Part shown: positions 1 to 64,000 of the stretch, one piece after another
Layout of the letters: every line of letters starts with the position of its first letter
Position numbering within the stretch: position 1 is the first letter of the stretch
Source: a virus
Taxonomy: Duplodnaviria; Heunggongvirae; Uroviricota; Caudoviricetes
Reading direction: 5' to 3' (one strand)
Virus record (IMG/VR): IMGVR_UViG_3300014886_000120
Length of the DNA: 64,000 nucleotides
Notes under the pieces: model-generated
The model's input: the letters and a program-made list of their open reading frames with translations, nothing else
The model's database searches: none
Told to the model about the DNA's origin: nothing
Made by a program: the position numbers and the translations under genes

Positions 1-474
1 AACCTCAGTATATCCTGGATAACAATGATTGTTCAGCATCAGATAAATCTGGTATACTGGTAATCCTCCTACAGTCCTTCTCTTAACCTTTCTGGCATAC
101 CAGTTCAGTGTGCAAGCTGTCGACTTTATGGATGTACAAGACACACCAGCAAGATAAGGCCTAAATTTCTTCCTATGGACAGCTGGGTCATCTTTTATCT
201 CCAGCTGATCCATATATTTCATACGAGGTTTAACTACTATATCTGTCTCTATCAGATCATTACCTAAGCTTAGAACTCTAGGAACTATATCCTTCTTGGA
301 TAAAGACGATATTGACTCTTTCTTAGTGACATATATTCTTATAACTCTAGTACCAGGTATTAGCTTTCCTCCCTTCTCTCTTTGCCATATTATACCTGAA
401 AAGCCATGTACGTTCTTACATTTCCTTATCTTGTTCCAGTACTTCTTCTTGAATACTTCTATCTCTCTATCCAA
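1..474 (-). CDS. hypothetical protein, 3' part truncated by window start; TTG start at 472-474
   Basis: Minus-strand frame open from 474 to position 1 with no stop (>=157 codons). TTG is preceded by GGAGGTG (plus 480-486) at SD spacing, the same arrangement as the RNase H start. It is not in the ORF track because it is truncated. Confidence 0.35.
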   Translation of the reverse strand, partial: MDREIEVFKKKYWNKIRKCKNVHGFSGIIWQREKGGKLIPGTRVIRIYVTKKESISSLSKKDIVPRVLSLGNDLIETDIVVKPRMKYMDQLEIKDDPAVHRKKFRPYLAGVSCTSIKSTACTLNWYARKVKRRTVGGLPVYQIYLMLNNHCYPGYTEV

Positions 475-487
475 CTTTACACCTCCC

Positions 488-856
488 TCAACCAAGAGCT
501 TTACCCATCTTGTTTTCACTTCTTGGTACCCATGTTAGAAGAATAGAGTATCCTCTTGATTTTAAGGTTTCTATTATAGACCACACCTCAACAGCTAGAC
601 TCCTAAGCTTTCCAGACTTGATGTGCCATAGATGGTTTAGCTGATTGATTACTACCTTACTGTCAGACAATATTTCTATCTCCTTGTCGTTCCCTTCTTT
701 CATCACATACTTTAGAGCCAGGAGTACAGCTCTGTATTCAGCTTCATTGCCAGTCATAAATTTGGTTCTATATTCTATCCTCACCTTCTCATTGTCCTCT
801 ACATAATATCCAAACTTTGGTCTATATCCTCCAGAACCGTCACAGTAAATCTTCAA
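488..856 (-). CDS. rnhA: RNase HI-like ribonuclease H
   Basis: IYCDGS, GNEAEYRAL and LSDSK..INQ motifs match the DEDD catalytic core of type-1 RNase H. TTG start with upstream GGAGGTG. Confidence 0.6.
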   Translation of the reverse strand: MKIYCDGSGGYRPKFGYYVEDNEKVRIEYRTKFMTGNEAEYRAVLLALKYVMKEGNDKEIEILSDSKVVINQLNHLWHIKSGKLRSLAVEVWSIIETLKSRGYSILLTWVPRSENKMGKALG

Positions 857-858
857 GC

Positions 859-1140
859 TTACAACACCTCCATAATGTACACTTCTTTAGCTCTCTTCAG
901 TACATCTGGGTCTACAAGGCTTAAGTTTTTATGACCTTTCTCAAAGTAGTTTATCAGAGCCCGTATTGCAGCCCTCTCAAGTGCCTTTTCAGAAAGGTTA
1001 AGTGTGGTGGTTACAAAGCCACATCTTGAACATACCAGCCATGGTATCTTAGTACTCAATCTTCTATGCTTTTCAAACATTATCTCAAGGTTGTTTTTCT
1101 TACATAGTGGGCATATAATACGTGTCTTGCTGGTCTTCAT
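859..1140 (-). CDS. small zinc-ribbon protein
   Basis: CPLC...CSRC pairs. Terminal codons GAG GTG TTG carry the SD for the downstream rnhA-like gene. Confidence 0.4.
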   Translation of the reverse strand: MKTSKTRIICPLCKKNNLEIMFEKHRRLSTKIPWLVCSRCGFVTTTLNLSEKALERAAIRALINYFEKGHKNLSLVDPDVLKRAKEVYIMEVL

Positions 1141-1170
1141 ATCCCCACCTCTGGCTTGCTCAGAGTGGAG

Positions 1171-1371
1171 CTATATCTCTTCCTTTATCCAGTAGCTATA
1201 CCCACATTCCTTACATTCCCAAGTTGTCTCTTTATACTCTGTAGCTCCTTTGTATGCTCCCTTAACAACCTTGTAGTATCTTACAGCTGAGGAGCTAAGC
1301 TCAACATGACAATAGGGACAGTAATACTTACCATTTTTCTCTACTGGTTTAGGCATACTATCACCCCTCAA
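1171..1371 (-). CDS. small zinc-ribbon protein
   Basis: CPYC...CKEC motifs, 66 aa. Confidence 0.35.
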   Translation of the reverse strand: MRGDSMPKPVEKNGKYYCPYCHVELSSSAVRYYKVVKGAYKGATEYKETTWECKECGYSYWIKEEI

Positions 1372-1582
1372 AGAAGTATCTTAAGATATCGTCCAGAGAA
1401 GCTAACATTGTTCCGGACGTTCTCTCATAGTCACTTAAGTCAGAGAGAAGAGCTTGTATGGTCCTGTTTATCCTTCCCTTCTCTTCTCTGTCCTTGGTTC
1501 TAGCTCTCCTCTTTTCCAGCTCTTCTATGTTGTAGATGATTATCTCTCTATAGGTTCTGTTTCTCCAGTTATTCATTCCCAT
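1361..1582 (-). CDS. hypothetical small basic protein
   Basis: 73-aa ORF in the operon; basic and charged. Confidence 0.3.
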   Translation of the reverse strand: MGMNNWRNRTYREIIIYNIEELEKRRARTKDREEKGRINRTIQALLSDLSDYERTSGTMLASLDDILRYFFEG

Positions 1583-1586
1583 CCCT

Positions 1587-4130
1587 CTACAAGTAAAAGT
1601 CTAGTCTGGACTTTCTCTGTGTATATGTCGAATTGAATACTTCCTTCCATGACGTACCTATCATCTCCAATATATCTTCTACTTTGTTCTTTATAGTCCT
1701 TACTAACATCCTGTCCCTGTCTATCTCTATTGGATATTCAGCTCTTTCAAGATCTGAAGCTTGAAGGAAACCAGCAACGTCAGAAAATATTTCTTTCTTT
1801 ATATGTCTCTTAGACCCCTTCTCTACAGTCAGGTTAAGAACTATCCGTTTGTATCTGTATGGTTTGATGTACACATAAAAGAACCTCTCACCTTCTTCAA
1901 TGTCTAGACCCAGTACTTGTCTTGCAAACTCAAAAGCTTTCAGAGTTACAATAGCCTTGTCATAGGAGTCCCTTGGTTGTCTAAGGATGCCAGTGATAGC
2001 TATTTTCTCCAGTGGATACTTACTCATCATCTCTATCTCTCTTATCACATACTTCTTGATATCCTCTATGGCACTGTCATTAAACACCATGTCAAGTACG
2101 TTACGTTGTACTATCTCAGTAAGCTCAGACTGATCCCTTCTTACCAGCTCTATCCCCTTGTATATTTTCCTGCCATCCACTGTTAGTCCAGCATAACGTT
2201 TCTTTGTGAATATTATTATCCTCTTGAAGTAGTCCTCTATGTCCAGTCTAAAGCTGGACGGATCAATGCTCCACTTCTCTGATATGAACTTATGGAGCTC
2301 CCGATGGATCATGTCCCTTATCCTTGCAGACTCCTCTTTATAGTCCTTGGTTTTAAGTACAAAAGCTATTGAGTCTGTGTCTCCAAATATCACTGTATAC
2401 CCGAAGCTCTCTATTATTTCCTTGATCTTCAGGAGCAATGTTCTACCAATGGTAGTGATGCTCTCAGCTATCTTATAGGAATACAATCTGGCAGCTGGGA
2501 ACTTCTTTTCTACATTACCACTGAAACCATAGAAGCCGTATGAACCATGGACAATGGACTTGAGAGCTAGCCTTCTCCTCTTTAGTCTCTCCACCATGTC
2601 AAAGTCCCTTTCCTTCTTAGCTTTCTCTATCTGTCTTTTGTTTTCTTCAAGTAGGGGAGCTAGCTTGTCAAGTATCTCTACAGTCCAGCTCTTCTCTACC
2701 TCAGGTCTAAGGTATTTCCATTCCGGTGTTACCTCTATTTCTCCAGCTACCTCATCGAATGTGTTCCAGCCAATGTTGAAGCTCTTTATTATGTTCACAT
2801 ACATTGAGCTGAAGTCCATCAAGCATACACTGTTGTATATCCCTCTCTTAGCCTCAAACACTGTAGCTCCAGAATACGACCTCCTAACCTTCTCTATAGG
2901 TCTGGTTCTGAGAGCTATCTTTCCATGAAGCAACCTTAGATAGGAGATGTCAGCCACCCTTGAGGGGTACATGGCATCATTGAAGTCCAGACCGGAGAGT
3001 CTCCTAACAGTGTCAACATATTCTATAAGGTCAAGCTCCTTGTCCAGGTTCTTGATTAAGAGTACGTCTCTAAGGTTGTAGTATATAACATCGAGATATG
3101 AACTGTCCCATACCTTGTCAATGTCAGTATACAGTCTCCTTTTACCATATCCAAGCTCCTTCCTACTAATAGCATCCAGAGTCTGGAACTTCCTTCCTCC
3201 TACAACTATGGAGTATATCTCGTTAAGGTCAAGGTAATGGCATCCCCCTAAGCTTATCTTTTCAGCTGACCATGTAGAGACTGTTCCAATGGAGGAAAGC
3301 ATCCTCACATCCAGCTTGAGCTTCCTCATACGTTTGATAAGGTATGCCATGTCAAACTTAGTAAACGAAATAATAAGGTCTGGATCTATATCTCTCAGAT
3401 ATACTAGGAAAGCTGAGAACATGTCTCTCTCATTTTCATAGTAATGGATATTCCTTGAGGAATACGAGCTCTTATCCTTTCTCCAGTAAAACACATGGTA
3501 TTCCCCCTCAAAGCTATCGTAGCATCCTATGATTATGACCGGAACTTTAGCTTTGTCCTTGGGTACCTTACCGTAACACTCAATGTCTACAAAAAGCTTC
3601 CTTAATGGAGGCTCATAATCCAGAGTACATGCCCTACAGTATTTGTCCGACCATACAATGTATCCCTTAGTCAGCTCAGGATGTTTAAGACACCATTCCA
3701 GATATTTGTCATCTACCTCTACACCGTCAGTAATCCCCTTGTCTATTACATACCTGTATGGAAACTTGATGTCAGCTTCATAGCTTTCTATCCCCCTGGG
3801 ATACCGTTTACTACGTCTATTATACAATGCTACCTTTAGCTCCCTAACGTACTTTGGCAGCTTGGTTATTATCTTGACTCCAGGAGCTGAAGCATCTAAC
3901 AGCCTGAATACTTCTCCATTGGGGCCCTGATGTTCTATCCTCTTTATCTTCTCCAGCTCCTCTGGTCTCCATTTAACATGTTCATAGTCCTCCCTTCTCA
4001 TATAGAAATAGGGTTCAAAGCTGTCGTCTCTTATAATGTATCTCCTGGAGCTTCTGTCTCTACAGAATATGTAGATAACCGATGAACCATGCTCTATCCT
4101 CTGATCAACAGCTGTCACTGCAAGCCTCAT
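1587..4130 (-). CDS. polB: family B DNA polymerase with 3'-5' exonuclease
   Basis: Exo I VDIECY, Exo II FTKFDMAYL, Exo III YYNLRD. Motif A DFSSMYVNII, motif B KSIVHGSYGFYG, motif C IFGDTDS. 847 aa. Confidence 0.9.
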   Translation of the reverse strand: MRLAVTAVDQRIEHGSSVIYIFCRDRSSRRYIIRDDSFEPYFYMRREDYEHVKWRPEELEKIKRIEHQGPNGEVFRLLDASAPGVKIITKLPKYVRELKVALYNRRSKRYPRGIESYEADIKFPYRYVIDKGITDGVEVDDKYLEWCLKHPELTKGYIVWSDKYCRACTLDYEPPLRKLFVDIECYGKVPKDKAKVPVIIIGCYDSFEGEYHVFYWRKDKSSYSSRNIHYYENERDMFSAFLVYLRDIDPDLIISFTKFDMAYLIKRMRKLKLDVRMLSSIGTVSTWSAEKISLGGCHYLDLNEIYSIVVGGRKFQTLDAISRKELGYGKRRLYTDIDKVWDSSYLDVIYYNLRDVLLIKNLDKELDLIEYVDTVRRLSGLDFNDAMYPSRVADISYLRLLHGKIALRTRPIEKVRRSYSGATVFEAKRGIYNSVCLMDFSSMYVNIIKSFNIGWNTFDEVAGEIEVTPEWKYLRPEVEKSWTVEILDKLAPLLEENKRQIEKAKKERDFDMVERLKRRRLALKSIVHGSYGFYGFSGNVEKKFPAARLYSYKIAESITTIGRTLLLKIKEIIESFGYTVIFGDTDSIAFVLKTKDYKEESARIRDMIHRELHKFISEKWSIDPSSFRLDIEDYFKRIIIFTKKRYAGLTVDGRKIYKGIELVRRDQSELTEIVQRNVLDMVFNDSAIEDIKKYVIREIEMMSKYPLEKIAITGILRQPRDSYDKAIVTLKAFEFARQVLGLDIEEGERFFYVYIKPYRYKRIVLNLTVEKGSKRHIKKEIFSDVAGFLQASDLERAEYPIEIDRDRMLVRTIKNKVEDILEMIGTSWKEVFNSTYTQRKSRLDFYL

Positions 4131-4339
4131 AGTTCCTCAGCTATCCTTTCCTTCAGATATTCTATATATCCTTTCTCAAGCATTTCACCCAGTGCTCTGG
4201 GGATGTTAATGACTATGAGGGGAGGAGAGGAAGGCTTGAGATATAAAAGAAGATCGTAGATACCTTCCACTTTGGAGTCATCAAAGTATACAGTAGCAGT
4301 CATACTCTCTAGAGTGTCAAGCTCAATCCTTATCTTCAT
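4127..4339 (-). CDS. small hypothetical protein translationally coupled to polB
   Basis: ATGA overlap with polB start; 70 aa. Confidence 0.35.
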   Translation of the reverse strand: MKIRIELDTLESMTATVYFDDSKVEGIYDLLLYLKPSSPPLIVINIPRALGEMLEKGYIEYLKERIAEEL

Positions 4340-5226
4340 CGTATCATCCCATGCTTCCTAAGGGTGGAGTATACCCATTCCATGAACACGTCCTTGATTA
4401 CATCTACCATTAGCTGTCCAGGTCTCTCTAGCTTCACAGCTCTAGCTGCATCCTGGTATTCTTCTCTTGTAAGCCTGACATGGTACATCTCACCTTTAAC
4501 CCTTTGTTCAGCTTCCTTTATCTTCTTCTCAATCTTCTCTGTTGTGTATTCATCAAGTGTGCCAGCCTTGGCTTCCTTCTGGATGTCCTCAAGATCTCTA
4601 TCTGTCAGCTTGCCTTTAGCTGCAGCTTCAGCAAGCTTGAGAGCAGCTTCAGGCTTGTTCTGGAATGCTGGACTCTTGAGTGTGGAGATAAGCAGCTTAG
4701 TTCTTCTTTGAGACTGGGTAAGCAGCTCTTCCTCTATAGGACTGTCCTTGACCACCTCAGGCAGCTTCTCGTATCCTGCCCATTCACTTATTGTCCTAGG
4801 AGACACCCCTATGATGTCAGCTAGCTCCTCCCTTCTAAGGTTTCTCATAGACTTGACAAAGAAGTACCTGTCTCTATTTGTCAACGAAAGTGAAAGCTCG
4901 TTTTCCAGGAATGAACGTATCCTGGCTTCAAGCTCACTCATCTTCTTCCTTAGACAAAACACCTTTGGTAGTCCAGCCCTCAGAGCTGCCCTATATCTTC
5001 TTGATCCTTCTATAACCTCCATGTTCTGGTCAAGTATTATAGGCCTGGTGTTTATACCAAGCTCCCTCATCGAAGTAACCAGTCCTTCTAGGTCAAGCTC
5101 TGGCAATGTCTTCCTGGCATTGTATGGTGACACTCCCTTTATCTCTTTAGGGTCTATAAATAGTATCTCCCATTCTTCCTCTTCCCTCTCTACATCCCAT
5201 TTCTTTCCTGGTGGTATCAAGCTCAT
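4336..5226 (-). CDS. ParB N-terminal-domain (ParB/Srx-like) protein with C-terminal HTH
   Basis: IEGSRRYRAALRAGLPKV resembles the ParB GERRxRA arginine box. C-terminal ADIIGVSPRTISEW HTH. Confidence 0.5.
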   Translation of the reverse strand: MSLIPPGKKWDVEREEEEWEILFIDPKEIKGVSPYNARKTLPELDLEGLVTSMRELGINTRPIILDQNMEVIEGSRRYRAALRAGLPKVFCLRKKMSELEARIRSFLENELSLSLTNRDRYFFVKSMRNLRREELADIIGVSPRTISEWAGYEKLPEVVKDSPIEEELLTQSQRRTKLLISTLKSPAFQNKPEAALKLAEAAAKGKLTDRDLEDIQKEAKAGTLDEYTTEKIEKKIKEAEQRVKGEMYHVRLTREEYQDAARAVKLERPGQLMVDVIKDVFMEWVYSTLRKHGMIR

Positions 5227-5639
5227 TTCTTCTTTCCACCTCCTTTACTCTGAATAGACATGTAGTACTTCATGATTATCTTATTACATTGGGACTCAAG
5301 CTCAACCAGTCTGCACAAGATCTCTATAGCCTTGGAATAATAGTAAGCTGAATAATTGGTAACCTCCATGTCCATCTTCTTAGCTAGCCTCATTATAGTG
5401 CCGGTATCCACAATCCTTCTATTCCTACCAAAGACATCTTCACTAGTAGGATCAGAGAACATGTGGATAGGAGATATAACAAACAGGTTGTAATAAAAAT
5501 AGAGAAGCTTAGCTAGACACTTATTGTATCTAGCTAGGCTTCCCATGTCTTCTACTAGACCTTCCTCCTTAGCCTTCTCTAGCAGACCCCTTAGCTGGTC
5601 TATTGTTTTTGCCCTGTTCATATTGGCCACCCTATGCAA
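5223..5639 (-). CDS. hypothetical protein
   Basis: 138 aa, overlaps neighbours by 4 and 8 nt; no recognisable motif. Confidence 0.35.
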   Translation of the reverse strand: MHRVANMNRAKTIDQLRGLLEKAKEEGLVEDMGSLARYNKCLAKLLYFYYNLFVISPIHMFSDPTSEDVFGRNRRIVDTGTIMRLAKKMDMEVTNYSAYYYSKAIEILCRLVELESQCNKIIMKYYMSIQSKGGGKKK

Positions 5640-6648
5640 AGTATATTGACTGGCTAGTTCCAGGAATCTTGAAGTACCCCTTAATGAAAACCACTATCGA
5701 CTTTGTGCCTCTCACTGTAACCTCTCCTAGCTCCCCAAGGATTATCAGTCTATCAGCTTCCTTGAATTTTACCGGTAGATGGTTAGCCAGATATCCTACA
5801 GCCTTGTATTCCTCTCCTTCCATCTCATCGTCCAGACCAATAATGTTCTGTTTGTCTTCCCTGAATATTATGCTGTACACATCTGCCTCTATGAACACTG
5901 GCTCTCTGTTCTCTCTACCAGCTCTCTTGAAGTGTGTGAGATAAACCATCTCTAGATCATTTAGCCTATAGATCTCCTTACCACAGTTCCTTATGAACCA
6001 CTCAAGCTCCTCTGGTGAAGGCTGAACTTCAAGCTTCCTCAGTCTAGTTACTGAGCTAGCCGACAGCTCATAGTGTGGAAGCTGTCTATCCCCTGCCCTG
6101 TCTATGGCCCTGAAGCAGTACACAGTCCCAAGCTCTGGGCTTAGGCTGGTAGCAGCTTTGTCCCAAGCCTCAAGCTTCAGGAACTTTACTCTGGACTTGT
6201 CTATCTGCCTACCGGTGCTACCTATACCATAGTATGTCCTATGATCTACTCCCTCTATAGGCTTCATGTAAGTGTCCCTGTCTTCCCTGTAATCTAGCCA
6301 TGTATTTGGATCTGGATGGTACTTAGCTTGTTCCTCCTTAGGCATCCTCTTTATCTTGGCAATCATCTGTTCAGCTGTGTTCTGTAGACCACTCTCTCCT
6401 ATGAAGAAAGCTGAGTACATTATGCTGGGAGACAGTATGCTACCCTCTTCTTTCTCTAGTCTGGCCTTTAGCTTCCTATATGCTAGCTGCAGACGTTTAA
6501 TGTTGCTCTTTACCTCTGGATATTCCTCAGCTACTACAGGTAGGTATTCAAGCATTTCCTGTCTTAGCTCGTCTACACTCACACCAAACTGCTTAGCTCG
6601 TTTCTTGAGTCTCTCCATTATCTTTTCAGGTATCTCTACACTCATCAC
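5632..6648 (-). CDS. hypothetical protein (338 aa) in the replication/recombination module
   Basis: Long ORF with no recognised motif. Confidence 0.4.
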   Translation of the reverse strand: MMSVEIPEKIMERLKKRAKQFGVSVDELRQEMLEYLPVVAEEYPEVKSNIKRLQLAYRKLKARLEKEEGSILSPSIMYSAFFIGESGLQNTAEQMIAKIKRMPKEEQAKYHPDPNTWLDYREDRDTYMKPIEGVDHRTYYGIGSTGRQIDKSRVKFLKLEAWDKAATSLSPELGTVYCFRAIDRAGDRQLPHYELSASSVTRLRKLEVQPSPEELEWFIRNCGKEIYRLNDLEMVYLTHFKRAGRENREPVFIEADVYSIIFREDKQNIIGLDDEMEGEEYKAVGYLANHLPVKFKEADRLIILGELGEVTVRGTKSIVVFIKGYFKIPGTSQSIYFA

Positions 6649-6714
6649 ATCACCCTCCTTTCTTTCTTTTTAAACAGTGTCATTTGCATGACCATAAAAC
6701 ACTCCAGGATATTC

Positions 6715-7377
6715 TCAAGTATGAAAGACATTATAGATACGTTCACCTCCCTTACCAAGCTTTCTACCATTAACATTCAGGTTGACCAGCTCTTCTCTTG
6801 ACATGGAGACTATCTCTGAAAGCTTATAGTTGGAGGCTAGACAAGCAGCTGTCTTCCTCCCTATCCTTGGGATACATGACAACACATCAAATGTTATTTC
6901 TTCTATGGTACGTTCCCTCTTGACAGCCTTTACTGGTCTGAGGGCAGCTGGCTTGTTAGATTTCTTGTAGTACTCAAGTAAATCTTTAATGAAATCATTT
7001 TCTGAACCTACATGTATGACTGGAACCTTGAAGGAATAGTAGCTTATGACTTTCTGTGTCCTAAGGAATGAATCCAGATCTACAGGTACAAGTCTCTTAC
7101 CTATCCTCCTTAAGGGAGGCCTTCTTGGATATACCCCAATAAGATATAGAAGGGGCTTGTCACAGCTCTTGGATAGCATGTATAGCTGCTCATAAAGCCT
7201 CTTGTTCTGTACTGAACTTATGAAGTCATCTATGGTCTTACGTTCTATTACAAGGGACTCCCCTATCTGGTAGTCTCCTACTTCAAGCTCCCTAACCTTC
7301 ACTTCTATACCCATAGCCCTGAGCTTAGCCGGTATGTGCTTGGGTTCTCTGCTGTCCACTAGTATTGTCATGTCCAA
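6715..7377 (-). CDS. xpf: XPF/Hef/Mus81-family ERCC4 nuclease with C-terminal (HhH)2
   Basis: ILVDSREP...GDYQIG...VIERKTIDD is the ERCC4 signature. C-terminal IPRIGRKTAACLA...ELVNLNVNGRKLG is a tandem HhH. Short crenarchaeal-type architecture. Confidence 0.7.
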   Translation of the reverse strand: MDMTILVDSREPKHIPAKLRAMGIEVKVRELEVGDYQIGESLVIERKTIDDFISSVQNKRLYEQLYMLSKSCDKPLLYLIGVYPRRPPLRRIGKRLVPVDLDSFLRTQKVISYYSFKVPVIHVGSENDFIKDLLEYYKKSNKPAALRPVKAVKRERTIEEITFDVLSCIPRIGRKTAACLASNYKLSEIVSMSREELVNLNVNGRKLGKGGERIYNVFHT

Positions 7378-7387
7378 GTTCTCCTCT

Positions 7388-7603
7388 TTATAGTAAATGG
7401 GACACCGATATCTCCTGTACCTTCCTTATAAAGCATTTGAAACAGTACACTGTACCTCGTTTTCCCTTCTTCAGTCTTGGAAAGAAGAATATCATGTCAC
7501 CCTCTTTTATGGTAGCTGAACACGTGTCACATATTCCAGGTTTGTCAGCTCTAGTAAAGAAGACAGGCTCCCACTTGCTCCTCTCTCCTTTCTTAGAGCT
7601 CAC
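7388..7603 (-). CDS. small zinc-finger protein
   Basis: CDTC...CFKC motifs, 71 aa. Confidence 0.3.
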   Translation of the reverse strand: MSSKKGERSKWEPVFFTRADKPGICDTCSATIKEGDMIFFFPRLKKGKRGTVYCFKCFIRKVQEISVSHLL

Positions 7604-8598
7604 CTTACTCCCTTCCGTTTCTTCACATCTTCTATACCATACTCAGTTATCATGAACAAGCAGCTGTCTCTTGGTACAGGTCCATCGGCTATCACAGCTG
7701 ACCATGTCTTGTCTGAAGACGATACTTGATCCAGACCTATGAGGTAGTTTATGGAGTGCTTGGCTACATCAGAGACTACCGGTGGCTTCCTTATACCATA
7801 CTTCTTGATAGCTCCAAGCTGCTGACCACTGTCTGGGATTCCCATAACCTGAAGTGTGAGTACTATAGCTATGTTGTACTTGCTAGCCAGTATCTGGAGA
7901 TACCCCATGTGTCTAGCTTGCTCCTGTGATCTTGGTCCCAGAGTCTCCCTTCCAGAGTATGTACTCCTGAACTTGGCATTGAAGCTGTCTATAACCAGGA
8001 GTCCAATGTCCATTCCCTCTTTGATCTTGTCCTCTATTATCTCATAAGCCTGGAACATGTGTGTAGGGGTCTCTATGAACCTTGCTGGTACAACGAACAG
8101 ATCCTTCCTTAAATCAAAGTCCACTCCCTGAGCTTCTGCCATCTCCTTTATTCTTTCTATCTGGAGTGTCCTAGGCTCAGTCTCTATCCATGCTGAGGCT
8201 CTCCCATGTTGCTTCTTCATATTGACAACTAGCTGTTTACATAGCTGTGACTTTCCGGTAGCTATCTCACCAAAGAAAGCTGTTATGGCATCGGTAGGTA
8301 CCCCTCTACCTCCCAGTATTCTGTCTAGCTCTTCACTACCAGTTGAAATCCACTGAGTACGTTCCTCCCTTAGCTGATACTCGTCAAGGGCTGGGACTAT
8401 CTTGATGGAGTCCTTGGTAAGATCCTTAGCTGACTTTATCATTTTCTTAGCCTTAGCTACTGAGATACCAAGGATGACTGAGAGCTGCTCTGGATCCATT
8501 ATAGCCAGCTGGTTGACCGTGAGGATGTTCTTTGACTCTAGCAGCTCTACTGTCTTGGGTCCTACCCCATCTATATCTTCTAGCTTAGGCATGTTCAC
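7600..8598 (-). CDS. radA: RadA/Rad51-like recombinase
   Basis: N-terminal HhH (IDGVGPKTVELL) and a RecA core with Walker A GEIATGKSQLC; 332 aa. The palindromic motif sits 18 nt upstream of the start. Confidence 0.85.
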   Translation of the reverse strand: MNMPKLEDIDGVGPKTVELLESKNILTVNQLAIMDPEQLSVILGISVAKAKKMIKSAKDLTKDSIKIVPALDEYQLREERTQWISTGSEELDRILGGRGVPTDAITAFFGEIATGKSQLCKQLVVNMKKQHGRASAWIETEPRTLQIERIKEMAEAQGVDFDLRKDLFVVPARFIETPTHMFQAYEIIEDKIKEGMDIGLLVIDSFNAKFRSTYSGRETLGPRSQEQARHMGYLQILASKYNIAIVLTLQVMGIPDSGQQLGAIKKYGIRKPPVVSDVAKHSINYLIGLDQVSSSDKTWSAVIADGPVPRDSCLFMITEYGIEDVKKRKGVR

Positions 8599-8858
8599 AA
8601 TACCTCCATTAGTAGTATATCCGAGAGATATAGTTCAACACATTTCCCACATAGGGCAATATTCCTTCCCCTAAACCATATAATGACTACAGGAGAGACC
8701 ATCTCTTTCCCACATATGGAACAGCTAACATGTGAACTAAAGTAAATATTCAAGTCAAACGAGGGGCTTGAACTATAATAATAATTGGGGCCTTCCAATG
8801 TGGTAGCCCATAAGGTACCAGTCCAGTATGAAGGATACAAGGATGCAGGAAAGGTCAT
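8595..8858 (-). CDS. small zinc-finger protein (paralog of 8862-9119)
   Basis: CSICGK...LCGKC; ends MEVL with GGAGGT encoded in its terminal codons. Confidence 0.35.
   Translation of the reverse strand: MTFPASLYPSYWTGTLWATTLEGPNYYYSSSPSFDLNIYFSSHVSCSICGKEMVSPVVIIWFRGRNIALCGKCVELYLSDILLMEVL
8616..8632. promoter_or_regulatory. palindromic motif TATATCCGAGAGATATA (motif 1)
   Basis: Inverted repeat TATATC/GATATA with a 5-nt spacer, 18 nt upstream of the radA start. One of about 14 copies. Confidence 0.5.
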
Positions 8859-8861
8859 AAC

Positions 8862-9119
8862 CTAGAGCTCCTCTGCAATTATTATTTTGGCAAGATATTT
8901 CTGGCCGCACTTGTCACATAGCTCAAGCTTCTTCCCCTGATACAATATCTTGTAAGCCTTAGACTCCTTCACTCTCCTTCCACACACATGACACTTTATG
9001 AACTTAACCTCAATTCTTGGCCATATCGGAGCTATGGTTGAAGGAGATGTACCAGAGACCTGATAAGTGACAGAGCCAGTAGTAGTATTCAATTGCCATT
9101 GATGATGCAACCATCTCAA
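8862..9119 (-). CDS. small zinc-finger protein (paralog of 8595-8858)
   Basis: CHVCGRR...LCDKCG; 85 aa. Confidence 0.4.
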   Translation of the reverse strand: MRWLHHQWQLNTTTGSVTYQVSGTSPSTIAPIWPRIEVKFIKCHVCGRRVKESKAYKILYQGKKLELCDKCGQKYLAKIIIAEEL

Positions 9120-9355
9120 CTACTTTCACCCTCTATATAGCTCCTAATGAACTTGATGTGTTTGCACACCCTTGGTCTGGTTGTGTAATATGGACATGTA
9201 CACACCCATTTCCTGTCATCTTTCCACACATAATACAGCTTTCCCTTGGGTGATATTACCTTCCATACCCTGTAGCTTTCCTGCTTTATGATATATCCCT
9301 GCTCCAGCAAGCTGGGGCTAGACATCCCCTCTCTCCTTGAGCTTAGCCTCTTCAT
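9116..9355 (-). CDS. SWIM-type zinc-finger protein
   Basis: CTCPYYTTRPRVCKH matches the CxCxnCxH SWIM pattern. Confidence 0.45.
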   Translation of the reverse strand: MKRLSSRREGMSSPSLLEQGYIIKQESYRVWKVISPKGKLYYVWKDDRKWVCTCPYYTTRPRVCKHIKFIRSYIEGESS

Positions 9356-9587
9356 ATGGCCCCACTACGTGTCTGTAGAGCTCAAGCTTGCAGCACTCAA
9401 GTACTCCTATGGCCCTGTTATAGTTAAAGTATCCTGGAGTATAAACTTCCTTCAATATCCTTGTAAAGATATAATTAATGTGTCCATCTACTCTCTGATC
9501 ATGAGGCAAGCTGCTTATTATCCGTCTTATAGCAGACTCATATTTTAACCTTTCTTTTATGGTTATATAGGGCAATATTACACCTCC

Positions 9588-9800
9588 TCAAGCTTTCCTA
9601 CAGGACTCACACTTTCTCCTGTCATACATTCCTTCTCTACAGTGAGACTTACATTCATAATACATCTTGTTCCTCCATACTATACGGAATGAAGCATCAG
9701 TGGAAAGTAGCCTACATAGGAACAAGGGATGTTTCCTCCTTATCTCTCCAGTAGCCATGTAGTTCCATTCCCTAAGAGCTTCCCTTTCCTTTCTGTTCAT
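9588..9800 (-). CDS. small Cys/His-rich protein
   Basis: CKSHCREGMYDRRKCESC cluster, 70 aa. One of four small ORFs packed into 9318-10168. Confidence 0.3.
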   Translation of the reverse strand: MNRKEREALREWNYMATGEIRRKHPLFLCRLLSTDASFRIVWRNKMYYECKSHCREGMYDRRKCESCRKA

Positions 9801-10190
9801 ACCTAGGTCTCCAGTAAGTTATCTCTCTAATAAGGTCTGGAAGTATAATAGCTCTACACCTTGGACATACTATCCCACATAGTGGAAAGCTATATATTCC
9901 CTCACCTTTGTATCCACATCTTCCACAGCTTATCTCTATGTTAACCATCCTTTGCCCTCCTAAGCTTAAGATATAGCTTGAAGTCATTAATGTAATATTT
10001 CAGCTTTTCAATCAATGTAAGTCTCTTCTTTGCTATGGATGTCCTTACTGGAAACACCATTTCTCCTCTGGTCCATATTGGGATGAAGGACTGTTTCTTC
10101 TCTATGGTGTAATGTGTGAGGATGAACAGGACATATTCAGGATCATCCTCAAGCCTTTTCAGCTTCATATAGGCTTCACTCTTAGACGTT

Positions 10191-11210
10191 CTATAACATA
10201 GACAGTACCTTTCTCAGTCTAGACACAAAGCTTTCAATGTCTTGATTAGGTAGCAATGTGCAAGCTGCAAATCCATAGTGTCCACCACACAAGTATCCAA
10301 TGCTGGCTAGCTTGTTAGCCAGGTACTTAGCTTGTATCCCCCGTATGCTGACCTCCCTGTTGGTCTCATTTATAACCAGATAAGTTACATACCTGTCCGA
10401 TGACTGAAGCATGGTAGCTACCCTTGAAGCTATCCAGCTCTTAGACCTGAAACGTACTATAGCAAAGTGTCCTATCTTCTCTATCACAAGAGGGTTGCTG
10501 GAGTCATTGAATATCCTGTCTATCTCAGAGCTAATCTCATTCTGTGCCCTTATAGCTTTAGGATTGTTTATGACATCCCTCAAGCTCCTGGCACTCCTCA
10601 CTATCGAGTAAGCTCCCATAACATCCCCAGTCCTACAGAGGGCATTGACTGGACTAGATAGCTTAGAGAACAAGGGATAAGGGTATGACTTGATATTCTT
10701 GTATCTGTCCATGTAGATATTACCCTGCATGTCCCATAGTTCTTTAACGGTGTCCCATATCTCGTCTGGAATAATCTCAGGCTGTCCGTCTCCTACACAG
10801 CTCAACACAGCTAGCCATGTCTTCTCAGCCGGTATACGGTCTTTGAATAGCTTGTATATCATCAGTCCTGTTGGTACACTTCCAAGGACAAGCTTGTAGG
10901 TTATCTCTCCAATATGGTCATGATGATCTATTACTATCTTACCCTTCCATTTGTCCCTAAACAATGGAGCTCCAAGATCAAGTGCTATGTGTCCGTCCCT
11001 ATATCCCCCAAACACAGCTGGAGATCTGGGCCACTCCTTTGACTCTTCTATCTCAAATGCACAAGCTAATAGGGCACAAGCTCCTATACCGTCAGCATCA
11101 CTGTGGAAGTTAACTTGTAAAGGCTCAAGGGACTCCAGCTCTCTAACAAGCTGTTCTATGCTCTTGATGTTATAAAGTTCAAGCTCTCTCAAGACATTCC
11201 TCCCCATCAT
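10191..11210 (-). CDS. DHH-family phosphoesterase (RecJ/Cdc45/GAN-like)
   Basis: DHH motifs HSDADGIGA and IVIDHHDHIG; 339 aa. Confidence 0.65.
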   Translation of the reverse strand: MMGRNVLRELELYNIKSIEQLVRELESLEPLQVNFHSDADGIGACALLACAFEIEESKEWPRSPAVFGGYRDGHIALDLGAPLFRDKWKGKIVIDHHDHIGEITYKLVLGSVPTGLMIYKLFKDRIPAEKTWLAVLSCVGDGQPEIIPDEIWDTVKELWDMQGNIYMDRYKNIKSYPYPLFSKLSSPVNALCRTGDVMGAYSIVRSARSLRDVINNPKAIRAQNEISSEIDRIFNDSSNPLVIEKIGHFAIVRFRSKSWIASRVATMLQSSDRYVTYLVINETNREVSIRGIQAKYLANKLASIGYLCGGHYGFAACTLLPNQDIESFVSRLRKVLSML

Positions 11211-11522
11211 ATCAAGCTACTTCAGAATTTTGTTTGATGGTCTGGAAGCTAATATTTAAGGCTTGCTCTTTACTCTTGATGTTCCTCAGTCCTTGCCTGC
11301 TTCGTTCTTTTCTTCTTCAGGACTACCTTCTTGTTGTTAACATACAGTACCATCTTTACACCTCCTCTTAGATGTACTTTCTTACAAGTAACATCTCTAT
11401 AGGTATCTTACCCTCTATGCTTACAGACACTACCTTTTCACTCTCAAGGGCCAGAGCTAGATTCCTTAGAAGCTCTGGGGTTACTTCCCATTTTACCACT
11501 AAGGTAACATTTTCTGTGTCCT

Positions 11523-11858
11523 TCACATCACCTTCCTCCTATGCAGCTTAGGTCTGGTAAGGTTCCTTCTACTTTCCCTTATAATTTCACTTTCCAGGTT
11601 GTATCCCTTCCTCATGGAATAGTTAGATAGTCTAATGAAGACTCCAGCTAGCTCTTTACTTTCAGCTTTGCTATTGTCGTCTCTTATTTCCTCCATAGCT
11701 TCAGCTATCTCTGTGACCACAAGTCCCAGCTCAGCTAAGTCAACTATCCTTTCCAGTCCATGTTCTCTTAGTATCTTTCTGGCCTTCTCCCATTTCTCCA
11801 GGAATCCCTTTTCCCTATATCCCTTATACGCCAAGTGCTGTATGTCCTTAAAGTCCAT
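11523..11858 (-). CDS. MazG-like all-alpha NTP pyrophosphohydrolase
   Basis: ELGLVVTEIAEAMEEIRDD...ELAGVF matches the MazG/HisE EExxE...D metal-binding helices. Confidence 0.5.
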   Translation of the reverse strand: MDFKDIQHLAYKGYREKGFLEKWEKARKILREHGLERIVDLAELGLVVTEIAEAMEEIRDDNSKAESKELAGVFIRLSNYSMRKGYNLESEIIRESRRNLTRPKLHRRKVM

Positions 11859-11860
11859 AC

Positions 11861-12145
11861 TTAAAGTTCTCCTTGATCAAGAAGTATCAAGCCTATTAAG
11901 GAGTATCCCCAAATATCCCGTAGCTCCTCCTCTACTATCAGCTTGTCATCTATGTTCCTAGACACTCTGTTCAGCTTGTCATCTATCCTTACAAGTATCA
12001 TCCTTATCGGAGATATATTCCATTTCTTTGAGTATTCCTTTATGTTGCCCAATGGAGTATCTCCAGCATACTTCCTATCCTTTTCCATCAAGAACTTAAG
12101 TAGTTCATTAGCCTTCTTTCTAAAGAGATGTTCCCTACTACTCAA
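11861..12145 (-). CDS. hypothetical protein
   Basis: 94 aa; ends QGEL with an SD embedded for the downstream gene. Confidence 0.3.
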   Translation of the reverse strand: MSSREHLFRKKANELLKFLMEKDRKYAGDTPLGNIKEYSKKWNISPIRMILVRIDDKLNRVSRNIDDKLIVEEELRDIWGYSLIGLILLDQGEL

Positions 12146-12561
12146 ACCTGAATCTCTCCACTAGACTTGTCAACATTCTTAGACATCTTTTCCCAGCATT
12201 CTGGACATACCAGGAACTTGTCAATCCTGTAGACATTGCCATCAGCTGCAAAGTCAAGGTCTGGCTTAAGAAGTACAGTTTCACATGAGCATGACTTCTC
12301 AACACGGTACTTCATACCTAAGGGGTCATAGTATATCCTGACTGTCTGTTCATGGCACAATGGACATTCAACCAAGTGCCCATTATAGTATATATGCTTC
12401 ACTGAATAAAACTCTACTTTGCCCATTGAAGCTCTGGTAGCTATTGGCTTGCCACATATCCTGCATACCTCTTTTCCTATCTTCATCATACTATCACCTC
12501 TTCCTAAGAATTTAGAACTTTCCTTCCTAAGCTTATCTTCTCCCTTATGAGTTCTTCCCAC
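12142..12561 (-). CDS. multi-zinc-ribbon protein
   Basis: CRICGK, CPLCHE, CSCET, CPEC motifs; 139 aa. Confidence 0.4.
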   Translation of the reverse strand: MGRTHKGEDKLRKESSKFLGRGDSMMKIGKEVCRICGKPIATRASMGKVEFYSVKHIYYNGHLVECPLCHEQTVRIYYDPLGMKYRVEKSCSCETVLLKPDLDFAADGNVYRIDKFLVCPECWEKMSKNVDKSSGEIQV

Positions 12562-13124
12562 TCTCCATAGTTTGTTTCATCCAGACTAAGGTAAGTATAT
12601 CCGAGAGATATAAAATACCGTATCTTCTTTCTATCTGACTTAGCTCTGTTCCATCTTGAATGCCATATCGATGGGTTAACCTCTATTAATAGCTTAACCG
12701 GTTCTTCTATGACAAAGTCTGGATAATAAATATGCTTACCATTATGGAATGGCCTGTTATGTTCATACTTTATGTTCAAGCTATCCAGTATCTCCCTAGC
12801 TTTTCTTTCTGGTGGAGTGTAATAGTTAGGATCTCTATTAGGCTTGCTAGCTACTATAGAACACAGCTTCCTGAACTTGAATGAACGTAGGAAGCTTACT
12901 CTCCATTCCCCATGCTTTTCACATTCACACACAGCCCATGTCCCTTCATGGTACTTTGGAAGCTTGTAGTTTCCCTCACAATGTGGACATGGATACTTTG
13001 CTGGTACAAGCACTCCGTTATGTAAGCTAAACAGCCCATGCTTGTTGCACATGTATATATCATCCTTACTCTTCAATGGAAGATAACCATCAAATTCTTT
13101 GTTGCATACTGGACATTTCAGCAT
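12504..13124 (-). CDS. zinc-finger protein with Vsr/DUF559-like (PD-(D/E)xK-fold) endonuclease domain
   Basis: N-terminal CPVC...CPHC...CEC. C-terminal YYPDFVIEEPVKLLIEVNPSIWH resembles the Vsr-like endonuclease core. Confidence 0.4.
   Translation of the reverse strand: MLKCPVCNKEFDGYLPLKSKDDIYMCNKHGLFSLHNGVLVPAKYPCPHCEGNYKLPKYHEGTWAVCECEKHGEWRVSFLRSFKFRKLCSIVASKPNRDPNYYTPPERKAREILDSLNIKYEHNRPFHNGKHIYYPDFVIEEPVKLLIEVNPSIWHSRWNRAKSDRKKIRYFISLGYTYLSLDETNYGEWEELIREKISLGRKVLNS
12596..12612. promoter_or_regulatory. motif 1 copy
   Basis: TATATCCGAGAGATATA, about 35 nt upstream of the 12561 start. Confidence 0.45.
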
Positions 13125-13177
13125 TCCCTGGAAGTCCCCCTAGTAAACTAGCTAGCTAAGACTTGGAATGTCAAATC

Positions 13178-13528
13178 TCATGCATGTTTGTCTTCTCTCT
13201 CTAAATCATCCAGTATGGCCTGGAGCTCGTTGACGCCCAATGAATCAAAGTCAGCTGGTAAGCATCCTATCTCAACATAGATTTCGTATCCTAGCTCTGA
13301 TCTTAGTATCATTAACCTTCCAGTAGCTCTTAAATCTCCCTCTTCCTCAATATCCCTAAGGAATGTCCCTATAACTTCTTTGATGTCTCTGGTTGTGGGA
13401 ATAAACCTGCCTCTTCCAACTCCCCATGTCCACTTGAAGGTCTCAAATAAAACAGCAGCTCTGGAGCTTATCCTTTCTAGTATCCTTTCTTTCAGTTCAC
13501 TCTTGGCTTTACTATCATGATCCTCCAT
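13178..13528 (-). CDS. hypothetical protein
   Basis: 116 aa; no recognisable motif. Confidence 0.35.
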   Translation of the reverse strand: MEDHDSKAKSELKERILERISSRAAVLFETFKWTWGVGRGRFIPTTRDIKEVIGTFLRDIEEEGDLRATGRLMILRSELGYEIYVEIGCLPADFDSLGVNELQAILDDLEREDKHA

Positions 13529-13539
13529 ATTTGGTACAC

Positions 13540-13830
13540 CTACCTTTTCTTTAACCTCTTAACTTTTGTTATGAACACTCTTAATCTTCCAGGAGATAGT
13601 ATAGCTAACAAGAAAGCTATCTCCATAAACCCAAAAAACAGGACATAGGCATGTTGCTTGTCCAATGGAACATTGAAAGGCAATAGAAACGGCTCTTCAA
13701 GCGTCTCTACAAAATATTCAGTATGCCAGAATGCAGGAGCAGCTAGAAGGTCAAATTGCCAAGCTCCTACAAAGAATAAGACCATGGATGACACAGTCCA
13801 CAAGAACTCCAGAGCTCCGATTTTCTTCAT
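13540..13830 (-). CDS. small membrane protein
   Basis: Two hydrophobic segments. Confidence 0.35.
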   Translation of the reverse strand: MKKIGALEFLWTVSSMVLFFVGAWQFDLLAAPAFWHTEYFVETLEEPFLLPFNVPLDKQHAYVLFFGFMEIAFLLAILSPGRLRVFITKVKRLKKR

Positions 13831-13977
13831 AAACTATCCACCTCTAACCGTTCCTTGACTTCCACCTCTTCCTTGTGAAGCATGTAACTTCAGCATGTAC
13901 TGAGCCTCTACTAGGAACGGTACTATCTGCTGAGGTAAATCTGTGTTTCTTTCCATCCAATAGTACCTCTATTCTTG

Positions 13978-14241
13978 TCAAAGCTCTCCCAGCACATAAC
14001 ATTTCATACTACAATATATCTTCAAAACATACATCTCTACTATTTTGAACCTATACAGCTTCTTGATTACATGCCACTTGAAGTATGCAGTGTTTCCAGG
14101 CCCTATAGATACACCACAGAAGTCACATTTAGCCGTTGTAGATACTTTGAAGGTACCAAAGGACTCATGGTGAATAGCATATCTGGTCGATAGGCCAGAT
14201 ACAACTTCAAGGTCTCTATGATCCTTACCATACATGCACAT
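13978..14241 (-). CDS. small zinc-finger protein
   Basis: CDFCG...CSMKC; ends LGEL. Confidence 0.35.
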   Translation of the reverse strand: MCMYGKDHRDLEVVSGLSTRYAIHHESFGTFKVSTTAKCDFCGVSIGPGNTAYFKWHVIKKLYRFKIVEMYVLKIYCSMKCYVLGEL

Positions 14242-14251
14242 TTAGTGTCAC

Positions 14252-14524
14252 TTAGCATTTCAGGACTATCTCAATGGTGGATATGTGTCTCTCCCTGTTG
14301 GTCTTAGTATCCTGGACTAGCTCACTTCCAAGCCTTATCTCGGCAACCTTAGCTTCCTTGACAAGCTCCCTCCTGAGGATTTCAGCTACATCAACAGCTC
14401 TGCTGATAGCTCTGCCCCTTGCCTTAAGGACTACTTCTTTATCCTTCCTGAGGAAGCTTGTGGCAGCCACAACATAATTCCCGATACTCTTCTTGGTTCC
14501 TATAAACACATCCATAGATATCAC
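14252..14524 (-). CDS. albA: Alba (Sso10b-family) DNA/RNA-binding chromatin protein
   Basis: KARGRAISRAVDVAEI...ISTIEIVL closely matches the Alba core. Confidence 0.8.
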   Translation of the reverse strand: MISMDVFIGTKKSIGNYVVAATSFLRKDKEVVLKARGRAISRAVDVAEILRRELVKEAKVAEIRLGSELVQDTKTNRERHISTIEIVLKC

Positions 14525-14543
14525 CTCTTTTAAGAGTGTGTCT

Positions 14544-15044
14544 TTAAGAATGGGATTTCTTATTTAAGCTTTGCTCAAGGGTAGCCTGGGCTATTCTATC
14601 CCTCTTCCTTAAGCACACCCAGAAGGTCTGGGAGCTGTGTTTGGTACGATAGGACACTCTCTGTCCAAACAGGGGAACAAAATAAGCTCCCATGAGGTGG
14701 AGAACCTTTTCCAGGGACATGTCATGAGTATTCCATTTGAATAGCAGGACACCATCGTCCTTCAACACTCTGTGAAACTCTCTAGCTCCCAAGCTAATCA
14801 GCTCCCGTATTTGTTGAAGGGAGAACCTTCCATATAGACTGGCCATAATGCTCTTGGGACCAAGAGACACATGTGGTGGATCAAACACTATCACATCGAA
14901 TATTTTGTCAATGAACGGAAGGTTCTTGTCGTCAGCTAGTATGTCTGGCTTGACCACTCTACGAATGTCTAGGTAGACAGCTTCATTATTCTCCTTGTCA
15001 AACCATATCCCCCTTCTCCCACATGTAGCATCCAGTATCAGCAA
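14544..15044 (-). CDS. small SAM-dependent methyltransferase (N6A/N4C/m2G-type, DPPH motif)
   Basis: Motif I-like LDATCGRRGIW followed by motif IV VFDPPHV; 166 aa. Confidence 0.5.
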   Translation of the reverse strand: MLILDATCGRRGIWFDKENNEAVYLDIRRVVKPDILADDKNLPFIDKIFDVIVFDPPHVSLGPKSIMASLYGRFSLQQIRELISLGAREFHRVLKDDGVLLFKWNTHDMSLEKVLHLMGAYFVPLFGQRVSYRTKHSSQTFWVCLRKRDRIAQATLEQSLNKKSHS

Positions 15045-15114
15045 GCTTCCCCACCTTAGACTCTCAGGAAGAGGGTATATTCAAACAGACAGCCTATAGC
15101 TCTTTCTGTCCACC

Positions 15115-15354
15115 CTAATGCTCTTTTACAATGGCTACAGCCTTTAGATAGAATTTGCCTTCTATAGTGGCAGTCTCAAACTGGACTTTACCTATCTTGA
15201 ATCCTTGTCTATTAGCTTCCCTGAATATGGCTTTTTCAATAGCTGTCTGGATATCGTCTTTGTACTCATTGTACATCTTCTCATCCATCTCCAGTACAGT
15301 ACCTAGCACAGGATGCCCTGTAGTGTTCTTGAAAAACTCTTCATTCTCATCCAA
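15115..15354 (-). CDS. hypothetical protein
   Basis: 79 aa. Confidence 0.3.
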   Translation of the reverse strand: MDENEEFFKNTTGHPVLGTVLEMDEKMYNEYKDDIQTAIEKAIFREANRQGFKIGKVQFETATIEGKFYLKAVAIVKEH

Positions 15355-15694
15355 ACCTTCCTTACCTCCTACATGTTGTTTATCTGAGTCATCCTCTATG
15401 GCTCTTGATTATCTTCTTTATGACTTCATTTGACCAAGCATAGAACTGGTCAAACGTTAGTCCAAGAGGATAGCTCTTAGGGAAGACTATAACCTTCTTT
15501 TCTTCCCTGTCTATTCTATATTCAAGGGGTAGTTCTTCTTTCTTATCCATTTCAATATCACTCCTTTATCTTGGAATCTAGCTTTAGACTATGCCTTACC
15601 TTTTCAACTATACTATCCAACAGTCTTGCATACTCTTCATCTTCTGGCAAGCTTTTGAACCACCTGTATACACTGACAATCTTGCCATCCACTG

Positions 15695-16099
15695 TTACAC
15701 CACTCCAGGAGTCCTTTTACCATGAGTACGTTTGAACTCTCTATACTTTTTGAAAGACAGTAGCATAGCCAGCTCTTTGTCTCCTCCAGTCTCTTCTATG
15801 GTAGGACAGAATAGATGAGACAAAGATGCACACTTGACCTTACTATCCTTTAACATTGAGGCTATTACCTTGAAAGATAGTTCCTGGAAATACTCAATAC
15901 GTTCACATGCTGGACACTGGACATAAATAACCAGTCTGTCCTTCTTTCTTTCAGCTAACACATTAAAGTTCTCTGGGATGTCCTTGAAGCCACAACCATT
16001 ACAGCTTATGAATATCTTACACTCACTCATTGGTACAGCTCCTCTTTCTTCTGTTATACTCTTCAATTGTCTTCTGGAGCTCCTTAACAAACTGTTCAT
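15695..16099 (-). CDS. zinc-binding hypothetical protein
   Basis: CNGCG...CPAC. Confidence 0.35.
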   Translation of the reverse strand: MNSLLRSSRRQLKSITEERGAVPMSECKIFISCNGCGFKDIPENFNVLAERKKDRLVIYVQCPACERIEYFQELSFKVIASMLKDSKVKCASLSHLFCPTIEETGGDKELAMLLSFKKYREFKRTHGKRTPGVV

Positions 16100-16403
16100 T
16101 TGAGTGCTTATAGAAGAGTAGTCCTTCAGCTATCTTGGCATCCAACATGGAGTCAAATTCTTCTATGACATTTTCATGTGGAACAAGCTCATATCCAATG
16201 TTTTGCTTACCACAAGCTGCACATTCAATGCCTATCTTTACAATGCATACTCTGGGATAGAAGTATTTCTCAGCATACTCACTGTCTACTATACCCCATG
16301 TTCTTATTACCCTGAAGATATTGCTTCCACAGTTATAACATTTGGTGTAGACTTCTGGACTTCCAGTAAGCTGTTTCACAAGAACTGGAATCATATCTTC
16401 CAT
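16023..16403 (-). CDS. zinc-binding hypothetical protein
   Basis: CYNCG...CAACG. Confidence 0.35.
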   Translation of the reverse strand: MEDMIPVLVKQLTGSPEVYTKCYNCGSNIFRVIRTWGIVDSEYAEKYFYPRVCIVKIGIECAACGKQNIGYELVPHENVIEEFDSMLDAKIAEGLLFYKHSNEQFVKELQKTIEEYNRRKRSCTNE

Positions 16404-16655
16404 ACCACCATCTCCTACAAGTAATGATGTGCTAAAGAGAAAAAGTGTCCATTTATATGTCTTTCTCTAGTGACACAGACGTGTGCTTCAAACATTATTT
16501 CAAGACTTCAAGATATTATTTCCAGATTGCATTTGGAACATCTGATCTTAATTAGATAGCATCCCTCAAAGAACAAGCAAACATGCCTTCCAGTATGGCT
16601 AAGCAGCTGAAGCTGAAGCTCCATGAATGAACAGCAAACAGGACACACCATTATC

Positions 16656-16934
16656 CTATCGTTTATTGTGTTTCTTGGCATAAGCATCCCAGCATTTGTC
16701 ACATACAAACATGTCGTCCCATGTCTTTCCATACCCTTTACGAGGTCTTCTCTCTAAGAAATCATCTACAGACTCATATTTGTGTCCACAATAAGCACAC
16801 TTAGCTCCTCCATCATATACCCATAGGGCTATCTGTAGCCTAGTCATAGCCTTAGCCCATTTCTTCCTTTCCTCAGGATCTTTGGGAGCTACTGACACCA
16901 AGAAATAATACTCATCCTTATTGGATTCCTTCAA
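16656..16934 (-). CDS. small zinc-finger protein
   Basis: CAYCG...CDKC. Confidence 0.35.
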   Translation of the reverse strand: MKESNKDEYYFLVSVAPKDPEERKKWAKAMTRLQIALWVYDGGAKCAYCGHKYESVDDFLERRPRKGYGKTWDDMFVCDKCWDAYAKKHNKR

Positions 16935-16947
16935 GCTTATCCCTCCT

Positions 16948-17577
16948 TTAATAAGATGTCAATGGATGGTGTCCCTTTACTTTGAAGACAAGAAAATACC
17001 CATGAGCTGTCTGGGCGTGCTTTTCATTCTTGAACAGTCCAACCAAGGTACGAATATAGACTAACAAGTCTATGAGTTCAAATCTAGTCAAGGAGTCTAT
17101 TATCAGCTTATGGTTCAAGACTAGCTCTCCCTTGTATCGGGTATCCATGATTTTAACTATAAGGAAACCCTCTCTCTTCAACAGGACAGGAGCTATGTTG
17201 TTGAGATCAAAAGCACATTTTTTCTGTAGCTCAATGCTCCATTTAGTCTTTATGGGTGTCCAGTCCTGATCACTACGTTGGTACAGGATGTAGCTGGGTT
17301 TATCATACTTGTATGGAGGATCATAAATTATGGCATCAAAGCTATGCCATGGAAATACACTAGGTAGCTCGGTGATGGGAACATGGAACTGTGCTGGAGA
17401 CTCAGGGTCTATGTCATTGGTTACCACTTCATACCTAAACCTGGCTGCCTTACCAACAGTTTGCCATAGCTTGCCGTGACCGTAGGTTACATCAAGTATC
17501 CTGGCTCCCTCTGGCAGATAGAACTCTAGTATATGTCTGAAGGTGTCAAATTGCTCTCCAAACAAGACAGTTAGCAT
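16948..17577 (-). CDS. small SAM-dependent methyltransferase (DPPY)
   Basis: LDVTYGHGKLW (motif I-like) then IIYDPPYKYDKP (motif IV); 209 aa. Confidence 0.6.
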   Translation of the reverse strand: MLTVLFGEQFDTFRHILEFYLPEGARILDVTYGHGKLWQTVGKAARFRYEVVTNDIDPESPAQFHVPITELPSVFPWHSFDAIIYDPPYKYDKPSYILYQRSDQDWTPIKTKWSIELQKKCAFDLNNIAPVLLKREGFLIVKIMDTRYKGELVLNHKLIIDSLTRFELIDLLVYIRTLVGLFKNEKHAQTAHGYFLVFKVKGHHPLTSY

Positions 17578-17578
17578 T

Positions 17579-17872
17579 CTAGGAGCTTCTCCTCAGTGCT
17601 TTGACTATCATGAGATAGAGTGTCACCAGAAACCAGTAAACTAGGGTGGGAATAGCTAGGAAGACACTTGTCCATAAGCTGAGTAGTATAAAGCCTGTCA
17701 AGAAGAATATCATAGCCATAAAGGTCAGTAATGACCCCAGAAAGGAATATCCTCTCAGAGCTTCCCTGTTCTTCACTACTTCCTTAATCTGTAGTAACGT
17801 TCCTATCAGGCATATAAGATTACCTATTCCCATTATGATGCCTATCAATAAATGTTCACCTCTTAGCTTCAT
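17579..17872 (-). CDS. small membrane protein
   Basis: Three predicted TM helices; 4-nt proximity to the MTase start. Confidence 0.4.
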   Translation of the reverse strand: MKLRGEHLLIGIIMGIGNLICLIGTLLQIKEVVKNREALRGYSFLGSLLTFMAMIFFLTGFILLSLWTSVFLAIPTLVYWFLVTLYLMIVKALRRSS

Positions 17873-18040
17873 ACCTGAAGTAGGACACTGGCTTGATGAT
17901 TATCTCCAGGTTAGGATAGAAGTGCTTAGCAAATCTTATGGCATCCTCATGCGACTCAAAGTATTCTATGAAAGTATCCTTAATGTAGAGAGCATAGATG
18001 AACCCTGACAGCCTAAGTGGACTGGACATCCAGAACCTCC

Positions 18041-18604
18041 TTATAGCCTAATGTTTGGATAACCTGGGCCATAGAAGTATGTGATGAGCTCCTTGTGAAC
18101 CATACCGTTGTACTCCTTTAGTACAAAGTCTATGTCATACTCGTCAAAGTCAAACCTATGTCCATAGCTGAACTCTTCATTAATCTCCAGAGCTATGTTG
18201 TAGAATTGATCCCTTATCTTCCTATCATGGCTGGATATCTTGATGGTTACCGAACCATGCTTGTTGTTCAATAGTCCAAGTAGGTTTCTAGCTGTCCCAA
18301 ACAGGAAGCCCACTGGTACCTTATACTTATATCTGGCAGTCTTGAAGAGTCTTATAGCTCTCAGCTGGGAAGTCTGAATGAAGCTGAGGACATCCTCAAT
18401 GGTGTCATACCTCACAGTAACCAGAACTGGATCACAGTACTGAGGCTTAGGCTTGGTTCTGATAACCCGGTAGTGCTCAAGAAACACCCCATACTTTCCC
18501 AGCTCATACGCTATGATCCTGGGGTCTATACAGTACACCAGAAGTTTGGTTACTTTCCCAGGTACTTCAAACCTTGTTGATATAGCTGGTCTTGTCTCAT
18601 TCAA
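18041..18604 (-). CDS. hypothetical protein downstream of the E1-like gene
   Basis: 187 aa, no recognised motif; no E2 HPN motif. Confidence 0.35.
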   Translation of the reverse strand: MNETRPAISTRFEVPGKVTKLLVYCIDPRIIAYELGKYGVFLEHYRVIRTKPKPQYCDPVLVTVRYDTIEDVLSFIQTSQLRAIRLFKTARYKYKVPVGFLFGTARNLLGLLNNKHGSVTIKISSHDRKIRDQFYNIALEINEEFSYGHRFDFDEYDIDFVLKEYNGMVHKELITYFYGPGYPNIRL

Positions 18605-18729
18605 GTTCTTTCACCTCACCTCTATTCTAAATCTTCAGGATACAAAACACTCTATACCATGGAACGCCCAGATTTTTCTACTAATATTTTGGAGCTCTCT
18701 CTTAACTGTCCCCAATTGACGGTACCCCT

Positions 18730-19377
18730 TTATGTTTCCCTAAACAGCCATCTGAGCACAAAGCTGGAACCCTTCTTCCTCCCTGTAAGTAGAAACTCTA
18801 TGGCTGACTCAGCTAGAACAGATGAAGCAAACAACACTAGAGTGGTTGAAAGTGGATAGCTGCATGGATCTACATTTATTGTTTCTGGGTCTGGGGGAGG
18901 AAGATAATTACTAGCCCATTTTACCTCTCCATACTCAGCCTTCCCGTTTATACCTCCAAACAAACATGGTACATTCAGCTTGCATGCATATTCCTTCATT
19001 AGCCTTCTGGACTCATAGTTGTCAAACGTACATATGGTAAGATCTCCAGAAGACAGTACCTCTTCAACATTGCTTTCATTCACTTCTACAAAGTATGTCC
19101 TAGCTCTGGCTTTGTTTATCTGGTAAAGGATGCCAGACAGAGCTCTTACCTTGGACTGGTTAAGGTTCTCTAAAGTAAAGGCTTGGGTAGATGTGTTGTG
19201 CATCTCTACACGATCTTTGTCATACAAAACAAAGCTTGACACTCCACTTCTAGCCAGGATTACTGAAGTCCAGCTACCAAGTGCCCCACAACCAGCTATA
19301 GTAACTGTCTTGTCCCTGAGCTTACTGAACTGTCTTCCCCTATGGAGCTCCTCATGAAGGAACATTCTAGAGACCAT
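18730..19377 (-). CDS. ThiF/MoeB/E1-like adenylyltransferase
   Basis: RQ motif (HRGRQFSKL), Rossmann IAGCGALGS, LYDKDRVEMHN and FDN motifs of E1-like enzymes. 215 aa, with no CxxC zinc motifs. Confidence 0.65.
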   Translation of the reverse strand: MVSRMFLHEELHRGRQFSKLRDKTVTIAGCGALGSWTSVILARSGVSSFVLYDKDRVEMHNTSTQAFTLENLNQSKVRALSGILYQINKARARTYFVEVNESNVEEVLSSGDLTICTFDNYESRRLMKEYACKLNVPCLFGGINGKAEYGEVKWASNYLPPPDPETINVDPCSYPLSTTLVLFASSVLAESAIEFLLTGRKKGSSFVLRWLFRET

Positions 19378-19454
19378 TCAATAGTCCCTCCTAATGAAGG
19401 TTATATTGAAACCTCACATTTTCTGATACATTATGATATATCTCAAACTTCATG

Positions 19455-19471
19455 TATATCCGAGAGATATA
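19455..19471. promoter_or_regulatory. motif 1 copy
   Basis: TATATCCGAGAGATATA in the intergenic region upstream of the E1-like gene. Confidence 0.45.
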
Positions 19472-19518
19472 CAACATGCTTGACCTTATAGAGGAGAGCT
19501 ATGTTACATACCAGACAG

Positions 19519-19803
19519 TCAAAACACTGTACTCTCGTATGTAAGATGTTTATCTAGGACACACCAGTATATCCATTCTTTAAACTCAGCTATTTTCTCA
19601 CAGTCTATACTCACAGCAGAGCCTTTAGATTCATTTTCAATAGAACAATCAAATATTCCTAAACAGCCGTTTCTCTCATGTACCCTTAAGAACTCTTTCT
19701 TAGGTTCAAATATTAGAAACCCATAACGTGTCATTACCTTTACAGCTTTCTTAGTCTCTATCAAATTTATAAGCTCTCCATTACTCCATGTCTTGCTTCT
19801 CAC
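19519..19803 (-). CDS. hypothetical protein
   Basis: 94 aa. Confidence 0.3.
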   Translation of the reverse strand: MRSKTWSNGELINLIETKKAVKVMTRYGFLIFEPKKEFLRVHERNGCLGIFDCSIENESKGSAVSIDCEKIAEFKEWIYWCVLDKHLTYESTVF

Positions 19804-20146
19804 TTCTTATCGTCTCATCCAGGTAAGGGTTCTCCCTCAGTATAGATTCAGCTAGTCTATCTAGCTCACTAGCATAATCTCCCCAATCCTGCTCATCCAA
19901 GTAAGCTCTAAGAATTGGAATCAACAAGCTTGTTCTAATTTTACAATATTCAGGATATTCATTTTTTGACATCTCTTTTAGTCCTCCATTGGTAACTGTC
20001 TCCTTTACGGTAAAGTAGAGTATGGAGAAATACCATAAGCACAAGTTTCTTGTACCAAGCCTTAAGGCTTTCTTTATAGACACACTTGGTGGCAGTACAG
20101 TAGCTTCACCCTCATGATCACTGTACCACAGTATCTTTGTTTCCAT
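19781..20146 (-). CDS. hypothetical protein
   Basis: 121 aa. Confidence 0.3.
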   Translation of the reverse strand: METKILWYSDHEGEATVLPPSVSIKKALRLGTRNLCLWYFSILYFTVKETVTNGGLKEMSKNEYPEYCKIRTSLLIPILRAYLDEQDWGDYASELDRLAESILRENPYLDETIRSEKQDME

Positions 20147-20148
20147 TA

Positions 20149-20430
20149 CTATAGCTTCACCCTTTCTCTTAGCTTCTTCAAGAGCTTAACCTGATAGCTG
20201 TCAGGATGTTCCAGGGACTCTTCTGTTATGAAGTAAGGACACTCTGCACAGTATATCCCATCGTATATGCCCCATGTTCTACCTCTACGGATTAAGCCTA
20301 CTGGACACATTTCGTCTCCAGCCCTAACCTTGACTATCCTCTTTCTAGCCATAGACTCATTCCAGCATATCCCAGTCTTGTTCCCATCCATCTCTATTGT
20401 CTGTTCCACAAAACGCTTGATCTTTATCAT
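20149..20430 (-). CDS. hypothetical protein
   Basis: 93 aa with Cys pairs. Confidence 0.3.
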   Translation of the reverse strand: MIKIKRFVEQTIEMDGNKTGICWNESMARKRIVKVRAGDEMCPVGLIRRGRTWGIYDGIYCAECPYFITEESLEHPDSYQVKLLKKLRERVKL

Positions 20431-20441
20431 TTCTATCCTCT

Positions 20442-21257
20442 CTAGTAGTAGTCATTCTCATGTAGGCCCTCATAAAACTGGTGTTTCACTATAACTATAG
20501 AAGCTAAATCGAAGTCTCTGTCTCTTCCAGATAAGCAAATCCCACTGTCCCTTACAAATAACGAGCTGTCGATGAGTACATTGTCAAGCCTGTCTTTGTA
20601 TCTATATTCTACCTTGTATAAGTCTTTACCCCAGTCCTTCAACGATACAAGCTCAGCTCCTACCAGCCTAAGTGAATATCTAACAAGCTTTTCTAAAGGT
20701 GGAACCATAGAGTCAGCTATAAGCTTCAGGGCCTTCTTGAGCTCTCTTGGTACAGACAATTTGTCCAGAACTGAACTAGTGTCCCTGATGTTCTTACTCT
20801 TAATCTCTTCAAGGACACTCCTAGCTTCCTCCACTATACCATAGTCATACTTACGATGATAGTTCTCAAAGAACAGGTAAGTCCGTTTGCCTCTGTATAC
20901 TCTTGCTACCACTGGTTCCAAGACAGACAGAGATGGACTGAACAGTAATGGTAGGGGAGCTGAGTATGGCACATGCCTCCTGTAATGATGCTCTATAGAA
21001 GGGATACACATCCAGTATCTCGTCCTAAGAACTGGAAACACATACACTCTCGGGAGCTCAAGCTTGTCATAGTACTCATTTCTTTCATGTATCTCTGCTT
21101 CTCTCTCTGGTACAGCATATATACCGTTCTCTCTAAACCATAAGACTCCACAATTTTCTGGTGTACATCCCTTTAGGATGAACTCTCTGGCTCCAGACCT
21201 GTCAAGCTTAACTACCTTCCTGCTTCCAGGAAGCACATGACTGATAAACAATTTCAT
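20442..21257 (-). CDS. hypothetical protein (271 aa)
   Basis: Long ORF; ATGA overlap with the upstream zinc-finger gene. Confidence 0.4.
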   Translation of the reverse strand: MKLFISHVLPGSRKVVKLDRSGAREFILKGCTPENCGVLWFRENGIYAVPEREAEIHERNEYYDKLELPRVYVFPVLRTRYWMCIPSIEHHYRRHVPYSAPLPLLFSPSLSVLEPVVARVYRGKRTYLFFENYHRKYDYGIVEEARSVLEEIKSKNIRDTSSVLDKLSVPRELKKALKLIADSMVPPLEKLVRYSLRLVGAELVSLKDWGKDLYKVEYRYKDRLDNVLIDSSLFVRDSGICLSGRDRDFDLASIVIVKHQFYEGLHENDYY

Positions 21258-21436
21258 AGCTCACCAGCAACCATACATTCATAGCTGCAATAAGTCACTA
21301 TCACATACCCTATAAGCTGTCCATGATGATCCAGGATAGGCTCAGAATTTACATTTATACCCTTAAGACGTTCAACCCTCTTGCCACAATAATGGCATAG
21401 GAAAATAGACTTGCTTTCTTCAGGCATAAACCTCAC
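21254..21436 (-). CDS. small zinc-finger protein
   Basis: CHYCGK...CSYEC; terminal GGT GAG CTA TGA embeds the SD and start of the next gene. Confidence 0.4.
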   Translation of the reverse strand: MRFMPEESKSIFLCHYCGKRVERLKGINVNSEPILDHHGQLIGYVIVTYCSYECMVAGEL

Positions 21437-21448
21437 TTTGGTAAATGT

Positions 21449-21733
21449 TCAGGCATCCCTAAATTTCCTAGCTAGACTCTGTCCAGAAGAAAAGCTAGGC
21501 CAGAACAATATCCCTCCAATATAGCTACCGATGTACTTAAGAGGGTTATACTCCAATGGAACACCTTTAAGCAAACCTATGAATGATGCAGATACCATAA
21601 GCACTAGAAGGGTCAGCCCAAGGATAATAGCCAGTCTCCTTTTCAGCTCGTATATGAATCCCCCAATTACACCTATGCACATCCATTCCATTGTCTGGAC
21701 AAGATTATAAAAAAACAGAGTCCATAGCTCCAC
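21449..21733 (-). CDS. small membrane protein
   Basis: Multiple hydrophobic helices. Confidence 0.35.
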   Translation of the reverse strand: MELWTLFFYNLVQTMEWMCIGVIGGFIYELKRRLAIILGLTLLVLMVSASFIGLLKGVPLEYNPLKYIGSYIGGILFWPSFSSGQSLARKFRDA

Positions 21734-21736
21734 TGT

Positions 21737-22174
21737 TTACCCCTCATTTAAACGTACTTTCATTGCACCCAGATCTTTAAGGGATATGGCAAACACCAGG
21801 TATTCACCTTTCCTCCTAAGGTAGACATGTTCTAAGCCACACTTCAGACACTTACCAGTGTCTCCTTTAGTTAGATGTGAGTACGAAGAATGAAACAAGA
21901 CGTTAGAACTGCACCTGTAGCATTCTATTGTGTAGTAATAGTCATCAGGAGTGAGAGCTCCAAATGGATCATCGTCTATCTCCACACGTTTGGACTTGAG
22001 CTTAGTGTGATACTCCATCATTGAACAAAAGTTGTCATCAAAGAACTTACATCTCTTACATACGTCATGTGGGAATGAACCGAACAATCCTCTCCTGGAG
22101 CTAATGGGACATTTACCAACCACCATAGTCACTGTTTTCAGCTTAAGGGGTCTAGAAACTAGGCGTGTCTTCAT
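21737..22174 (-). CDS. zinc-finger protein
   Basis: CKRCKF...CYRC...CLKCG. Confidence 0.35.
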   Translation of the reverse strand: MKTRLVSRPLKLKTVTMVVGKCPISSRRGLFGSFPHDVCKRCKFFDDNFCSMMEYHTKLKSKRVEIDDDPFGALTPDDYYYTIECYRCSSNVLFHSSYSHLTKGDTGKCLKCGLEHVYLRRKGEYLVFAISLKDLGAMKVRLNEG

Positions 22175-22213
22175 GTTTACACCTGCTTATACGTAATTAA
22201 ACACTGCCCATGT

Positions 22214-22471
22214 CTACTTGGGCTTACTACATAGCTTGCTATTGGGGAATTTACCCTTGTCGTACACACCTAAGCTTGGTATCCATCCACAATTGATACA
22301 CCTAGGTCTTCCTGGACATCCCAGCAAAGACGCACTAATCAAATCCACAGGTATGGATACCAAGTACCCTCCACATTTTGGACATGTCCCTAGAATGGCA
22401 GCTTGGGTAACATAGCCTCTTCCGTCAATAAATACAGGGCCAATACCAGGTATGAAAGACATTTGTACCAA
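22214..22471 (-). CDS. small zinc-finger protein
   Basis: CPKCGG...CINCG. Confidence 0.3.
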   Translation of the reverse strand: MVQMSFIPGIGPVFIDGRGYVTQAAILGTCPKCGGYLVSIPVDLISASLLGCPGRPRCINCGWIPSLGVYDKGKFPNSKLCSKPK

Positions 22472-22615
22472 GACAGATATACACCTCCTATGACAGGAAT
22501 TTTACTCCCCTCTTACATTTTGGACAGTACCAGCCTCTAAGTGCATCCTTATGGAACAAAGGCTTAAGGCTTGTTTTGCACCTTGGACATTTCCTTGACA
22601 TATGCTCCTCAGTCC

Positions 22616-22837
22616 TCACTGAGAGTTCATAAGTGCCCCTAGCCTGCTTCTGATGCTGTTCATCTTAGCAATGTGTGTCATGGTTCTTCTCTTGAAGAAT
22701 GAGCTGACACCTTTTAATGGTTCATGCTTCATAGACACCAAGTTTAGTAGAGTAGCTACTTCATGATCAAACCTTAGCTCTTCAATTATTGAATCGATTT
22801 CACAGAGTACATTCACTTCTCCAGTCTTATCCTCCAT
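22616..22837 (-). CDS. hypothetical protein
   Basis: 73 aa. Confidence 0.3.
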   Translation of the reverse strand: MEDKTGEVNVLCEIDSIIEELRFDHEVATLLNLVSMKHEPLKGVSSFFKRRTMTHIAKMNSIRSRLGALMNSQ

Positions 22838-22878
22838 GTGTGTTTACACCTCCATCTTATCTTAAAATAGTAGAGAGG

Positions 22879-24333
22879 TTATTTTGAAGATATCCAGTAC
22901 ATAGGTTTCTTAGTATACTCTGGCCTGGTAGGTGGGACAGTACTCATTATCTCAGCTACAACCCTGGATGGAGAGCTCTCCCCTATCAATGCAACTATCT
23001 GGTCTACAGAATACTGGTCTACCTTCTCTATTGTCACTCTCTCATAGTTTATACCAGCTCTCTCCAGTCCTCTCCTGAAGTACGAATCTCTGCCAGTATT
23101 GATTCCCAGAATTATAACCTTTGGCTTGAAGGTAAGTTTGGAGTATTCATCAACAAACCTTGGAGGATGGTTCTCAGCTTCGTCGGTTATGAGAACCAGA
23201 GTGTCACATGTATCATTGAGCATCCTCATGAGCTGCAGTCCAGCTCCCAGTGGTGTCCATCCTCCAGTCCTTAGCAGAGAGAATGCTTCCCTCCACCCGG
23301 TAGGTGAATAGTCTACTGGAACTACCTTGACTGGACTCTCTCCAACTGCATATACTGAGGGAGGCTCCTTACATGCCAGAGTCAATGCAGTAGCTAGCAT
23401 TCTTCCAGCTTCGATGGCTGGTTGCATAGAGCCAGAGACATCAATGTGTATGGACACTCTAACGTCTAGCTTGCTGGTGTTCCTGGACTTTAGTACTATG
23501 GTGTTCTCAAGAAGCTTAAACAGCTCGTATGGCACCTTAGCTGGATCAAGATAGGATAGAATGTTGAGTATCCTTGATGCACTTACCCGTTTATCACTAA
23601 GAGCAGCTTCTATCTTACCCTTTATGATGTCCATGTTAGGCTTAATAGCTCTGAACCTACCAAGCATGTTTAAGGACTGTAAAAGCTCATTTGGAGTCAT
23701 TCCCTTTATTAGAGCTCTCAGTATCTCTGGAGTCCTTACCTTGATAGTTGTCAGAGCTATGTAGGATGGAACCGGAAGCTTACTGAGTATCTCAGCTACC
23801 CTATTGGGGTCTTCCTCCTCTCTAAGCTCTCTGAAAGCTTTCCTAACGGTTCCAGTCCTCTTGAACAGCTCTTCACCTATAAGCTTGAAGTTAGGATTAG
23901 ATGATCTGTCTGTAGGAATGTGTAGGGCTCTCACAATATATAGGAGTTCCTTCTTAGAACGTAGAATGTAGCTAACAAGCCTCCTATAGCTAAGTTCAGC
24001 TAAGTAATGTTTCACAGCTGATCTAAGACTTCTGGTCTTCCTTGCATGATAGACAACTTGATAGACTAGCCTAAGTGGTAGCTTCTGGAGTAGAGCCCAT
24101 CCAATATCTCTCAGCTGGCTCTCATCAGCTTCCATGAGTGTCTTTACGAAAGCTACCTTGTGATCTCTGACAGTTCCATTCTCTATGTACCAGCTGGCAA
24201 ATCTGGAATAGAATAGAGGATTAACATCCTTGACCTGTCTATGAACCCCAAATATCTCATCCAGATTGCCATGTGGACAGTTCATGATAGCAGAGAACAT
24301 CTGGAGGTTAGCTGATGCTTGTTCGTTACTCAT
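22879..24333 (-). CDS. vWA-domain protein with helical N-terminal region, possibly Ro60/TROVE-like
   Basis: C-terminal MIDAS motif HIDVSGSM...GGWTPLGAG...LITDEAEN. About 290-aa alpha-helical N-terminal region, 484 aa total. This matches the TROVE+vWA layout. The TROVE call is an inference. Confidence 0.55.
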   Translation of the reverse strand: MSNEQASANLQMFSAIMNCPHGNLDEIFGVHRQVKDVNPLFYSRFASWYIENGTVRDHKVAFVKTLMEADESQLRDIGWALLQKLPLRLVYQVVYHARKTRSLRSAVKHYLAELSYRRLVSYILRSKKELLYIVRALHIPTDRSSNPNFKLIGEELFKRTGTVRKAFRELREEEDPNRVAEILSKLPVPSYIALTTIKVRTPEILRALIKGMTPNELLQSLNMLGRFRAIKPNMDIIKGKIEAALSDKRVSASRILNILSYLDPAKVPYELFKLLENTIVLKSRNTSKLDVRVSIHIDVSGSMQPAIEAGRMLATALTLACKEPPSVYAVGESPVKVVPVDYSPTGWREAFSLLRTGGWTPLGAGLQLMRMLNDTCDTLVLITDEAENHPPRFVDEYSKLTFKPKVIILGINTGRDSYFRRGLERAGINYERVTIEKVDQYSVDQIVALIGESSPSRVVAEIMSTVPPTRPEYTKKPMYWISSK

Positions 24334-24346
24334 AGCTAATCCCCTC

Positions 24347-24363
24347 TATATCTCTCAGATATA
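24347..24363. promoter_or_regulatory. motif 1 copy (inverted spacer)
   Basis: TATATCTCTCAGATATA, 14 nt upstream of the vWA/TROVE-like gene start. Confidence 0.45.
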
Positions 24364-24599
24364 GTCTATCCATAAACAGCTCTTGGCCTAACAAGGATAG
24401 CCTCTTCTGTCTTGTCTATACAGTACTCATTGCTGTCAAGCTCTATGTTGGCTACTTCACTAACGTAGCTAAAAATCTCCTCGTCACTAGCTTCCTTAAG
24501 GGAGCTATCCACTTTAAGAGAGGTACTCTCTCCTCTACTAACTATCCTAAGCTCTACTTCCGGCAACTTATCACTCTCCTTACATTTTATATTTTGTCT

Positions 24600-24940
24600 A
24601 TCCTTTCCATGGACAGTCTATAAAACATGGGGGATGACCAGAATGGAATTGGGCCCGCCTTGACTTGTGTGGAAGTGCCAGGAGCTATCCCTGCACCCGA
24701 ACTGCACAGTTTGTAAGCTCCTAGCTTGCCCACACCTTTAGTCTAAGCCGGGTAGTCAAGTCAGGTAAGATGCGGGACTTACGACCTGGAACGTAGACTA
24801 AGACAGGCGGGATTTAAAGTGTGAAAGTGGTGGGAGCTAATTTTGGAACCCTGATAATTGTTCAGGTTTGTAAGCTCCCACCAAGTCACACCTTGGTTTC
24901 TGACCTTTTGGGTAAGGATGGGATATTTAAGCATTTCGGA
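24600..24940. ncRNA. candidate structured ncRNA(s), strand undetermined
   Basis: ORF-free and clearly GC-richer than its surroundings. Tandem hairpins at 24680-24722 and 24831-24880 have 7-8 bp stems (AGGAGCT/AGCTCCT versus GGGAGCT/AGCTCCC) with compensatory base changes. A further 9-bp stem pairs 24737-24745 with 24794-24802. No canonical tRNA T-loop. Confidence 0.35.
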
Positions 24941-24943
24941 GCT

Positions 24944-25273
24944 CTATACACTAGCAAGACTCTCTAGGACATCTATCAACCCTGGATATCTGGCTTTTGG
25001 AGGGTTCTTTAAATATTTCCTAATTGCCTCGGTACGGGTGTCAGCCACAATCAGGGGTACACACCAGCCGTTCCCTTCATCCCCAGTTATGACAGTCTTA
25101 CCAGTCCGGATGTTTGTCCATATCCATAGACGTTCAGAAGGCTCTAATAGCTCGACAGTGAAGGTTCCATTAGGTGACTTCCATGCTGGAACCTGTTCCT
25201 CCCTAGGTATGCCAAGGTAATGCTCTAGCATTTCTTCCTCAAGTATAGGAGTACCATCAAAATATAGTCCCAT
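24944..25273 (-). CDS. hypothetical protein
   Basis: 109 aa. The palindromic motif abuts the annotated start, so the true start may be the internal Met. Confidence 0.35.
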   Translation of the reverse strand: MGLYFDGTPILEEEMLEHYLGIPREEQVPAWKSPNGTFTVELLEPSERLWIWTNIRTGKTVITGDEGNGWCVPLIVADTRTEAIRKYLKNPPKARYPGLIDVLESLASV

Positions 25274-25274
25274 C

Positions 25275-25291
25275 TATATCCCTCAGATATA
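25275..25291. promoter_or_regulatory. motif 1 variant
   Basis: TATATCCCTCAGATATA. Confidence 0.4.
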
Positions 25292-25297
25292 GTTGAG

Positions 25298-25567
25298 CTA
25301 GGCTTCAAGTATTTCTTTGAGGATAATGATCATACCTTCCTCTTGCTCCTCAGTATAGATACTTCCAGCTCTGAGAGATTGTAGTCTTTTCAGCTTTTCT
25401 ACCAGCTTCCTCTTATCCAGCATCAAGATATCCTTGTCTAAGATGTCCATGTATATCCTTTCTATCTCCTTCCTTGTATATTCCATGCCTAGTCGTTTAA
25501 TGAACTCTTCCAGAGTTATTCTAGCTACCAGAGAACCTCCATTCCTCTTTCTCCATCCATTACACAT
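25298..25567 (-). CDS. hypothetical protein
   Basis: 89 aa. Confidence 0.3.
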   Translation of the reverse strand: MCNGWRKRNGGSLVARITLEEFIKRLGMEYTRKEIERIYMDILDKDILMLDKRKLVEKLKRLQSLRAGSIYTEEQEEGMIIILKEILEA

Positions 25568-26136
25568 TCTCTAATCACCTAAGTAAGGTATCATCCCATT
25601 AAGAGGAACATGCCATGTTATAAGTTCTACATATATTCATTGTTTATCCCTACCTTTTTCATTTATCACAACAAGAGAGTTAAACTATGTCTTTCATTCT
25701 ATCTCTGTACTTCAGATAACAACCAGAGCATAGCCGGATATAATGTCTATCAAGCTTTGAATCTACCACTATATAGTTTTCAGTTAACATATCACAAAGA
25801 CTACACGGTCTAAAGCTAAGCATGTCATAGTAGAGTTCAGACTTCATAAGCTCACCGTATCATTAACATCATTCCAGGTTAATAATATATAAAGAGAGAG
25901 AAGCAATTAACACTAAGGCATAGACCTTCATAATGAAAGCACCATTAGAAGCTCGGGTATAAGGTCTTTGTATTTCATGTAACAATAATAACACAAATAA
26001 TATGACTTGAACTTCTTATAATGGTATAAAGGGCCATTACAAAAGGCACATCTATGGAGCAAGAAGACCAGTGATAATTTAGCTTTAGACAAATTATTAA
26101 GGGCCATATAATACCTACTAGAGCTCATAAAGTCCA

Positions 26137-26547
26137 TCAATCCTCATTGGTAGATGGAACTACGACAATATCAGGAGCTTGCAACGTTTCAAAGTAGGCC
26201 TTGTACCTTTCATACTTCTTGGGTATAACCTTGCATGTAGCCACTATAAGATGGTATGGTCCAATATGCTTAACCATTTCAGGATGATCCCTTAGACAAT
26301 CATCTATGTCATATGTATCTCTAGCTTTATACTCACAGTCTTCTTTCTCACATACATATGAGAAATGATATTGATCATCCACTATCCTGACATCACCTAT
26401 AATAGCTAGATTGTTTTCTTCACATTGTTTAATTAGCTTGTCCTTTAGAGACTGTGTGTGATATGCTATAAGCTCTGGACTGGCATCGACAAACAGCTTA
26501 CATACTAAGGATACCTTCTTAGGCTTGATCTCTATTACCTTATCCAT
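26137..26547 (-). CDS. hypothetical protein
   Basis: 136 aa. Confidence 0.35.
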   Translation of the reverse strand: MDKVIEIKPKKVSLVCKLFVDASPELIAYHTQSLKDKLIKQCEENNLAIIGDVRIVDDQYHFSYVCEKEDCEYKARDTYDIDDCLRDHPEMVKHIGPYHLIVATCKVIPKKYERYKAYFETLQAPDIVVVPSTNED

Positions 26548-26733
26548 TTCAACACTCTTCCTTCTCTTTCATGTATTGATAATAGCCAAAGTATCTACCA
26601 CAATTTTTACAATAGCAGTCCCATAACCAGGGACTAGCTGGTTCAAACATGATAGTGTTCTTACTTCCACATCTAGGACATGAAGGGCCTCTAGGCTTAG
26701 TACACATCACCTATCCCTCAACTTAACATTGAC

Positions 26734-26922
26734 CTAAAGCTCTTTTGCCACTCTCATCTGTTTGACCATCTTAGTATTTGCTTCGATATCTCCAGACTTA
26801 TCTTTAACCAGATTATAACAGTCCTTACATAATAAGATATAGTCCACATAGTCATCATAATACATCAGAATATACTCTTTTTCATATCTTAGGGGTCTCT
26901 TACAATAATAGCAGAAATTCAC
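26734..26922 (-). CDS. small zinc-finger protein
   Basis: CYYCKR...CKDCY. Confidence 0.35.
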   Translation of the reverse strand: MNFCYYCKRPLRYEKEYILMYYDDYVDYILLCKDCYNLVKDKSGDIEANTKMVKQMRVAKEL

Positions 26923-26934
26923 TCCTTTATCTCC

Positions 26935-27750
26935 TTATATTAAAATCCTGACATAATGAGCCTTATCACCATGCCTATGATAATATGTTCCAGGGATAGG
27001 TTCTTGACTGTCCTTCTGTATTTCCAGTCCTTCTTTTGCATATTGTAATCTTAGCTTATGTAACAGAGATTCCTGTCCATAGAATATTCTAGCATGTTCA
27101 GGGTTAGACAGGTTTAGAACTATATGGTATCCTCTAGAAGTCTCTGTGACCATGAAGATAGGAATACCAGCTGACTCTACTATTTCTAGGATTTCCTTGC
27201 ATAGAACCCAGTCTGGCTTGTCCAAATCCAATGTAGCAAATGCAGTTCCTTGAGCTTTGTATTTATGTAGCATACCAAAGTAAAGAACTTCTTGTCTGGA
27301 GAGAACAAGCTTGGAGGATTCATCTCCCTTGTACAGTTCATCAGCATTACGTTTCATCACTTCAGCTACTGCCCTACGAGTGTTCCTTGGACTCAACGTA
27401 CCAAAAACTGCCTTAGCCTCAAAGGGTATCAACACATACTTCACTTCTCTCGATGGAAGCATCTTCCTGTAACGGTGTCTACCATACTTCTGTAGGAGAG
27501 CCAGATTGTACACCACATCGAAGTATCTACCTCTCCAGTTCTCAATAGGTCTCACTATCTTTCTCTCAACCACCAAATCCCGTATCTTAAAGCCTAGCAT
27601 CTCTCTAGCCAATCTGCTTCTTACAGCTAGCATTACCAAATGAACTGTAGAAGAAGGAGATACAGACAGTTCCGGTAACCTAGATATGAACTCTTTAGTT
27701 TCCTCTTCAACTAGAATCTCCATGTTTAGACACCCCTCAATCTTCACCAT
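26935..27750 (-). CDS. archaeo-eukaryotic primase superfamily prim-pol candidate
   Basis: AEP motif I ATLDLD, motif II TSRGYHIVL (sGxGxH), motif III-like DSQEPIPGTYYH; 271 aa. Confidence 0.5.
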   Translation of the reverse strand: MVKIEGCLNMEILVEEETKEFISRLPELSVSPSSTVHLVMLAVRSRLAREMLGFKIRDLVVERKIVRPIENWRGRYFDVVYNLALLQKYGRHRYRKMLPSREVKYVLIPFEAKAVFGTLSPRNTRRAVAEVMKRNADELYKGDESSKLVLSRQEVLYFGMLHKYKAQGTAFATLDLDKPDWVLCKEILEIVESAGIPIFMVTETSRGYHIVLNLSNPEHARIFYGQESLLHKLRLQYAKEGLEIQKDSQEPIPGTYYHRHGDKAHYVRILI

Positions 27751-27961
27751 CCTTCAAGAAGCTTAAGATGTACCCAGCCAGCCATATGACGAAAGCTAGT
27801 GTCAAGAAGAACCCTTTACAGAATGGATGGATGCTGATGCCAGTTATATAGAATACAAAATCAGCTATGTATCCCCAGAAGAACACGTCAACTAAGCTCC
27901 CCACAAAATAGGCTATAATTAGGTAGATAATCAGCTCTACCATTACACTCCCTTCACACAT
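27737..27961 (-). CDS. small membrane protein
   Basis: Two or three TM helices. Confidence 0.35.
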   Translation of the reverse strand: MCEGSVMVELIIYLIIAYFVGSLVDVFFWGYIADFVFYITGISIHPFCKGFFLTLAFVIWLAGYILSFLKDGED

Positions 27962-28091
27962 ACAGTTCTAAAATCTACTCATCCTCCCTGTTCTTTCTCT
28001 TCCTGTCGATATACCATATCTCTAAAAATGCCGTTATTGCAACTGCCAGCAAAGACAGGATAGCAAATAAAGCTACACTCATCGGATACCC

Positions 28092-28811
28092 TCAAGTACG
28101 TCTTATCTCCAGCCAGGGGACAAGCCTTAGTACTTCATGTAGGGTATATTTAGGATGAAGCCAGTTACCGAGCTCACCTAAAAACTCACCATGATCAGCT
28201 GTAACTATAATCTTTCCAGAATAGTGCTCAACAAGCTTCTCAACATATTCTAGGACAAGCTTCAGGTTGCCCCGATGAGCTTTCCTTATGTCCTCAGGAG
28301 TAATAATTCCCTTCTTCATCAGCTCCGTTAATGCACTTGCATGAGAATATCTAGCTCGCTTCTCATCGATACCAAGCTCCTTGAACACTATCCTGTCCTC
28401 TCCGATCCATGGGGCATGAGGCTGGACAAACCATATTATGCTTCCAGGCTTAGCTTCCTTAGCATGCTTGACTACGTTCCATGGAGGTACGGTCAACAAG
28501 TCATTGTCCCACCCTATATCCCATATGTCAATTACTTTGAGAAAATGCTCTGGAGCATAATACCCTTCTACCTTACGTTTGGAGTTAATCATTGGAGTAG
28601 CTGAGTAAACAACAAAGGGATACTTGTCTGGGAATGTACGGAATCTCCATATGCTGGTGTGTGAGGCTGGGCTTATTACTGTCCTGTACTCCCCTTTAAT
28701 AAAGTTCTCTTGCTGGAATATGTCAGCTCTACAAGCATCCAGAATAATGAGATAGTCCCATTTGACTGAATGAATCAAATCGAGCTGATAAGCTAGATTC
28801 AAAATCTCCAA
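28092..28811 (-). CDS. alkaline-phosphatase-superfamily metalloenzyme candidate
   Basis: ILDACRAD near the N-terminus and TADHGEF near the C-terminus resemble the metal-binding Asp and DHG motifs of AlkP/PglZ/NPP-fold enzymes. Confidence 0.35.
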   Translation of the reverse strand: MEILNLAYQLDLIHSVKWDYLIILDACRADIFQQENFIKGEYRTVISPASHTSIWRFRTFPDKYPFVVYSATPMINSKRKVEGYYAPEHFLKVIDIWDIGWDNDLLTVPPWNVVKHAKEAKPGSIIWFVQPHAPWIGEDRIVFKELGIDEKRARYSHASALTELMKKGIITPEDIRKAHRGNLKLVLEYVEKLVEHYSGKIIVTADHGEFLGELGNWLHPKYTLHEVLRLVPWLEIRRT

Positions 28812-28824
28812 GGTAGGTTCTCCT

Positions 28825-29034
28825 TTAAAGATATTTAGCTAACCAGAACACTATGTTGATCAGTAACGAGATTATGATACCAGTGATAATGGCCCATAGC
28901 TTCCTATCAGCTGAGTTCATCTGGGCCTTAAGCCATTTAATGTCTGTCTTGACAGCTGCCATATCCTGACAGAGAGCTATGACTGTTTCTGTAATGGCAC
29001 TTCCAGGATTAGGATCATTTTCATCTTTACCCAT
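28825..29034 (-). CDS. small membrane protein
   Basis: C-terminal TM helix. Confidence 0.3.
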   Translation of the reverse strand: MGKDENDPNPGSAITETVIALCQDMAAVKTDIKWLKAQMNSADRKLWAIITGIIISLLINIVFWLAKYL

Positions 29035-29504
29035 AGAGCTTACCTCTCTTTAGTGTAATAGCTTAAACCAATTAGAGTAGTGTGGAAAGTTTCTTATAAC
29101 TTTTTCACAATTGGACTAAGCTCCATAGACCCAACATCGAACTCTGAGACCAAACATTCAAAGTCTTATAGGGTCTCCAGCTTATTAGAGTATGTCTGTT
29201 TGCACTGAGAGACAGGTCATAACAGTGCTTTACAACATACACATTGTCTTCCTTCTCTACTACAGCATATGTCTTTCCATGTCTAAATTCCTTAACTATC
29301 ATGTCTACTTCTCCATTATAATAATCCTTTCTCCACAGCATGGACAGTACCATATCTGGAAATAAGCTGTCAATATCTTGTCATCTGAAGTCTTAGTAAA
29401 CACACTCAGGTATACTCCATCTTCAGCTAGAATCATAGCATTCATCAGACTGTCCATCTTCTTACAACATGTTCTTGCATACAGGTCTTTACCTTTCTTT
29501 ATAA

Positions 29505-29957
29505 TTAACATTCCAGACATCCCTGGAAGTGTATCCGATAACAACAGACTATGAACAGAAGGACTAAAAGGATTATGCCAAGTATGGTAGAAGGTACAAA
29601 GTGATCCTTACCTATAGCAAAAGGGTTATCCTGGGATACTTCATCAAGCATGAGTGAGAAGCTGACACCATGAAACAAACAGTCATACGGCTCTGGTGCC
29701 AGCAAACCTATGATCATGAGAATCAATGCATGATGATAATGCTCTAATATCCTGAGAAAGCTAGCGTTCTTCCTTTCTTTGATAGCTCTTATCTTAAGCT
29801 TAGCTACTCCCCAGAAACATTCTCTCCATACTTCACATATAACGTAGCCTATTATCATACCAGCTACCAGACATACAATATTTAGCTCAAACATCCTGTA
29901 TCCCTTACCTAATATTTCTTCTTCACTTACCTCATAGACAGTGCTGAGGGTAGGCAA
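29505..29957 (-). CDS. membrane protein
   Basis: Four hydrophobic helices. Confidence 0.4.
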   Translation of the reverse strand: MPTLSTVYEVSEEEILGKGYRMFELNIVCLVAGMIIGYVICEVWRECFWGVAKLKIRAIKERKNASFLRILEHYHHALILMIIGLLAPEPYDCLFHGVSFSLMLDEVSQDNPFAIGKDHFVPSTILGIILLVLLFIVCCYRIHFQGCLEC

Positions 29958-29964
29958 GCAGCTA

Positions 29965-30456
29965 CTAATGCTCCCTAGCCCTTACATGTCCGGTTCTGGA
30001 CACTGTTACCAAATACCCTCTCTTACCCATTTCAACAGCTTTCTTCAAAGTCCATGACCCTCCAGAACGTTTACCCTTAGGGTTAATACACCAGATAACA
30101 TCACACTCAGAAGCTATCTGGAGGTTCCTTGATCTATATCCTCTCTTGACGTAGAAGTCCCCATCAATGTAGCAACCTTTCAGGGGTCTAAGGTGTCCAT
30201 CTGGGATAGGAGATAGAATATCCTTCCACTGGTGGGCTGGAGCTGGGAATATGATTTTATCGATGCCAAGCTTGTCAGCAGCTTCCTCAGCCCATATGTC
30301 TACTCCACCCTTGTGGCATCCTCCAGACACCAGTATCACTTCCCCATACATTACGGTGTAGGCTAGGAGGATGGAGCTGATGAAACGTTTAGCTTCCTCT
30401 ATTTGTTCAGAAGTCTCCCACTTGCTCATCTGAGCTCCTACTATTGCCACCTTCAT
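29965..30456 (-). CDS. DprA/SLOG-like Rossmann-fold protein
   Basis: VSGGCHKGGVD resembles the DprA/SLOG glycine-rich loop (SGGAxGID). Confidence 0.35.
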   Translation of the reverse strand: MKVAIVGAQMSKWETSEQIEEAKRFISSILLAYTVMYGEVILVSGGCHKGGVDIWAEEAADKLGIDKIIFPAPAHQWKDILSPIPDGHLRPLKGCYIDGDFYVKRGYRSRNLQIASECDVIWCINPKGKRSGGSWTLKKAVEMGKRGYLVTVSRTGHVRAREH

Positions 30457-30593
30457 CTCTACACCCCAGAGATTAAATTATGCCGAATAGTACCTAACCT
30501 GATTATCATAATAACCCGTAAGCAACGCATTGGAACTAACATATTGCCACATCCAGTTCTTTAGCTTCCATCTTCTTCATCTATATTTCTCAC

Positions 30594-30878
30594 CTATAGT
30601 AGTTCAGTTACTTTGAACTTTAGAACTTCCTCAAGCTTAGTCAAATGTTCATGGTCCTCTTTGCTTTCAATCAACACAAACATTACATATCCCATAACAG
30701 GAGCTATTAATAATGATACCTTTACCTTGTCTCCTTTCTTTATATCAATTGGTCTAAGATTGATACCTCTCTTAACTACATAGAATCCATCCTTCTTCTT
30801 TCCTATACCAACTACCCCTTCATTTGGATCTAACACTTCAGCTATAGCTTCATACCATGGCATTTTAGGCTCCCACAT
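30594..30878 (-). CDS. hypothetical protein
   Basis: 94 aa. Confidence 0.3.
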   Translation of the reverse strand: MWEPKMPWYEAIAEVLDPNEGVVGIGKKKDGFYVVKRGINLRPIDIKKGDKVKVSLLIAPVMGYVMFVLIESKEDHEHLTKLEEVLKFKVTELL

Positions 30879-30885
30879 TGGAAGT

Positions 30886-31476
30886 TCAAGTTCTCTCCCA
30901 TATGGTTACTACTCTTACCCTCCTATTTGTTCCAGTCAACAACAAGATATGGCCAGAAAGTTTCCATAGCTCTTTAGAGTAAATAGGAACAATCGTATCC
31001 AGCCATACTAGAAATCCTCCTGGTTCCGTAATATAGGCAACATCTCTTACCACTTTAGCTTTTGAGAACGGCTTAGTACCATATCTTTCAAAGTCTCGTT
31101 TCTCGTAAGGAGGATCAGCTATCACCAAATCAAATTGTCCCTTAGAAAAATACTTTAGTAAATCTCTCACATCCCCAACTACATCTGGATTAAGGTTTGG
31201 GTTGATATCAAAAGTAATTCCTTGTTTGTCCCTGACAGTTCCAGAAAATAGGTGAAGTATTCTATGCTTGTCTGGAAATAGGGCATAAACTCTTTCTAGA
31301 TATGAAGGAGGATATTCTCCATAATATCCCTCTTTTCTTTGATAGTTGTGTCCTATTTGCCATATGCCATAAATCCTCCAGGATACCCCTAGCTCATGAG
31401 TGTAGTCCTTGAAGATTCGTTTGTAGTTTCTTACTCTGTCCTGTAAAGTCATTCTTCCAAATCTAGTCTGACACAT
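30886..31476 (-). CDS. small SAM-dependent methyltransferase (DPPY)
   Basis: DLVIADPPYEKRD motif IV with an upstream glycine-rich SAM loop. Confidence 0.55.
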   Translation of the reverse strand: MCQTRFGRMTLQDRVRNYKRIFKDYTHELGVSWRIYGIWQIGHNYQRKEGYYGEYPPSYLERVYALFPDKHRILHLFSGTVRDKQGITFDINPNLNPDVVGDVRDLLKYFSKGQFDLVIADPPYEKRDFERYGTKPFSKAKVVRDVAYITEPGGFLVWLDTIVPIYSKELWKLSGHILLLTGTNRRVRVVTIWERT

Positions 31477-31513
31477 TGACTATCACCTTTATTTGGATAG
31501 GAGAGAAAGGAGC

Positions 31514-32473
31514 TTATCCTTCCTCTCCATCTCCTTCTTCTCCAGGTAGAGCATAGATTATAGGTGTTCCATGACCGTCTGTAGACAATATTAGCACCTT
31601 AATGTTTGGTGATATCTCCTTCAGAGCTTCAAGGTACAGATACAGCTTGGTAATCTCTTCAGTACTGTTCAAGCCAGCTGCTTTAGCTATCATCTCAATA
31701 GACTCTCTGGTGGCATTGGCAACTATCAACCTAACCTGGGCTTCAGCTTGGGCTATCCTTATCTTCTGTTGAGCTTCTGCATCAGCCAATATAACTATAC
31801 GTTCCCGTTCATACTCAGCTTGTATCTTCTTCTGTTCAGCTACCATCTTGTCCTCAATAGCTTGCATGTACTTGTCTGGTAGAGCAATGTTCCTTAGGTC
31901 AAACTCTAGATGGATTAGAGCTCCCTGGAGTGACACAGTATTCCTAAGGGCATCAAACACAGCTTCCTGGATAGCCAATGCCACAAGCTCTCTCTGGGTT
32001 ATCATCTGGATGGCTGTAAAGTTCTTGGTAACAAACCGTATGGTCTCTCTCACTGTAGAAGCTATAGCTCTGTCCTCCCAGTCAAGGTTTGGATATGACA
32101 AGTATAGAGACCTGAGCTTACTTGGATCCAAGCTCCATCTAACCATAACATCGATAGTAGCTTCAAGCTGGTCTGAAGTAAAGCATTTGATAGCTGGATA
32201 TTCTGCATAGGGGTCACTTCCATCACCCCACATGCCTATGCTTTCAGTAGCATAATAAATGAAGACCACGTACTGCCATGGCATCTTGACAAACCAACAT
32301 GGACCAAGCACAGGTTCCGATACTCCTCCAGTCATTGGGTCTATTACCAATGCTCCATATCCGGTATCTACTGATACAAACATGGTAGCAAAGAACACTC
32401 CAAGAGCTATCCCCCCTATTATCAGGGATACCAACAGAAGTGCTTTCATAGCTTTCAAGTACAGTTTCCTCAT
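31514..32473 (-). CDS. SPFH/band-7 (prohibitin/HflC-like) membrane protein
   Basis: N-terminal TM helix, SPFH core, and a coiled-coil EQKKIQAEYERERIVILADAEAQQKIRIAQAEAQ. Confidence 0.65.
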   Translation of the reverse strand: MRKLYLKAMKALLLVSLIIGGIALGVFFATMFVSVDTGYGALVIDPMTGGVSEPVLGPCWFVKMPWQYVVFIYYATESIGMWGDGSDPYAEYPAIKCFTSDQLEATIDVMVRWSLDPSKLRSLYLSYPNLDWEDRAIASTVRETIRFVTKNFTAIQMITQRELVALAIQEAVFDALRNTVSLQGALIHLEFDLRNIALPDKYMQAIEDKMVAEQKKIQAEYERERIVILADAEAQQKIRIAQAEAQVRLIVANATRESIEMIAKAAGLNSTEEITKLYLYLEALKEISPNIKVLILSTDGHGTPIIYALPGEEGDGEEG

Positions 32474-32754
32474 TGTTCCACCTCCTTAAAGTTAACATGA
32501 TTCCTCTTTATTGGAGATAGAGGAACAGGACAGCTATCACATCCTTCCTCTCTATGATCACAGTCTTCTATACACCATGCCCATCCTTTAGGGCATAGCT
32601 TACATTCTTCTAGCTTAGGTTGAGGAGCTTCCATTCTTATTTTCCGTCTATAAAATAGAATCTCTATCACAGCTGTTAGTCCCACAACCAGAAGGGCTAA
32701 TAGAGAGACTATAAGGGTTAACTCCATATTCCCACTTCCCTTTAAATTTAACAC
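32470..32754 (-). CDS. small membrane protein with C-terminal Cys-rich domain
   Basis: TM helix plus CKLCPKGWAWCIEDCDH...CDSC; ATGA-coupled to the SPFH gene. Confidence 0.4.
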   Translation of the reverse strand: MLNLKGSGNMELTLIVSLLALLVVGLTAVIEILFYRRKIRMEAPQPKLEECKLCPKGWAWCIEDCDHREEGCDSCPVPLSPIKRNHVNFKEVEQ

Positions 32755-32815
32755 CTCTCAGCTAGCTCAGCTCACATCACGTCTCAGGTGCTGGCCTATT
32801 CATCATCAGGTGTCT

Positions 32816-33619
32816 CTATTCCTTCTTAAACACCAAGATATACTCATGAGCCTTACTGGTATATTTCATCCTGTCACACTTGGATATCTGGGTCCATACA
32901 AAGGGGCTTCTTAATACTGAAATAACTATGTCCCATGGAGTGAAGCTGTTCTTTGCAGCAAGCTCTATCGTGTCCTTATGGAGAATCCTAAAGCCTTCCT
33001 TCCTAAAGTCAGCTACTACAAATATACAGAACTTACCAGGCTTAAGGACTCTGTAACAGTTGGATAATGCTTCATCTATCCTAACCAGATATTCGTCATA
33101 AGTCTTACAGTCTGAGAGCTGACCTTCTACACTTTCATATTTTTCAAGGTTCCAGTACGGAGGACAAGTAAATACTAAATCAACAGAGCTATTAGCTGAA
33201 TGTTCAAGCTTACATCCATCTGCATTGTACAATATGTAGTCTCCCGTAGATGAAGTTAATAGAGTACTTCTACTCTTGACCTTATCTAGGAAGGAACTAG
33301 CAATACTGAACATTCTTGGTGAGATGTCATATCCAATATAGGTTCTCTCAAGCTCTATAGCTACAGCTCCTCTAATACCCCATCCCATGAATGGATCAAG
33401 GATAATATCTCTTTTCTTACTCCAGTATTTAATCACAAAGGATGATAGTCCATAAGAGAACTTTGAATACTTTAGCCCTGGAAGGTATTTACTACTTGAG
33501 CTTCTCTTACACATGTCTATGGTCAAATAGCTATCTATCTCTCTCCATCTTTTAGGTACATTCTCAAAAGTCATTACAGACTTAGGTAGGAAGCCGTACT
33601 TCTCTTTTACAGTTGGCAA
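32816..33619 (-). CDS. SAM-dependent DNA methyltransferase (CPPY)
   Basis: Motif I DPFMGWGIRG and motif IV FTCPPYWN; 267 aa. Confidence 0.6.
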   Translation of the reverse strand: MPTVKEKYGFLPKSVMTFENVPKRWREIDSYLTIDMCKRSSSSKYLPGLKYSKFSYGLSSFVIKYWSKKRDIILDPFMGWGIRGAVAIELERTYIGYDISPRMFSIASSFLDKVKSRSTLLTSSTGDYILYNADGCKLEHSANSSVDLVFTCPPYWNLEKYESVEGQLSDCKTYDEYLVRIDEALSNCYRVLKPGKFCIFVVADFRKEGFRILHKDTIELAAKNSFTPWDIVISVLRSPFVWTQISKCDRMKYTSKAHEYILVFKKE

Positions 33620-33812
33620 AGGTGTTACCTCTATAACAGTCCATCCAGTGCTTCCATTATCTCTTCCATGAGGTACTTGTCTGATTCTTCCTCTACCTCT
33701 ATAACAATCTTCTTAACCTTCCTGAAATCTTTAGAAGAAAGTAAGTCCCATAGGCAAACACCTTCTGGAAAATCTCTGGGATAGCTAACTTCTAGACTGT
33801 CAATCTTAATCT

Positions 33813-34004
33813 TCAAAATCCAGGCTCCTCCACAACTGGTATAAGCTTCACTCTAGCTCCACACCTTCCACATATATAACGATTAGACTCCAACAACTTA
33901 GCCCATTCATCTTCACTCAGTATGGTTGCCTCATACATCAAGGAACCCTCCATTTCTGGGATTAAGGTAGCTCCACACCTAGGACACTTCAATTGCACCA
34001 CCAT
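33813..34004 (-). CDS. small zinc-ribbon protein
   Basis: CPRCGA...CGRCGA. Confidence 0.4.
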   Translation of the reverse strand: MVVQLKCPRCGATLIPEMEGSLMYEATILSEDEWAKLLESNRYICGRCGARVKLIPVVEEPGF

Positions 34005-34333
34005 TAAAGCTCTTCCGTAATAGCTACTTTAGAGAAGAACAATATGGATGCATCTATCCATGACATTATATCTTCCATATGCTTGTATGATATTTCAGTG
34101 TTCCACCTGAACCTGGTAAGATGGTTGCATATCCTTGCCTTAGCTCTGAACTCAAGCTTAAAGGTTGAAAGCCCTGCTGAACCTACAGAGATTTTAAGCA
34201 GCAGCTCAGTGTTAGCTTTCTTGTCTTCGTTTACTTTCAAGGTAGCCTCTCCAGTATGTAGCTCAATAATCCTGAAGTCTTTGTCCCTAACCAGATGATT
34301 AGCCAGTGCAATCAGCTTCTTAGAAAAGGACAA
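34004..34333 (-). CDS. hypothetical protein
   Basis: 109 aa. Confidence 0.3.
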   Translation of the reverse strand: MSFSKKLIALANHLVRDKDFRIIELHTGEATLKVNEDKKANTELLLKISVGSAGLSTFKLEFRAKARICNHLTRFRWNTEISYKHMEDIMSWIDASILFFSKVAITEEL

Positions 34334-34336
34334 GCT

Positions 34337-34648
34337 TTACTCCCTCTTAACAAGGAAGTCAAAAGCTCCAGCCAGTACTCCCAGAAAGGAGGGAGGAGGT
34401 ATCTTCATGTTTAGTACCTCCTCCCTATGCTTCAGAAGGAACTGCTCTATGTTCTCTCTTGTCAAGCCTTCCGGTAGCTCTTCATATTTGTAGCACTGGA
34501 AATCAAGGATCTCAAGAAGGGCAAACACTAGCTTCTCATCCTGTCCCTGAGGTACAAGCTGTCCAGAATGGAGCCCAGCATGTTTTAGTACCTCAAGTAG
34601 AACTGTCTCTCCAAACTGTTTCCTAAAGTCTTCTACTATCCGTCCCAT
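34337..34648 (-). CDS. hypothetical protein
   Basis: 103 aa. Confidence 0.3.
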   Translation of the reverse strand: MGRIVEDFRKQFGETVLLEVLKHAGLHSGQLVPQGQDEKLVFALLEILDFQCYKYEELPEGLTRENIEQFLLKHREEVLNMKIPPPSFLGVLAGAFDFLVKRE

Positions 34649-34704
34649 ATACTTTCCCCTTCTGCTGCATAAATCTTGTTCACCAAAGATAACCTGAAAG
34701 ACAC

Positions 34705-35478
34705 TCAGGCAGCTCTTAGCTCAACCTTCTTGTTGCTTATTAGCTTAGCTCCACACTGTGGACACATGACAATGTACTCTCTTGGAGAAGATCTGGCTTT
34801 CTTCCTTGGCTTGACTATACCTTGCAGCTTCATGTCCTGTTTCTTGATAGCTCTCAGTACTTTCTCTTCTGGAGCTCCATCAAGAACGTTCTGAAGAGCC
34901 TGGTAAGCTCGGTATACCGTAAGAGTTCCCCGATCAAGCTCAGCTACTATGTTTGGAATCTTGTCTTCATTCTCATATATTGTCTTCAGCTGGTATAGCT
35001 TGCCAGACGATATTCCCAGCTCATGGGCAACCTTGTCTCTAAGCTTTGGGAATTCGGTCAAAGTTTGTCCTAATTTCCCTTTCTTGGGTTTCCCCACCTT
35101 GTAAAAGGGCTGGAACTTCTTCTCTAAGACCTTTGCTTCCATGAACAGTTCTCTGGGTGTCTTCTGTCTGTATTTGTTAAGCATTACTATGGCAAGCTCT
35201 TCGTCTTCGTAGTATCTGATGATTACTGGTACCTTCCTTATCCCAAACCTCAATGCCCTGTTGTAACGTCTCCTACCATCCAATATCTGGAGCTCTTTGT
35301 TTACAACAAGGGGAGTACGGATGCCATTGTCAGCTATGTCCTTATCTAGCATTTCATCGATATGATCTGTATAGATTTTCTTGTTGAACGGATGTACTTC
35401 CAGCCTGTCCGTATCCACCAGATATATAGTGTCCATAGGCTTGAGCTCTCTTAGGCCAATACCTTTACCTAGACTCAA
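34705..35478 (-). CDS. ParB N-terminal-domain (ParB/Srx-like) protein with C-terminal zinc ribbon
   Basis: ILDGRRRYNRALRFGIRKVPV matches the ParB arginine box; C-terminal CPQCG. Confidence 0.5.
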   Translation of the reverse strand: MSLGKGIGLRELKPMDTIYLVDTDRLEVHPFNKKIYTDHIDEMLDKDIADNGIRTPLVVNKELQILDGRRRYNRALRFGIRKVPVIIRYYEDEELAIVMLNKYRQKTPRELFMEAKVLEKKFQPFYKVGKPKKGKLGQTLTEFPKLRDKVAHELGISSGKLYQLKTIYENEDKIPNIVAELDRGTLTVYRAYQALQNVLDGAPEEKVLRAIKKQDMKLQGIVKPRKKARSSPREYIVMCPQCGAKLISNKKVELRAA

Positions 35479-35831
35479 CTATTTCTCACCTCATCCCCTA
35501 AAACATTCAAGGCTATGGATTCGACATGTTTTCTATATTTAAGCATTTCGTTACACTGTAAGGACTAAAGCTTGTATAGCTTGAACACTCTCTCTTTAGG
35601 GTGAATAATTAGGACCAGGCAAATATCCAGCAATCCTATGTGAGTGTGTGCTGTGACAGATATCATTCCATTTCCCGTCTGAAGCATGAGGAACAGTTCT
35701 CCTTTCTCCAGAAATATGTCCATATAGCACACCTATTCTATGTTTCTAGGATGTCTCGTCACCAGATATTGCCTACTGAACAAGCCATACACATACCACA
35801 TGCTTGTACCTTGGACTTTTATATGGCTCGT

Positions 35832-36140
35832 TTATATCCACTCATAGACTGCATTTATCAGAACGTATAGGATAACAATCAAATCCTCTGCTCTTGGGTT
35901 TCCATAAACCTTGATGTATGAATCTAAGGCATAATCTAAGTTATCCTTTAGCAAGGCTATGAAGGAGCTAAGGCATCCTTCACTAAACTTACCTCCCTCA
36001 TTGAAGGTAAGCTTTCTAGCTATTAAAGGACCATTTGGGCCTCTCTGGTACACCCATGACAAATATTTCTGTTCAAGAGCTATCTGGTAGACAATGTCTA
36101 GCATTCCTAAAAGTCTTCTCTTAGCTTCACTTCTCTTCAT
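35832..36140 (-). CDS. hypothetical protein
   Basis: 102 aa. Confidence 0.3.
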   Translation of the reverse strand: MKRSEAKRRLLGMLDIVYQIALEQKYLSWVYQRGPNGPLIARKLTFNEGGKFSEGCLSSFIALLKDNLDYALDSYIKVYGNPRAEDLIVILYVLINAVYEWI

Positions 36141-36157
36141 TTACACTCCACCTCTCT

Positions 36158-36484
36158 CTAGCCTATTTTCTTGAGCTGAACATGAGCATGTTCATATTGC
36201 CTGTTAACCCAATCGAATACTTTTCTAGCTTCTCTTCCCCATAAGGCATTGCTAATCCCGGTAAGTAACTCTACTACTTCCTCCTTTCTTTTAAGTAGCC
36301 ATTCTTGTTTTACATGCTTATGGGGAAATAATATGATAGTATCAGGTTTACCAACATCATCAGCTACCACATATATGGAGCCGTCATAATACCATCTAGA
36401 CTTTTTAGGGTTGACACAGAATGGACAAGTATCTCCAGTCAAGCTATATCGACACCTTGAAGCTCCTTTTATTGCTGCTTTCAA
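36158..36484 (-). CDS. HIT-superfamily protein (GalT/Apa-branch HxHxQ)
   Basis: N-terminal CPFC, central LFPHKH, C-terminal EHAHVQ resembling the HxHxQ variant of the histidine triad. Confidence 0.4.
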   Translation of the reverse strand: MKAAIKGASRCRYSLTGDTCPFCVNPKKSRWYYDGSIYVVADDVGKPDTIILFPHKHVKQEWLLKRKEEVVELLTGISNALWGREARKVFDWVNRQYEHAHVQLKKIG

Positions 36485-36746
36485 AGAAAACCAGGGTAGC
36501 TAACAGCTTCCATGCTTGATAGAAGGGGCATATGGACTTGTCACATTTTGTTGGATATGCAAGACCACAAGCTACAGTTCCTTCAATAACTTGGAAGGTA
36601 CATTCCTTCTTTTTCACCATTATCTCTCACCTCCCATTCTTAACCTAGTTCCTGACGGTATCTCTCACTTAACGGCATACCGTTCTGTCCATTCCATTTC
36701 CATACATAGAGTACAAATGAAACAATCAATATCAAGACTGGCAAAT

Positions 36747-36763
36747 GTATATCCCTCGGATAT
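36747..36763. promoter_or_regulatory. motif 1 variant
   Basis: TATATCCCTCGGATATA, immediately downstream of the P-loop gene stop. Confidence 0.4.
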
Positions 36764-36766
36764 AGT

Positions 36767-37507
36767 TCATATAACGTACTTTGAGAGTATCATGGTAGCA
36801 GTGAATCTTGAAACATGCTTTACTCTCCTGAGATAGTTCTCCTTGGCCATAGGGAAATATATCAGTCCTACCCTCCCAGTCCTTGTTCTAAATATAGAGT
36901 AGTTCTTGAGGACTGGGTACAAGTCCCTATACTCTTGAATAAGGTGCAAATCAGACAGTCCAGCTTCTCCAATAAACCTCTTAATCAGAGAGTGATCAAA
37001 GGGATTCAAGCTATCATCCCTTATTATCACAACATCAGCTGTGCTCCTAATCTCTTTAGATGAAGAGTGAAACCTGTGCTGTGCAAATATTGTAACTATC
37101 AGGCCATAGTTCCTGTTAATCATCTTGCTCCATAAGTGTCTAATGTTAAAGTAAGCCTTTAAGGCCAAGGTAGGAGTTTCATCTATAGTAAAATCATCTA
37201 CAAAGACAAGCTGAACGAGCTTCCTATTAAGGCCAGTAGACAGAATAGACATGAGATCCCCCTTGATCATTACTGGATTAACATTGCGTCTGCCATAGAT
37301 ACGTACAGCTTCTTCAGCTATCGACCTTACAAGCTCTGTCTTGCCAGAGCCCTGAGCTGAAAACAAGATTACTCTCTTGTGCTTGATGGCATTTGTCCTA
37401 TACTTCGTCTCTGGAACCATCTTTATAGCTTCAACACTTGGAAACAAATACCTTATGAAATATTCATTGTCACATGGTAGATAAAACATATCCTTAAGGT
37501 TGGTCAA
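36767..37507 (-). CDS. P-loop NTPase
   Basis: Walker A FSAQGSGKTEL and Walker B LVFVDDF; 246 aa. Confidence 0.5.
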   Translation of the reverse strand: MTNLKDMFYLPCDNEYFIRYLFPSVEAIKMVPETKYRTNAIKHKRVILFSAQGSGKTELVRSIAEEAVRIYGRRNVNPVMIKGDLMSILSTGLNRKLVQLVFVDDFTIDETPTLALKAYFNIRHLWSKMINRNYGLIVTIFAQHRFHSSSKEIRSTADVVIIRDDSLNPFDHSLIKRFIGEAGLSDLHLIQEYRDLYPVLKNYSIFRTRTGRVGLIYFPMAKENYLRRVKHVSRFTATMILSKYVI

Positions 37508-37593
37508 CTATAGCCACCTTTTTGTACATTTCCAAGCATCTTAGCATCCCTCTTGGATAATACTAAGACTCTAAGGAAAAATTATACGTTTGG

Positions 37594-38181
37594 TTACCCG
37601 AGTAGCTCCATACTCAAGTAGACACAGTAAATGTTCTTGTGCATTCTTTCAATGACATACGGAGTCTCTAGTGTACAACATAGCCTGACAGCTCCTTCTT
37701 TTTCTTTTGCACTATAACAGAATGAACCAGCAACTATATCATGGATTGTACACCCGTAGATCTCGTCAGCTAGAACCACCTTCCTTACTTTTGTCCACAG
37801 TTCATTCCATGAAGTCACTATAGGGTTCATAGCTAGAAACCTCTCCAGAGCTACAAAGACATGGCTACAAACCAAGCCATCTTTAAGGATACCCTCAGTG
37901 TGGAAGCCACATACACCACATTTAGCCATGGTAAAGACATATTTCCCAGGTTGTCCTGACACATCAGATATGCTCTCAGCTCCCTTAGGAAGAGGTATCT
38001 CAACATATTCTATATCTTCTCTTCTAGGGGTAACAGACATGCTTCTCGGTAGAGCTATGTCACACATCTCTTCTATCCCTATACAGCCACAAATAACATC
38101 TTTATCTCCAAAGTAGGAGCACAATATCCAGGGGCTATGTGGTGCTTTTACTTGGTACCTACATCTTAGCTCTTCACTCAT
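37594..38181 (-). CDS. Cys-rich hypothetical protein
   Basis: 195 aa, many Cys. Confidence 0.35.
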   Translation of the reverse strand: MSEELRCRYQVKAPHSPWILCSYFGDKDVICGCIGIEEMCDIALPRSMSVTPRREDIEYVEIPLPKGAESISDVSGQPGKYVFTMAKCGVCGFHTEGILKDGLVCSHVFVALERFLAMNPIVTSWNELWTKVRKVVLADEIYGCTIHDIVAGSFCYSAKEKEGAVRLCCTLETPYVIERMHKNIYCVYLSMELLG

Positions 38182-38217
38182 ATTATGAACCCCTATATCT
38201 GATGGATATAAATAAGC

Positions 38218-39018
38218 TTAAAGGAACTCTATTACTCCAAGTGATGACATTAGATTGTTCAGCTTCTTATATAATACCATCTTAGTCCTTATGTCTGTTC
38301 TCCTACTCCATATTCTCATAGACATTTCTTCATAAAAGTCCTTCAAGCTCATCCCTCCATAATAATAATACCTGGAGAATATGCCTTGGTAGTACACCTT
38401 TGGAAACAGTTCAGGAAGAGCCTCCTTTAAAGCTGAGATATAAGGTTCAACACTAACCATGAATAAGTCATTGATAGCTTTGTTGAACCTTCTACTTGCA
38501 TCATAAATCTCCATAATTGCCTCGTCCAGGTCTTCAATAGTAAGATGTTTAGTGTGCCTTCTGTATAAGCTTCTAACTACAGACACCAAGATAGAGTAAT
38601 ATCTCCCAAAATGTCTGGCTTTCCTACATAAGATGGCATGAGCTTTTAGACTAATTGTTCCATCCACAGAGTTGCTAACCATAACACCGGTGCTATTCTT
38701 TTCTATAAACATATAGAGCCTCCAGTCAGGTTCAGCTATACTAACCCTAAACCCTCTCTTCCTGGCTATCTCCATAACAGCTGTCTTAACATCCTCATTA
38801 GGTATCAGCTTATAACGCCTGCTTACTATGGCTACTAAACATCCATCCTTGACTATGGCTTTGTACCTCGTATTATTACCTCTAAACAACAGGATCTTTT
38901 CTTGGTATCCATACGGTCTGTCCACAGTCCGTTCTACCTCAAACTCTACTAAGAGCTTTTCTGGTCTATTAGCTCTATCCACCTCCAGCATAAACATGCA
39001 CCACTCATTAACAATCAA
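38218..39018 (-). CDS. hypothetical protein (266 aa)
   Basis: No motif recognised. Confidence 0.35.
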   Translation of the reverse strand: MIVNEWCMFMLEVDRANRPEKLLVEFEVERTVDRPYGYQEKILLFRGNNTRYKAIVKDGCLVAIVSRRYKLIPNEDVKTAVMEIARKRGFRVSIAEPDWRLYMFIEKNSTGVMVSNSVDGTISLKAHAILCRKARHFGRYYSILVSVVRSLYRRHTKHLTIEDLDEAIMEIYDASRRFNKAINDLFMVSVEPYISALKEALPELFPKVYYQGIFSRYYYYGGMSLKDFYEEMSMRIWSRRTDIRTKMVLYKKLNNLMSSLGVIEFL

Positions 39019-39263
39019 AAGAGCTCGTTATGCTCTAGATACTTTTTCTCCCACTTCCCTCTCCTGATGCATATGTACACCTCTCTAGACACAAACTTTC
39101 TAATTGCAGCTAAGATTTGTTCTCGATATGTACGTTTAGAAAGGCCTATAACTATATTGCCCTCAGCATCCAACGTTATATACTCAAGCCTGGCAAACAC
39201 AGTTATCTCGTCCATTCTAGTCCAACCTCCTATAATGAATAGTCCTTCATGGACACTACACAT
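39015..39263 (-). CDS. hypothetical protein
   Basis: 82 aa; 4-nt overlap with the downstream gene. Confidence 0.3.
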   Translation of the reverse strand: MCSVHEGLFIIGGWTRMDEITVFARLEYITLDAEGNIVIGLSKRTYREQILAAIRKFVSREVYICIRRGKWEKKYLEHNELF

Positions 39264-40516
39264 GGAAAGTATGTAGGTATCCTACTAGGATCTCCCTTCT
39301 TGGATACTACCCATATTACGGTAAGATTTGAAGGTACCTCTCCAGGTAAAGGAAAGACACCATAAGCATCTGTAAAGTACACTAGAACTTTGGCTCTAGG
39401 CCTATTCTCCCTTATCCATCGAAATATAGGTCTAAAGTCAGTTCCTCCTCCACCTTTAAGTCTGGCAACTCTCAAATCATATTCTGAAGCTACCTTGTTA
39501 GCATCGTACAATCTAGAGTCACAGCTGAAGAGGAGTATCTCTACACTCTTGAAAGACCTTAATATTCCAAGAAGCTCACCGATCCCGTCTTTCACTTCTT
39601 CAGATGACATTGAGCCAGAAGTATCCACACAAGCTATGAGTTCAACCTTCTCTTTCTCAAGAGATGGAAAGTAGATATCAGTCACTATAGACTTCCTACT
39701 TGGTCTTCTATAAGAAAAATTGAAGGGAATACTTCTGGTCACTAAACGGGCCAGTAGCTCTCTCCATGAAAGCTTGGGCTCTACTAAATCATCTATCAGC
39801 CTCTCCATTCCAAGTGGTAGCTTGCCTATTATCTTAGCTCGTTCAAAAGCATCCTTGACTATTCTTCTCCAGTTCGGGACATGCTTCTCTGGCTCCAAGT
39901 CAGCTAGCTCCTCTGGTAGTCCGAGTTCTCTGAGTTTCTGTTTGTCTAGCTTACCATTTGGGCCTCTAGCCTGCTCAAGCTTGTCTCCAAAGATATGCCT
40001 ATCCAAGCTACCTTGTCTACAGATTACCCCGTCCTTAGACACACGTGGGATGGTACCTCTGAACGGACACTTACTACAGTCCAGTGTACACATTCTGGCA
40101 GAACGAAGTGGATCATCAGGTAGCTTGTCATATATCTCTTCCCATGCCATGCCCTTCCATCTCTCGTCTATTAGAGCTCCTCTAGGAAGAACAAACTCTC
40201 TTCTGATAATCAAGTTGAGAGCTAAGTCCATGGCAATGTTAGCCTTATATGGGTCTCGTTTACCCAGTCTCTCTAGATGCCTAAGCATGACATGTCCAAC
40301 TTCATGGGCTAGTACCCCTTTGAGCTCTTCTATGCTCAGCCTCTCTACAAACTCTTCTGAATAATAGACAGTTCCAAGATGGTTCACTCCCATAGTAGGG
40401 AGAAACGTACACTTGACAAAATTAAGGTGGAGAACAAGAGTACCCCAGAAAGGCTGTCTAGACAATAGCTGTATCCTAGCTTTTGATATCTTCTCTTCTG
40501 GAGACAACTTAGGCAT
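39230..40516 (-). CDS. HExxH zinc-metallopeptidase-like plus vWA domain protein (MoxR partner type)
   Basis: N-terminal GVLAHEVGHVMLRH (HExxH). Central Cys cluster CTLDCSKCP...C. C-terminal vWA MIDAS ACVDTSGSM. Confidence 0.6.
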   Translation of the reverse strand: MPKLSPEEKISKARIQLLSRQPFWGTLVLHLNFVKCTFLPTMGVNHLGTVYYSEEFVERLSIEELKGVLAHEVGHVMLRHLERLGKRDPYKANIAMDLALNLIIRREFVLPRGALIDERWKGMAWEEIYDKLPDDPLRSARMCTLDCSKCPFRGTIPRVSKDGVICRQGSLDRHIFGDKLEQARGPNGKLDKQKLRELGLPEELADLEPEKHVPNWRRIVKDAFERAKIIGKLPLGMERLIDDLVEPKLSWRELLARLVTRSIPFNFSYRRPSRKSIVTDIYFPSLEKEKVELIACVDTSGSMSSEEVKDGIGELLGILRSFKSVEILLFSCDSRLYDANKVASEYDLRVARLKGGGGTDFRPIFRWIRENRPRAKVLVYFTDAYGVFPLPGEVPSNLTVIWVVSKKGDPSRIPTYFPCVVSMKDYSL

Positions 40517-40533
40517 CTACACTACCTCCTAAG

Positions 40534-41748
40534 TCATTCACCTACAATGTCAAAGTATGGAGACAGCCTTGCAACAAATGGAGAGTACTCCTTTATCTCA
40601 AGTATGTTCCTCTTGAAGAAAGCTTCGTCAGTTGACTTAACCAGCTTGAGTAGGAAGACAGCAAACTCAGCTGTTAGTCTATTTGCAAATACGACTATGC
40701 TTCTCAGAGTCTCTCTCGTCTTGTGATGAATGAAGTAATCCACCAGGTTAGTACACAAAGTATAAAGCAAGTCCAGATTCTCTGGTATAGGCATAGTGTC
40801 TGGGTTCCTAATGAACTCCTCTACTGGAGGTAACTTTCTCCTGGCCTCTAGAAATGCCCTGAACATCTCAGCTACGTAAGTTCCCACCCTACCAGAGACA
40901 TACAGCATCACTTCCTCTTCATCGTACACTCCCTTAATGAGGTTGCTAGCTCTTTCCCATGATCTTGGAGTAGCAAAAGCTTTCTCTCTGTGTCCAGGCT
41001 TGTGGGTATACAGTGCTGAATTGTTAGTGTTGATGAAGCCTATTATCCTATGGTCTATGCCATGTTGTAGAGCCCATTCTGTCCAATCCTCTACAGAGGG
41101 AACTCCAAGCTCATACCAGCTGAACCTGTCATTGAGTGGATCTCCAAAGTCAAATGTAGGAGCTCCATCCAGAGGCCCTCTATTACCAGCTCCTATAACA
41201 ATGTACCCATCAGGTAGTGTGTAGTCTCCAAAACACCTGTCATTGATGAGCTCATAACATACTGCTTGGACAAGAGGTGGAGCCAGGTTGAACTCATCTA
41301 GGAATATAATTCCATGACCAGCATATGGCATCCAGCCAGGCTTGTTCCATTTAGTGATATAGTCTACTATCTTGACATCCTTGTAGTCATCTCTATCCAC
41401 GAACTGAGGTAATATCCTTACCGGTATCAGCTCAAATCTTCCCTTTACCTTTACCAGAGCATAATTATCCGGTAATCCCATTACTTCACCAGCATCTTTC
41501 TGGGCTATACGTTGGTCTACAAAGCAGAACTTGTCTACATGCTGGTTAGGCATCTTGGTCTCTATGAACTCAAGGCTGAGCTCTTGAGCCAGCTCCATAG
41601 CTGCATCCCTAGCTGTATAGCTCTTCCCTACACCTATAGGTCCCTCAATAAATATTGGTTCTTTAGTATAGTAAGCTCTCTTTATTATCTTCTTGAGCTG
41701 TTTATGGTTCACCTGGATGATATTGCCACTTCTTATGCGTTTACTCAT
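40534..41748 (-). CDS. MoxR-like AAA+ ATPase
   Basis: Walker A GPIGVGKS and Walker B IIFLDEFNLAP (MoxR has DEINRA); 404 aa. Sits immediately upstream of the vWA-peptidase gene. Confidence 0.6.
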   Translation of the reverse strand: MSKRIRSGNIIQVNHKQLKKIIKRAYYTKEPIFIEGPIGVGKSYTARDAAMELAQELSLEFIETKMPNQHVDKFCFVDQRIAQKDAGEVMGLPDNYALVKVKGRFELIPVRILPQFVDRDDYKDVKIVDYITKWNKPGWMPYAGHGIIFLDEFNLAPPLVQAVCYELINDRCFGDYTLPDGYIVIGAGNRGPLDGAPTFDFGDPLNDRFSWYELGVPSVEDWTEWALQHGIDHRIIGFINTNNSALYTHKPGHREKAFATPRSWERASNLIKGVYDEEEVMLYVSGRVGTYVAEMFRAFLEARRKLPPVEEFIRNPDTMPIPENLDLLYTLCTNLVDYFIHHKTRETLRSIVVFANRLTAEFAVFLLKLVKSTDEAFFKRNILEIKEYSPFVARLSPYFDIVGE

Positions 41749-41915
41749 ATCCCAGTATCTCCCTCCAAAGCAGTATGACAGCTCCTGAAGAGCTAGAGGC
41801 TAGTGACCATAAGAATATTGGACTCACAGTCACTGTCATCACCAAGCTTATACCTGAAAGGAATCCCAGAATGAATATCCCTACCGGTCTATACCTTTTC
41901 ATTTCCTATACCTCC

Positions 41916-42134
41916 TTACTTTTTCAGTTCTTCAATTATCTGGACTACAGCTATCATTCCAATAAAGACTATAACACAGACTATAACTGAGGAAATAAGA
42001 GCTATAAGTCTCTCCCAGAAATTTGTTGGAGCTAAGAGCATATAGTTACCTATACTAGCCAGAACTGGAATACCAAAGTATGCTAGTATAAGGTATATCC
42101 GAGAGATATATTTCTTAAACCTCTCTTTATCCAT
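41916..42134 (-). CDS. small membrane protein
   Basis: Two TM helices. The palindromic motif lies within its first codons, so the true start may be an internal Met. Confidence 0.3.
   Translation of the reverse strand: MDKERFKKYISRIYLILAYFGIPVLASIGNYMLLAPTNFWERLIALISSVIVCVIVFIGMIAVVQIIEELKK
42093..42109. promoter_or_regulatory. motif 1 copy
   Basis: TATATCCGAGAGATATA. Confidence 0.4.
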
Positions 42135-42135
42135 C

Positions 42136-42573
42136 CTAACCCTCCATCCTACTTCTAAGTATAGCTTTCAGCTTCTTGATGTCTCCCTTCTCCAGTCTTC
42201 TAGCTAACATACCATTTACTCCTGACATTCCTCTCTCTCTTGTAAAGTTCAACATCTTGTCAGCTAACCACTCTAGGAACTTGTCCTTGTTAGAGTAGTA
42301 GAACCATTTCTTTCTGGTACCAAACACTCTGGACTGTCCATGTTTCCTAGCAGAGTTAAACGAAGCCTTGAATCTTTGAGCTTTCCCTTCCAGAACAAGA
42401 GCAGTAAGGGCATTGTGTACCACTCCTATCTTCAGGCCAGTACCCTCTATAATATCAGACATGCAAGCTCCACCACTCTCTTCCAGAAACTTCAAGACTG
42501 CAAGCTTCTTTTCTTCTGAAACACTCCTCTTCTTCATCTCATATCTCCCCATAACAACCTTTAAGGAACACAC
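42136..42573 (-). CDS. winged-helix transcription regulator candidate
   Basis: VLKFLEESGGACMSDIIEGTGLKIGVVHNALTALVLEGKA resembles a wHTH. Confidence 0.4.
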   Translation of the reverse strand: MCSLKVVMGRYEMKKRSVSEEKKLAVLKFLEESGGACMSDIIEGTGLKIGVVHNALTALVLEGKAQRFKASFNSARKHGQSRVFGTRKKWFYYSNKDKFLEWLADKMLNFTRERGMSGVNGMLARRLEKGDIKKLKAILRSRMEG

Positions 42574-43175
42574 ATTATTTACTCACCAATTTCACCTTAC
42601 GGGTACAGATCAAGCCTGATGGTAATCGTATAGCATCCTGGCACTTGTCACATCTGCTTTCCTCAACGTACTTCTTAAGCTTAGGACACCATTTGAGTAC
42701 AATTATCAACAACTCAGTAAGGCACCATCCTTGACTTTAATAGACAGCTACCTTCCCTGCATAGCTATTTGTTCTATTCTGTCTAGCCTATCAATGAGGT
42801 TGTCTATTTCTCTCAAGACAAGCTGTACCCCTCTCCTGAAAGACTCTAAACATTTTGAACATACTGCTTCTTCATGCTCCATGATCTCAGAACCACAAGA
42901 TATGCACTTCAAGTATAACACCACTTTAGCTTCTTTAGACTGTTATAGCTCTTGCAACATAATATAATCCTAATCCAATACCTAATATAACAACCCAAAG
43001 TGGCTTGCCAATCATGTAGCCATAAATAGCTAAAACTAGAACGGTCAAAGCTGTTGAAGCATAAATGATCTTTCTAGCTCGTTTGAGCAGCTTCCTTACA
43101 TTCATTAACTAATACTCCTAGTCTGGTATTGTCACCTTAGTTTACACCCCAAAAAAAGTCCACTCAATGAAGCAT

Positions 43176-43397
43176 CTATGAGAAAGTGTCTTCAAGTATA
43201 TATACATATCCCAGAATAGCTGTTTCCAGCTCAGACTTAAACATGTCTATCCTCTCTCTAAATGTAAGGTATTCTATGCTCCATTCATCAGTGTCATAGC
43301 TGTATGATGGAATATATACCATAGCCATACATTTGATACCATTGATTAGAAACCTAATTCTCTGGATTATGGATATCTTCTTCCTTCTCAACCTCAA
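43176..43397 (-). CDS. hypothetical protein
   Basis: 73 aa. Confidence 0.3.
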   Translation of the reverse strand: MRLRRKKISIIQRIRFLINGIKCMAMVYIPSYSYDTDEWSIEYLTFRERIDMFKSELETAILGYVYILEDTFS

Positions 43398-43418
43398 AGT
43401 AAGTAGTCACCTCCATTA

Positions 43419-45146
43419 TTATATTCCAGTATGTTTCTTGTATGCTTCTACCACATCATTTATTGTGTTGATGTCTCTTACTGTTTTATCATCTCTTATC
43501 CTGAGTATAGATGGATTCCTAAGAGCATAACCAGAAGGGAACTCCTTACTCCTTATAACTTCATGGAACACTGTTTCCACTACTATTCTAGGCTTAACAA
43601 ACACTCCCTCTTTGTCTCTTATACCGGTCATTAACGGCCTGAGCTTCTCAGTTAATATGGACAATGTTTCTTGATCCATACCAGTAGAGTCTCCTATAGG
43701 ATATAACACTGGCTTACTTTCATGCCTAACTGCCAATGTAAAGCTTGTAAATATACCTCCTAGCTTTCCATAGCCGTATTTGGCCTTCACAATTACAGCA
43801 TCAAGTGTATCCCTTGTCCTCTTTAGCTTTAGCCAGCTTCTATGTCTCCTACCAGGATAGTATTTAGAAGATAAGTCCTTAACTACTATACCTTCAAACC
43901 CTTGCTCAACTATCTTGTCATAATGCTTCATTACATCCTCGTAGCTATTGCAAATGGTTCCATGCACTATTATTTCTGGTTCTAGAATCTCCAGTAAAGT
44001 CTTTAACCTAGAGCTCAATGGTTCTCCAAGTAAAGATTTCCTATGGTATAAGACATCAAATACTCTAGCTTCAAATCTAGCTTCTTCCTTCTGTCTTAAA
44101 GCTTCATATAAAGGCAATATCTTTCCATCTTTGAGTCCTATTATCTCACCATCAAGTATGCAAGCTCTAGGTGACCTAACTGTGCTAGTGTCCAAGGCAT
44201 CTGGGTAGTCATCATCCAGTAGCTTTCCAGTCCTGGAGTAAATATGTACTTTATCTCCTATCTTGTGTATCTGACATCTAACCCCATCTAGCTTTACCTG
44301 TACTAGAGACGGATAGGATATCCTGTTCCTATGAAATGTGTAACATAACATGGGAGCTATAAACCTGCCTGGTACCAGTCTGACTTTCCTTAGAGCTTTG
44401 TTGCCCAGCTTTGCAAGTAACAGCCCATGGATTCTTCCTCTGATTAGCATAGCCTGGGTTAACAGGTCAGCATCTAGTTTAAACATTTCACTTACTGCAA
44501 CAGCTACAACATGAGCCTGTAAATGAATGTACAGGTTCCTTCTTAATAGTCTGCTCAAGTACTTAGCTTCTTCTTTACTGGCCTTTTCAAACAAGCTTGC
44601 TATAGCTAGAATACTATGATACCTTCCAAGACTCGGTATCTCCCTTAAAGTATAATACACTTCATCCAGTAACAGCTCTGGCTCTTTCTCTCTAGCCAGG
44701 AGCTGAGCTATTTCACCTATTTCACCATACTCATGGAATAGTCTATCCATGTAGGCTGGAGTTTGGTTGTTTGCTATCCTGAGAGCTTCCAGTATGGTAG
44801 ACTCAGCTACACCATATGGTGCATCACTTACCTCTCCAAGTAACAACCGTATCTTCTTCTCATATGATATTGGGAACCCAGCTAGGAATCTGGCTACCTC
44901 AGTCTTCTTTCCCTTCATACTAGCCATCGAGCTTACTCTCTTATAGAAGTCTACAAGATGCATAAAGAGAATCTTCTTGTTTAGCTTGTAGCCCTTCTTT
45001 ATCAGTACAACCATATGGAACGGCAGATTTAGCTCCCTAGCTATCTCAACTTCATTGTATCCAGCCTTTTCCATACGGGCTATGGTAGCTGGTATAGTCA
45101 AGCTAAAGACAAGACTAGCCTTGTCAGGTACATCCACCAGAGACAT
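43419..45146 (-). CDS. lig: ATP-dependent DNA ligase
   Basis: Motif I VKLDGVRCQ (KxDG), FEGIVVKD, DGEIIG and WLKLK motifs; N-terminal DNA-binding domain; 575 aa. Confidence 0.85.
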   Translation of the reverse strand: MSLVDVPDKASLVFSLTIPATIARMEKAGYNEVEIARELNLPFHMVVLIKKGYKLNKKILFMHLVDFYKRVSSMASMKGKKTEVARFLAGFPISYEKKIRLLLGEVSDAPYGVAESTILEALRIANNQTPAYMDRLFHEYGEIGEIAQLLAREKEPELLLDEVYYTLREIPSLGRYHSILAIASLFEKASKEEAKYLSRLLRRNLYIHLQAHVVAVAVSEMFKLDADLLTQAMLIRGRIHGLLLAKLGNKALRKVRLVPGRFIAPMLCYTFHRNRISYPSLVQVKLDGVRCQIHKIGDKVHIYSRTGKLLDDDYPDALDTSTVRSPRACILDGEIIGLKDGKILPLYEALRQKEEARFEARVFDVLYHRKSLLGEPLSSRLKTLLEILEPEIIVHGTICNSYEDVMKHYDKIVEQGFEGIVVKDLSSKYYPGRRHRSWLKLKRTRDTLDAVIVKAKYGYGKLGGIFTSFTLAVRHESKPVLYPIGDSTGMDQETLSILTEKLRPLMTGIRDKEGVFVKPRIVVETVFHEVIRSKEFPSGYALRNPSILRIRDDKTVRDINTINDVVEAYKKHTGI

Positions 45147-45148
45147 CC

Positions 45149-45451
45149 TTACGTCACTTTGATATCCTTATACCATTTAGGAGTCTTCCGGTATAGAGTA
45201 ACCTCTCTCTTACCAGTAACTCGTTTCTTTTCTATAAGGCCATGACGTACTAGAAGTTTTAGAATGTAGATAGCTCTTCCATGAGTAATGTCGGAAGTAT
45301 AAGCTACATCGAAGTGTGTGAACCATCCATCAAAGCTGTCTATGTTCCTGATAGCTCTGGCAAACATTAACTTGTAGTTACGTATTTCAAGGTACTCTGG
45401 GATTACAGACAGATACTTTTGTCTCCAGCTGTTGAACTTCCCATAAGTCAT
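45149..45451 (-). CDS. hypothetical protein
   Basis: 100 aa. Confidence 0.3.
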   Translation of the reverse strand: MTYGKFNSWRQKYLSVIPEYLEIRNYKLMFARAIRNIDSFDGWFTHFDVAYTSDITHGRAIYILKLLVRHGLIEKKRVTGKREVTLYRKTPKWYKDIKVT

Positions 45452-45452
45452 G

Positions 45453-45812
45453 CTACTTATTCTCTCCTATCCGGCTATTATGCTTTGTAAGAGACGACAT
45501 AATCTCCTCATAGCTCTTGGACTTAAGAGCTTCTATCTTGTCTGAATTAGCCATAATGTATCCTCCCAACCTCCTGACTATCTTCTGGAATGAAATGAGG
45601 TGGGGAGCTGTATTGACAAAATAAGATGGGTTAGCTCTCTTCAATAGTATAAGAGCTTTCACCATGGCCTCATCGTCAAGATCTAAGACACACAGAATAT
45701 CCATAGTCTCTTCTAATAGTCTCTCTGTTGGATTGGTAGCTAGCTGCTTGGTTCTATTCTCTATGAGCCTTTCTAGGACATTTATGTGCTCCATTAACAA
45801 TCCATCCTTCAA
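45453..45812 (-). CDS. hypothetical protein
   Basis: 119 aa. Confidence 0.3.
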   Translation of the reverse strand: MKDGLLMEHINVLERLIENRTKQLATNPTERLLEETMDILCVLDLDDEAMVKALILLKRANPSYFVNTAPHLISFQKIVRRLGGYIMANSDKIEALKSKSYEEIMSSLTKHNSRIGENK

Positions 45813-45825
45813 CTAAGAAGGAACA

Positions 45826-46068
45826 TTAAGCTCCAGAACATAACTTAGCTAGGTCAGCTCCACATACAGCACACCATATATTGTTAACAGTTCTGTACTC
45901 TTCATGTTCACTGATATTCTCTACTTGAACTATCCTTCCACCTCTAATCTGGAACACTCCATAGAATCTGGCTTTGAAGCTTCCAGTAGCCTTGAACACT
46001 CTTGAACCACACTCAGGACATCTCATGTCTCTGGGAATATCTTTCCATAGAATAGTATCCTCTTCCAA
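45826..46068 (-). CDS. zinc-ribbon protein
   Basis: CPECG...CAVCG. Confidence 0.4.
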   Translation of the reverse strand: MEEDTILWKDIPRDMRCPECGSRVFKATGSFKARFYGVFQIRGGRIVQVENISEHEEYRTVNNIWCAVCGADLAKLCSGA

Positions 46069-46097
46069 ACAGCTATCACCCCAATAAAGTAGCTGTC

Positions 46098-47093
46098 CTA
46101 TGCATATTTCCTTAGTACCTCTTCTCCCTTAGGTGTTACTCGTAATAGTCCATGCTTTGTGATGTATGTCTGGATATGCTCCCTTACAAAGCCACATAAC
46201 CTACAGTCAGCTACCCTAACCATGTAGGTTACAGCTCCTCTCTTCACTCCCAAGTCTTCTGTCTGGTCTCCATAGTAGGTTCTACCTTTGTCAACCAAGA
46301 CAGTAGCATCCAAGTTATGTATCAAAGCTATCCCACCGGCTACATCATATTTGTCAAAGCTCTCAGCTATCCTCTGATTTACATAAAGACCGGTAATACC
46401 TCTGGTCTGATTGAACCTAGCTAACTCCATAACCCTGTACTTCAAGGCTCCCCTATAAGACTCAAGTATTGTTACTGAATCTATAATGATTAGCTTGATG
46501 TCATTCCTCTCAGAGGTATACCTTAGAACTTCAGCAAATGTGTTCCATTCCCTAAGCTCTGGCTTAGCCACAGTATCCATAACATAAAGGTTCTCCCTTA
46601 TCTTACTCCATTCCAGTCCGAGGAACATAGATTTGTCCATCATTCTACTCTGCAAGTCATACCTTCCAGTGCTAGATATGAAGATATCCTCTGAAGTCAC
46701 ATAGAGTACTTTTGTGCCCCTGTGAGCTGCCCTAATGGCTACCTCTTCCATGAGTATTGATTTCCCAGCTCCGGGGGTTCCGGTTATAGACAGCTGAATA
46801 CCTAGTGGTATACCGTTTATGCACTTGTCAGAATTATCCAGAAACAGCCTATCCAGTAGGGTCTCAGTCCTATACACTTCAAGCTTCTTCTTCTGTGTCA
46901 TGTCAGTGGGTATTGTTATCAGCTCTTCATAGTCCTCCCTTCTGGACAGATCCATATCTTCCTGGAATGGTTCACTTGTGATAGTCCATTCATCTTCTAC
47001 ATCTGACTCTGAACTAGCTTTTTCAGCCATCTGCTCTTGCATTTTCTTTAGAGTCTCTAGCATTTGCTTCATTAACTCTTCAGACAAGCTCAT
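46098..47093 (-). CDS. KaiC/RecA-superfamily ATPase
   Basis: Walker A ITGTPGAGKS and Walker B LIIIDSV; 331 aa. Confidence 0.6.
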   Translation of the reverse strand: MSLSEELMKQMLETLKKMQEQMAEKASSESDVEDEWTITSEPFQEDMDLSRREDYEELITIPTDMTQKKKLEVYRTETLLDRLFLDNSDKCINGIPLGIQLSITGTPGAGKSILMEEVAIRAAHRGTKVLYVTSEDIFISSTGRYDLQSRMMDKSMFLGLEWSKIRENLYVMDTVAKPELREWNTFAEVLRYTSERNDIKLIIIDSVTILESYRGALKYRVMELARFNQTRGITGLYVNQRIAESFDKYDVAGGIALIHNLDATVLVDKGRTYYGDQTEDLGVKRGAVTYMVRVADCRLCGFVREHIQTYITKHGLLRVTPKGEEVLRKYA

Positions 47094-47419
47094 ACCTCCT
47101 ATGAATTAGAACTCATAGTCACATCCACAATATATCCTCAAGTAATGCTTACACTTGTAACATTCTTCAGGATACTTCTTATTCAGATACTTGCATCTCT
47201 TCACTCCATTCTTATCGATATAAGTCCCATAGACAGTAATCTCTCATTCCTCCATCCATTCTGTTACTTTTAAGACATTAAGGAAGGTTCGTTTACAAAC
47301 TGGACACTTGTATCTAAGCTTAAGCTCTGCCATGCCTTCTTTAGATACAAGCTCCAGAACTCTTCACAATAGGGCAAGTAGATAGGAAGCCTATACCACT
47401 CTTTTTCTGATAGCATGGT

Positions 47420-47638
47420 TCATGGTCTATCATCCATCTCCTGGAGCTCCCTTTGGATTATCCTCAGTTTCCTATCGTAATAATGTGACAATGGTGGATT
47501 GAGCTTCTTGTGAGCTTTAATCCACTTGACTATTGACAATAGAATGAACCTTTTAAGGGTATACCCTCTAGAGTTCTTCAGTCCATGGATTGCATTGTAA
47601 GCTTCCTCAGACACTTTGAACGATATAGTTCTCTTCAA
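47420..47638 (-). CDS. ribbon-helix-helix (CopG/Arc-like) regulator candidate
   Basis: N-terminal KRTISFKVSEEAYNAI beta-strand/helix pattern; the palindromic motif is 20 nt upstream. Confidence 0.4.
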   Translation of the reverse strand: MKRTISFKVSEEAYNAIHGLKNSRGYTLKRFILLSIVKWIKAHKKLNPPLSHYYDRKLRIIQRELQEMDDRP

Positions 47639-47657
47639 CTGTAGTAACCCTCTGGCT

Positions 47658-47674
47658 TACTTATATCTATATCC
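47658..47674. promoter_or_regulatory. motif 1 copy
   Basis: TATATCCGAGAGATATA, 20 nt upstream of the RHH gene start. Confidence 0.45.
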
Positions 47675-47685
47675 GAGAGATATAC

Positions 47686-47925
47686 TTATTCAGCTAAGAG
47701 CATCAATCCTATACCTAATGATATTACAAGTCCTATAGTCAGGACACCTATCATAAGGAGGGACAGTGTAATCCCTACTATAGATTGATAAAAGCCGTAC
47801 TTTAATAGCTTGTCGATGACAAGGGTAAGCTGGCAAATAGCATAGACACACAAGGTGGTAAGGTAAAGAAAGAAAGCTCCTATAACCTTATCCAGTAGGT
47901 TCTTCATATCCAAATCTAATGTCAT
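47686..47925 (-). CDS. small membrane protein
   Basis: Two TM helices. Confidence 0.35.
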   Translation of the reverse strand: MTLDLDMKNLLDKVIGAFFLYLTTLCVYAICQLTLVIDKLLKYGFYQSIVGITLSLLMIGVLTIGLVISLGIGLMLLAE

Positions 47926-47941
47926 GTATAGAATAAAAGCT

Positions 47942-48286
47942 TTACAGTCTCCTAGCTATATCCCTCAGATAGTTGTTTTTAAACTCCTCCCATTCCTCTC
48001 TAATGTAACCGATAAGGAGCATGCCAGGATAAACCAGCAAGCTCATTGTGGTGTACCTGAACAACATTGGCAACCATATAACACTAGTATCCTCTATAAT
48101 TTTGTGTTCCATATCCGGTATTATCCACACCATAGCCCCAAATATTCCGAAAGCTAGATGACATCCAAAAAGTACAGCTGGCAATATCACCCTGATGATC
48201 ATAGCTATCTCCAGGAGCTTTCCCTTTACTATCTCTTTCCATTTACCAATCAGGAACTTGACAAATAAAAGGAGTACTCTCGTCAT
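47942..48286 (-). CDS. membrane protein
   Basis: Three TM helices. Confidence 0.35.
   Translation of the reverse strand: MTRVLLLFVKFLIGKWKEIVKGKLLEIAMIIRVILPAVLFGCHLAFGIFGAMVWIIPDMEHKIIEDTSVIWLPMLFRYTTMSLLVYPGMLLIGYIREEWEEFKNNYLRDIARRL
47957..47972. promoter_or_regulatory. motif 1 degenerate copy
   Basis: TATATCCCTCAGATAG, about 32 nt upstream of the 47925 start. Confidence 0.3.
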
Positions 48287-48795
48287 GTCTCTCCCTCCTT
48301 TCTTCTTAAAATCTTAGCCATCATATAGCTTCTTTCTAAGATTGCAGACTTAGAGAAGCCATGTCTCTGGAAGAATCTTATACCAGCTTCATTGTTCTTT
48401 CTTACGTATGCACATGCCAGAAACAAATCCCTCTTCACTCCAAAAGCTTCATCTCTAATAACACTGAGAGCATGGTTCAATAAGATGCTAGCTATTCCAA
48501 GTCTCCTGTACTTGTCATGTACTACAAGAGACCCTATTTTCCTGACTTTTACATCTACCCCTATAACACCAAGTATGTCTTCACTTGGCAATGTAACAAA
48601 CAAATAATATCTGACTATGCCCTTTAACACCTTGAAGGATGAGACCCGGTTTAAGTGTCCTTCACCAAACTCTCTTATCATAGACTCAACTATCTTAGCT
48701 GCTTCTTCTTCAGAATACCTCGTAAGCTCCTTCAGTCTAGCTATTTTATAGGATTTAGAATGGATAAGCTTCCTAGCTTCCTCTCTATCAAGCAT
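48283..48795 (-). CDS. GNAT-family N-acetyltransferase
   Basis: VVHDKYRRLGIASILL matches the acetyl-CoA-binding motif A (R/Q-x-x-G-x-G/A). Confidence 0.65.
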   Translation of the reverse strand: MLDREEARKLIHSKSYKIARLKELTRYSEEEAAKIVESMIREFGEGHLNRVSSFKVLKGIVRYYLFVTLPSEDILGVIGVDVKVRKIGSLVVHDKYRRLGIASILLNHALSVIRDEAFGVKRDLFLACAYVRKNNEAGIRFFQRHGFSKSAILERSYMMAKILRRKEGET

Positions 48796-48834
48796 GGGTA
48801 AGTACCCCTAGCTTTTAACGAACAACATACCTAG

Positions 48835-49119
48835 CTAGAAAACACTAACAAGATCTCCCATAGTAACAAAGCCTAGCAGATTTCTATTCCTAAGCTTCTG
48901 ACGGAGCTTATCAGCACAGCTACGGCAGAGCATCTTAGTACATCTCCATGGTATGTACCCTGGTAACGAATGTTTATAGACTGACACAGTATAGATACGT
49001 CTACCTTCATGTTTATTAGACTTGCACATGTCAGATACAAAAGACACCAGTCTAACAATCTCGTCTAAAGAGGAACTCTCATCCTCATATACAGCACAAT
49101 CATCCAGAGAAAAGCTCAT
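48835..49119 (-). CDS. small Cys-rich protein, member of a local paralog family
   Basis: C-terminal LCRSCADKLRQKLRNRN. Confidence 0.4.
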   Translation of the reverse strand: MSFSLDDCAVYEDESSSLDEIVRLVSFVSDMCKSNKHEGRRIYTVSVYKHSLPGYIPWRCTKMLCRSCADKLRQKLRNRNLLGFVTMGDLVSVF

Positions 49120-49125
49120 AACGCA

Positions 49126-49404
49126 TCACCTTATCATAAGGATACCATGTAAAGAAGCTTGGTATCCCCTATTGGCTAGCCTCTTTAGAAGCTCGTCTGC
49201 ACACTTATGGCATAGAACAGTGGCATATTTCAAATAGTAGCTACCCCCTATATGATATATTCTCCTTAGTGGAAGGACATAAACCACATATGCCTCCCTA
49301 ACGGTGTGACAACTTGAGTTGCACCTATGACTTATCATGTTTATTAGCATTCTCACAGCATCGTGTTCCGGGATACCACATTTATCCTGATATATTAGGC
49401 TCAT
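49126..49404 (-). CDS. small Cys-rich protein, paralog family
   Basis: LCHKCADELLKRLANRG. Confidence 0.4.
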   Translation of the reverse strand: MSLIYQDKCGIPEHDAVRMLINMISHRCNSSCHTVREAYVVYVLPLRRIYHIGGSYYLKYATVLCHKCADELLKRLANRGYQASLHGILMIR

Positions 49405-49417
49405 TTCTTGAGTCCAC

Positions 49418-49978
49418 CTATCTAAAGTATTTTCTGATATGCTCCATTATTATCCTGTCTATCTCACTCTCTCTCCATTCAGAGTTGCAGCACCAACATC
49501 TGGTAACCCCAAACTTGTCCTCATAGAAAAACCTACAGTGACACACGTGACAGTGTCTCGGCACAGTAAGTACTGAAAGTCTTATTATCCCACATTCTGG
49601 GCACACCAGTCTACCCTGTAAATCTCTCTTGCATACTGGACAAATAAACCTGTATTCTCCATTACCTAGACTTGCATCTTTCTCATTAGCTTCATAACAG
49701 TCTTCACATAGGGTAGAGTTTTCCATACGAGGATTCTTTTTACACCATATACACAGCTCTTCTACAGACTCTATGGTAACAACCCTATGAACTATTCCAC
49801 CTCTATTTCTAACCCTTGGTTCTAGCTCATTGAAGCAGTTGAGACATAGCTTGGTCTGTACTGTCCTAAGTCGTCCCCTATTTGAGTCATACGGGAACCT
49901 AAAGGTGACTATCACTTGTTTAGTATGACTTGAACATTTAGCTTCTGCACTTTCAATTAGCTCTTGTATTTCAGACAT
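49418..49978 (-). CDS. multi-zinc-ribbon protein, paralog family
   Basis: CLNCFNELEPRVRNRG plus four further CxxC pairs. Confidence 0.4.
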   Translation of the reverse strand: MSEIQELIESAEAKCSSHTKQVIVTFRFPYDSNRGRLRTVQTKLCLNCFNELEPRVRNRGGIVHRVVTIESVEELCIWCKKNPRMENSTLCEDCYEANEKDASLGNGEYRFICPVCKRDLQGRLVCPECGIIRLSVLTVPRHCHVCHCRFFYEDKFGVTRCWCCNSEWRESEIDRIIMEHIRKYFR

Positions 49979-50074
49979 CCTTACTCATCCCATTTACAAG
50001 AGTAGTAACAAATATCACTATCTCTATAAGCATTACACATTTCAGACTGTTCTTCTATTCCCTTATTTCCGGAC

Positions 50075-50302
50075 TTATGGCTCCCTATTCTTCAGCTTTG
50101 AAGCTATCTTACAAAAACAGCTGTTACACAATATAGCTCCAAATGGCATAGACCCCACTAGAAAAATGAATAGCCTCTTGTCTGAATGTTCACACTTCCT
50201 CTCAGCTTCCTTTACAATACCCAATACTTCTTCTCTCATCTCTAGTACTCCTCTGTATGACATAGACGTATCTCCATAAGATTCAGTAATAACCTTCAAC
50301 AA
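50075..50302 (-). CDS. small Cys-rich protein, paralog family
   Basis: CNSCFCKIASKLKNR. Confidence 0.35.
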   Translation of the reverse strand: MLKVITESYGDTSMSYRGVLEMREEVLGIVKEAERKCEHSDKRLFIFLVGSMPFGAILCNSCFCKIASKLKNREP

Positions 50303-50513
50303 ATCTAGGGAGTATAGCTTTTCTGTTCCTTAATTTAGGAACTATCTTAATGAAGCACTCCTTACATACTATTATGCCATAGGGGATAGCTCTAACCACA
50401 AAGACAATGAGATCCTTGTCTGTATGGTTACAGTTCTTTTCAGCCTTCTTAATGATTTCTATTATATCTTTTCTGATGTCTTCCTCTCTATTTCTCAGCT
50501 CTAACAGAAACAT
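50283..50513 (-). CDS. small Cys-rich protein, paralog family
   Basis: CKECFIKIVPKLRNR. Confidence 0.35.
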   Translation of the reverse strand: MFLLELRNREEDIRKDIIEIIKKAEKNCNHTDKDLIVFVVRAIPYGIIVCKECFIKIVPKLRNRKAILPRFVEGYY

Positions 50514-50721
50514 TTTTCATCACTTCTAACAATCTGGTAACTACCCTTCCTTCATAGCTTCTTCAGCTACTCTCCTGAATACTTTAGGAATAAGGAGATA
50601 AAGCTTTCCAGTAGTAATATCATATTCTTCCCTTAAACATCTGGTGTCAAGTCCAAGTCTTCTCAGCCTTTGCTTATGCTTCCATAGCTCCATTCTGGAG
50701 AGGAATGGAACCTTAATGTAC

Positions 50722-51105
50722 TCATCTCTGACCATATTTCCTAACTCCCTGGTATCTCCCACTACATTCCAGAATCTCTTTAACGTTTATCCCAGATAGC
50801 AGCTTGTCAAGATTCTCCTTTGGAATGTTCATTCTAGAGCTAAAGACTTCAGCTACTTTATCTTGGTTCCTGTAATATTCATTGTCATGATACTTCGTCT
50901 TGGATAACTTGTGAGCTATTTCATGCACTACAGTAGCCACCACTTGTTCCTCAGACTTGCATATATTCGAGTTGACGAATATATGAAGAGAGTTGTTAAC
51001 CAAAGCTATACATCCTATCTCATCCTCAAGAGCAGATGATAGGTGTATCTCCACTGGTTCATTGAGTATCTCCTCTGAGATACGTTTTATCCTTCTAAAC
51101 CTCAT
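50722..51105 (-). CDS. HExxH-motif protein, putative zinc-dependent peptidase
   Basis: VATVVHEIAHKLSKTKYH; 127 aa; directly downstream of the GATase gene. Confidence 0.35.
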   Translation of the reverse strand: MRFRRIKRISEEILNEPVEIHLSSALEDEIGCIALVNNSLHIFVNSNICKSEEQVVATVVHEIAHKLSKTKYHDNEYYRNQDKVAEVFSSRMNIPKENLDKLLSGINVKEILECSGRYQGVRKYGQR

Positions 51106-51123
51106 CCTTACACCACCTCTACT

Positions 51124-51882
51124 TTAATACAAGTACACAGTTGAACCTTTAGTCTTGGTCTTAAACCCACTCCTATAACCATAGTCATACCTATAATCGT
51201 AATAGTAGAAGCCATAGTCACCAATCTCCCTTATGCCTCTGGATGTTATCTGATAGAGACAGTTGGTCTCTGGTTTAAAGGTCAACACATTAGAGAACTT
51301 GCCCAGTCTCTTACCAAATATTCTGCATCCATCCTTAAGAGCTGACTCTGTACTAGCAAACACTAGAGCCTTATGTGGAATATACCCTACTGGAGATGGA
51401 TTGTGGTTAGACCATAGGAATATAGACCTTGGATTATCCCTCTTACATAGTGCTATAGCAGCTGTCCCCCTTATTTCATCCAAAGCTTTAGTCAACCCGT
51501 ATCTCTCTATGTAGGAGAGGATAATCTCTGAGTCTACTTGACCTATATACTCATACTTGGATAGTCTCTGGCTATATATGATACCATTATGCACCAGAAT
51601 CCAACGCTTCGAGTACAAGGGATGGTTGTTATGTGGGTTCTTAGGAGTACCTTGGGTAGCTTGCCTAGTGTGTAGCAACGTTATATAACCAAATCGTTTA
51701 GGGAAGATACTGAGCTTGACGAATATAGAGGCTCTCACTGGAGCTTTAACTATGGTGCCGTTAGTGTATATCCCAGTTGCATCTTTCCCTCGATACTCTA
51801 TCTCTAGCAACAGTTGTCTGGCAAGTCTTCTAGCTTCTCTCTGGGTTAATCCCAGGTTAAGGAAACCAGCTATCCCACACAT
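51124..51882 (-). CDS. class-II (Ntn) glutamine amidotransferase domain protein
   Basis: N-terminal MCGIAG nucleophile-cysteine motif typical of AsnB/PurF/GlmS-type GATase II; 252 aa stand-alone. Confidence 0.65.
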   Translation of the reverse strand: MCGIAGFLNLGLTQREARRLARQLLLEIEYRGKDATGIYTNGTIVKAPVRASIFVKLSIFPKRFGYITLLHTRQATQGTPKNPHNNHPLYSKRWILVHNGIIYSQRLSKYEYIGQVDSEIILSYIERYGLTKALDEIRGTAAIALCKRDNPRSIFLWSNHNPSPVGYIPHKALVFASTESALKDGCRIFGKRLGKFSNVLTFKPETNCLYQITSRGIREIGDYGFYYYDYRYDYGYRSGFKTKTKGSTVYLY

Positions 51883-51903
51883 ATCAAGATTACCTCCTCT
51901 TCT

Positions 51904-53520
51904 CTAGGTAAAACCCTCTATTTTCCTAGGTAACACTCCTGGCTTTCTCCTAACCTTCTTAAACATCTTGTCCTTATCTACGATCTTGATGCCATGTCTA
52001 TCTAGCTCTTCTATTATAGCTGCCTTTAGAGATAGAAGTATCCTATCAAACTCTTCACGACTAATAAGACCCTTCCTAAAGCTGTATGGTAAGCCAAAGC
52101 AATTACTTGGTCTAGAAATATCAGTAGCTTGAGAGTACCCGTCTAGCCTAAAGCCATACAGCTGCTTCCCTCTCTCTCTCCTTAGCCCAAACAGTACTAT
52201 ATCGTAAGGATGATTAAGGTACATTTCTAGCTCTTTAAGAACTATCCTGGTTATTTCTAAAGACCACTCATCTGAGAATCCAATAGACAGCTTGTAACCT
52301 TCACTAGTCGGGATACCCCAGTTACCCAAAATGTTATAATAGTGATTTCGTAGCTTGCCAGTAGCAAATGCTCTAAACAGCTTGTACTCTCTTCTTGACA
52401 ACCCACATATACGTTTGTAGTCTTCGTACTTCAATCTCCTATTGTACACTATCCGTCTATGGTTGACATAGTAATTAGCTACACCTCTGGCTATCTTCAA
52501 GACTATCCTAGCTATCTCTGGGAAGCATAGCCATGCAGATGGAGGTGTACGATACTCGAATCCCCATGGCTTAGGTTCAATAGCTGATAATCTGTTGTAT
52601 CCATGTCTAGCATGACCAGACTCACTCCTTAAAGGCTTACCTATAAAGTCATCCAACATCTTTATTAGGTTACCACTTGGGAATATACCAAAATGTATGT
52701 GTCCACCAAGAGGATCATGGTCTCCTTTGACTCCAATAATATGATATACCCTGCTAGCCTTCATCAACAAATTGTGAATGTTACGTACTAGCTGTACATG
52801 ACTCACTGAAGGTTCTGGTCTTATCTCTAGCTGGCTACCAGCTCCATCACACCCAACATCTTCATGATACCCAGGAGTGTAATCCTCAGCTCTAACTATC
52901 CTCCCACCAATGAACACTTCAAATTCTGGATCACATCCTATGGTAACCTTGACAGCCCTCTTTCTCTTCTTGACCTTAGATAATGGAACCAGACCAAAAT
53001 GCTCTAGTGAAGATAGCATAGAGCTCAAAATGTCATGCTGAGTAGCTGTATAGTCATGAGTAAAGTCAGACAAAACCAGTACCTTTAGCTTTGGACAATA
53101 CCCACCACAGACAAGTTCGTTCAATTTAAGCTTTACACAGGCTCTAGATATGAACTCTATCTGAGAAGATATTAGATCGTCCCAGCATGAACCAAGCTCG
53201 TTAGACGGAGCTGTGAAGGGGATTAACACTTCTTGCTTCATATTACAAGAGACACAGTCAAGCTGACGTAGCTCTCTTGAACATCCAGAGAATATTAAAC
53301 ATTTAGACTCGTCTGATGACGGTACTTTAGGGTCATGGTATATTATCTCTGAATGTGCTGCTACACAGCTGAAATACTTTGATAGGAGGTCAATGTAGTA
53401 GCTGCTATGTTCCATAGTCTTCAGGACGCCAGGTACTACACTTGTCCCACCAGATAGAACTATCTTGTCTGAGTTCTTACTCTCCTCTCTCCTAGGCATT
53501 TTAATCTCCTCTTCTAGCAT
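51904..53520 (-). CDS. large hypothetical protein, candidate carboxylate-amine ligase (GS-like amidoligase) or PP-loop synthetase partner of the GATase
   Basis: GCDPEFEVFIGG resembles the ExE metal-binding strand of the glutamine-synthetase fold (GPEPEFF). N-terminal VLSGGTSVV is a degenerate PP-loop-like SGG motif. 22-nt gap to the GATase gene. Confidence 0.35.
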   Translation of the reverse strand: MLEEEIKMPRREESKNSDKIVLSGGTSVVPGVLKTMEHSSYYIDLLSKYFSCVAAHSEIIYHDPKVPSSDESKCLIFSGCSRELRQLDCVSCNMKQEVLIPFTAPSNELGSCWDDLISSQIEFISRACVKLKLNELVCGGYCPKLKVLVLSDFTHDYTATQHDILSSMLSSLEHFGLVPLSKVKKRKRAVKVTIGCDPEFEVFIGGRIVRAEDYTPGYHEDVGCDGAGSQLEIRPEPSVSHVQLVRNIHNLLMKASRVYHIIGVKGDHDPLGGHIHFGIFPSGNLIKMLDDFIGKPLRSESGHARHGYNRLSAIEPKPWGFEYRTPPSAWLCFPEIARIVLKIARGVANYYVNHRRIVYNRRLKYEDYKRICGLSRREYKLFRAFATGKLRNHYYNILGNWGIPTSEGYKLSIGFSDEWSLEITRIVLKELEMYLNHPYDIVLFGLRRERGKQLYGFRLDGYSQATDISRPSNCFGLPYSFRKGLISREEFDRILLSLKAAIIEELDRHGIKIVDKDKMFKKVRRKPGVLPRKIEGFT

Positions 53521-53726
53521 CTATAAACTGGAGTCTTCTTCCTGACAATCTCCACTTTTTGTATGAGCTCACCCTTCTTGATTAGCTCCAGGACAACTAT
53601 CTTGTCTCTTGGAGGTAATGCCTTGATTCTCTCCACTAGAGCTTTGCTGTCCATCTTCTCTATGCTCTCCATAAGCTTCTTTATCTCTTCTAGAAGCTCT
53701 CTACACTCTTCACACAGACTTGACAC
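53514..53726 (-). CDS. hypothetical protein
   Basis: 70 aa, coiled-coil-like; overlaps the start of the large gene. Confidence 0.3.
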   Translation of the reverse strand: MSSLCEECRELLEEIKKLMESIEKMDSKALVERIKALPPRDKIVVLELIKKGELIQKVEIVRKKTPVYRC

Positions 53727-53898
53727 AGCTAGGTCTCCTCCTTATCTCCTTTAGCTGAACTAGATTGAACTCTTCAGTAACCCATTTCATAAAGACGGTA
53801 CAGAAGAGTTCACATCCCTCATCGGTTGTTCCTTTATTCCTTAAACATCTATCACATGGGTTCTCCAATTCTAGCTCTCCTTTGAAGACAGTAACCAT
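53710..53898 (-). CDS. small zinc-finger protein
   Basis: CDRC...CELFC. Confidence 0.3.
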   Translation of the reverse strand: MVTVFKGELELENPCDRCLRNKGTTDEGCELFCTVFMKWVTEEFNLVQLKEIRRRPSCVKSV

Positions 53899-54344
53899 AA
53901 AAGCTGTTTAGCCTTCCCATAAACTATCATCCATAAAACATCCTTTGCTCTGAGCTTATTTTTGGTCATGGATATACGTTCCTTAACAAACACCCTATAG
54001 AACTTACTTGGAGACACTGTAACAAACTTGTTAGTGCTAGGATTATAAATGCGTGAGCTAGTAACCATGGAAGTAATCAAGTGTGGAATTGGAATACAAT
54101 AAAGGCTTTTAGAAGTAGGGAACTCTGTTAGGATTGTAATGTTACTACATGATAGTAATGGGTGTGCCCTATAAATTATCATATGGATACTCTCTTCAGT
54201 ATATTCATGTACCCATGTAGAGATGCTGGTTAGCCTCCCCATTATACCGAATCTTGTCCTTCTATTGAACCCAGCACCATAGACTCCTTTAGCTCCGTCT
54301 GGTAACCTCTCCACTTTGGGTTGATAGACTTCTACAACACTCAT
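53871..54344 (-). CDS. hypothetical protein
   Basis: 157 aa. Confidence 0.35.
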   Translation of the reverse strand: MSVVEVYQPKVERLPDGAKGVYGAGFNRRTRFGIMGRLTSISTWVHEYTEESIHMIIYRAHPLLSCSNITILTEFPTSKSLYCIPIPHLITSMVTSSRIYNPSTNKFVTVSPSKFYRVFVKERISMTKNKLRAKDVLWMIVYGKAKQLLWLLSSKES

Positions 54345-55104
54345 CTATACACAGCTCCTCTAATCTCTCCGTAGATGAGCTGGCAATTGGTAACAAGGGT
54401 GGAGGTTACACAGAAAAACTATGCCAGCTCTGGGAAGCTACCATGGAGTCAGAGAAGCTATACATCAGACGCTAGGATACGAGATACTCTCTCTCCTTTC
54501 CTGAATTTTGATTTAGCTTTAGCTTTCAAGTGTATGATAATGTCTCCTGGTATCTTTACGGTGTATTCTTTATCCAGCCTTATATCACCCTCTATTTGTT
54601 CCTCGATTATCTTATAGATTCTCCACAGGAACCTAGCATCTCTTAGAGCTTCATATTCATCAGACAACATACTCTATCACCTTGAAACCTGGTAACCATA
54701 ACTTTGTAGAATAAGTACTCTTATCTCCATATCCTCTCCTCTACTCTATTACACCACGGTTCAAATTTACATCCTTTACATGGTCTAGCTATCTTGCATA
54801 GTCTGGGAAATGGATACTATATTTCCATGTTTGTCGTACTCAATAGTAAAATGAACTTTCAACATTCTAGCTCACTTTAAGTGTCTCAAGCTCTATATCC
54901 AAGCCTATCTTCTACCTTCAATACCTTCTCTAAGTATCCTAGCATATTCTCTCTTCAGTCTGGTAGCTCCAGAAATGAAGTGTCTAAGAGCTCTCTCTAC
55001 AGCTTCAGGATGGTCTCTCAATATACCCTCGTCTATAACACCTACTTTTATCTCATACAAGACCAGAGGCATTCTTATCTCCTCATCATAAAGTCACTAT
55101 CAAC

Positions 55105-55121
55105 TATATCTGAGAGATATA
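55105..55121. promoter_or_regulatory. motif 1 copy
   Basis: TATATCTGAGAGATATA. Confidence 0.4.
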
Positions 55122-55348
55122 GTTCCTAGCTTATTTCTTCTTGAGTAGGTAATAAAGTAAATAGAAGATGTACCCCATAACCAGGACATGGAATAGGAAC
55201 ATTGGAAGCTTCACCATGATGGTAACTTTAACGTCATAAATGAGCATTATAAGAAGACATGATAAGTTAGTCACAAACAAAATAGACCATAGTAAGAGAA
55301 GTCTGAATAAGGTTTGAGAATCAGAGTTCATACTCAAGTCCTCTAAGC

Positions 55349-55675
55349 TTATTCATCTTCTCCAAGAAGCTTAGATACCATCATAGCCGATAGGATACAA
55401 GCATCCATACAGTTGTGAAGCATGGTTGTCTTAGCTGAGCTTCTACCTATTTCAGCTATCTCATGCTTAAGGTGGGCATATATCTCCCCTAAGCTCTTGT
55501 CTCTCCACTCATCCATTTTCTTGGCTTCTTGTTCTATATAGCTACCCAAAGAAGCAAAGAAAGCTCTTATCAGTCTGTCTCTAGAGCTGCACATTCTTAT
55601 GTCTTCTTCTCTAGAGACCCTCATACTTGACATAATTCTCTTCTCCACATATCTTTTTAGACGACGTATCCTCAT
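55349..55675 (-). CDS. hypothetical protein
   Basis: 108 aa. Confidence 0.3.
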   Translation of the reverse strand: MRIRRLKRYVEKRIMSSMRVSREEDIRMCSSRDRLIRAFFASLGSYIEQEAKKMDEWRDKSLGEIYAHLKHEIAEIGRSSAKTTMLHNCMDACILSAMMVSKLLGEDE

Positions 55676-55680
55676 GAGTG

Positions 55681-55998
55681 TTACTTGATTATATAGCCTA
55701 GTACTGAAGCTCTAAGGTTCACTCTCACAACTGTAGGATAGAATGTATCCCTCTTGACTATCTCAAATTCATTGATATTGTTGTACTCCAGAATATTCAG
55801 CACATCATCAAGCTTCTCTCTAGGGAACACTAGCTCAGCTATCCCATGTTTAGGATAGTAAGTTACATTCCTAATTCCCTTGGCTATCTCTGAACCCATA
55901 ACAAACAGCTCCAGTATCTTGTTAGAGTCTTCCTTGAAGACAAACACTACGTCTCTCTCCTTGCTAAGTAGCTGGTCTATTCTCTCTCTTATGGACAT
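55681..55998 (-). CDS. hypothetical protein
   Basis: 105 aa. Confidence 0.3.
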   Translation of the reverse strand: MSIRERIDQLLSKERDVVFVFKEDSNKILELFVMGSEIAKGIRNVTYYPKHGIAELVFPREKLDDVLNILEYNNINEFEIVKRDTFYPTVVRVNLRASVLGYIIK

Positions 55999-56038
55999 TA
56001 TACATCACTCCTTGAAGAGATGACTAGGCTATAACATC

Positions 56039-56284
56039 TCAACGTCTAGAAAGTTCTCTCAAAATATCAATGTTCCTTTTAATTGATTCTTCAAGAGCTT
56101 CTCTAAATAGAAGCTTCTTACAAATGAACCAATAGTCACACTGCTCCCTTCCACATCTAGCTCTGTCTCTATCAAATGCTACACAACATATAATCTCTTC
56201 TCTTATCTCTTCTAGAATCTCATCAAGATTATCCTCTCTAGAGGTCAATGTGTTTATCTCCTTCAGTCTGTTACATCCTAACAA
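56039..56284 (-). CDS. small Cys-containing protein
   Basis: 81 aa. Confidence 0.3.
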   Translation of the reverse strand: MLGCNRLKEINTLTSREDNLDEILEEIREEIICCVAFDRDRARCGREQCDYWFICKKLLFREALEESIKRNIDILRELSRR

Positions 56285-56675
56285 TTCGTTCTCTTATTTC
56301 CTCTAGAGCTTTAGTGATCTCTTCAGGTAATCGATGACTAAGGTCTATTGCTTCCTTTTCTGTGAGGTATATATTCATAGAAACACTACGATCCTCTATT
56401 CTTATCGTTAGGTATTTGTCTCTTTTCTTAGGTGGGACAACCCACACATACACCATTGTAACACCCTCAAACCGAGCTACTTAAGTAGGTTATCTAGGGT
56501 GACTCTTCTTACTTTATAAACATCAGAAGTCAAGTTGCATATTCCATATAAACCACAATCTCTACAGCTATGGATAATCCTCTTCTTACCGAATGGATAT
56601 TTGTATGGTTTAGGAGTCTTGAGACACTTCTGTATTTCCATTACCTTATCCAAAGAATCCTCTCCATGCATCTTG

Positions 56676-57257
56676 TTATGGTAAGCTGCAAACAATTGAA
56701 TAATGCTTAATAGCCCGATTACTCAACAAGAGCTTTCTAAGCTCTTCACCCTTCTTTAGGAGCTCCATCAGTAGGGAAAATCTCTCATTAAGTAACCTTA
56801 TAGTTTTGCTAAACAATCTATAATCCTTAAGCTCCCGTTCTAGCCTACCACAAATATATTCAATACAGAGATGAGGTCTATGGACATACTTGAGTGAGCA
56901 TCCATCTTCAGACAGAAATATACACCTAGGTTTAGGCTTATCCTTCAACTTGTCTATCATGCCTAGGATATAAGCTGAAGCTCCTATGACTGCATTAAAG
57001 AAATAATCTTCATCTGTAAAGTAAGAATCATAGTTCTTACAACAACAATCTGAGCATCCATTACAAGAAGTAGCTCTAGAGAATATAGCCTCCAGCTCCT
57101 TAGTTACATTGACAATCTCATCGGCTATACGGTGAATCTCCCCTCTAAGGTGGCTAGGTATCTGTCCATAAAGTTTATGATAATAGATTATCTTGTCCCT
57201 ACGTTCCTTTAGTCTAGAACCCCTGGATAAGAGGATGATACCAGACATTAATATCAC
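56676..57257 (-). CDS. CxxCxxCC putative Fe/Zn-chelating domain protein
   Basis: CNGCSDCCC motif plus further Cys (CIEYIC). Confidence 0.4.
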   Translation of the reverse strand: MILMSGIILLSRGSRLKERRDKIIYYHKLYGQIPSHLRGEIHRIADEIVNVTKELEAIFSRATSCNGCSDCCCKNYDSYFTDEDYFFNAVIGASAYILGMIDKLKDKPKPRCIFLSEDGCSLKYVHRPHLCIEYICGRLERELKDYRLFSKTIRLLNERFSLLMELLKKGEELRKLLLSNRAIKHYSIVCSLP

Positions 57258-57630
57258 TTCAAAACTGCTTTATCATTAGTCTATAGCTGCCTAATCATAG
57301 AATAATGAGCTAGAGTACTCCCCTTATCCTGGTCTTATCAGCATCTAACCTCTACTTCTCTATCTCTCCTATCTGCTTCACTTCCTAATTAAAGCCTTTA
57401 GCTCCTTTTCCTTCTTTTCCATCAGCTCTAGAAATTCCTTAAATGTCCTAGCTCCTAGAGGGTATTTCAAGTCAACCCCTAAGCTTCTCATGGAGGTTAC
57501 AGTCCTATACACATACATCTTATACTTGAGCCTCCAGTACCATCCTGTATCTTCTCTCATAGTAATTACTGTCCGCCTCTTGAATAATGCTACTATAGCT
57601 CTCCTTATCTTTGACATTCTAGCTCTCATC

Positions 57631-57647
57631 TATATCTCTCCCATATA
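57631..57647. promoter_or_regulatory. motif 1 degenerate copy
   Basis: TATATCTCTCCCATATA, at the start of 57378-57629. Confidence 0.3.
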
Positions 57648-57834
57648 GTAATACTACTCATACCAGATAGCCCTTAACGATAAACCGTCTATGGTTCGTT
57701 ATCATAGGTCTTCATTCCTTATAGGGTAGAATAAAAGGAGTTTATAGTACTCCTTGTCCCTTTCTACCCTATGCTTAGCCTCCCCATTTTCTATATGCGA
57801 GGTCTAAGCCTATAATATAGGGACTATGATTCAC

Positions 57835-58440
57835 CTAGAAGGGATAGCTGCACCCAGAGAAAATAGCTTTTTTAGGTCTAAAAGTGATTACCTTCATTTT
57901 ATCCTTGTGATAAGCCTCTTTAGGTTTGTCCTCAATATATCTATACTTGGCATGAGGACAAGTCTTACACATACTTACGGGTATAAGCTCACCATTCTTT
58001 TTAGGACAGCTAACAGCTAAAACTGTCTGAGTCTTGGATATAGGGGTTATAGGCTTAAGCTCAATCTTCCTCTTAACCTCTATCAACCTACTGGAAATCC
58101 TATTCAAGACAGACTTAACATATCTAGGTAGTTTAGTGTCTAGGTAATAACGGTCTAACATATCATAATGGTTGAACTCCATAACCTCTCTTGTCTTGAG
58201 GTTTAAAACTATAACTCTAACCATCTGTGAGTTGCCATAAGCTCTAATATTATAATTCTTAACAGTTAATCCCTTTATGCTAAATATGTCCTCAATAGGT
58301 TTTGAGAAGGTAGATATAGGCTTACCATCTGCTGGGTATATAGTAACCTTAAGCTCCTGGGTATCCTCTACCAGAAATATTTGTCTATTCTTCTTACCCT
58401 TAACAACAATTATCTTTTTCTCAGCTATAGTAAATACCAT
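57835..58440 (-). CDS. hypothetical protein (201 aa)
   Basis: C-terminal CKTCPH. Confidence 0.35.
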   Translation of the reverse strand: MVFTIAEKKIIVVKGKKNRQIFLVEDTQELKVTIYPADGKPISTFSKPIEDIFSIKGLTVKNYNIRAYGNSQMVRVIVLNLKTREVMEFNHYDMLDRYYLDTKLPRYVKSVLNRISSRLIEVKRKIELKPITPISKTQTVLAVSCPKKNGELIPVSMCKTCPHAKYRYIEDKPKEAYHKDKMKVITFRPKKAIFSGCSYPF

Positions 58441-58502
58441 AATCTCACCATCATGCTACTACAAAAAAAGAAGAGGGTAGGACAGAGTATAAGCTCAAGA
58501 GC

Positions 58503-58829
58503 TTACTCCTCTGTCCACTTGATACTGATGCTATAAACTCCGTCCTTGTCTGGCTTTGCGTTCTCAAGCTCCGATAGAAGAATGTCTAGGAAGTGTTCAA
58601 GAGACCTATACATTGGCAATCTGGCGTTAGTGGGAACATACTTAGGTCTCCCATCTTTGCCTACAAGTATGTTCCCCTCTTTGTCCTTTCTGAACAGAGG
58701 CTTAAACTTAAGCCCCTGACCATAGAAGGCTACGAACCGTTTGAGGATGTCCTCACGGATGGGAACGTTATGTCTGACTTCGGTCTTTGCTCCGGTTAAA
58801 ACCGTCTTACCGATGGCTACCTTAGGCAT
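58503..58829 (-). CDS. hypothetical protein
   Basis: 108 aa; canonical TTTATATAG TATA box about 25-33 nt upstream (plus 58861-58872). Confidence 0.4.
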   Translation of the reverse strand: MPKVAIGKTVLTGAKTEVRHNVPIREDILKRFVAFYGQGLKFKPLFRKDKEGNILVGKDGRPKYVPTNARLPMYRSLEHFLDILLSELENAKPDKDGVYSISIKWTEE

Positions 58830-59088
58830 CCCAGGACACCGTATATGAGGGATAGGGATAAACTATATAAAGCTTTCGCTATTGTCCTTATCGTTAAGGT
58901 AAGGTTAAGAGGTTTTTCTCTATTTTGAGTATGTAAGGACATGGGAGAGGCTTCTCCCTTAAAGGTTTATACCATGTTTTCTTAAGAACCATCCCCACAC
59001 ATTACACCCTTTCACTATAAAACCCCAAAACACACCATTAAGCTTAGTATATGTTTGTGTTTTGTCTTGTCTGTCTTGTCGTGTGTAT

Positions 59089-59111
59089 AAAAAAGGTGGG
59101 AGGGGTGGGTT
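59089..59111 (-). terminator. C-rich + T6 terminator-like element (minus-strand sense CCCACCCCTCCCACCTTTTTT)
   Basis: Immediately after the stop of 59110-59340. Confidence 0.4.
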
Positions 59112-59340
59112 AGCTTGTGTGTGCCTTCAGCTCAACAAGTCTGTTCAGTGCATTTTCCAGAGCCTCAGATAGGGTTCTGAACCCTATGGCAACAGCCTTT
59201 ATCTCATATATGCAGACTCCAAAGGATGGCTCTATGTCTGTTCCAGTGTTGGCTATTTCGATGAGATACTCTCCATCGTCGAGTCTCATCTTTGTGTTGG
59301 ATTTCTCTAGAGTCTTTAATGTCTCCATGTTCCCATACAC
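59110..59340 (-). CDS. small hypothetical protein (cassette gene)
   Basis: 76 aa; motif-2 promoter upstream and terminator-like element at its stop. Confidence 0.4.
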   Translation of the reverse strand: MYGNMETLKTLEKSNTKMRLDDGEYLIEIANTGTDIEPSFGVCIYEIKAVAIGFRTLSEALENALNRLVELKAHTS

Positions 59341-59384
59341 CCTTAGGTAAGGGTAAAAGCTCTATGTCCTAATAAAGGTTAGCA

Positions 59385-59407
59385 TTTTTTAACAGCCTTA
59401 GTAAGCG
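59385..59407 (-). promoter_or_regulatory. motif 2: TTTTTTAACAGCCTTAGTAAGCG
   Basis: One of five about 23-nt copies containing the palindrome CTTA(S)TAAG and an A/T-rich block; upstream of 59110-59340. Confidence 0.45.
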
Positions 59408-59410
59408 TCA

Positions 59411-59427
59411 TAAAAAAGGGAGGGTGG
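59411..59427 (-). terminator. C-rich + T6 terminator-like element (CCACCCTCCCTTTTTT on the minus strand)
   Basis: 10 nt after the stop of 59437-59817. Confidence 0.35.
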
Positions 59428-59436
59428 AAGAGTAGC

Positions 59437-59817
59437 TTAAGCTATAATGCTCTGAGAGCTAGTTTGTCTCCGGCTACTCTCCTTGACTATCTGCTTCATA
59501 ACTTCAGCTACCATCTGAGCCTTCTTAACGTTCTCTTCTACCTTGCTGATTATCATGGAGGTCAGTAGGATACACATTGACTCTATAGCTTCCATGTATG
59601 TCTCTGGAGTTCTCTCCTTACCCATCAGCTTACAGTATGAGCTAGCCCATTCTACTGACATCTTAAGGATGTCTGGCAATATGTTGGTTTCCATGTCCTT
59701 AAGTATCCTTGTCAGAGTCATGGCATTGTGTTGATCTTCAGTTATGCTTCCCAGAACCTCTATTACCTTCTCCCTTAGAGCTTTAGCTGCCTCTCCGTCC
59801 AGCCTTCTCTCTTCCAT
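59437..59817 (-). CDS. small hypothetical protein (cassette gene)
   Basis: 126 aa; both motif families upstream. Confidence 0.4.
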   Translation of the reverse strand: MEERRLDGEAAKALREKVIEVLGSITEDQHNAMTLTRILKDMETNILPDILKMSVEWASSYCKLMGKERTPETYMEAIESMCILLTSMIISKVEENVKKAQMVAEVMKQIVKESSRRQTSSQSIIA

Positions 59818-59849
59818 CGTTACAGCCTTCTATAAGCAGTGGTATCTTC

Positions 59850-59866
59850 TATATCCCTCGGATATA
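59850..59866. promoter_or_regulatory. motif 1 variant
   Basis: TATATCCCTCGGATATA, 33 nt upstream of the 59817 start. Confidence 0.4.
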
Positions 59867-59880
59867 TTTAAGATTTAGCA

Positions 59881-59903
59881 TTTTTTAACAGCCTTACTAA
59901 GGG
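59881..59903 (-). promoter_or_regulatory. motif 2 copy
   Basis: TTTTTTAACAGCCTTACTAAGGG, upstream of 59437-59817. Confidence 0.45.
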
Positions 59904-59913
59904 AGCTAAAGAA

Positions 59914-60174
59914 CTACTCTAAGGAGGGGTAAAGGTAAGCTGGTATCTTATTATTCTCTAGCATCATGGCTAGCCACCATAGATCTATGATGTCAATCTC
60001 AGACGATACTTTGAACCTTATAGTTATCCTGTCTAGATGTTTGTCATAGCTGACATGAAACCTCTCAAGCTGCTGCTCGTTCATAATAGCTCTAGCTAAA
60101 TCCTCAACTCTTCTTATCATGCTATCAACATCCATGCTACCACCTCGAAGCCATGGTATTGAGCTATACAGCAT
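59914..60174 (-). CDS. small hypothetical protein (cassette gene)
   Basis: 86 aa; motif 2 ends 13 nt before the ATG. Confidence 0.4.
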   Translation of the reverse strand: MLYSSIPWLRGGSMDVDSMIRRVEDLARAIMNEQQLERFHVSYDKHLDRITIRFKVSSEIDIIDLWWLAMMLENNKIPAYLYPSLE

Positions 60175-60187
60175 TTAAGACTTGAGG

Positions 60188-60210
60188 TTTTTTAACAGCC
60201 TTACTAAGCC
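60188..60210 (-). promoter_or_regulatory. motif 2 copy
   Basis: TTTTTTAACAGCCTTACTAAGCC, ending 13 nt before the ATG of 59914-60174. Confidence 0.45.
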
Positions 60211-60225
60211 TGTTAAAGATTGGAG

Positions 60226-60639
60226 CTACTCCTCTTCCACATACACATGGAAGAACCCTAAGTACCTTGGCAGCTCTATGTAATCCTCATCATCTACGTC
60301 ATCTACTTCGATACCATGGAAAAACTTAGCTTCTGGGTTGTACTTACCAAAGCTATCCTTGAAGGCTTCTATGAATGTCTGGGTACTAATGTTTCTTATC
60401 TCATCCTCATGTTTCCTAAATAGCTCTTCATTGACTGGGCTAAAGTCACTATTCTCTATCTCCTCAGCTATGGCATCCACAATCTCTTTAACTGTCTCCT
60501 TTCCCGTTATGCCAATGGAAAAGCTTAGGCAAGCTGCTAGGTTGTCTGGAGCAAAAGCATGACCATGTCCCCTGAAATAGTCTACGTACCCAGCATAGTC
60601 TTCTGAGAACTCTACCACTATCTTATGCTTATCATTCAT
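60226..60639 (-). CDS. small acidic hypothetical protein (cassette gene)
   Basis: 137 aa. Confidence 0.4.
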   Translation of the reverse strand: MNDKHKIVVEFSEDYAGYVDYFRGHGHAFAPDNLAACLSFSIGITGKETVKEIVDAIAEEIENSDFSPVNEELFRKHEDEIRNISTQTFIEAFKDSFGKYNPEAKFFHGIEVDDVDDEDYIELPRYLGFFHVYVEEE

Positions 60640-60700
60640 GCCTAACCACTTCCCTTAGTGTTCTATTGTTATCCTACCATTCAGTATTTAAGACTTAGGG

Positions 60701-60723
60701 TTTTTTAACGGGCTTAGTAAGGG
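60701..60723 (-). promoter_or_regulatory. motif 2 copy
   Basis: TTTTTTAACGGGCTTAGTAAGGG, upstream of 60226-60639. Confidence 0.45.
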
Positions 60724-60733
60724 TGTTAAACAA

Positions 60734-60964
60734 CTATATCTGAGAGATATAGTTCTGTCCTTCAGCTAGCTCCACTATGAAGGTCTCAACGGCATACACT
60801 AGCTCTCTGGGATATCTCTCCATCATCTCGGTAAGCTCTTTATGGGTTACCCTACGGTATATCATTGAGTCATGGTTCTCCATAAGCCTACGTAGCTTAC
60901 TCTTTATCATGCCTACAACTATGTAGTTCATCCCTTTCCCTACCTTGGATACTTCCTTGTACAT
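60734..60964 (-). CDS. small hypothetical protein (cassette gene)
   Basis: 76 aa. Confidence 0.35.
   Translation of the reverse strand: MYKEVSKVGKGMNYIVVGMIKSKLRRLMENHDSMIYRRVTHKELTEMMERYPRELVYAVETFIVELAEGQNYISQI
60735..60751. promoter_or_regulatory. motif 1 copy
   Basis: TATATCTGAGAGATATA. Confidence 0.4.
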
Positions 60965-61133
60965 GCTTCTATAAACCTCTCCCTATCAAACCTAGGATTG
61001 TCAAGCTCGAAATATCTAGCTAAACGTAGCATGATCTCCTCTTTACTGGATGAAACCCTGATTATCCCAGCTATGTCCCGATAGTATTTCCTGGTCAACA
61101 CATTCCATCACCCCTTAAGAGACCGATGTTAAG

Positions 61134-61150
61134 TATATCTGAGGGATATA
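61134..61150. promoter_or_regulatory. motif 1 variant
   Basis: TATATCTGAGGGATATA, in the divergent promoter region. Confidence 0.4.
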
Positions 61151-61162
61151 AATCACTTATGG

Positions 61163-61185
61163 TTTTTTAACAGGCTTAGTAAGGA
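61163..61185. promoter_or_regulatory. motif 2 copy in the divergent promoter region
   Basis: TTTTTTAACAGGCTTAGTAAGGA, between the minus-strand cassette genes and the plus-strand HTH gene. Confidence 0.4.
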
Positions 61186-61295
61186 TGTGAAAAAATGCCA
61201 GCCACACATGGCAAGCTAGCCAATGAGAAATATTCAAGATGCTTATAAGGGAACTGAACATTCTTATAATGATAACAATGTGATTATATACTATA

Positions 61296-62141
61296 ATGTA
61301 TAATTGGATACACTTCTGTATTACAAAGTTTTATAAGGAGTTAAAAACTATTCAAATGTTAAAAAAAACGTGGTTGGAGATGGGAAGAATGGCAAGACCG
61401 AGAACCAAGGGAACGAGAATCTTAAGAACCTCACTAAAAGAGTACTTAGAGCAAGGACTAAGCTATAGGGAGATTGGCAACATACTAGGCTTAAGTAGAG
61501 AACTGGTTTATTACTATGCCAAACTATGGAATCTAAGGAATCTCAACGCACACAAGAAGTATAAGGAGTACTGTAAAACTAGACTCTACACCAGGAAGCT
61601 GATAAATCCCTTGATGTCCCTCCATGCTAATGCCTCAATGGATATATCCGAAATAACCTTTAGAAGACAGCGAGGGAAGAGATCCAGGTCTATACGCAAG
61701 TATATGCTAACCTTCACAAAGGGGAAGACCTACATAGTGTTCATGGATAACCAGAGAGATGAGGATATAGCTATGGCTATAACCAAACTCTTGACCCTTG
61801 GGATAATAAATAAGGGAGATAAAATCCTAGTGGATAAGCAGCTAAACAGTAAGTTACCATACACCAGCCTCAAAGGTGTGTATCTATGCAATACTCCTAA
61901 ATGGCATGCAAGTAAAAGCACCACCGAAAAAAGACATGGCTTCAAGACTTCGGTCTATGCCAAATTCTGGAGATTCAAGACCTCAAGCTATGCAAAGATG
62001 GATAACGACATGAAAGCACTCCTCCTAAAGATGTATCTTGAATCACTACAGCTAAACCCCAACTATGAAATCATCAACCCAGAAACACCAGAGAGATGGA
62101 TAAGGGAACTCCAAAGCATAACAGTAAAGACACCACACTAA
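61296..62141 (+). CDS. HTH-domain protein, the only supported plus-strand gene
   Basis: LEQGLSYREIGNILGLSRELVYYY resolvase/sigma-region-4-like HTH. TATA-like TTATATACTATA about 25 nt upstream. C-rich+T6 terminator-like element directly after the stop. Confidence 0.45.
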   Translation: MYNWIHFCITKFYKELKTIQMLKKTWLEMGRMARPRTKGTRILRTSLKEYLEQGLSYREIGNILGLSRELVYYYAKLWNLRNLNAHKKYKEYCKTRLYTRKLINPLMSLHANASMDISEITFRRQRGKRSRSIRKYMLTFTKGKTYIVFMDNQRDEDIAMAITKLLTLGIINKGDKILVDKQLNSKLPYTSLKGVYLCNTPKWHASKSTTEKRHGFKTSVYAKFWRFKTSSYAKMDNDMKALLLKMYLESLQLNPNYEIINPETPERWIRELQSITVKTPH

Positions 62142-62165
62142 ACCCACCCCACCCCTACATTTTTT
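62142..62165 (+). terminator. C-rich + T6 terminator-like element (ACCCACCCCACCCCTACATTTTTT)
   Basis: Directly after the stop of the plus-strand HTH gene, in the convergent gap with terL. Confidence 0.4.
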
Positions 62166-62252
62166 AAGGTATCAGATAAACGAATAGGAAAAGGAGAGGA
62201 TAAGGAGAAAATAAATATCCGGACTCTGGATGTATAGTTTTCGGTTTAAGGT

Positions 62253-63578
62253 TTATATGGAGGGTATTGTCCAGGAGGGTTTCTTAGGTTTAGTAATCAC
62301 CCATGTGAACTCTCTACTTTCAGAAGGCTCTATTTCTTTAAGTGCACACATTAATGCAGTAACCCTGTCATCACCCTTCCTGGTATCCCAAGTATAATGT
62401 CTAAGCTCGTTGAGGAGTCCCTGGAACTCATTTGGTATGATTATCTTCTCATGCTCAAACAATGACCTCATCCTTACCTGTAAGCTAGGAAGCTCCTGTC
62501 CCATGTTTATTGGAACTACTCTAAAACCTTTAATACCAAGCCTATCCTTAGTTCTCTGAGATTCAGACTTGGGGTTCAAGTCACAAAATATGTAGTCTGG
62601 CTTATACTTAATAGCAAAGGCTTCTATCCAGTCCTGTATGTTCTCATACTTCTTCCTATTCCAAGTCTGGACATCTAGTACTCTATACTTACCATCAACT
62701 AGTTCAACCACAACCAGAGCTGTCAAGTCAGCAAACCCATAGTCTATACCAAAGATAACTTTACCTCTCTTGTTCTCTGGATCATAAGGATTCTTGGTAT
62801 ATCCAATAGATTGTTTCCTTAGTAACGGAACTGGAACTACTGTATTAGTGATGGGATGAGGTTCACCTAGCCAGAACTGGGCAAACTGTTCCTCAGTAAG
62901 GTTCTTCCTAGCCTCCTCTATCATTTCAGAAGTAATCAACGGACAGTCTATAGCTTTCCAGTGGTACCTTTTCCATTCACTATAGGTCTTGGAATCTTCC
63001 CACATAGTTACAAACAAGCTGTTGTATTCCATTGGAGTACCAGAGAATATCAGCTTGGCATTAGGCTTACCAGCTATAATCCTGTAGCTGTCTCTAAGAG
63101 TAAAGTCATCTACAATGGCAGCTTCATCAATTATGACTGCATTACTATGTTGACCCTGTATAGACTTCAACGAATGTGGAAGAGCCTTAATGTATGAACC
63201 AGTGATAAACTTAACATAGGTTCTTAGTACTTCACCTTCAATGAACTCTTTGAATATGTTATGGCTGGGCAATAAGTCACTGGAGTACTCATACAGCTTT
63301 CTGGACTGTTCCTGTGACCCAGCTATTATGATGACATCATATGGCTTACCAATCTTCCATGCATACACTATAGCCAGGAAGATGCTTAGACATGAAAGGA
63401 GCTTAGACTTGCCTGTACCTCCAGCTGCACATATCAGAGCTCTGGATGTCTCCCTTATCTCCCTTAGTATTTCAGCTTGATACCTGAATGGTTTCTCATT
63501 GTACAAGTCCTCATAGAAGATGGCTGGATCACTCCACCATATGTTTAGCAGTATCTCCAGCCTAGCTGGCAGCTTCAT
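62253..63578 (-). CDS. terL: terminase large subunit (TerL)
   Basis: Walker A AAGGTGKSK, Walker B VIIDEA, coupling motif FSGTP, and C-terminal RNase-H-fold nuclease motif GIDYGFADLTALVVVE. Confidence 0.75.
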   Translation of the reverse strand: MKLPARLEILLNIWWSDPAIFYEDLYNEKPFRYQAEILREIRETSRALICAAGGTGKSKLLSCLSIFLAIVYAWKIGKPYDVIIIAGSQEQSRKLYEYSSDLLPSHNIFKEFIEGEVLRTYVKFITGSYIKALPHSLKSIQGQHSNAVIIDEAAIVDDFTLRDSYRIIAGKPNAKLIFSGTPMEYNSLFVTMWEDSKTYSEWKRYHWKAIDCPLITSEMIEEARKNLTEEQFAQFWLGEPHPITNTVVPVPLLRKQSIGYTKNPYDPENKRGKVIFGIDYGFADLTALVVVELVDGKYRVLDVQTWNRKKYENIQDWIEAFAIKYKPDYIFCDLNPKSESQRTKDRLGIKGFRVVPINMGQELPSLQVRMRSLFEHEKIIIPNEFQGLLNELRHYTWDTRKGDDRVTALMCALKEIEPSESREFTWVITKPKKPSWTIPSI

Positions 63579-63967
63579 TGCTTACCACTTTCATACTCTT
63601 CAAATCTTTTTAGTACCTTACGTTGCTGTAACGGAGGCAGTTCTTCAATGGCATACCTCAACCTATCGTATATCTCCTCTTCTGATTTAGTGTCCTCTAT
63701 GCTTAGCTCATCCTTGTACCTCAAGGCAGTGTTCAGTACAGCATCAGCTATCCTAATGATTTCCCTAGTCTCTTTCCTAGCCTCTGGATCATCAAGGTTG
63801 TTCTCTACCTTGGAGAGCTGATTGCTAAGATCCCTCAGCTGTCTGATTATCAAGGTGGTAGCTTCCAGTTCCTGCTCTATACGTTCCTTGAGTAGTTTCT
63901 TCCTTAGCTTGTTGGACTTGATAGAAGCTTCAAGGTATTTCTCATGCTTGCTAAAGTACTTGGACAA
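63575..63967 (-). CDS. coiled-coil protein, candidate terminase small subunit
   Basis: ATGA-coupled immediately upstream of terL; 130 aa, charged and coiled-coil. Position is the only evidence. Confidence 0.3.
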   Translation of the reverse strand: MSKYFSKHEKYLEASIKSNKLRKKLLKERIEQELEATTLIIRQLRDLSNQLSKVENNLDDPEARKETREIIRIADAVLNTALRYKDELSIEDTKSEEEIYDRLRYAIEELPPLQQRKVLKRFEEYESGKQ

Positions 63968-64000
63968 TGAAGGAATAGAGAAATGCTCTCCATACTTGTT

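What the first reader, a model, noticed from the sequence alone, without database searches (positions are those of the whole stretch)
24600..24940. GC-rich ORF-free region with tandem hairpins and compensatory base changes: candidate structured ncRNA
This roughly 340-bp gap is the only stretch markedly GC-richer than its surroundings, which in AT-rich archaeal genomes usually marks structured RNA. Two tandem units, at 24680-24722 and 24831-24880, form hairpins with stems AGGAGCT/AGCTCCT and GGGAGCT/AGCTCCC. The A-to-G and T-to-C changes are compensatory, and both loops share GTTTGTA. Between them is a 9-bp stem (TTTAGTCTA 24737-24745 with TAGACTAAG 24794-24802) enclosing a further hairpin. Position next to the Ro60/TROVE-like gene suggests a Y-RNA-like partner, though it could be another viral sRNA.
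Basis: seen in the sequence. Interest (0 to 1): 0.75.

Follow-up and report, generated by a model that had tools for sequence, protein, structure and literature searches.

The report
Y-RNA-like genes beside viral Ro60
The gap holds two tandem small-RNA genes on the minus strand, members of a previously undescribed, strongly covarying hairpin family that sits next to Ro60-type RNA-binding-ring genes in archaeal-type viruses, so they are most likely this virus's own Y-RNA-like partners of Ro60.

Summary
Two related hairpins sit at 24667-24735 and 24819-24891, with compensatory stem changes, a shared GTTTGTA and a 9-bp stem between them. The region is in the top 0.7% of the window for GC but is not the only GC-rich stretch.

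The RNA strand is minus, the strand of the genes. Each unit has a 6-7 bp terminal helix, a small internal loop, a 10-11 bp helix, an invariant UACA(AAC) and a variable apical hairpin.

The 484-aa neighbour (22879-24333, minus) has no Pfam TROVE match. Its AlphaFold model aligns full-length to every solved Ro60 (E 3e-11 to 1e-8).

The same unit lies beside homologues of this protein in 21 of 22 related loci, often 10-70 nt upstream on the same strand. An archaeal BRE/TATA box ends 22-25 nt before helix 1 in 22 units.

A covariance model built only from other loci finds exactly two hits in the 64-kb window, both minus strand (E 1.6e-14 and 5e-10). Stems covary (14 of 17 pairs), with 25 G·U pairs against 1 A·C.

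In relatives the variable tip is often a whole tRNA or a permuted tRNA-like domain, as in bacterial YrlA.

Verdict: a new Y-RNA-like family. It lacks the canonical CGAA motif and matches no Rfam model. Ro60 binding is inferred, not shown.

The parts
24923..24938 (-). Archaeal-type promoter (BRE-like CGAAATGC plus TATA box TTAAATA) for the RNA array
   Evidence: The TATA heptamer ends 32 nt before helix 1 of unit B. The same GCTTAAATA type occurs 23-24 nt upstream of units in L008 and L031. In 22 units across the other loci the TATA ends 22-25 nt before helix 1. Inferred promoter; no transcription start site was mapped.
24816..24894 (-). Y-like RNA unit B. Helix 1 is 24886-24891 with 24819-24824. 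The internal loop is CUU / ACUU. Helix 2 is 24873-24883 with 24828-24838. UACAAAC is 24866-24872. The apical hairpin is 24850-24866.
   Evidence: Covariance model R1, built without window sequence, scores it 60.2 bits, E 1.6e-14, minus strand. MFE is -32.3 kcal/mol, z -5.3. Structural scan.
24664..24738 (-). Y-like RNA unit A. Helix 1 is 24729-24735 with 24667-24673. Helix 2 is 24716-24725 with 24677-24686. UACAAAC is 24709-24715. The apical hairpin is 24691-24709.
   Evidence: R1 scores it 44.1 bits, E 5.2e-10, minus strand. On the minus strand MFE is -35.5 kcal/mol, z -4.75, 43% of the ensemble. On the plus strand MFE is -25.7 and the canonical hairpin is not the MFE.
24737..24802 (.). Role and strand are unassigned.
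   Evidence: It folds better on plus (-27.1 kcal/mol, z -3.1) than on minus (-18.6, z -2.3). nhmmer and blastn find no homologue in any related locus. There is no tRNA or Rfam match.
24366..24566 (-). Conserved small ORF (66 aa, ends ...RPRAVYG) between the RNA array and the Ro60 gene. Predicted beta-grasp-like fold.
   Evidence: Translation. Syntenic 65-aa ORFs in L001 and L003. Single-sequence AF2 model has pLDDT 86 and topology bb-aa-bb. Foldseek matches to GB1, PB1 and UBL domains are only weak, E >= 0.036.
22879..24333 (-). Ro60 (TROVE ring plus vWA/MIDAS) orthologue, the presumed protein partner
   Evidence: AF2 model pLDDT 85.7. Foldseek top 13 hits are all Ro60/TROVE and full-length: 9kop, 9l5y, 2nvo, 1yvr, 9nen; E 3e-11 to 1e-8. 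MIDAS motif DVSGS is invariant as D298/S300/S302. No Pfam TROVE hit.
24346..24364 (.). Copy of a 19-nt near-palindrome, CTATATCTCTCAGATATAG, immediately 5' of the Ro60 start codon. Probable virus-wide promoter or operator motif.
   Evidence: 21 matches in the window against 0.16 expected.
18730..19377 (-). ThiF-family (E1-like) gene, a conserved downstream member of the Ro60 cassette
   Evidence: Pfam ThiF E 4.8e-26. ThiF lies downstream of the Ro60 homologue in L004, L006, L007, L008, L009 and L019.

Best explanation
The gap encodes two tandem small non-coding RNAs on the minus strand: unit B (about 24894-24816) and unit A (about 24738-24664). They are probably transcribed from one archaeal-type promoter at 24938-24923 and cut out of a longer transcript.

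Each RNA is a hairpin whose 5' and 3' ends pair into a conserved module. The module is a terminal helix GUGUGn/nCACAC, a 3-5 x 4-5 nt internal loop (5' CWWG, 3' CACYU), and a 10-11 bp helix nnAGGAGCU/AGCUCCUnn closed by an invariant unpaired UACA(AAC). Above it sits a variable apical hairpin.

By analogy with Y RNAs, the conserved module is the docking site for the Ro60 ring encoded 330 nt downstream. The variable tip is the effector or cargo module. In relatives that tip is a whole tRNA or a permuted tRNA-like domain.

Shown: the structure, its conservation, covariation, strand, promoter geometry, near-obligate linkage to Ro60 homologues, and the Ro60 fold of the neighbour.

Inferred: physical binding to Ro60, processing from a precursor, and the biological role. 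The likely role is recruiting or gating an RNA-processing or repair activity, or shielding tRNA-like RNAs, during infection.
For: 1. The neighbour is Ro60. The top 13 PDB fold matches are all Ro60/TROVE, cover about 500 aligned columns, and have E 3e-11 to 1e-8.

2. A model built only from 16 units of other loci finds exactly two hits in 64 kb on both strands. They are 24894-24816 (60.2 bits) and 24738-24664 (44.1 bits), both minus. In 523 kb of related loci it finds 48 hits, all in the neighbourhood of the Ro60-like genes.

3. Linkage. 21 of 22 distinct loci of the >=41%-identity clade carry at least one unit. In 14 of them a unit lies 10-70 nt upstream of the Ro60 start on the same strand. 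Three of the ~30%-identity homologue loci (L011, L082, L104; L104 is a Chloroflexia MAG) show the same stem-plus-UACA architecture. One of these loci (L010; L011 carries the same protein) gives a sub-threshold Rfam YrlA match (E 1.6e-5).

4. Covariation. 14 of 17 pairs change on both sides, in 120 cells. The score is 0.684 against 0.237 for shuffles (0/500) and 0.07-0.18 for slid controls. RNAalifold independently predicts both helices, and 11 of 15 pairs are compensatory. Even the first motif-only selection shows covarying unconstrained positions.

5. Strand. There are 25 G.U cells against 1 A.C cell on the gene strand. T-loops and Rfam tRNA hits lie on that strand inside units. Unit A folds 10 kcal/mol better on minus.

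6. Promoter geometry. In 22 units the TATA box ends 22-25 nt before helix 1 and has a purine-rich BRE, so the primary 5' end coincides with the start of the terminal helix.

7. Precedent. Tandem Y RNAs upstream of rsr, processed from one precursor, with V-T-AS-D tRNA-like domains, are described by Chen et al. 2014 (PMC4201824). Thermus phage phiLo has Ro60 with two upstream Yrl genes (PMC12135203).
Against: - There is no match to Rfam Y_RNA or YrlA in the window, even at E <= 10.
- The canonical Ro60-binding signature (CGAA / GNCGAAN0-1G in the 5' strand) is absent from the conserved module.
- No binding or expression data exist.
- The units used for the covariation counts were selected with a pairing filter, so the percentage paired is partly circular.
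- The window's units lack the tRNA-like domain that defines YrlA.
- No clear terminator follows either unit, so they might function as part of an mRNA leader.
- The spacers are C-rich on the proposed RNA strand, and the central hairpin folds better on the opposite strand. This is unexplained.
Confidence: 0.75

Rival explanations
1. Processing or stability cassette for embedded tRNAs and small RNAs. On this view the conserved leader-trailer stem is a substrate for a host or viral endonuclease, or a protective clamp. It sits near Ro60 only because viral tRNA clusters do, and Ro60 does not bind it.
For: 23 of 49 distinct units carry a T-loop-containing insert. Many contain a complete tRNA by the Rfam tRNA model at 37-68 bits. 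Free tRNA clusters lie next to the locus in L092 and L010.
Against: Both window units and 22 others carry only a short hairpin, yet they keep the stem sequence, the internal loop and UACA. There is no bulge-helix-bulge motif: the two loop strands face each other directly rather than being offset by 4 bp. Linkage is to the Ro60 gene itself (10-70 nt upstream in 14 loci) and also holds where no tRNA is present.
Confidence: 0.1
2. Cis-acting 5'-leader structures of the small-ORF/Ro60 operon mRNA, for example an autoregulatory Ro60 binding site or an attenuator, rather than free small RNAs.
For: The units are on the same strand and directly upstream of the coding genes. The promoter lies upstream of the unit, and no terminator-like site lies between unit and gene. 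In many loci a Shine-Dalgarno sequence and an ATG follow within 10-25 nt of helix 1.
Against: Arrays hold up to six tandem units 8-12 nt apart. Some units are divergently oriented or lie 2-3 kb downstream of Ro60. Cargo tRNAs inside units also argue against a pure leader role. This rival is not exclusive of the best explanation: M. smegmatis Y RNAs are processed from a single precursor (PMC4201824).
Confidence: 0.1
3. A single about 260-340-nt structured RNA on the plus strand. This is the implicit reading of the first stage, with stems written in plus orientation and a closing helix CCCGCC 24655-24660 / GGCGGG 24806-24811.
For: The plus strand also folds better than shuffles, z -3.7. The central hairpin is more stable on plus. 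TATA-like TTTTATAT and CTATAAAA lie at 24585-24625 on plus. The region is G-rich on plus.
Against: Unit A does not form its hairpin as the MFE on plus. On the plus strand the 25 G.U cells of the family would become A.C mismatches. Embedded tRNAs, T-loops and BRE/TATA boxes of relatives are all on the gene strand. The closing helix and central hairpin are not conserved.
Confidence: 0.03
4. A DNA-level element, such as inverted-repeat binding sites, a replication origin or an attachment site.
For: It contains inverted repeats in a non-coding gap, in a virus that also uses a 19-nt palindrome widely.
Against: Arm sequences covary while keeping pairing, with a strong G.U / A.C asymmetry. The spacer between arms ranges from 17 to 152 nt. 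Functional tRNAs are inserted in some units. None of this is expected for duplex-DNA recognition.
Confidence: 0.02

Closest known systems
Thermus phage phiLo Ro60 with Yrl1/Yrl2 (PMC12135203; PDB 9KOP, 9L5Y)
   Same: A virus-encoded Ro60 with two tandem Y-RNA-like genes immediately upstream of the Ro60 gene. The RNAs have a stem-bulge-stem architecture with paired 5' and 3' ends. phiLo Ro60 is the best structural match of the window protein (E 3e-11, TM 0.64-0.67).
   Different: phiLo is a bacteriophage, and its Yrls were identified by the conserved CGAA motif, which is absent here. Protein identity is only about 15%. The present family has an invariant UACA after helix 2 and archaeal BRE/TATA promoters.
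Bacterial YrlA/YrlB (Rfam RF02553; Chen et al. 2014, PMC4201824; Wang et al. 2018, bioRxiv 10.1101/312249)
   Same: They are encoded next to rsr/Ro60, often in tandem, and processed from one precursor. The terminal stem is the Ro60-binding module and the variable tip is the effector module. In relatives of this window the tip has the V-T-AS-D permuted tRNA-like order, sometimes with ACCA after the acceptor 3' strand. One Chloroflexi-type homologue locus gives a sub-threshold YrlA match.
   Different: The window's two units have no T, D or acceptor-like arms. There is no RF02553 hit in the window and no GNCGAAN0-1G motif. Many relatives embed a complete, canonical-order tRNA with an anticodon arm, which is not described for YrlA.
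Deinococcus radiodurans Yrn1 and metazoan Y RNAs (Rfam RF00019)
   Same: A long terminal helix with an internal loop or bulge is formed by the RNA ends, with a large variable loop and Ro60 as partner. Yrn1 has its tRNA-like arms in canonical (D...T) order, as do the tRNA-bearing units of relatives.
   Different: There is no sequence similarity detectable by covariance model. A 3'-strand CACUU just before the terminal helix resembles the CACUUGACU of vertebrate Y RNAs, but that is only my recollection and was not tested.
Circularly permuted or split pre-tRNAs processed through bulge-helix-bulge motifs (Soma et al. 2007, cited)
   Same: Some relatives' units have the 3' half (T arm, acceptor 3' strand, ACCA) before the 5' half (acceptor 5' strand, D arm), enclosed by a leader-trailer helix.
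   Different: No BHB motif is present in the conserved stem. The window units contain no tRNA halves. The enclosing stem is conserved in sequence and linked to Ro60, which is not a feature of permuted tRNA genes.

Membership tests
Y RNA (Ro60-associated ncRNA, functional class) | Encoded adjacent to, or co-occurring with, a Ro60/TROVE gene | tested here: met
   The neighbour 22879-24333 is a Ro60 fold homologue. Units accompany its homologues in 21 of 22 loci.
Y RNA (Ro60-associated ncRNA, functional class) | 5' and 3' ends pair into a long helix interrupted by an internal loop or bulge, below a large variable loop | tested here: met
   The MFE and centroid structures agree. Helix 1 and helix 2 covary. 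Promoter spacing puts the transcription start at helix 1. The 3' end is not mapped.
Y RNA (Ro60-associated ncRNA, functional class) | Conserved Ro60-binding sequence (CGAA / GNCGAAN0-1G in the 5' strand of the helix) | tested here: not met
   The consensus 5' strand is GGUGUGnCWWGnnAGGAGCUUACA. No CGAA occurs in either strand of the module.
Y RNA (Ro60-associated ncRNA, functional class) | Physically bound by Ro60; accumulates as a stable small RNA | not testable with these tools
   This needs RIP, EMSA, or northern blots / RNA-seq.
Rfam Y_RNA (RF00019) / YrlA (RF02553) | Scores above the gathering threshold of the covariance model | tested here: not met
   No Rfam hit in the window at gathering threshold. 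No Y-type hit at E <= 10 in 24400-25100. The only YrlA hit is in a distant locus, L010, at 34 bits against a gathering score of 69.
YrlA subclass | tRNA-like effector domain (T arm, closed acceptor-like stem, D arm) | tested here: not met
   The window inserts are 26 and 31 nt and form simple hairpins. ARAGORN finds no tRNA genes. The feature is met in relatives such as L001, L003, L006 and L010.
Ro60/TROVE protein (for the neighbouring gene) | HEAT-repeat ring plus C-terminal vWA domain with MIDAS | tested here: met
   The AF2 model has 19 helices followed by an alpha/beta domain. It aligns full-length to 9kop, 2nvo, 1yvr and 9nen. The DxSxS motif is invariant. The Pfam TROVE HMM itself does not match.
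BHB-flanked permuted/split pre-tRNA | Bulge-helix-bulge motif (two 3-nt bulges on opposite strands separated by 4 bp) at the excision sites | tested here: not met
   The loop strands (5' CWW(G), 3' (C)ACYU) are directly opposed between helix 1 and helix 2. No offset bulges are present.
Archaeal H/ACA guide sRNA | ACA box 14-16 nt 3' of the pseudouridylation pocket, K-turn or K-loop in the upper stem, and variable guide strands | tested here: not met
   The ACA of CACAC is base-paired in helix 1 and lies about 22 nt from the loop. The would-be 3' pocket strand (GUUUGUA on plus) is invariant rather than variable. There is no GA/AG tandem. No Rfam snoRNA hit.
tRNA / tRNA remnant (central hairpin 24737-24802) | Cloverleaf elements recognised by ARAGORN or the Rfam tRNA model | tested here: not met
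   ARAGORN finds 0 genes in the window. There is no tRNA hit at E <= 10 in 24400-25100.

The most novel reading that the evidence does not exclude
The conserved stem is a modular Ro60-docking scaffold that presents interchangeable cargo: plain hairpins (as in this window), permuted tRNA-like domains ending in ACCA, or complete decodable tRNAs. That would make these the first Y RNAs of the archaeal world and living intermediates of the proposed tRNA-to-Y-RNA transition.

Together with the conserved cassette (beta-grasp-like small protein, Ro60, two unknown proteins, a ThiF-type E1, and in relatives RlaP and an RNA ligase), the RNP would form a virus-encoded system. It would shield, repair or selectively degrade tRNAs during the conflict with host anticodon nucleases.
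Probability: 0.3. Interest if true: 0.8.

Novelty: new variant of a known kind. Interest (0 to 1): 0.65.

Why it matters
Ro60 and Y RNAs have been studied in animals, bacteria and a few phages. TROVE proteins have been noted in Asgard-archaeal viruses and Borgs, but I found no report of a partner RNA for them (literature searches).

This locus supplies a candidate partner family with three useful properties:
- a different recognition module (no CGAA, invariant UACA);
- archaeal promoters that define its 5' end;
- a natural series of tips running from plain hairpin to permuted tRNA-like domain to whole tRNA.

That makes three questions directly testable:
1. How do divergent Ro60 rings recognise their RNAs?
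2. Did Y RNAs arise from tRNAs?
3. What does a virus gain from carrying a Ro60 RNP?

It also gives annotators a covariance model for an RNA class that Rfam currently misses.

Tried and rejected
- **Known RNA families.** ARAGORN on the window found 0 tRNAs. Rfam at gathering threshold found 0 hits in the window. At E <= 10 on 24400-25100 the only hit was a chance mir-8 match.
- **Similar DNA.** Distant blastn of 22800-26000 against phages found nothing.
- **Sequence searches on the 484-aa protein.** Pfam, PHROGs and NCBIfam gave nothing beyond a weak VWA_2 hit. phmmer against PDB gave only noise. Only fold comparison revealed Ro60.
- **Deposited viruses.** tblastn against deposited phage and virus genomes found one unannotated 595-kb metagenomic phage at 27% identity. 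The terminase has no close relative.
- **H/ACA sRNA.** Rejected: the ACA is paired and too far from the loop, the 'guide' strand is invariant, and there is no K-turn.
- **C/D box sRNA.** Rejected: no RUGAUGA or CUGA boxes.
- **K-turn in the internal loop.** Rejected: no tandem G.A.
- **Mini-CRISPR array or solitary repeat.** Rejected: the two 21-nt direct repeats are the arms of separate hairpins and are spaced 152 nt apart.
- **BHB-processed permuted tRNA.** Rejected for the window: no BHB motif and no tRNA halves.
- **Central hairpin as a tRNA 5' half or att remnant.** It looks superficially tRNA-like on plus (GCCGGGUAGUC...CUUACGA), but no model supports that and it has no homologue elsewhere.
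- **Sigma-70 promoter and intrinsic-terminator scan.** Nothing found, as expected for an archaeal system.
- **First MAFFT alignment of stem-only sequences (A2).** It mis-registered helix 1 because the loop lengths differ. It was replaced by fixed-length stem extracts (A3) and a natural-sequence alignment (A5).

Full report
**Setting.** The window is a tailed-virus genome segment with nearly all ORFs on the minus strand. It encodes family-B DNA polymerase, RadA/Rad51, ATP-dependent DNA ligase, large terminase, and a MoxR-type ATPase with a DUF2201 vWA/metallopeptidase protein. No deposited phage or virus resembles it at the DNA level. The terminase has only remote relatives. Archaeal-type BRE/TATA promoters in this and related loci point to an archaeal host, but the host itself is not identified. 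The finding occupies the 377-nt gap between a 109-aa ORF (24944-25273) and a 66-aa ORF (24366-24566), both on the minus strand.

**Observation check.**
- There are two hairpins with arms 24667-24686/24716-24735 and 24828-24838/24873-24883.
- The A-to-G and T-to-C differences between AGGAGCT/AGCTCCT and GGGAGCT/AGCTCCC are compensatory.
- GTTTGTAAGCTCC is shared exactly.
- A 9-bp stem joins 24737-24745 with 24794-24802.

The region folds better than shuffled controls on both strands (z -3.7 and -5.2). Its GC content (0.481 against 0.41 for the window) is in the top 0.7% of 340-nt windows but is not unique.

**The neighbour is Ro60.** The 484-aa protein (22879-24333, minus) has no Pfam, PHROG, NCBIfam or PDB-sequence match beyond a weak vWA signal. 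It does have a C-terminal MIDAS motif. A database search found 28 homologues. An AlphaFold2 model built on their alignment (pLDDT 85.7) matches all solved Ro60/TROVE structures and, full-length, only those. These are Thermus phage phiLo Ro60, D. radiodurans Rsr, and Xenopus and human Ro60, with E 3e-11 to 1e-8, TM 0.55-0.67 and 12-15% identity.

**The hairpin is a conserved unit on the gene strand.** I fetched the contigs that encode the homologues. nhmmer first showed the same motif upstream of the homologues in L001 and L003. Read on the gene strand, which is the window's minus strand, each unit has five parts:
1. helix 1 (RUGYNN / NNRCAY, 6 bp);
2. an internal loop (5' CWW(G), 3' (C)ACYU);
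3. helix 2 (9-11 bp, typically nnAGGAGCU/AGCUCCUnn);
4. an invariant unpaired UACA;
5. a variable insert of 17-152 nt.

This gave 49 distinct units. In the clade of homologues that are at least 41% identical, 21 of 22 distinct loci have at least one unit. In 14 loci a unit lies 10-70 nt upstream of the Ro60 start on the same strand. Arrays of four to six units occur in the closest relatives L001, L003, L014 and L030. One locus, L019, lies on a 2.2-Mb contig with cellular neighbours (UbiA, Mrp/NUBPL) and the same order: unit, then Ro60, then ThiF further downstream.

**Independent detection in the window.** Covariance model R1 was built from 16 natural units of other loci, with only the two helices annotated. 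It finds exactly two matches in the whole 64-kb window, both on the minus strand. They are 24894-24816 (60.2 bits, E 1.6e-14) and 24738-24664 (44.1 bits, E 5.2e-10), with nothing else up to E = 10. E-values from this model are rough because calibration was shortened. In 523 kb of related loci it finds 48 matches, all in the neighbourhood of the Ro60-like genes. These include weak ones in Chloroflexota genomes.

**Covariation and strand.**
- On stem-only extracts (A3, 29 distinct rows), 92% of cells pair. Fourteen of 17 proposed pairs show changes on both sides, in 120 cells. The covariation score is 0.684 against 0.237 for shuffles (0/500) and 0.07-0.18 for slid controls.
- These units had been selected with a pairing filter, so the percentage paired is partly circular.
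- RNAalifold on the MAFFT alignment of natural sequences independently predicts both helices, with 11 of 15 pairs compensatory.
- Even the first, purely motif-based selection shows covarying unconstrained positions.
- The strand is fixed by four lines of evidence. There are 25 G.U against 1 A.C cells. T-loops and complete tRNAs lie inside units on that strand. Unit A's fold is -35.5 kcal/mol on minus against -25.7 on plus, where the hairpin is not the MFE. Promoter geometry agrees.

**Promoters.** In 22 units the TATA heptamer (TTTATAA, TTTATAT or TTAAATA) ends 22-25 nt before the first base of helix 1. It is preceded by a purine-rich BRE. By established archaeal promoter geometry, with the TATA box centred near -26/-27, transcription starts at or next to helix 1. 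The RNA's 5' end therefore forms the terminal helix, as in Y RNAs.

In arrays only the first unit has a TATA box. In the window it is CGAAATGCTTAAATAT at 24938-24923, which ends 32 nt before unit B. This implies a polycistronic precursor.

**Variable tips.** Twenty-four units, including both in the window, carry a short hairpin. Twenty-three carry a T-loop-containing insert.
- Some inserts are complete tRNAs in canonical order, scoring 37-68 bits with the Rfam tRNA model.
- Others have the permuted order: V-like hairpin, T arm, acceptor 3' strand (often followed by ACCA), a short loop, acceptor 5' strand, then D arm.

The permuted order is the topology Chen et al. describe for YrlA (PMC4201824). 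Rfam's YrlA model gives a sub-threshold match (34 bits, E 1.6e-5) in L010, the locus of a 32%-identical homologue in an NCBI assembly whose taxon I did not determine.

**Interpretation.** The simplest account is that these are Y-RNA-like partners of the viral Ro60. The conserved terminal module would be the Ro60 docking site and the tip would be an effector or cargo module. The closest precedent is Thermus phage phiLo, which has Ro60 and two upstream Yrl genes that bind it (PMC12135203).

Membership in the described families is not met. The window has no Rfam hit. The CGAA / GNCGAAN0-1G motif is absent. The window units have no tRNA-like domain. I therefore file it as a new variant: it works like a Y RNA but is not a YrlA or Y_RNA member. 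Binding, processing and function remain inferred.

**Rivals.**
- A tRNA processing cassette unrelated to Ro60 is weakened by the many tRNA-free units, by the absence of a bulge-helix-bulge motif, and by linkage to Ro60 itself.
- A purely cis-acting mRNA leader is weakened by multi-unit arrays and by divergent or downstream copies. Co-transcription with the operon is nevertheless likely.
- A plus-strand RNA and a DNA element are both contradicted by the G.U asymmetry and by the embedded tRNAs.

**Unresolved.**
- The central hairpin (24737-24802) has no homologue in any related locus and folds better on the plus strand. Its role is unknown.
- The spacers are C-rich on the RNA strand, which gives the region an unusual positive GC skew on plus.

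**Literature.** Full-text searches found TROVE/Ro60 proteins noted in Asgard-archaeal Nidhogg viruses (bioRxiv 10.1101/2021.07.29.454249) and in Borgs (PMC11208441). No report of an archaeal or archaeal-virus Y RNA turned up. The library is incomplete, so prior description cannot be excluded.

Noticed in passing
window 24346-24364, 25274-25292, and about 18 further sites (e.g. 3386, 8615, 36747, 47667, 55104, 60734, 61133): A 19-nt near-palindrome, CTATATCYCTCAGATATAG, occurs 21 times (up to 3 mismatches) against 0.16 expected. The copies I checked (24346-24364 and 25274-25292) lie in intergenic DNA immediately 5' of minus-strand gene starts. It is probably a virus-specific promoter or operator motif.
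   Followed up: partly
window 24366-24566 (-); L001 3977-4174; L003 2090-2287: A conserved 65-66-aa ORF ending RPRAVYG lies between the RNA array and Ro60. The single-sequence AF2 model (pLDDT 86) has a beta-grasp-like bb-aa-bb fold with only weak GB1/PB1/UBL matches. Similar small ORFs starting M-x-x-L/I-K-V follow tRNA-bearing units in L004, L007, L008, L009, L021, L027 and L031.
   Followed up: partly
window 18730-19377 (-); L004, L006, L007, L008, L009, L019: A ThiF-family E1-like gene is conserved a few genes downstream of the Ro60 homologue. RlaP (PF10127) and an RNA ligase (PF09414) occur in some loci. This suggests a larger Ro60 / RNA-repair / Ubl-like cassette.
   Followed up: partly
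L001 3623-3754; L003 1711-1840; L014 501-631; L030 2117-2246: In one unit type the acceptor 3' strand CAUGUCC-ACCA can pair in two ways. It can pair with the helix-2 5' strand, giving a canonical tRNA (anticodon GCU, short variable loop; Rfam tRNA 38-57 bits). Or it can pair with a downstream GGGCAUG, giving a perfect acceptor stem with a G3:U70-like pair in the permuted, YrlA-like fold. These are two mutually exclusive folds of one RNA.
   Followed up: no
L010 47-2161 and L092 159-942: Clusters of free tRNA genes (22 in L010) lie directly upstream of the Y-like RNAs and the Ro60 homologue. In L010 a separate vWA protein gene lies between them.
   Followed up: no
L094-L111 (Chloroflexota genomes, e.g. 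Thermogemmatispora carboxidivorans L111): All genome-collection homologues (about 30% identity) are from Chloroflexota. Several (L100, L104, L111) show upstream hairpins with the same UACAAAC after the helix and a GACUU 3' loop strand. The module therefore seems older than the viral clade.
   Followed up: partly
window 39230-41748 (-): A MoxR-type AAA ATPase lies next to a DUF2201 vWA/metallopeptidase protein. A phiEco32-like COOH-NH2 ligase is at 51904-53520. All are gene types I recall being linked to RNA-repair or conflict systems.
   Followed up: no
window 24600-24940: The plus-strand GC skew is +0.122, in the top 0.4% of the window and opposite in sign to the flanking genes. It arises because the spacers between and around the units are C-rich on the RNA (minus) strand. 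This is unexplained.
   Followed up: no

Follow-up and report, generated by a model that had tools for sequence, protein, structure and literature searches.

The window, a 64,000-nt stretch of DNA from a large archaeal tailed virus, carries six ORFs, here called A to F, on its minus strand between positions 36767 and 41748. ORF listing and motif location recovered all six, with every motif quoted in the initial annotation, as follows:

40534..41748, minus: gene A, AAA+ ATPase of the AAA_5/midasin-like (broad MoxR) group, 404 aa (phrog_1297 and motifs)
41620-41643, minus: A, Walker A GPIGVGKS (residues 36-43)
41290-41304, minus: A, Walker B FLDEF (residues 149-153)
41179-41190, minus: A, AGNR, putative sensor 1
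41122-41133, minus: A, NDRF, putative Arg finger
40957-40971, minus: A, TPRSW, putative sensor 2
39230..40516, minus: gene B, DUF2201_N HExxH metallopeptidase fused to DUF2201 vWA/MIDAS, 428 aa (Pfam and phrog_1314)
40277-40306, minus: B, HExxHxxxxH, HEVGHVMLRH (residues 71-80)
40019-40090, minus: B, Cys4 insert C-x3-C-x2-C-x17-C (residues 143-166)
39611-39625, minus: B, MIDAS DxSxS, DTSGS (residues 298-302)
39437-39454, minus: B, GGGGTD (residues 355-360)
39365-39376, minus: B, FTDA (residues 381-384)
39015..39263, minus: gene C, small protein, 82 aa from the first ATG (ORF)
38218..39018, minus: gene D, distant DUF932-like protein, 266 aa (DUF932 matches)
38659-38673, minus: D, invariant NSVDG motif (conservation)
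37594..38181, minus: gene E, Cys-rich protein, 195 aa, 13 Cys (ORF)
36767..37507, minus: gene F, P-loop NTPase of an unnamed family, 246 aa (P-loop and Walker B)
within 37337-37360, minus: F, P-loop GSGKT
37193-37207, minus: F, Walker B VFVDD
37067-37078, minus: F, conserved HRFH

Genes A and B are real rather than chance ORFs because they have strong family matches (Pfam, PHROG), and C, D, F and both halves of E because they have homologues in other viral contigs. Gene callers placed later starts for C, D and F in an identical public contig, giving proteins of 66, 257 and 240 aa, and these shorter forms (39015-39215 for C, from 38991 for D and from 37489 for F) are the more likely ones; GGAGG precedes the 66-aa start of C, and GGAGG-like ribosome-binding sites also precede A and B. 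The gaps from A to E are tight (17, 14, 23 and 36 nt), and F is flanked by 104 nt before and 146 nt after. Since all genes in this part of the window share one strand, strand does not delimit an operon; a putative TATA-like TTATTTATAT is located ~25 nt upstream of E. The A-B pair is adjoined by ATP-dependent ligase, ParB and methyltransferase genes and lies >20 kb from the terminase gene. An SPFH gene occupies 31514-32473.

The A protein matched phrog_1297 ('ATPase') with E=2.7e-75, while its score of 18.4 bits against Pfam AAA_5 stayed under the cut-off of 22; Pfam Sigma54_activat matched over the P-loop region (residues 15-49). A profile of the A family found the AAA modules of Midasin as the best PDB match (E=6.7e-23), followed by p97 and NtrC near 1e-8. 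Residues G36, G39, G41, K42, D151, E152, N189, R208 and R262 were invariant in the family alignment, which also showed that members of the archaeal-virus clade carry a ~40-residue insert between the two Walker motifs. The HMM and profile matches bear out the original 'MoxR-type AAA+' call in the broad AAA_5 sense. The clamp-loader clade was considered as another placement of A and rejected, with an E-value of only 0.088 for the clamp-loader PHROG.

The B protein scored above the Pfam cut-offs for both DUF2201_N (4.5e-32, 112 bits) and DUF2201 (9.4e-19, 68 bits) and matched phrog_1314 at 5.4e-78, in agreement with its first description as an HExxH peptidase domain fused to a vWA/MIDAS domain. 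Across 30 aligned sequences, H75, D298, S300, S302, T359 and D383 were invariant and H71, E72 and H80 were conserved in at least 90% of the sequences, so that the predicted metal-binding HExxH and its third His are invariant or nearly so, and the MIDAS of the vWA domain is complete. The B profile gave weak PDB matches to integrin I-domains, selecase MJ1213 and M48 peptidases. The Cys4 element, initially reported as a zinc ribbon, is indeed present; it was confined to the nine closest archaeal-virus homologues and is thus a clade-specific insert.

Among the trailing genes, C and E had no match in Pfam, PHROG, NCBIfam or PADLOC. Homologues of C, itself of 66-82 aa, occur beside the cluster in the related loci L005 (two copies), L014, L015 and L019. 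The E protein is a lineage-specific fusion, not conserved in place, of an N-terminal Cys-rich module of ~50 aa, matching 65-71-aa ORFs in L005, L015 and L019, with a C-terminal domain of ~135 aa, whose counterpart elsewhere in L014 is an ORF of its own (136 aa). The D protein, whose N-terminal alpha/beta domain is followed by a helical bundle at the C-terminus, shares the DUF932 fold as a distant relative: a DUF932 match was obtained in BFVD (E 2.8e-7), with weak sequence matches and a score under the cut-off for Pfam DUF932 (PF06067). The F protein gave P-loop-level Pfam matches only (e.g. nSTAND3 at 7e-4), generic AAA+/P-loop matches in the PDB and an AF2 model with pLDDT 37 and no usable fold. 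Its family comprised 381 representative clusters in a profile search, and none of the clusters checked had a covering Pfam family. Homologues of F directly follow D in L015 and L019 and precede ParB in L005.

By sequence, the pair is assigned to PHROGs 1297 and 1314, the family of N4 gp24/gp25, both of which match the A and B profiles. The pair is therefore already catalogued in PHROGs, as N4 gp24/gp25 and by Iyer et al. 2021, a link missed in the initial annotation. Among GenBank phage records searched by tblastn, 821 contained A-like and 709 B-like sequences (the pair in ~700-800), in nearly identical numbers per host (Escherichia 215/208, Pseudomonas 112/110, Vibrio 99/98), and 121Q-like jumbo phages were among the matches. 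Inteins interrupt homologues of A (L013), B (L019) and F (3 of 50); the usual hosts of inteins are strongly conserved replication or other essential proteins. Gene gp24 of N4 is annotated as an ATPase, and gp25, the vWFA protein, is mis-annotated as 'HNH endonuclease' in RefSeq. A search of the literature turned up no experiment, biochemical or genetic, on members of the A/B family.

In the neighbourhood check proposed with the first description, linkage of A to B was kept in every relative examined that had both genes inside the available sequence. They adjoin or overlap in the window, L014, L015, L019, L016, L011, L020 and Pantoea phage G19; in N4 they are neighbours with 167 nt between them; and in L006/L007, L008, L012, L013 and Thermus phage phiFa nothing but small genes intervenes. 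The trailing genes behaved differently. In related archaeal viruses C, D and F recur near the pair in variable order and with radical SAM, methyltransferase and SPFH genes inserted between members (L005, L015). Together with the lack of positional conservation of E, this does not support the original view of a trailing operon led by the pair. The four genes do not form a fixed operon; conservation of C, D and F as neighbours of the pair is limited to one archaeal-virus group, and they are possibly co-regulated.

Our preferred explanation, which we hold to be probable, is that A and B form a functional unit, a two-protein ATP-driven module for protein remodelling and processing, of which C, D and F, under the same reading, are probably not obligate parts. 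In this module A would act as an AAA_5/midasin-like ring ATPase and B as its adaptor. The MIDAS of the B vWA domain would grip an acidic residue of a partner or substrate, as in the studied MoxR-vWA and midasin systems, and the protein thus engaged would be cut by the zinc peptidase domain (HExxHxxxxH) at the N-terminus of B. The likely targets would be replication-associated or host proteins, and the module would act early to middle in infection rather than in head or tail maturation. The pair adjoins ATP-dependent ligase, ParB and methyltransferase genes in L006 and L008, as in the window; PLD, ligase, Ku and PD-(D/E)XK genes in L010; a DUF5906/VapE-like protein (weak VapE match), SNF2 helicase and PolA in L012; RNase H and a recombination protein in phiFa; and RNAPII, dCTP deaminase and helicase in N4, with a replication/repair context in L013 also. 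Both N4 genes, gp24 and gp25, count among the 14 core genes of N4-like phages and are transcribed in N4 as middle rather than late genes (PMC4193335). Because the pair lies amid replication, repair and nucleotide-metabolism genes in most genomes examined and is a middle gene pair in N4, an early-to-middle role appears likeliest. Against this explanation count the sub-threshold AAA_5 score of A and the position of genes being weak evidence of timing in an archaeal virus with all genes on one strand.

The alternative that the pair would be a virion-assembly chaperone-protease, folding or assembling head or tail proteins and maturing them proteolytically, is unlikely. Iyer et al. 2021 (PMC7824862) put this role forward for group 2.2 jumbo phages, which carry the same domain pair, and the initial annotation had likewise suggested a virion-maturation machine. 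Two further observations favour it and speak against our explanation: in Munch, a 121Q-like jumbo phage of Salmonella, ~5 kb separate the pair from a head-completion gene, and p618/p892 of Acidianus two-tailed virus (ATV), the only viral MoxR-vWA pair studied, serve in tail development, p618 (MoxR) binding p892 (vWA) and tail proteins (PMC4124505). However, the replication/repair context, the distance from the terminase and the middle transcription in N4 all argue against virion assembly, as does a separate S78-type prohead protease adjoining the capsid gene in smaller related viruses, and ATV p892 is without a peptidase domain.

A host-takeover or anti-defence protease, which would destroy or dismantle specific host proteins (immune, nucleoid) early in infection, is a more doubtful candidate. 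The early/middle context and the core status of the pair in N4-like phages are in line with it, and plasmids and integrated elements carry DUF932 genes. Since the vWA-MoxR systems of cells are conflict systems (PMC7159879), viral counterparts could interfere with them. However, the pair resembles no system component catalogued in PADLOC, and an anti-defence gene is expected to be accessory and patchy, whereas the pair is a conserved core across Escherichia, Thermus, Bacillus and archaeal hosts.

Still less probable is that A, B, C, D, (E) and F constitute one multi-component machine of archaeal viruses, with the DUF932-like protein and the second P-loop NTPase as obligate partners. The tight spacing from A to E and the recurrence of C and of F after D agree with such a machine. 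So does D, which lies no more than 3.5 kb from A/B in nine of 14 distinct D-bearing loci; its persistence at 1-3.5 kb across the divergent genomes and gene orders of L011, L016 and L020 hints at more than passive synteny and counts against our explanation. On the other hand, D occurs, in smaller relatives too, with no A/B inside the flanking sequence examined (L021-L023, L024, L025, L027 and L028; between capsid and replication genes in L021 and L024). Conversely, none of the bacterial-phage and more distant loci examined combines A/B with D, C or F. The inserted genes, the absence of F within 10 kb in L014 and L016 and the lineage-specific nature of E are further evidence against it. Finally, the initial suggestion of a defence system carried by the virus, for superinfection exclusion or abortive infection and of the vWA-MoxR conflict type, is very improbable. 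In its favour, the cellular vWA-MoxR ternary systems are predicted to serve in defence (PMC7159879); against it, PADLOC gave P-loop-level matches only, no VMAP or effector component was found and the pair is core in lytic N4-like phages.

Among known systems, N4 gp24/gp25 correspond to the window pair: in both, the gene for the AAA_5-like ATPase comes first, the gene for the fusion of DUF2201_N peptidase and DUF2201 vWA comes second, and the two lie in a non-structural (middle/replication) genome part. Like the window, N4 has an SPFH gene, gp20, which is found four genes upstream of gp24. Identity is only ~26-30%, however, and N4 has no counterparts of C, D and F. The group 2.2 jumbo phages share the identical architecture (Iyer, Anantharaman, Krishnan, Burroughs, Aravind 2021, Viruses 13:63), whereas the virion assembly proposed there differs from the replication/middle block in which the window and N4-like pairs lie. 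ATV p618/p892 are likewise an archaeal-virus AAA+ and vWA pair that interact, the vWA protein stimulating the ATPase (PMC4124505), but ATV is a non-tailed virus in which p618, a RavA-like virion protein, acts in extracellular tail growth, and no sequence relation to the window pair was detected. Midasin/Rea1, an AAA+ of eukaryotic ribosome assembly that ends in a MIDAS domain, is the closest relative of solved structure for the A ATPase module and works on the logic proposed for the pair, an AAA_5 ring with a MIDAS domain that grips a substrate. It differs in being a single giant polypeptide, which has six AAA modules and lacks a peptidase, in contrast to the two small proteins A and B. The resemblance to FtsH, an AAA+ fused to an HExxH protease and regulated by the SPFH proteins HflK/HflC, is a functional analogy only (AAA+, HExxH zinc peptidase and a nearby SPFH gene): the AAA+ clade is classical rather than AAA_5, the peptidase is M41 rather than DUF2201_N (M48/minigluzincin-like), no membrane anchor was detected in A or B, and the SPFH linkage is loose. 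The D protein shares its fold with DUF932 proteins of phages, plasmids and integrative elements, a family without known function or solved structure. An archaeal tailed virus carries an ATPase and peptidase/vWA pair that is core in N4-like phages and found in jumbo phages, and what sets its archaeal-virus clade apart from N4 is the Cys4 insert in B and the ~40-residue insert in A.

The six minus-strand open reading frames of the cluster, together with the motifs quoted for them in the initial annotation, were all found by ORF listing and motif check at the positions below. An identical contig is public (Logan run SRR14699971, 109–128 kb), and the gene caller there picks later starts for C, D and F, giving the second lengths listed for these genes.

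Genes of the cluster
40534–41748, minus strand: A, AAA_5-like ATPase, 404 aa
39230–40516, minus strand: B, predicted HExxH peptidase with a C-terminal vWA domain, 428 aa
39015–39263, minus strand: C, small protein, 82 aa (66 aa)
38218–39018, minus strand: D, distant DUF932-like protein, 266 aa (257 aa)
37594–38181, minus strand: E, Cys-rich protein, 195 aa
36767–37507, minus strand: F, P-loop NTPase, 246 aa (240 aa)

The intergenic gaps from A to E were 17, 14, 23 and 36 nt; those before and after F were 104 and 146 nt, respectively. GGAGG-type ribosome-binding sites preceded A, B and the shorter start of C. A TATA-like AT-rich element (TTATTTATAT) was located ~25 nt 5′ of the E start, within 38182–38217; because A, B and C carried GGAGG sites instead, E may be under its own archaeal promoter. 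Scans for σ70 promoters and terminators, which are inapplicable to an archaeal virus, gave nothing above the shuffled expectation. All substantial ORFs across 33–46 kb of the window, and nearly all genes over 1–64000, were on the minus strand, with a negative GC skew in every 2-kb step; the sole long plus-strand ORF without a longer minus-strand ORF over it was at 61296–62141 (281 aa). No tRNA or Rfam element was found in the 64-kb window.

Based on its gene content and relatives, we read the window as a large archaeal tailed virus. Its genes include a family-B DNA polymerase (PolB, 1587–4130), an archaeal-type RadA (Rad51 + HHH_5, 7600–8598), an ATP-dependent DNA ligase, a KaiC-like ATPase, two ParB-like proteins, DHH/RecJ-like proteins and a large terminase subunit. 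One relative is a contig binned with a Nitrososphaerota MAG and bearing a STIV_B116-like gene, and the region had no DNA-level match among GenBank phages. The two ParB_N-like proteins are encoded at 34705–35478 and 4336–5226, both on the minus strand; the former, downstream of the cluster, carries a CxxC motif (CPQCGAKL) at its end, and its counterpart in L005, one of the comparison loci (L numbers, mostly related viral contigs), directly follows the F homologue. Two ~338-aa proteins with weak RecJ_OB and DHHA1 (DHH phosphoesterase) matches (5632–6648 and 10191–11210, minus strand), on either side of RadA and near PolB, may be virus-encoded GAN/Cdc45-like factors. A 538-aa protein (51904–53520, minus strand) contained a phiEco32-like COOH-NH2 ligase type 2 domain (Pfam 7.7e-22), which is an unusual enzyme in an archaeal virus.

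The ATPase A matched phrog_1297 (“ATPase”) at E=2.7e-75. Its Walker A (GPIGVGKS, residues 36–43) and Walker B (FLDEF, residues 149–153) motifs contained the residues G36, G39, G41, K42, D151 and E152, all invariant among 11 aligned homologues, as were N189 (AGNR), R208 (NDRF) and R262 (TPRSW), for which the order of motifs in MoxR-type proteins suggests the roles of sensor 1, Arg finger and sensor 2, respectively. The clade of archaeal viruses carried ~40 extra residues between Walker A and Walker B. In Pfam, A scored 18.4 bits against AAA_5 (PF07728), under the cut-off of 22, and had no match to AAA_3 (PF07726); AAA_5 was matched by relatives, in L012 and, faintly, in L011 and L016. The PDB search with A as a single sequence gave nothing useful, and a profile of its homologues retrieved the AAA modules of Midasin/Rea1 (6.7e-23), followed by p97 and NtrC near 1e-8. 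Taken together, the sub-threshold Pfam score, the AAA_5 matches of the relatives and the Midasin match assign A to the AAA_5 (midasin/dynein/CbbQ-NorQ) assemblage, of which it is a divergent member. The earlier MoxR label thus applied in this broad sense only: the sub-threshold AAA_5 score, the lack of AAA_3 and the profile match to Midasin ruled out RavA or MoxR proper, and a clamp loader was rejected with E=0.088 for phrog_168 vs 2.7e-75 for phrog_1297.

The identity of B was unambiguous at the level of domain profiles. DUF2201_N (“putative metallopeptidase”) covered residues 7–286 with 112.2 bits (cut-off 23.2), and DUF2201 (“VWA-like”) followed C-terminally at residues 294–410 with 68.2 bits (cut-off 26.4), making B a COG3864-type predicted metal-dependent peptidase; its match to phrog_1314 was about 5e-78. 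Alignment of 30 homologues with 29–60% identity showed a conserved HEVGHVMLRH sequence (HExxHxxxxH, with a predicted third zinc ligand), in which H75 was invariant and H71, E72 and H80 were present in at least 90%, and a full MIDAS (D298-x-S300-x-S302, T359 and D383), invariant throughout, confirming the HExxH domain and C-terminal vWA MIDAS proposed from the initial reading. The “zinc ribbon” of that reading did exist as a C-x3-C-x2-C-x17-C motif between the two domains, but only the nine closest homologues, each from a similar metagenomic viral contig, kept all four Cys. No Cys insert occurred in the bacterial and phage homologues of the alignment, and a more distant homologue, P0017, had a different and longer insert (CxxC...CxxC). 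The Cys4 motif is a clade-specific, predicted metal-binding insert. The PDB search with B as a single sequence gave nothing useful, and the profile of its family gave weak matches to integrin I-domains, selecase (MJ1213, a minimal metallopeptidase) and M48 peptidases; an IMG/VR scan with B alone gave no close relatives. Homologues of B in RefSeq/GenBank phages are often annotated as “HNH endonuclease” or “homing endonuclease” (NC_008720 gp25, NC_023719 gp576, NC_071039), apparently owing to the label of PHROG 1314; these are DUF2201 metallopeptidase-vWA proteins.

A search of GenBank phage records by tblastn found A-like genes in 821 and B-like genes in 709, with nearly equal numbers per organism (Escherichia 215/208, Pseudomonas 112/110, Vibrio 99/98 for A/B). 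Carriers included N4-like Schitoviridae, Thermus phage phiFa and jumbo phages (Bacillus phage G, PA5oct and 121Q-like phages). In phage N4, A corresponds to gp24 (“ATPase”) and B to gp25, wrongly labelled “HNH endonuclease” in RefSeq. N4-like phages share 14 core genes, which include gp24 and gp25 (“vWFA domain”), listed with no function; both are middle transcripts in N4 (Chan et al. 2014, PMC4193335). The same architecture of MoxR and a metallopeptidase-vWA protein, with the peptidase N-terminal, was described for group 2.2 jumbo phages (Iyer et al. 2021, PMC7824862). No experimental work on DUF2201, on N4-like vWA proteins or on MoxR in archaeal tailed viruses was found in the literature. 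The two genes adjoined or overlapped in the window (17-nt gap), L014, L015, L019, L016, L011, L020 and Pantoea phage G19, were neighbours separated by 167 nt in N4, were separated by 1–5 small genes in L006/L007, L008, L012, L013 and phiFa, and had ~4.5 kb between them in Bacillus phage G. Linkage was kept in every related locus with both genes, and A and B constitute a genuine unit. This unit is found in tailed viruses of both bacteria and archaea and is already catalogued; the window holds an archaeal-virus member of a widely distributed viral gene pair, not a new type of system.

The trailing genes were less constant. The group of related metagenomic viruses, with A 45–58% and B 43–59% identical to the window, also contained C, D and F, without a fixed block.

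Order of the genes in comparison loci
L005: B-C-x-D-[radical SAM]-[methyltransferase]-C′-F-ParB
L015, L019: A-B-x-C-[SPFH]-x-x-D-F
L014: A-B-x-D-C (F absent within 10 kb)
L007: A-4 small genes-B-5 small genes-D
L016 (more divergent): A-B-x-x-D
L011, L020 (more divergent): D-x-A-B

The varying order and the genes inserted in L005, L007, L014, L015 and L019 spoke against reading the four genes behind the pair, an operon in the initial annotation, as a fixed block. D homologues without A or B in the flanking sequence covered were found in L021–L023, L024, L025, L027 and L028, less certainly in L025 and L027, whose contigs end ~3 kb from D; in L021 and L024, D lay between prohead protease/capsid genes and a RecA-like ATPase/primase/PolB block. 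The pair was present within 3.5 kb of D in 9 of the 14 distinct D loci, an association that is frequent, not obligatory. None of C, D and F was present in the bacterial-phage or distant A-B loci examined, and no DUF932 was found beside the pair in N4, phiFa, L010, L012 or L013; N4 gp30 is ThyX-like.

D scored 15.7 bits against Pfam DUF932 (PF06067; cut-off 23), and 8 of its 23 close homologues matched DUF932 at E<0.1 (best 1.1e-6). A BFVD fold search placed a DUF932 protein first (E 2.8e-7, TMq 0.60) and a second at rank 11; DUF932 is without a solved structure. The IMG/VR scan with D alone gave no close relatives, and an alignment-based scan did retrieve D homologues. Some D homologues (P0122 and P0143) had an extra 60–90-aa N-terminal domain, absent from D of the window, with the shared motif VWL.K...KAVL...WLPKSQIK. 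The C-terminal 135 aa of E resembled a separate ORF that lies 6 kb upstream of the L014 pair, and its Cys-rich N-terminal 50 aa resembled ORFs of 65–71 aa elsewhere in L005, L015 and L019; as judged by these similarities, E is a lineage-specific fusion, not kept in place.

F contained a P-loop, a Walker B motif (VFVDD), a conserved R123 and HRFH, and its profile retrieved 381 clusters among 1.84 billion representatives. No Pfam family covered the F family, which gave P-loop-level matches only (nSTAND3, SF3 RNA_helicase, AAA, DUF815); the PDB search with its profile gave generic AAA+ matches only, and an AF2 model built from three sequences failed, with a pLDDT of 37. PADLOC and NCBIfam yielded no assignments for the cluster proteins. 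Intein_splicing matches were detected in 3 of 50 scanned F-family members, and the F profile matched in two separate stretches of five long homologues of 538–668 aa (P0168, P0173, P0184, P0186 and P0192). Inteins also interrupted an A homologue (L013 7371–9692; Intein_splicing and LAGLIDADG_3) and a B homologue (L019 5024–7309; Intein_splicing 7.9e-13), so that intein-interrupted homologues exist for A, B and F, the three larger cluster proteins. Inteins tend to reside in highly conserved proteins, for example those of replication, and their presence here fits, indirectly, with important core functions.

The intact catalytic motifs of A as an AAA_5-type ATPase, and the intact MIDAS and HExxH...H of B, can be set beside the established knowledge of RavA-ViaA, CbbQ-CbbO, NorQ-NorD and Midasin, on which our proposed mechanism is based. 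By analogy, A would assemble into a ring onto which B would dock via its vWA domain; the MIDAS of B would grip an acidic residue of a target protein, ATP hydrolysis by A would remodel or extract the target, and the B peptidase would cut it. In the window, L006, L008, L010, L012, L013, phiFa and N4, the pair lies amid genes for replication, repair and nucleotide metabolism, and its context in jumbo phage Munch was ambiguous. Judged by the genomic context together with the middle-gene status in N4, a capsid or tail protein is a less likely target than one attacked at the replication stage or for host takeover. The published proposal of virion assembly and peptidolytic processing, modelled on ATV p618/p892 (Iyer et al. 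2021, PMC7824862; PMC4124505), appeared less likely on the same two grounds. That A, B, D, C and F form one machine in large archaeal tailed viruses, a split ATP-dependent protease of the replication stage, would be a first functional handle on DUF932 as well as on gp24/gp25, the core pair of N4, and we consider it improbable. The defence-system reading raised in the initial annotation had no support: PADLOC gave P-loop-level matches only for A and F and none for B, C, D or E, and the Pfam scan revealed neither the VMAP-like component nor the effector domains of vWA-MoxR-VMAP ternary conflict systems.

Our analysis adds that the pair is shared by tailed viruses of bacteria and of archaea, with inserts specific to a clade (Cys4 in B and ~40 residues in A), and that its genomic context speaks more for a role early or at the replication stage than for the published one. 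In one group of archaeal viruses, a DUF932-like protein, a small protein and P-loop NTPases of an unnamed family, some of them intein-bearing, recur near the pair without being obligatory companions. As gp24 and gp25 make up two of only 14 N4-like core genes, clues to what they do are useful, and N4 provides a tractable system for testing them. The significance would grow only if D, C and F turned out to be genuine partners of the pair, or if its role in N4 became clear.

The window also encodes an SPFH/Band 7 protein (phrog_200; 31514–32473, minus strand), 80% identical by tblastn to its counterpart in L015 (8219–9166), while A, B, D and F, which flank it, were just 40–53% identical to theirs. 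In L015 the SPFH gene lies within the cluster, with C on one side and D on the other. Co-distribution of SPFH with the pair was not shown by tblastn, which at its sensitivity gave mainly haloarchaeal viruses. N4 gp20 (L017 3257–4093) is an SPFH protein (Pfam 1.2e-23) encoded four genes upstream of gp24/gp25, and in Vibrio phage pVa5 an SPFH gene is found three genes after the ATPase. The combination of an AAA+ ATPase, an HExxH peptidase and an SPFH protein recalls FtsH-HflKC.

Follow-up and report, generated by a model that had tools for sequence, protein, structure and literature searches.

A three-gene cassette in a tailed virus encodes a PF14395-family carboxylate-amine ligase, a stand-alone class-II glutaminase and a putative minimal zincin

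Few phage enzyme modules that lack an experimentally assigned function are as widespread as the gene pairs for a glutamine synthetase (GS)-like amidoligase and a glutamine amidotransferase. A phage system of this kind, typified by phiEco32 and LUZ24 and consisting of a COOH-NH2 ligase type 2 (PF14395) and a class-II glutamine amidotransferase (GATase), in some cases with an Amidoligase_2 and an ATP-grasp protein, was predicted computationally (Iyer, Abhiman, Burroughs & Aravind 2009, as reported in PMC10580990 and PMC11706807), and phage UFV-P2 provides an example of its annotation (PMC3890496). Our literature searches returned no experimental study or published assay for any PF14395 protein. 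The trio of genes described here is a variant of this already predicted and widespread phage system. It was found in a stretch of viral DNA of 64,000 nt, referred to below as the window.

Layout of the three-gene locus

The three genes lie back to back on the minus strand at positions 50722-53520, as the first-pass annotation of this DNA had described, and encode products of 538, 252 and 127 aa, here designated LIG (51904-53520), GAT (51124-51882) and HEX (50722-51105). All coordinates given for features of the trio refer to the minus strand. The gaps between the genes are short (21 nt between LIG and GAT, 18 nt between GAT and HEX), and a Shine-Dalgarno motif could be read directly from the sequence in each, namely AGGAGGT (51892-51898) 5' of the GAT start and the Shine-Dalgarno-like GAGGTGGTG (51111-51119) 5' of the HEX start. 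Promoter-like and terminator-like sites occurred only at chance frequency, and the three genes therefore read as a single operon. Homologues were identified for all three products, and the order of the genes was seen again in dozens of unrelated contigs, far above chance expectation.

The window derives from a large tailed virus of archaeal type that carries archaeal-type replication genes, and the trio sits within a replication-type region. Just downstream, at 48835-50513, are five tandem CxxC…KLRNR paralogues, which were unique to the window virus and absent from a sister locus (L085).

Families of the three products

LIG is a long-form member of the PF14395 carboxylate-amine ligases with a GS/glutamate-cysteine ligase (GCL) fold. 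It matched the Pfam model (COOH-NH2_lig, phiEco32-like carboxylate-amine ligase type 2) with 78.2 bits against a cutoff of 25 (E = 7.7e-22), the match spanning model positions 1-185 of 254, and its best match in BFVD was also to the PF14395 ligase family; models for GS/GCS2 and for PP-loop proteins gave no match. The first-pass annotation had suggested a GS-fold amidoligase on the basis of a DPEFEVF strand, and had held open an ATP-grasp, GS or PP-loop fold for the large protein. The strand was located at residues 197-203, within a catalytic core (aa 191-400; 52321-52950) predicted with pLDDT >90, and comparison of the predicted structures identified the GS/GCL fold, upholding the suggestion. 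Dop and PafA were among the best structural neighbours, with GCL, GS and the bifunctional GshAB being related at the level of fold. The core displays the motifs G195xDPE199(FE201), G223xDG...Q230xE232xR234P, G272GH274xH276, R305 and G320xE322Y323R324. Residues D197, E199, E232, R234, H274, H276, R305, E322 and R324 were invariant across all 57 aligned homologues, whilst E201 (49/57) and Q230 (56/57) were conserved less strictly. These positions probably match the residues that bind metal and phosphate in ligases of the GS/GCL fold and, together with the fold, they suggest that LIG would catalyse ATP-dependent formation of an amide bond.

The core of LIG is flanked by two extensions. The N-terminal one (aa 1-190; 52951-53520) is an alpha/beta domain that holds a non-conserved SGG tripeptide at residues 23-25. 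The C-terminal one (aa 401-538 and the stop codon; 51904-52320) gave no Pfam match, and W401, W419, G445, R450, G451, G476 and R482 within it are conserved across the long-form family. Comparison by hhalign revealed no relation of the C-terminal extension to ATP-grasp or Firmicute proteins.

GAT begins MCGIAG, from which a stand-alone class-II GATase had been called at first pass, and by its Pfam match, invariant residues and fold it is an intact Ntn glutaminase for which activity is expected. The class-II domain (aa 1-225; 51208-51882) scored above the Pfam threshold and was predicted to adopt the four-layer Ntn fold. The nucleophile, Cys2 (Cys1 once Met is removed), directly follows the initiator Met and was invariant in 55/55 sequences of one alignment (A4), and was present in 42/44 glutaminases of a second, cassette-specific alignment, which was numbered on locus L016 and did not include the window GAT. 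The glutamine-binding and oxyanion residues Arg73, Asn99-Gly100 and Asp117 (window numbering) were likewise invariant in A4, as were their equivalents across the cassette family. The remainder of the protein is a Tyr-rich C-terminal tail (aa 226-252; 51124-51207) that ends in YYYDYRYDYGYRSGFKTKTKGSTVYLY before the stop codon and is predicted to be disordered, with pLDDT <50 for aa 232-252. Across the GAT family, Tyr accounted for 9.9 % of the first 40 tail residues versus 3.1 % of the domain body, and an alternating aromatic tail motif was present in 10/58 GATs as against 5/436 background ORFs (Fisher p = 4.5e-7). A near-identical RYDYGYYR segment was present at locus L088, where the partner of the GAT is an Amidoligase_2.

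The HEIAH motif reported for the third product was located at residues 61-65 of HEX (motif DNA 50911-50925). In the family alignment the HExxH residues (H61, E62 and H65) were invariant, and a His about seven residues downstream (H73) was present in 14/17 sequences. HEX matched the Pfam SprT-like family (PF10263) with E = 8.5e-5 and 22.8 bits, under the cutoff of 25.6, and Peptidase_M78 with E = 7e-4. The best matches of the family profile in the PDB were the minigluzincins proabylysin (4jiu; E = 0.006) and projannalysin (4qhf; E = 0.03), both marginal, and a word-index homologue search with HEX returned only HEX itself. By its motif and these matches, all below curated thresholds, HEX is a predicted minimal HExxH…H zincin of SprT-like or minigluzincin-like type. 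A PADLOC defence scan gave a weak match of HEX to CapP (E = 2.8e-4), another weak one to RmrA, and none for the ligase, and an assignment to defence or anti-defence was rejected.

Recurrence and gene context of the cassette

A profile-based scan of viral contigs gathered 41 distinct loci, and the PF14395-type ligase profile alone picked up 6157 clusters at 50 % identity; clusters of the long form number at least 579. GAT was adjacent to LIG, on its 3' side, in 36/41 viral loci, with a gap of no more than 5 nt or an overlap in 22 of these 36 pairs, and in 8/8 close genomic loci. Sampling from the GAT side gave the same picture, as 4/4 GAT relatives lay directly 3' of a GS-like amidoligase (three PF14395, one PF12224). 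A zincin followed GAT in 20/41 viral and 6/8 genomic loci, counts that also take in a second HExxH family. The co-occurrence analysis proposed in the first-pass annotation thus found the three genes co-conserved in other viral genomes. No fusion of LIG and GAT was seen among the loci, and their adjacency and small or overlapping gaps suggest that the two products may form a complex. RimK-like ATP-grasp genes were present in 17/41 viral loci. In the window, no ORF matched the cassette ATP-grasp HMM at E ≤ 0.01, and no match to PF12224 (Amidoligase_2) was found among the 39 ORFs scanned; both families accompany the amidoligase system in many phages and are not defining for it.

The sister contig L085 had the trio (56-69 % identity) and nothing else in common with the window, suggestive of movement of the cassette as a unit. 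We propose on these sequence comparisons that the trio is a self-contained and horizontally mobile cassette, conserved in many uncultured viruses. In the window, a long-form ligase and a HEX of the type usually paired with the MCIIA clade of GATs occur together with a GAT from the canonical MCGIAG clade, and such interchangeability of GAT clades fits a generic role as ammonia donor.

Genes neighbouring the cassette were usually involved in DNA metabolism, and included PD-(D/E)XK nucleases, methylases, SNF2 and ParB_N. Among 150 pooled neighbours, the only matches to hypermodification-type genes were two to PTPS (QueD) and two to radical-SAM proteins. Clustering of the neighbours found no co-conserved precursor, substrate or tag peptide outside closely related contigs, and no small ORF family of the kind expected for a Pup-like tag with C-terminal Gly-Gly-Gln/Glu was co-conserved with the cassette across the loci.

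Candidate reactions and relation to known systems

Our preferred reading, to which we assign a probability of roughly 0.45, is that LIG and GAT act as the two subunits of an amide-forming enzyme that draws on both ATP and glutamine, with HEX as an accessory peptidase, and that the trio belongs with the phage pairs of a GS-like amidoligase and a class-II GATase. The N-terminal Cys of the Ntn subunit would hydrolyse glutamine to release ammonia, as its intact catalytic residues suggest. LIG would phosphorylate a substrate carboxylate with ATP to give an acyl-phosphate, with ADP and Pi as in GS, GCL and PafA, and the amide would then arise by capture of the ammonia or, perhaps, of an amine, a course to which the fold and invariant motifs of LIG point. 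The carboxylate would most likely be a Glu-type or C-terminal one on a peptide or protein, given that a minimal zincin is co-conserved, that sister cassettes have a RimK-like ATP-grasp, that cellular homologues occur in a spore-coat/YheC-D setting, and that Dop and PafA are among the top structural neighbours. The role of HEX would be either to process the substrate or to undo the modification. Several observations count against this reading: about half of the cassettes lack a zincin and the window lacks an ATP-grasp, no substrate or tag gene is co-conserved among the neighbours, the two additional ligase domains are not accounted for, and GS-fold enzymes are able to use free ammonia.

A more far-reaching version, which we judge quite unlikely, would make the cassette a self-contained and pupylation-like viral system of protein modification, whereby the glutaminase-fed ligase amidates or cross-links a specific carboxylate, either of a viral or host protein or of the conserved disordered Tyr-rich tail of GAT itself, and the zincin matures or erases the mark. 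If true, viruses of both bacteria and archaea would be using a post-translational modification that had so far gone unrecognised. More generally, a modified protein or DNA as the product would represent a new tool in the virus-host arms race, whereas a mere metabolite pathway would be an ordinary finding.

GCL, PafA and gamma-glutamyl-polyamine synthetases couple glutamate to an amine through its gamma-carboxylate, and it is possible, if doubtful, that the trio runs a gamma-glutamylation cycle in which LIG links this carboxylate to a Lys side chain, a polyamine or a metabolite. The Ntn protein would then be no ammonia donor and would instead act on the adduct as a gamma-glutamyl amidohydrolase, removing or editing it (EgtC-like, or Dop-like in function), with the zincin trimming the peptide. 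The profile of the window GAT clade, however, resembles those of GlmS, PurF and AsnB far more than those of EgtC-type hydrolases, the link to GGACT comes from one case, and the interchangeable pairing of two divergent GAT clades with two ligase families is easier to understand if the job of GAT is generic. Hypermodification of nucleic acids or nucleotides is an unlikely explanation. Here the pair would amidate or aminoacylate a carboxyl-bearing base or nucleotide, for instance by converting a 7-carboxy-7-deazaguanine-type base to an amido form or by a thymidine hypermodification, and so shield viral DNA from restriction. Amidoligase and amidotransferase genes of unknown function do adjoin thymidine-hypermodification genes on viral contigs (Lee et al. 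2021, PMC8989533). In addition, a few loci have QueD (PTPS) and radical-SAM genes next to the cassette, which lies mostly among DNA-metabolism genes and, in the case of the window, in a replication-type region. Yet none of 5-HMUDK, aGPT-Pplase, dUMP hydroxymethylase, TET/JBP, DpdA or QueC/E was found in the 39 window ORFs scanned, and a thymidine/7-deazaguanine link was rejected on this ground; these genes were equally absent from the top families of the 150 pooled neighbours, and the zincin, the RimK-like partners and the spore-coat setting of cellular homologues point to peptides.

That the trio is an auxiliary nitrogen-metabolism set, by which the virus raises the turnover of glutamine/glutamate in its host or produces a glutathione-like peptide or another small gamma-glutamyl metabolite, appears very unlikely. 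The fold kinship with GCL, GS and bifunctional GshAB speaks for it, and several phage-genome papers label such genes as auxiliary metabolic genes (PMC10580990, PMC11706807), but these labels are annotations rather than experiments. GS activity on free Glu combined with a glutaminase would moreover be a futile cycle, the family is far from housekeeping GS and GCL (9-15 % identity), and the co-conserved zincin would be left unexplained. Highly improbable, finally, is a split asparagine-synthetase-like enzyme, the 538-aa protein providing a PP-loop adenylating synthetase that works with the GAT-II domain, one of two readings of the gene order put forward in the first-pass annotation, which had taken the SGG tripeptide for a degenerate PP-loop. 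The tripeptide itself and the GAT-II type of the AsnB glutaminase are in keeping with such an enzyme. This reading was rejected, as the SGG columns are gaps, D or E in homologues, the region has pLDDT <50, no Asn_synthase or PP-loop Pfam match was obtained, and the confidently predicted core has the GS/GCL fold. The other reading offered there, an amidoligase with a GATase as predicted in phages, stands. The reversible modification that it had suggested from the adjacent putative peptidase is speculative, since only about half of the loci have a zincin alongside the pair.

Set beside known enzymes, the window ligase shares 9-15 % identity with YbdK/GCS2, glutamate-cysteine ligases and glutamine synthetase, whose sequence models do not recognise its family, and it differs from them in its flanking domains and in having a dedicated glutaminase partner. 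The likeness to PafA and Dop is one of fold only: the cassette has no co-conserved Pup-like tag gene and no proteasome link, and its deamidation or ammonia chemistry would come from an unrelated Ntn enzyme. Unlike the glutaminase domains of GlmS, PurF and AsnB, the window GAT stands alone, with no fused synthase domain and with a disordered Tyr-rich tail. The HEX family resembles minigluzincins and SprT-like minimal zincins in its length of about 100 aa and in its HExxH motif, after which come, within a few residues, a third His and then F/W, but its matches to them are all under curated or conventional thresholds and it possesses its own conserved N-terminal IKWxRLK helix. Firmicute PF14395 proteins belong to the same ligase family (full-length Pfam match, E ~1e-94); their genes are chromosomal and spore-coat related, located in YheC/D ATP-grasp operons or beside cotE and, in contrast to the viral cassette, these loci have neither a GAT nor a zincin. 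At the N-terminus these proteins are similar to the C-terminal half of an ATP-grasp and unrelated to the N-terminal domain of viral LIG.

An ATP-dependent ligase and a separate glutaminase, encoded by two genes as two subunits, are described for MurT/GatD, which amidates the Glu of the peptidoglycan stem peptide (PMC3267633). The reaction proposed for the trio would be analogous to this in function only. MurT is a Mur ligase and GatD a class-I GATase, with folds unrelated to those of LIG and GAT.

The closest counterpart is the phiEco32/LUZ24-type system, with which the window shares a PF14395 ligase and GAT-II gene pair that lies outside the structural region of a tailed-virus genome, and to which sister cassettes add the ATP-grasp. 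The differences lie in the architecture of the parts. Ligases of cultured phages are about 265 aa and barely found by BLAST (tblastn gave no homologues at E ≤ 1e-5 and only remote matches at E 0.05-1), whereas the window ligase has 538 aa and two extra domains. Cultured-phage GATs are 486-614 aa, compared with a bare 225-aa domain and Tyr-rich tail in the window. A minimal zincin is the recurrent third gene here, and the Amidoligase_2 and ATP-grasp of LUZ24 and UFV-P2 were not found in the window. The window thus presents a minimal three-gene form, with one ligase, a bare glutaminase domain and a zincin of about 100 aa, free of the ATP-grasp and Amidoligase_2 that complicate the modules of cultured phages, and this minimal, thermostable-looking set offers a practical start for reconstituting the chemistry in vitro.

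Organization of the trio and its ligase

The first-pass annotation had proposed three back-to-back minus-strand ORFs, and all were found where it had placed them: the ligase LIG (51904-53520, minus strand; 538 aa), the class-II (Ntn) glutaminase GAT (51124-51882, minus strand; 252 aa, N-terminus MCGIAG) and the HExxH zincin HEX (50722-51105, minus strand; 127 aa, HEIAH at residues 61-65). The genes are spaced 21 and 18 nt apart, each gap containing a strong Shine-Dalgarno motif, sigma-70-like promoters and intrinsic terminators are no commoner than chance between 49 and 56 kb, and a 70-aa ORF upstream of LIG overlaps its start. The trio is therefore part of a long co-directional operon.

LIG matched Pfam PF14395 ('phage phiEco32-like COOH.NH2 ligase type 2') at 78.2 bits (E = 7.7e-22, cutoff 25) over model positions 1-185 of 254 only, and its PHROGs assignment concurred. 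With the motifs G195-x-D-P-E199, D225-G226, E232-x-R234-P235, G272-G-H274-x-H276, R305 and G320-x-E322-Y-R324 invariant in 57/57 homologues, LIG looks catalytically competent; E201 was kept in 49 of these homologues and Q230 in 56. An SGG at LIG residues 23-25 had been taken for a PP-loop, a reading essentially refuted by gaps, D or E at this site in homologues, a pLDDT below 50 for the segment and the lack of any PP-loop match. Residues 1-190 and 401-538 are conserved inside the long-form subfamily, in which the PF14395 core carries extra N- and C-terminal regions, and matched no Pfam family. These extra domains displayed no kinship by hhalign to ATP-grasp, GAT or Firmicute PF14395 homologues, and no solved structure was detectable by sequence.

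The ligase family is widespread, and the version in the window is experimentally tractable. An exhaustive profile search returned 6157 clusters (50 % identity) at E ≤ 1e-3 and 579 at E ≤ 1e-30; the best 150 of the 6157 were 291-851 aa long, mostly 470-690 aa, and most matches were near-full-length. In contrast, homologues in cultured phages have a length of about 265 aa, and BLAST barely picks them up (E 0.05-1). Much longer cassette ligases of 750-1036 aa were also observed (L061:6224-9334, L013:5236-7542, L044:2615-4927 and L045:1505-3760), the large added N-terminal regions of which had no Pfam match.

The glutaminase and the zincin

GAT passed the Pfam thresholds for GATase_6 and GATase_7 and aligned in NCBIfam with the glutaminase domains of GlmS and AsnB. 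Its predicted model (pLDDT 90.6) has an Ntn domain that extends to about residue 225. Cys2, Arg73, Asn99-Gly100 and Asp117 were invariant within its clade, and equivalents of the catalytic residues were invariant or nearly so in all cassette GATs. These fall into two clades, the cassette-specific 'MCIIA', which partners most long-form ligases and is absent from Pfam's precomputed hits, and the canonical 'MCG(I/L)', which includes the window GAT. Combining a long-form ligase and a zincin of the type usually paired with MCIIA, but a canonical-clade GAT, the window trio is a mosaic.

The C-terminus of GAT is a low-complexity, Tyr-rich tail (51124-51207, minus strand) that is predicted to be disordered. 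Across cassette GATs, the Tyr content was 9.9 % over the initial 40 residues of the tail vs 3.1 % in the domain body, the tails often showing alternating aromatics (e.g. YDYRYDYGY or YGYEYGYNY); the strict form of this motif was present in 10/58 GATs vs 5/436 background ORFs. Tyr-rich tails, with further examples at L002:9496-10170, L031:7297-8055, L062:8123-9154, L085:1867-2817 and L088:4001-5128, were found in both GAT clades and alongside both ligase families, and could act as a docking peptide or substrate.

HEX carries H61-E-x-x-H65 plus H73. In an alignment of 17 family members HExxH was invariant, the third His was present in 14 and an N-terminal IKWxRLK helix was conserved. Matches to described families were weak: SprT-like at 22.8 bits, under the 25.6 cutoff, Peptidase_M78 (E = 7e-4), CapP (E = 2.8e-4) and, by profile, the archaeal minigluzincins proabylysin (E = 0.006) and projannalysin (E = 0.03). 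We call HEX a putative minimal zincin of the SprT-like or minigluzincin kind, placed in neither family. Five cassettes instead carried, directly after GAT, a second and unrelated-looking HExxH family of 134-206 aa with an FLHEFAHALGY motif and no Pfam match (L011:7868-8338, L021:8476-9096, L026:8205-8684, L027:7741-8205 and L036:5472-5876), in what looks like a non-orthologous displacement of the peptidase.

Conservation and genomic context of the cassette

A profile-guided IMG/VR scan yielded 46 loci, 41 of them distinct, and purpose-built HMMs were derived from the first contexts; eight close loci lay in cellular genomes or MAGs (Victivallales, Desulfovirgula, a deltaproteobacterium, Porphyromonadaceae, Lithacetigena, Brevinematia, Halanaerobiaceae and Pampinifervens). 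GAT directly followed the ligase on the same strand in 36/41 distinct viral and 8/8 genomic loci, 22 of these 36 viral pairs overlapping or being separated by ≤ 5 nt, whilst a zincin came after GAT in 20/41 viral (15 HEX family, five second family) and 6/8 genomic loci. From the GAT side, 4/4 sampled relatives came immediately after a GS-like amidoligase gene (PF14395 in three cases, PF12224 Amidoligase_2 in one). The closest sister contig, L085, kept the trio in identical order, with identities of 69 % (ligase core), 60 % (GAT) and 56 % (zincin), and had nothing else in common with the 64-kb window; the cassette moves as a unit.

A RimK-like ATP-grasp gene was present in 17/41 viral and 3/8 genomic loci, and absent from the window. 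Two tandem ligase paralogues, both retaining all catalytic motifs, occurred in 13/41 viral and 0/8 genomic loci, including tandem long-form ligases upstream of GAT (e.g. L006, L009, L010, L014, L015, L016, L018, L019 and L032). This arrangement recalls the PafA/Dop pair and suggests two ligation steps or a heteromer. No further consistent partner emerged from 150 pooled neighbour genes, which comprised DNA-metabolism genes of a generic kind, QueD and radical-SAM (two each) and one GGACT. In L007, L012, L026 and L048, QueD (6-pyruvoyl-tetrahydropterin synthase) was only a few kb away from the cassette, and two of these loci also had radical-SAM genes, a hint that 7-deazaguanine DNA modification is present in some of these phages; neither gene was consistently tied to the cassette.

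Full-length PF14395 proteins (E about 1e-94) were also identified in the spore-formers Heliobacterium, Paenibacillus, Alicyclobacillus, Cohnella and Symbiobacterium, and their N-terminal regions resemble an ATP-grasp's C-terminal half. These chromosomal loci (L064, L065, L067, L069, L074-L078 and L080-L082) had neither GAT nor zincin, the genes lying either in operons that also contain 2-4 YheC/D-type ATP-grasp genes or in the interval from cotE to mutS. Such surroundings suggest that peptides or proteins are ligated in the spore coat, and the loci look like an uncharacterised spore-coat peptide-ligase system.

The window is a single strand-biased block of minus-strand genes (about 41 % G+C) without tRNAs. 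Its products include a family-B DNA polymerase, an HhH-RadA recombinase nearest those of haloarchaeal tailed viruses (about 29 % identity), an ATP-dependent DNA ligase bearing a DNA-binding domain at its N-terminus, and a large terminase only remotely akin to that of any cultured phage. The source contig, obtained in a metagenome run, measures 110-128 kb. We take it to represent a novel, large tailed virus whose replication module is of archaeal type. Other minus-strand genes encode two ParB_N-domain proteins (4336-5226, 34705-35478), an ERCC4 nuclease (6715-7377), two N6/N4 DNA methylases, one weak (16948-17577, 32816-33619), a 215-aa ThiF/E1-like protein (18730-19377; Pfam ThiF E = 4.8e-26), an SPFH/Band-7 protein (31514-32473), a paired MoxR-like AAA+ ATPase (404 aa, weak Sigma54_activat match) and DUF2201 metallopeptidase/VWA protein (428 aa; 39230-41748), and a KaiC-like ATPase (46098-47093). 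A GNAT acetyltransferase gene (48283-48795, minus strand), downstream of the trio at a distance of about 2 kb, was not co-conserved with it. Directly downstream lie five tandem paralogous ORFs of 75-186 aa (48835-50513, minus strand) with a C-terminal CxxC...KL(R/K)NR motif seen in no other compared locus, L085 included; they probably encode small regulators that bind Zn and have no connection with the cassette.

Proposed chemistry and relation to known systems

The interpretation as an amidoligase with a class-II GATase and an HExxH protein stands, given the PF14395 and GATase_6/7 matches and the recurrent adjacency, and the evidence held nothing contrary to expectations. With folds, intact active-site residues, operon structure and co-conservation established, we tentatively favour (probability about 0.45) an amidotransferase, in which GAT would hydrolyse glutamine and pass ammonia to LIG, which would turn a carboxylate into an acyl-phosphate and then an amide, whilst the zincin may act on the ligase's own peptide or protein substrate. 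Such a substrate is favoured for the family because of the Firmicute spore-coat context. A gamma-glutamyl ligation-and-hydrolysis cycle would account well for the tandem ligases, for the similarity to EgtC and for the Glu-gamma-carboxylate chemistry common to all structural neighbours. However, true amidotransferase domains are the nearest sequence relatives of the GAT clade, whose profile lies far nearer ammonia-donating enzymes (GlmS E = 2e-33, PurF, AsnB) than stand-alone hydrolases, and pairing is interchangeable across both GAT clades and both ligase families; we therefore prefer the amidotransferase and regard the cycle as rather unlikely.

DNA or nucleotide modification, suggested by an observation of Lee et al. 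(PMC8989533), found little support in the neighbourhoods examined and seems improbable, and an AMG role is more improbable still. As cited in PMC10580990 and PMC11706807, Iyer et al. 2009 proposed a role for the phage amidoligase and GATase genes in cell-wall modification or secondary-metabolite synthesis; the literature searched yielded no experimental study of PF14395 or the phage amidoligase/GATase pair. Rather than a system of a new kind, the trio is a distinct architectural variant, not described before, of the phage amidoligase/GATase system that had been predicted computationally. The window, from an archaeal-type virus, has the variant in its most minimal form, which differs from that system in three respects: a long-form ligase with two extra, unassigned domains, a glutaminase reduced to the bare Ntn domain plus a disordered, Tyr-rich tail, and a minimal zincin.
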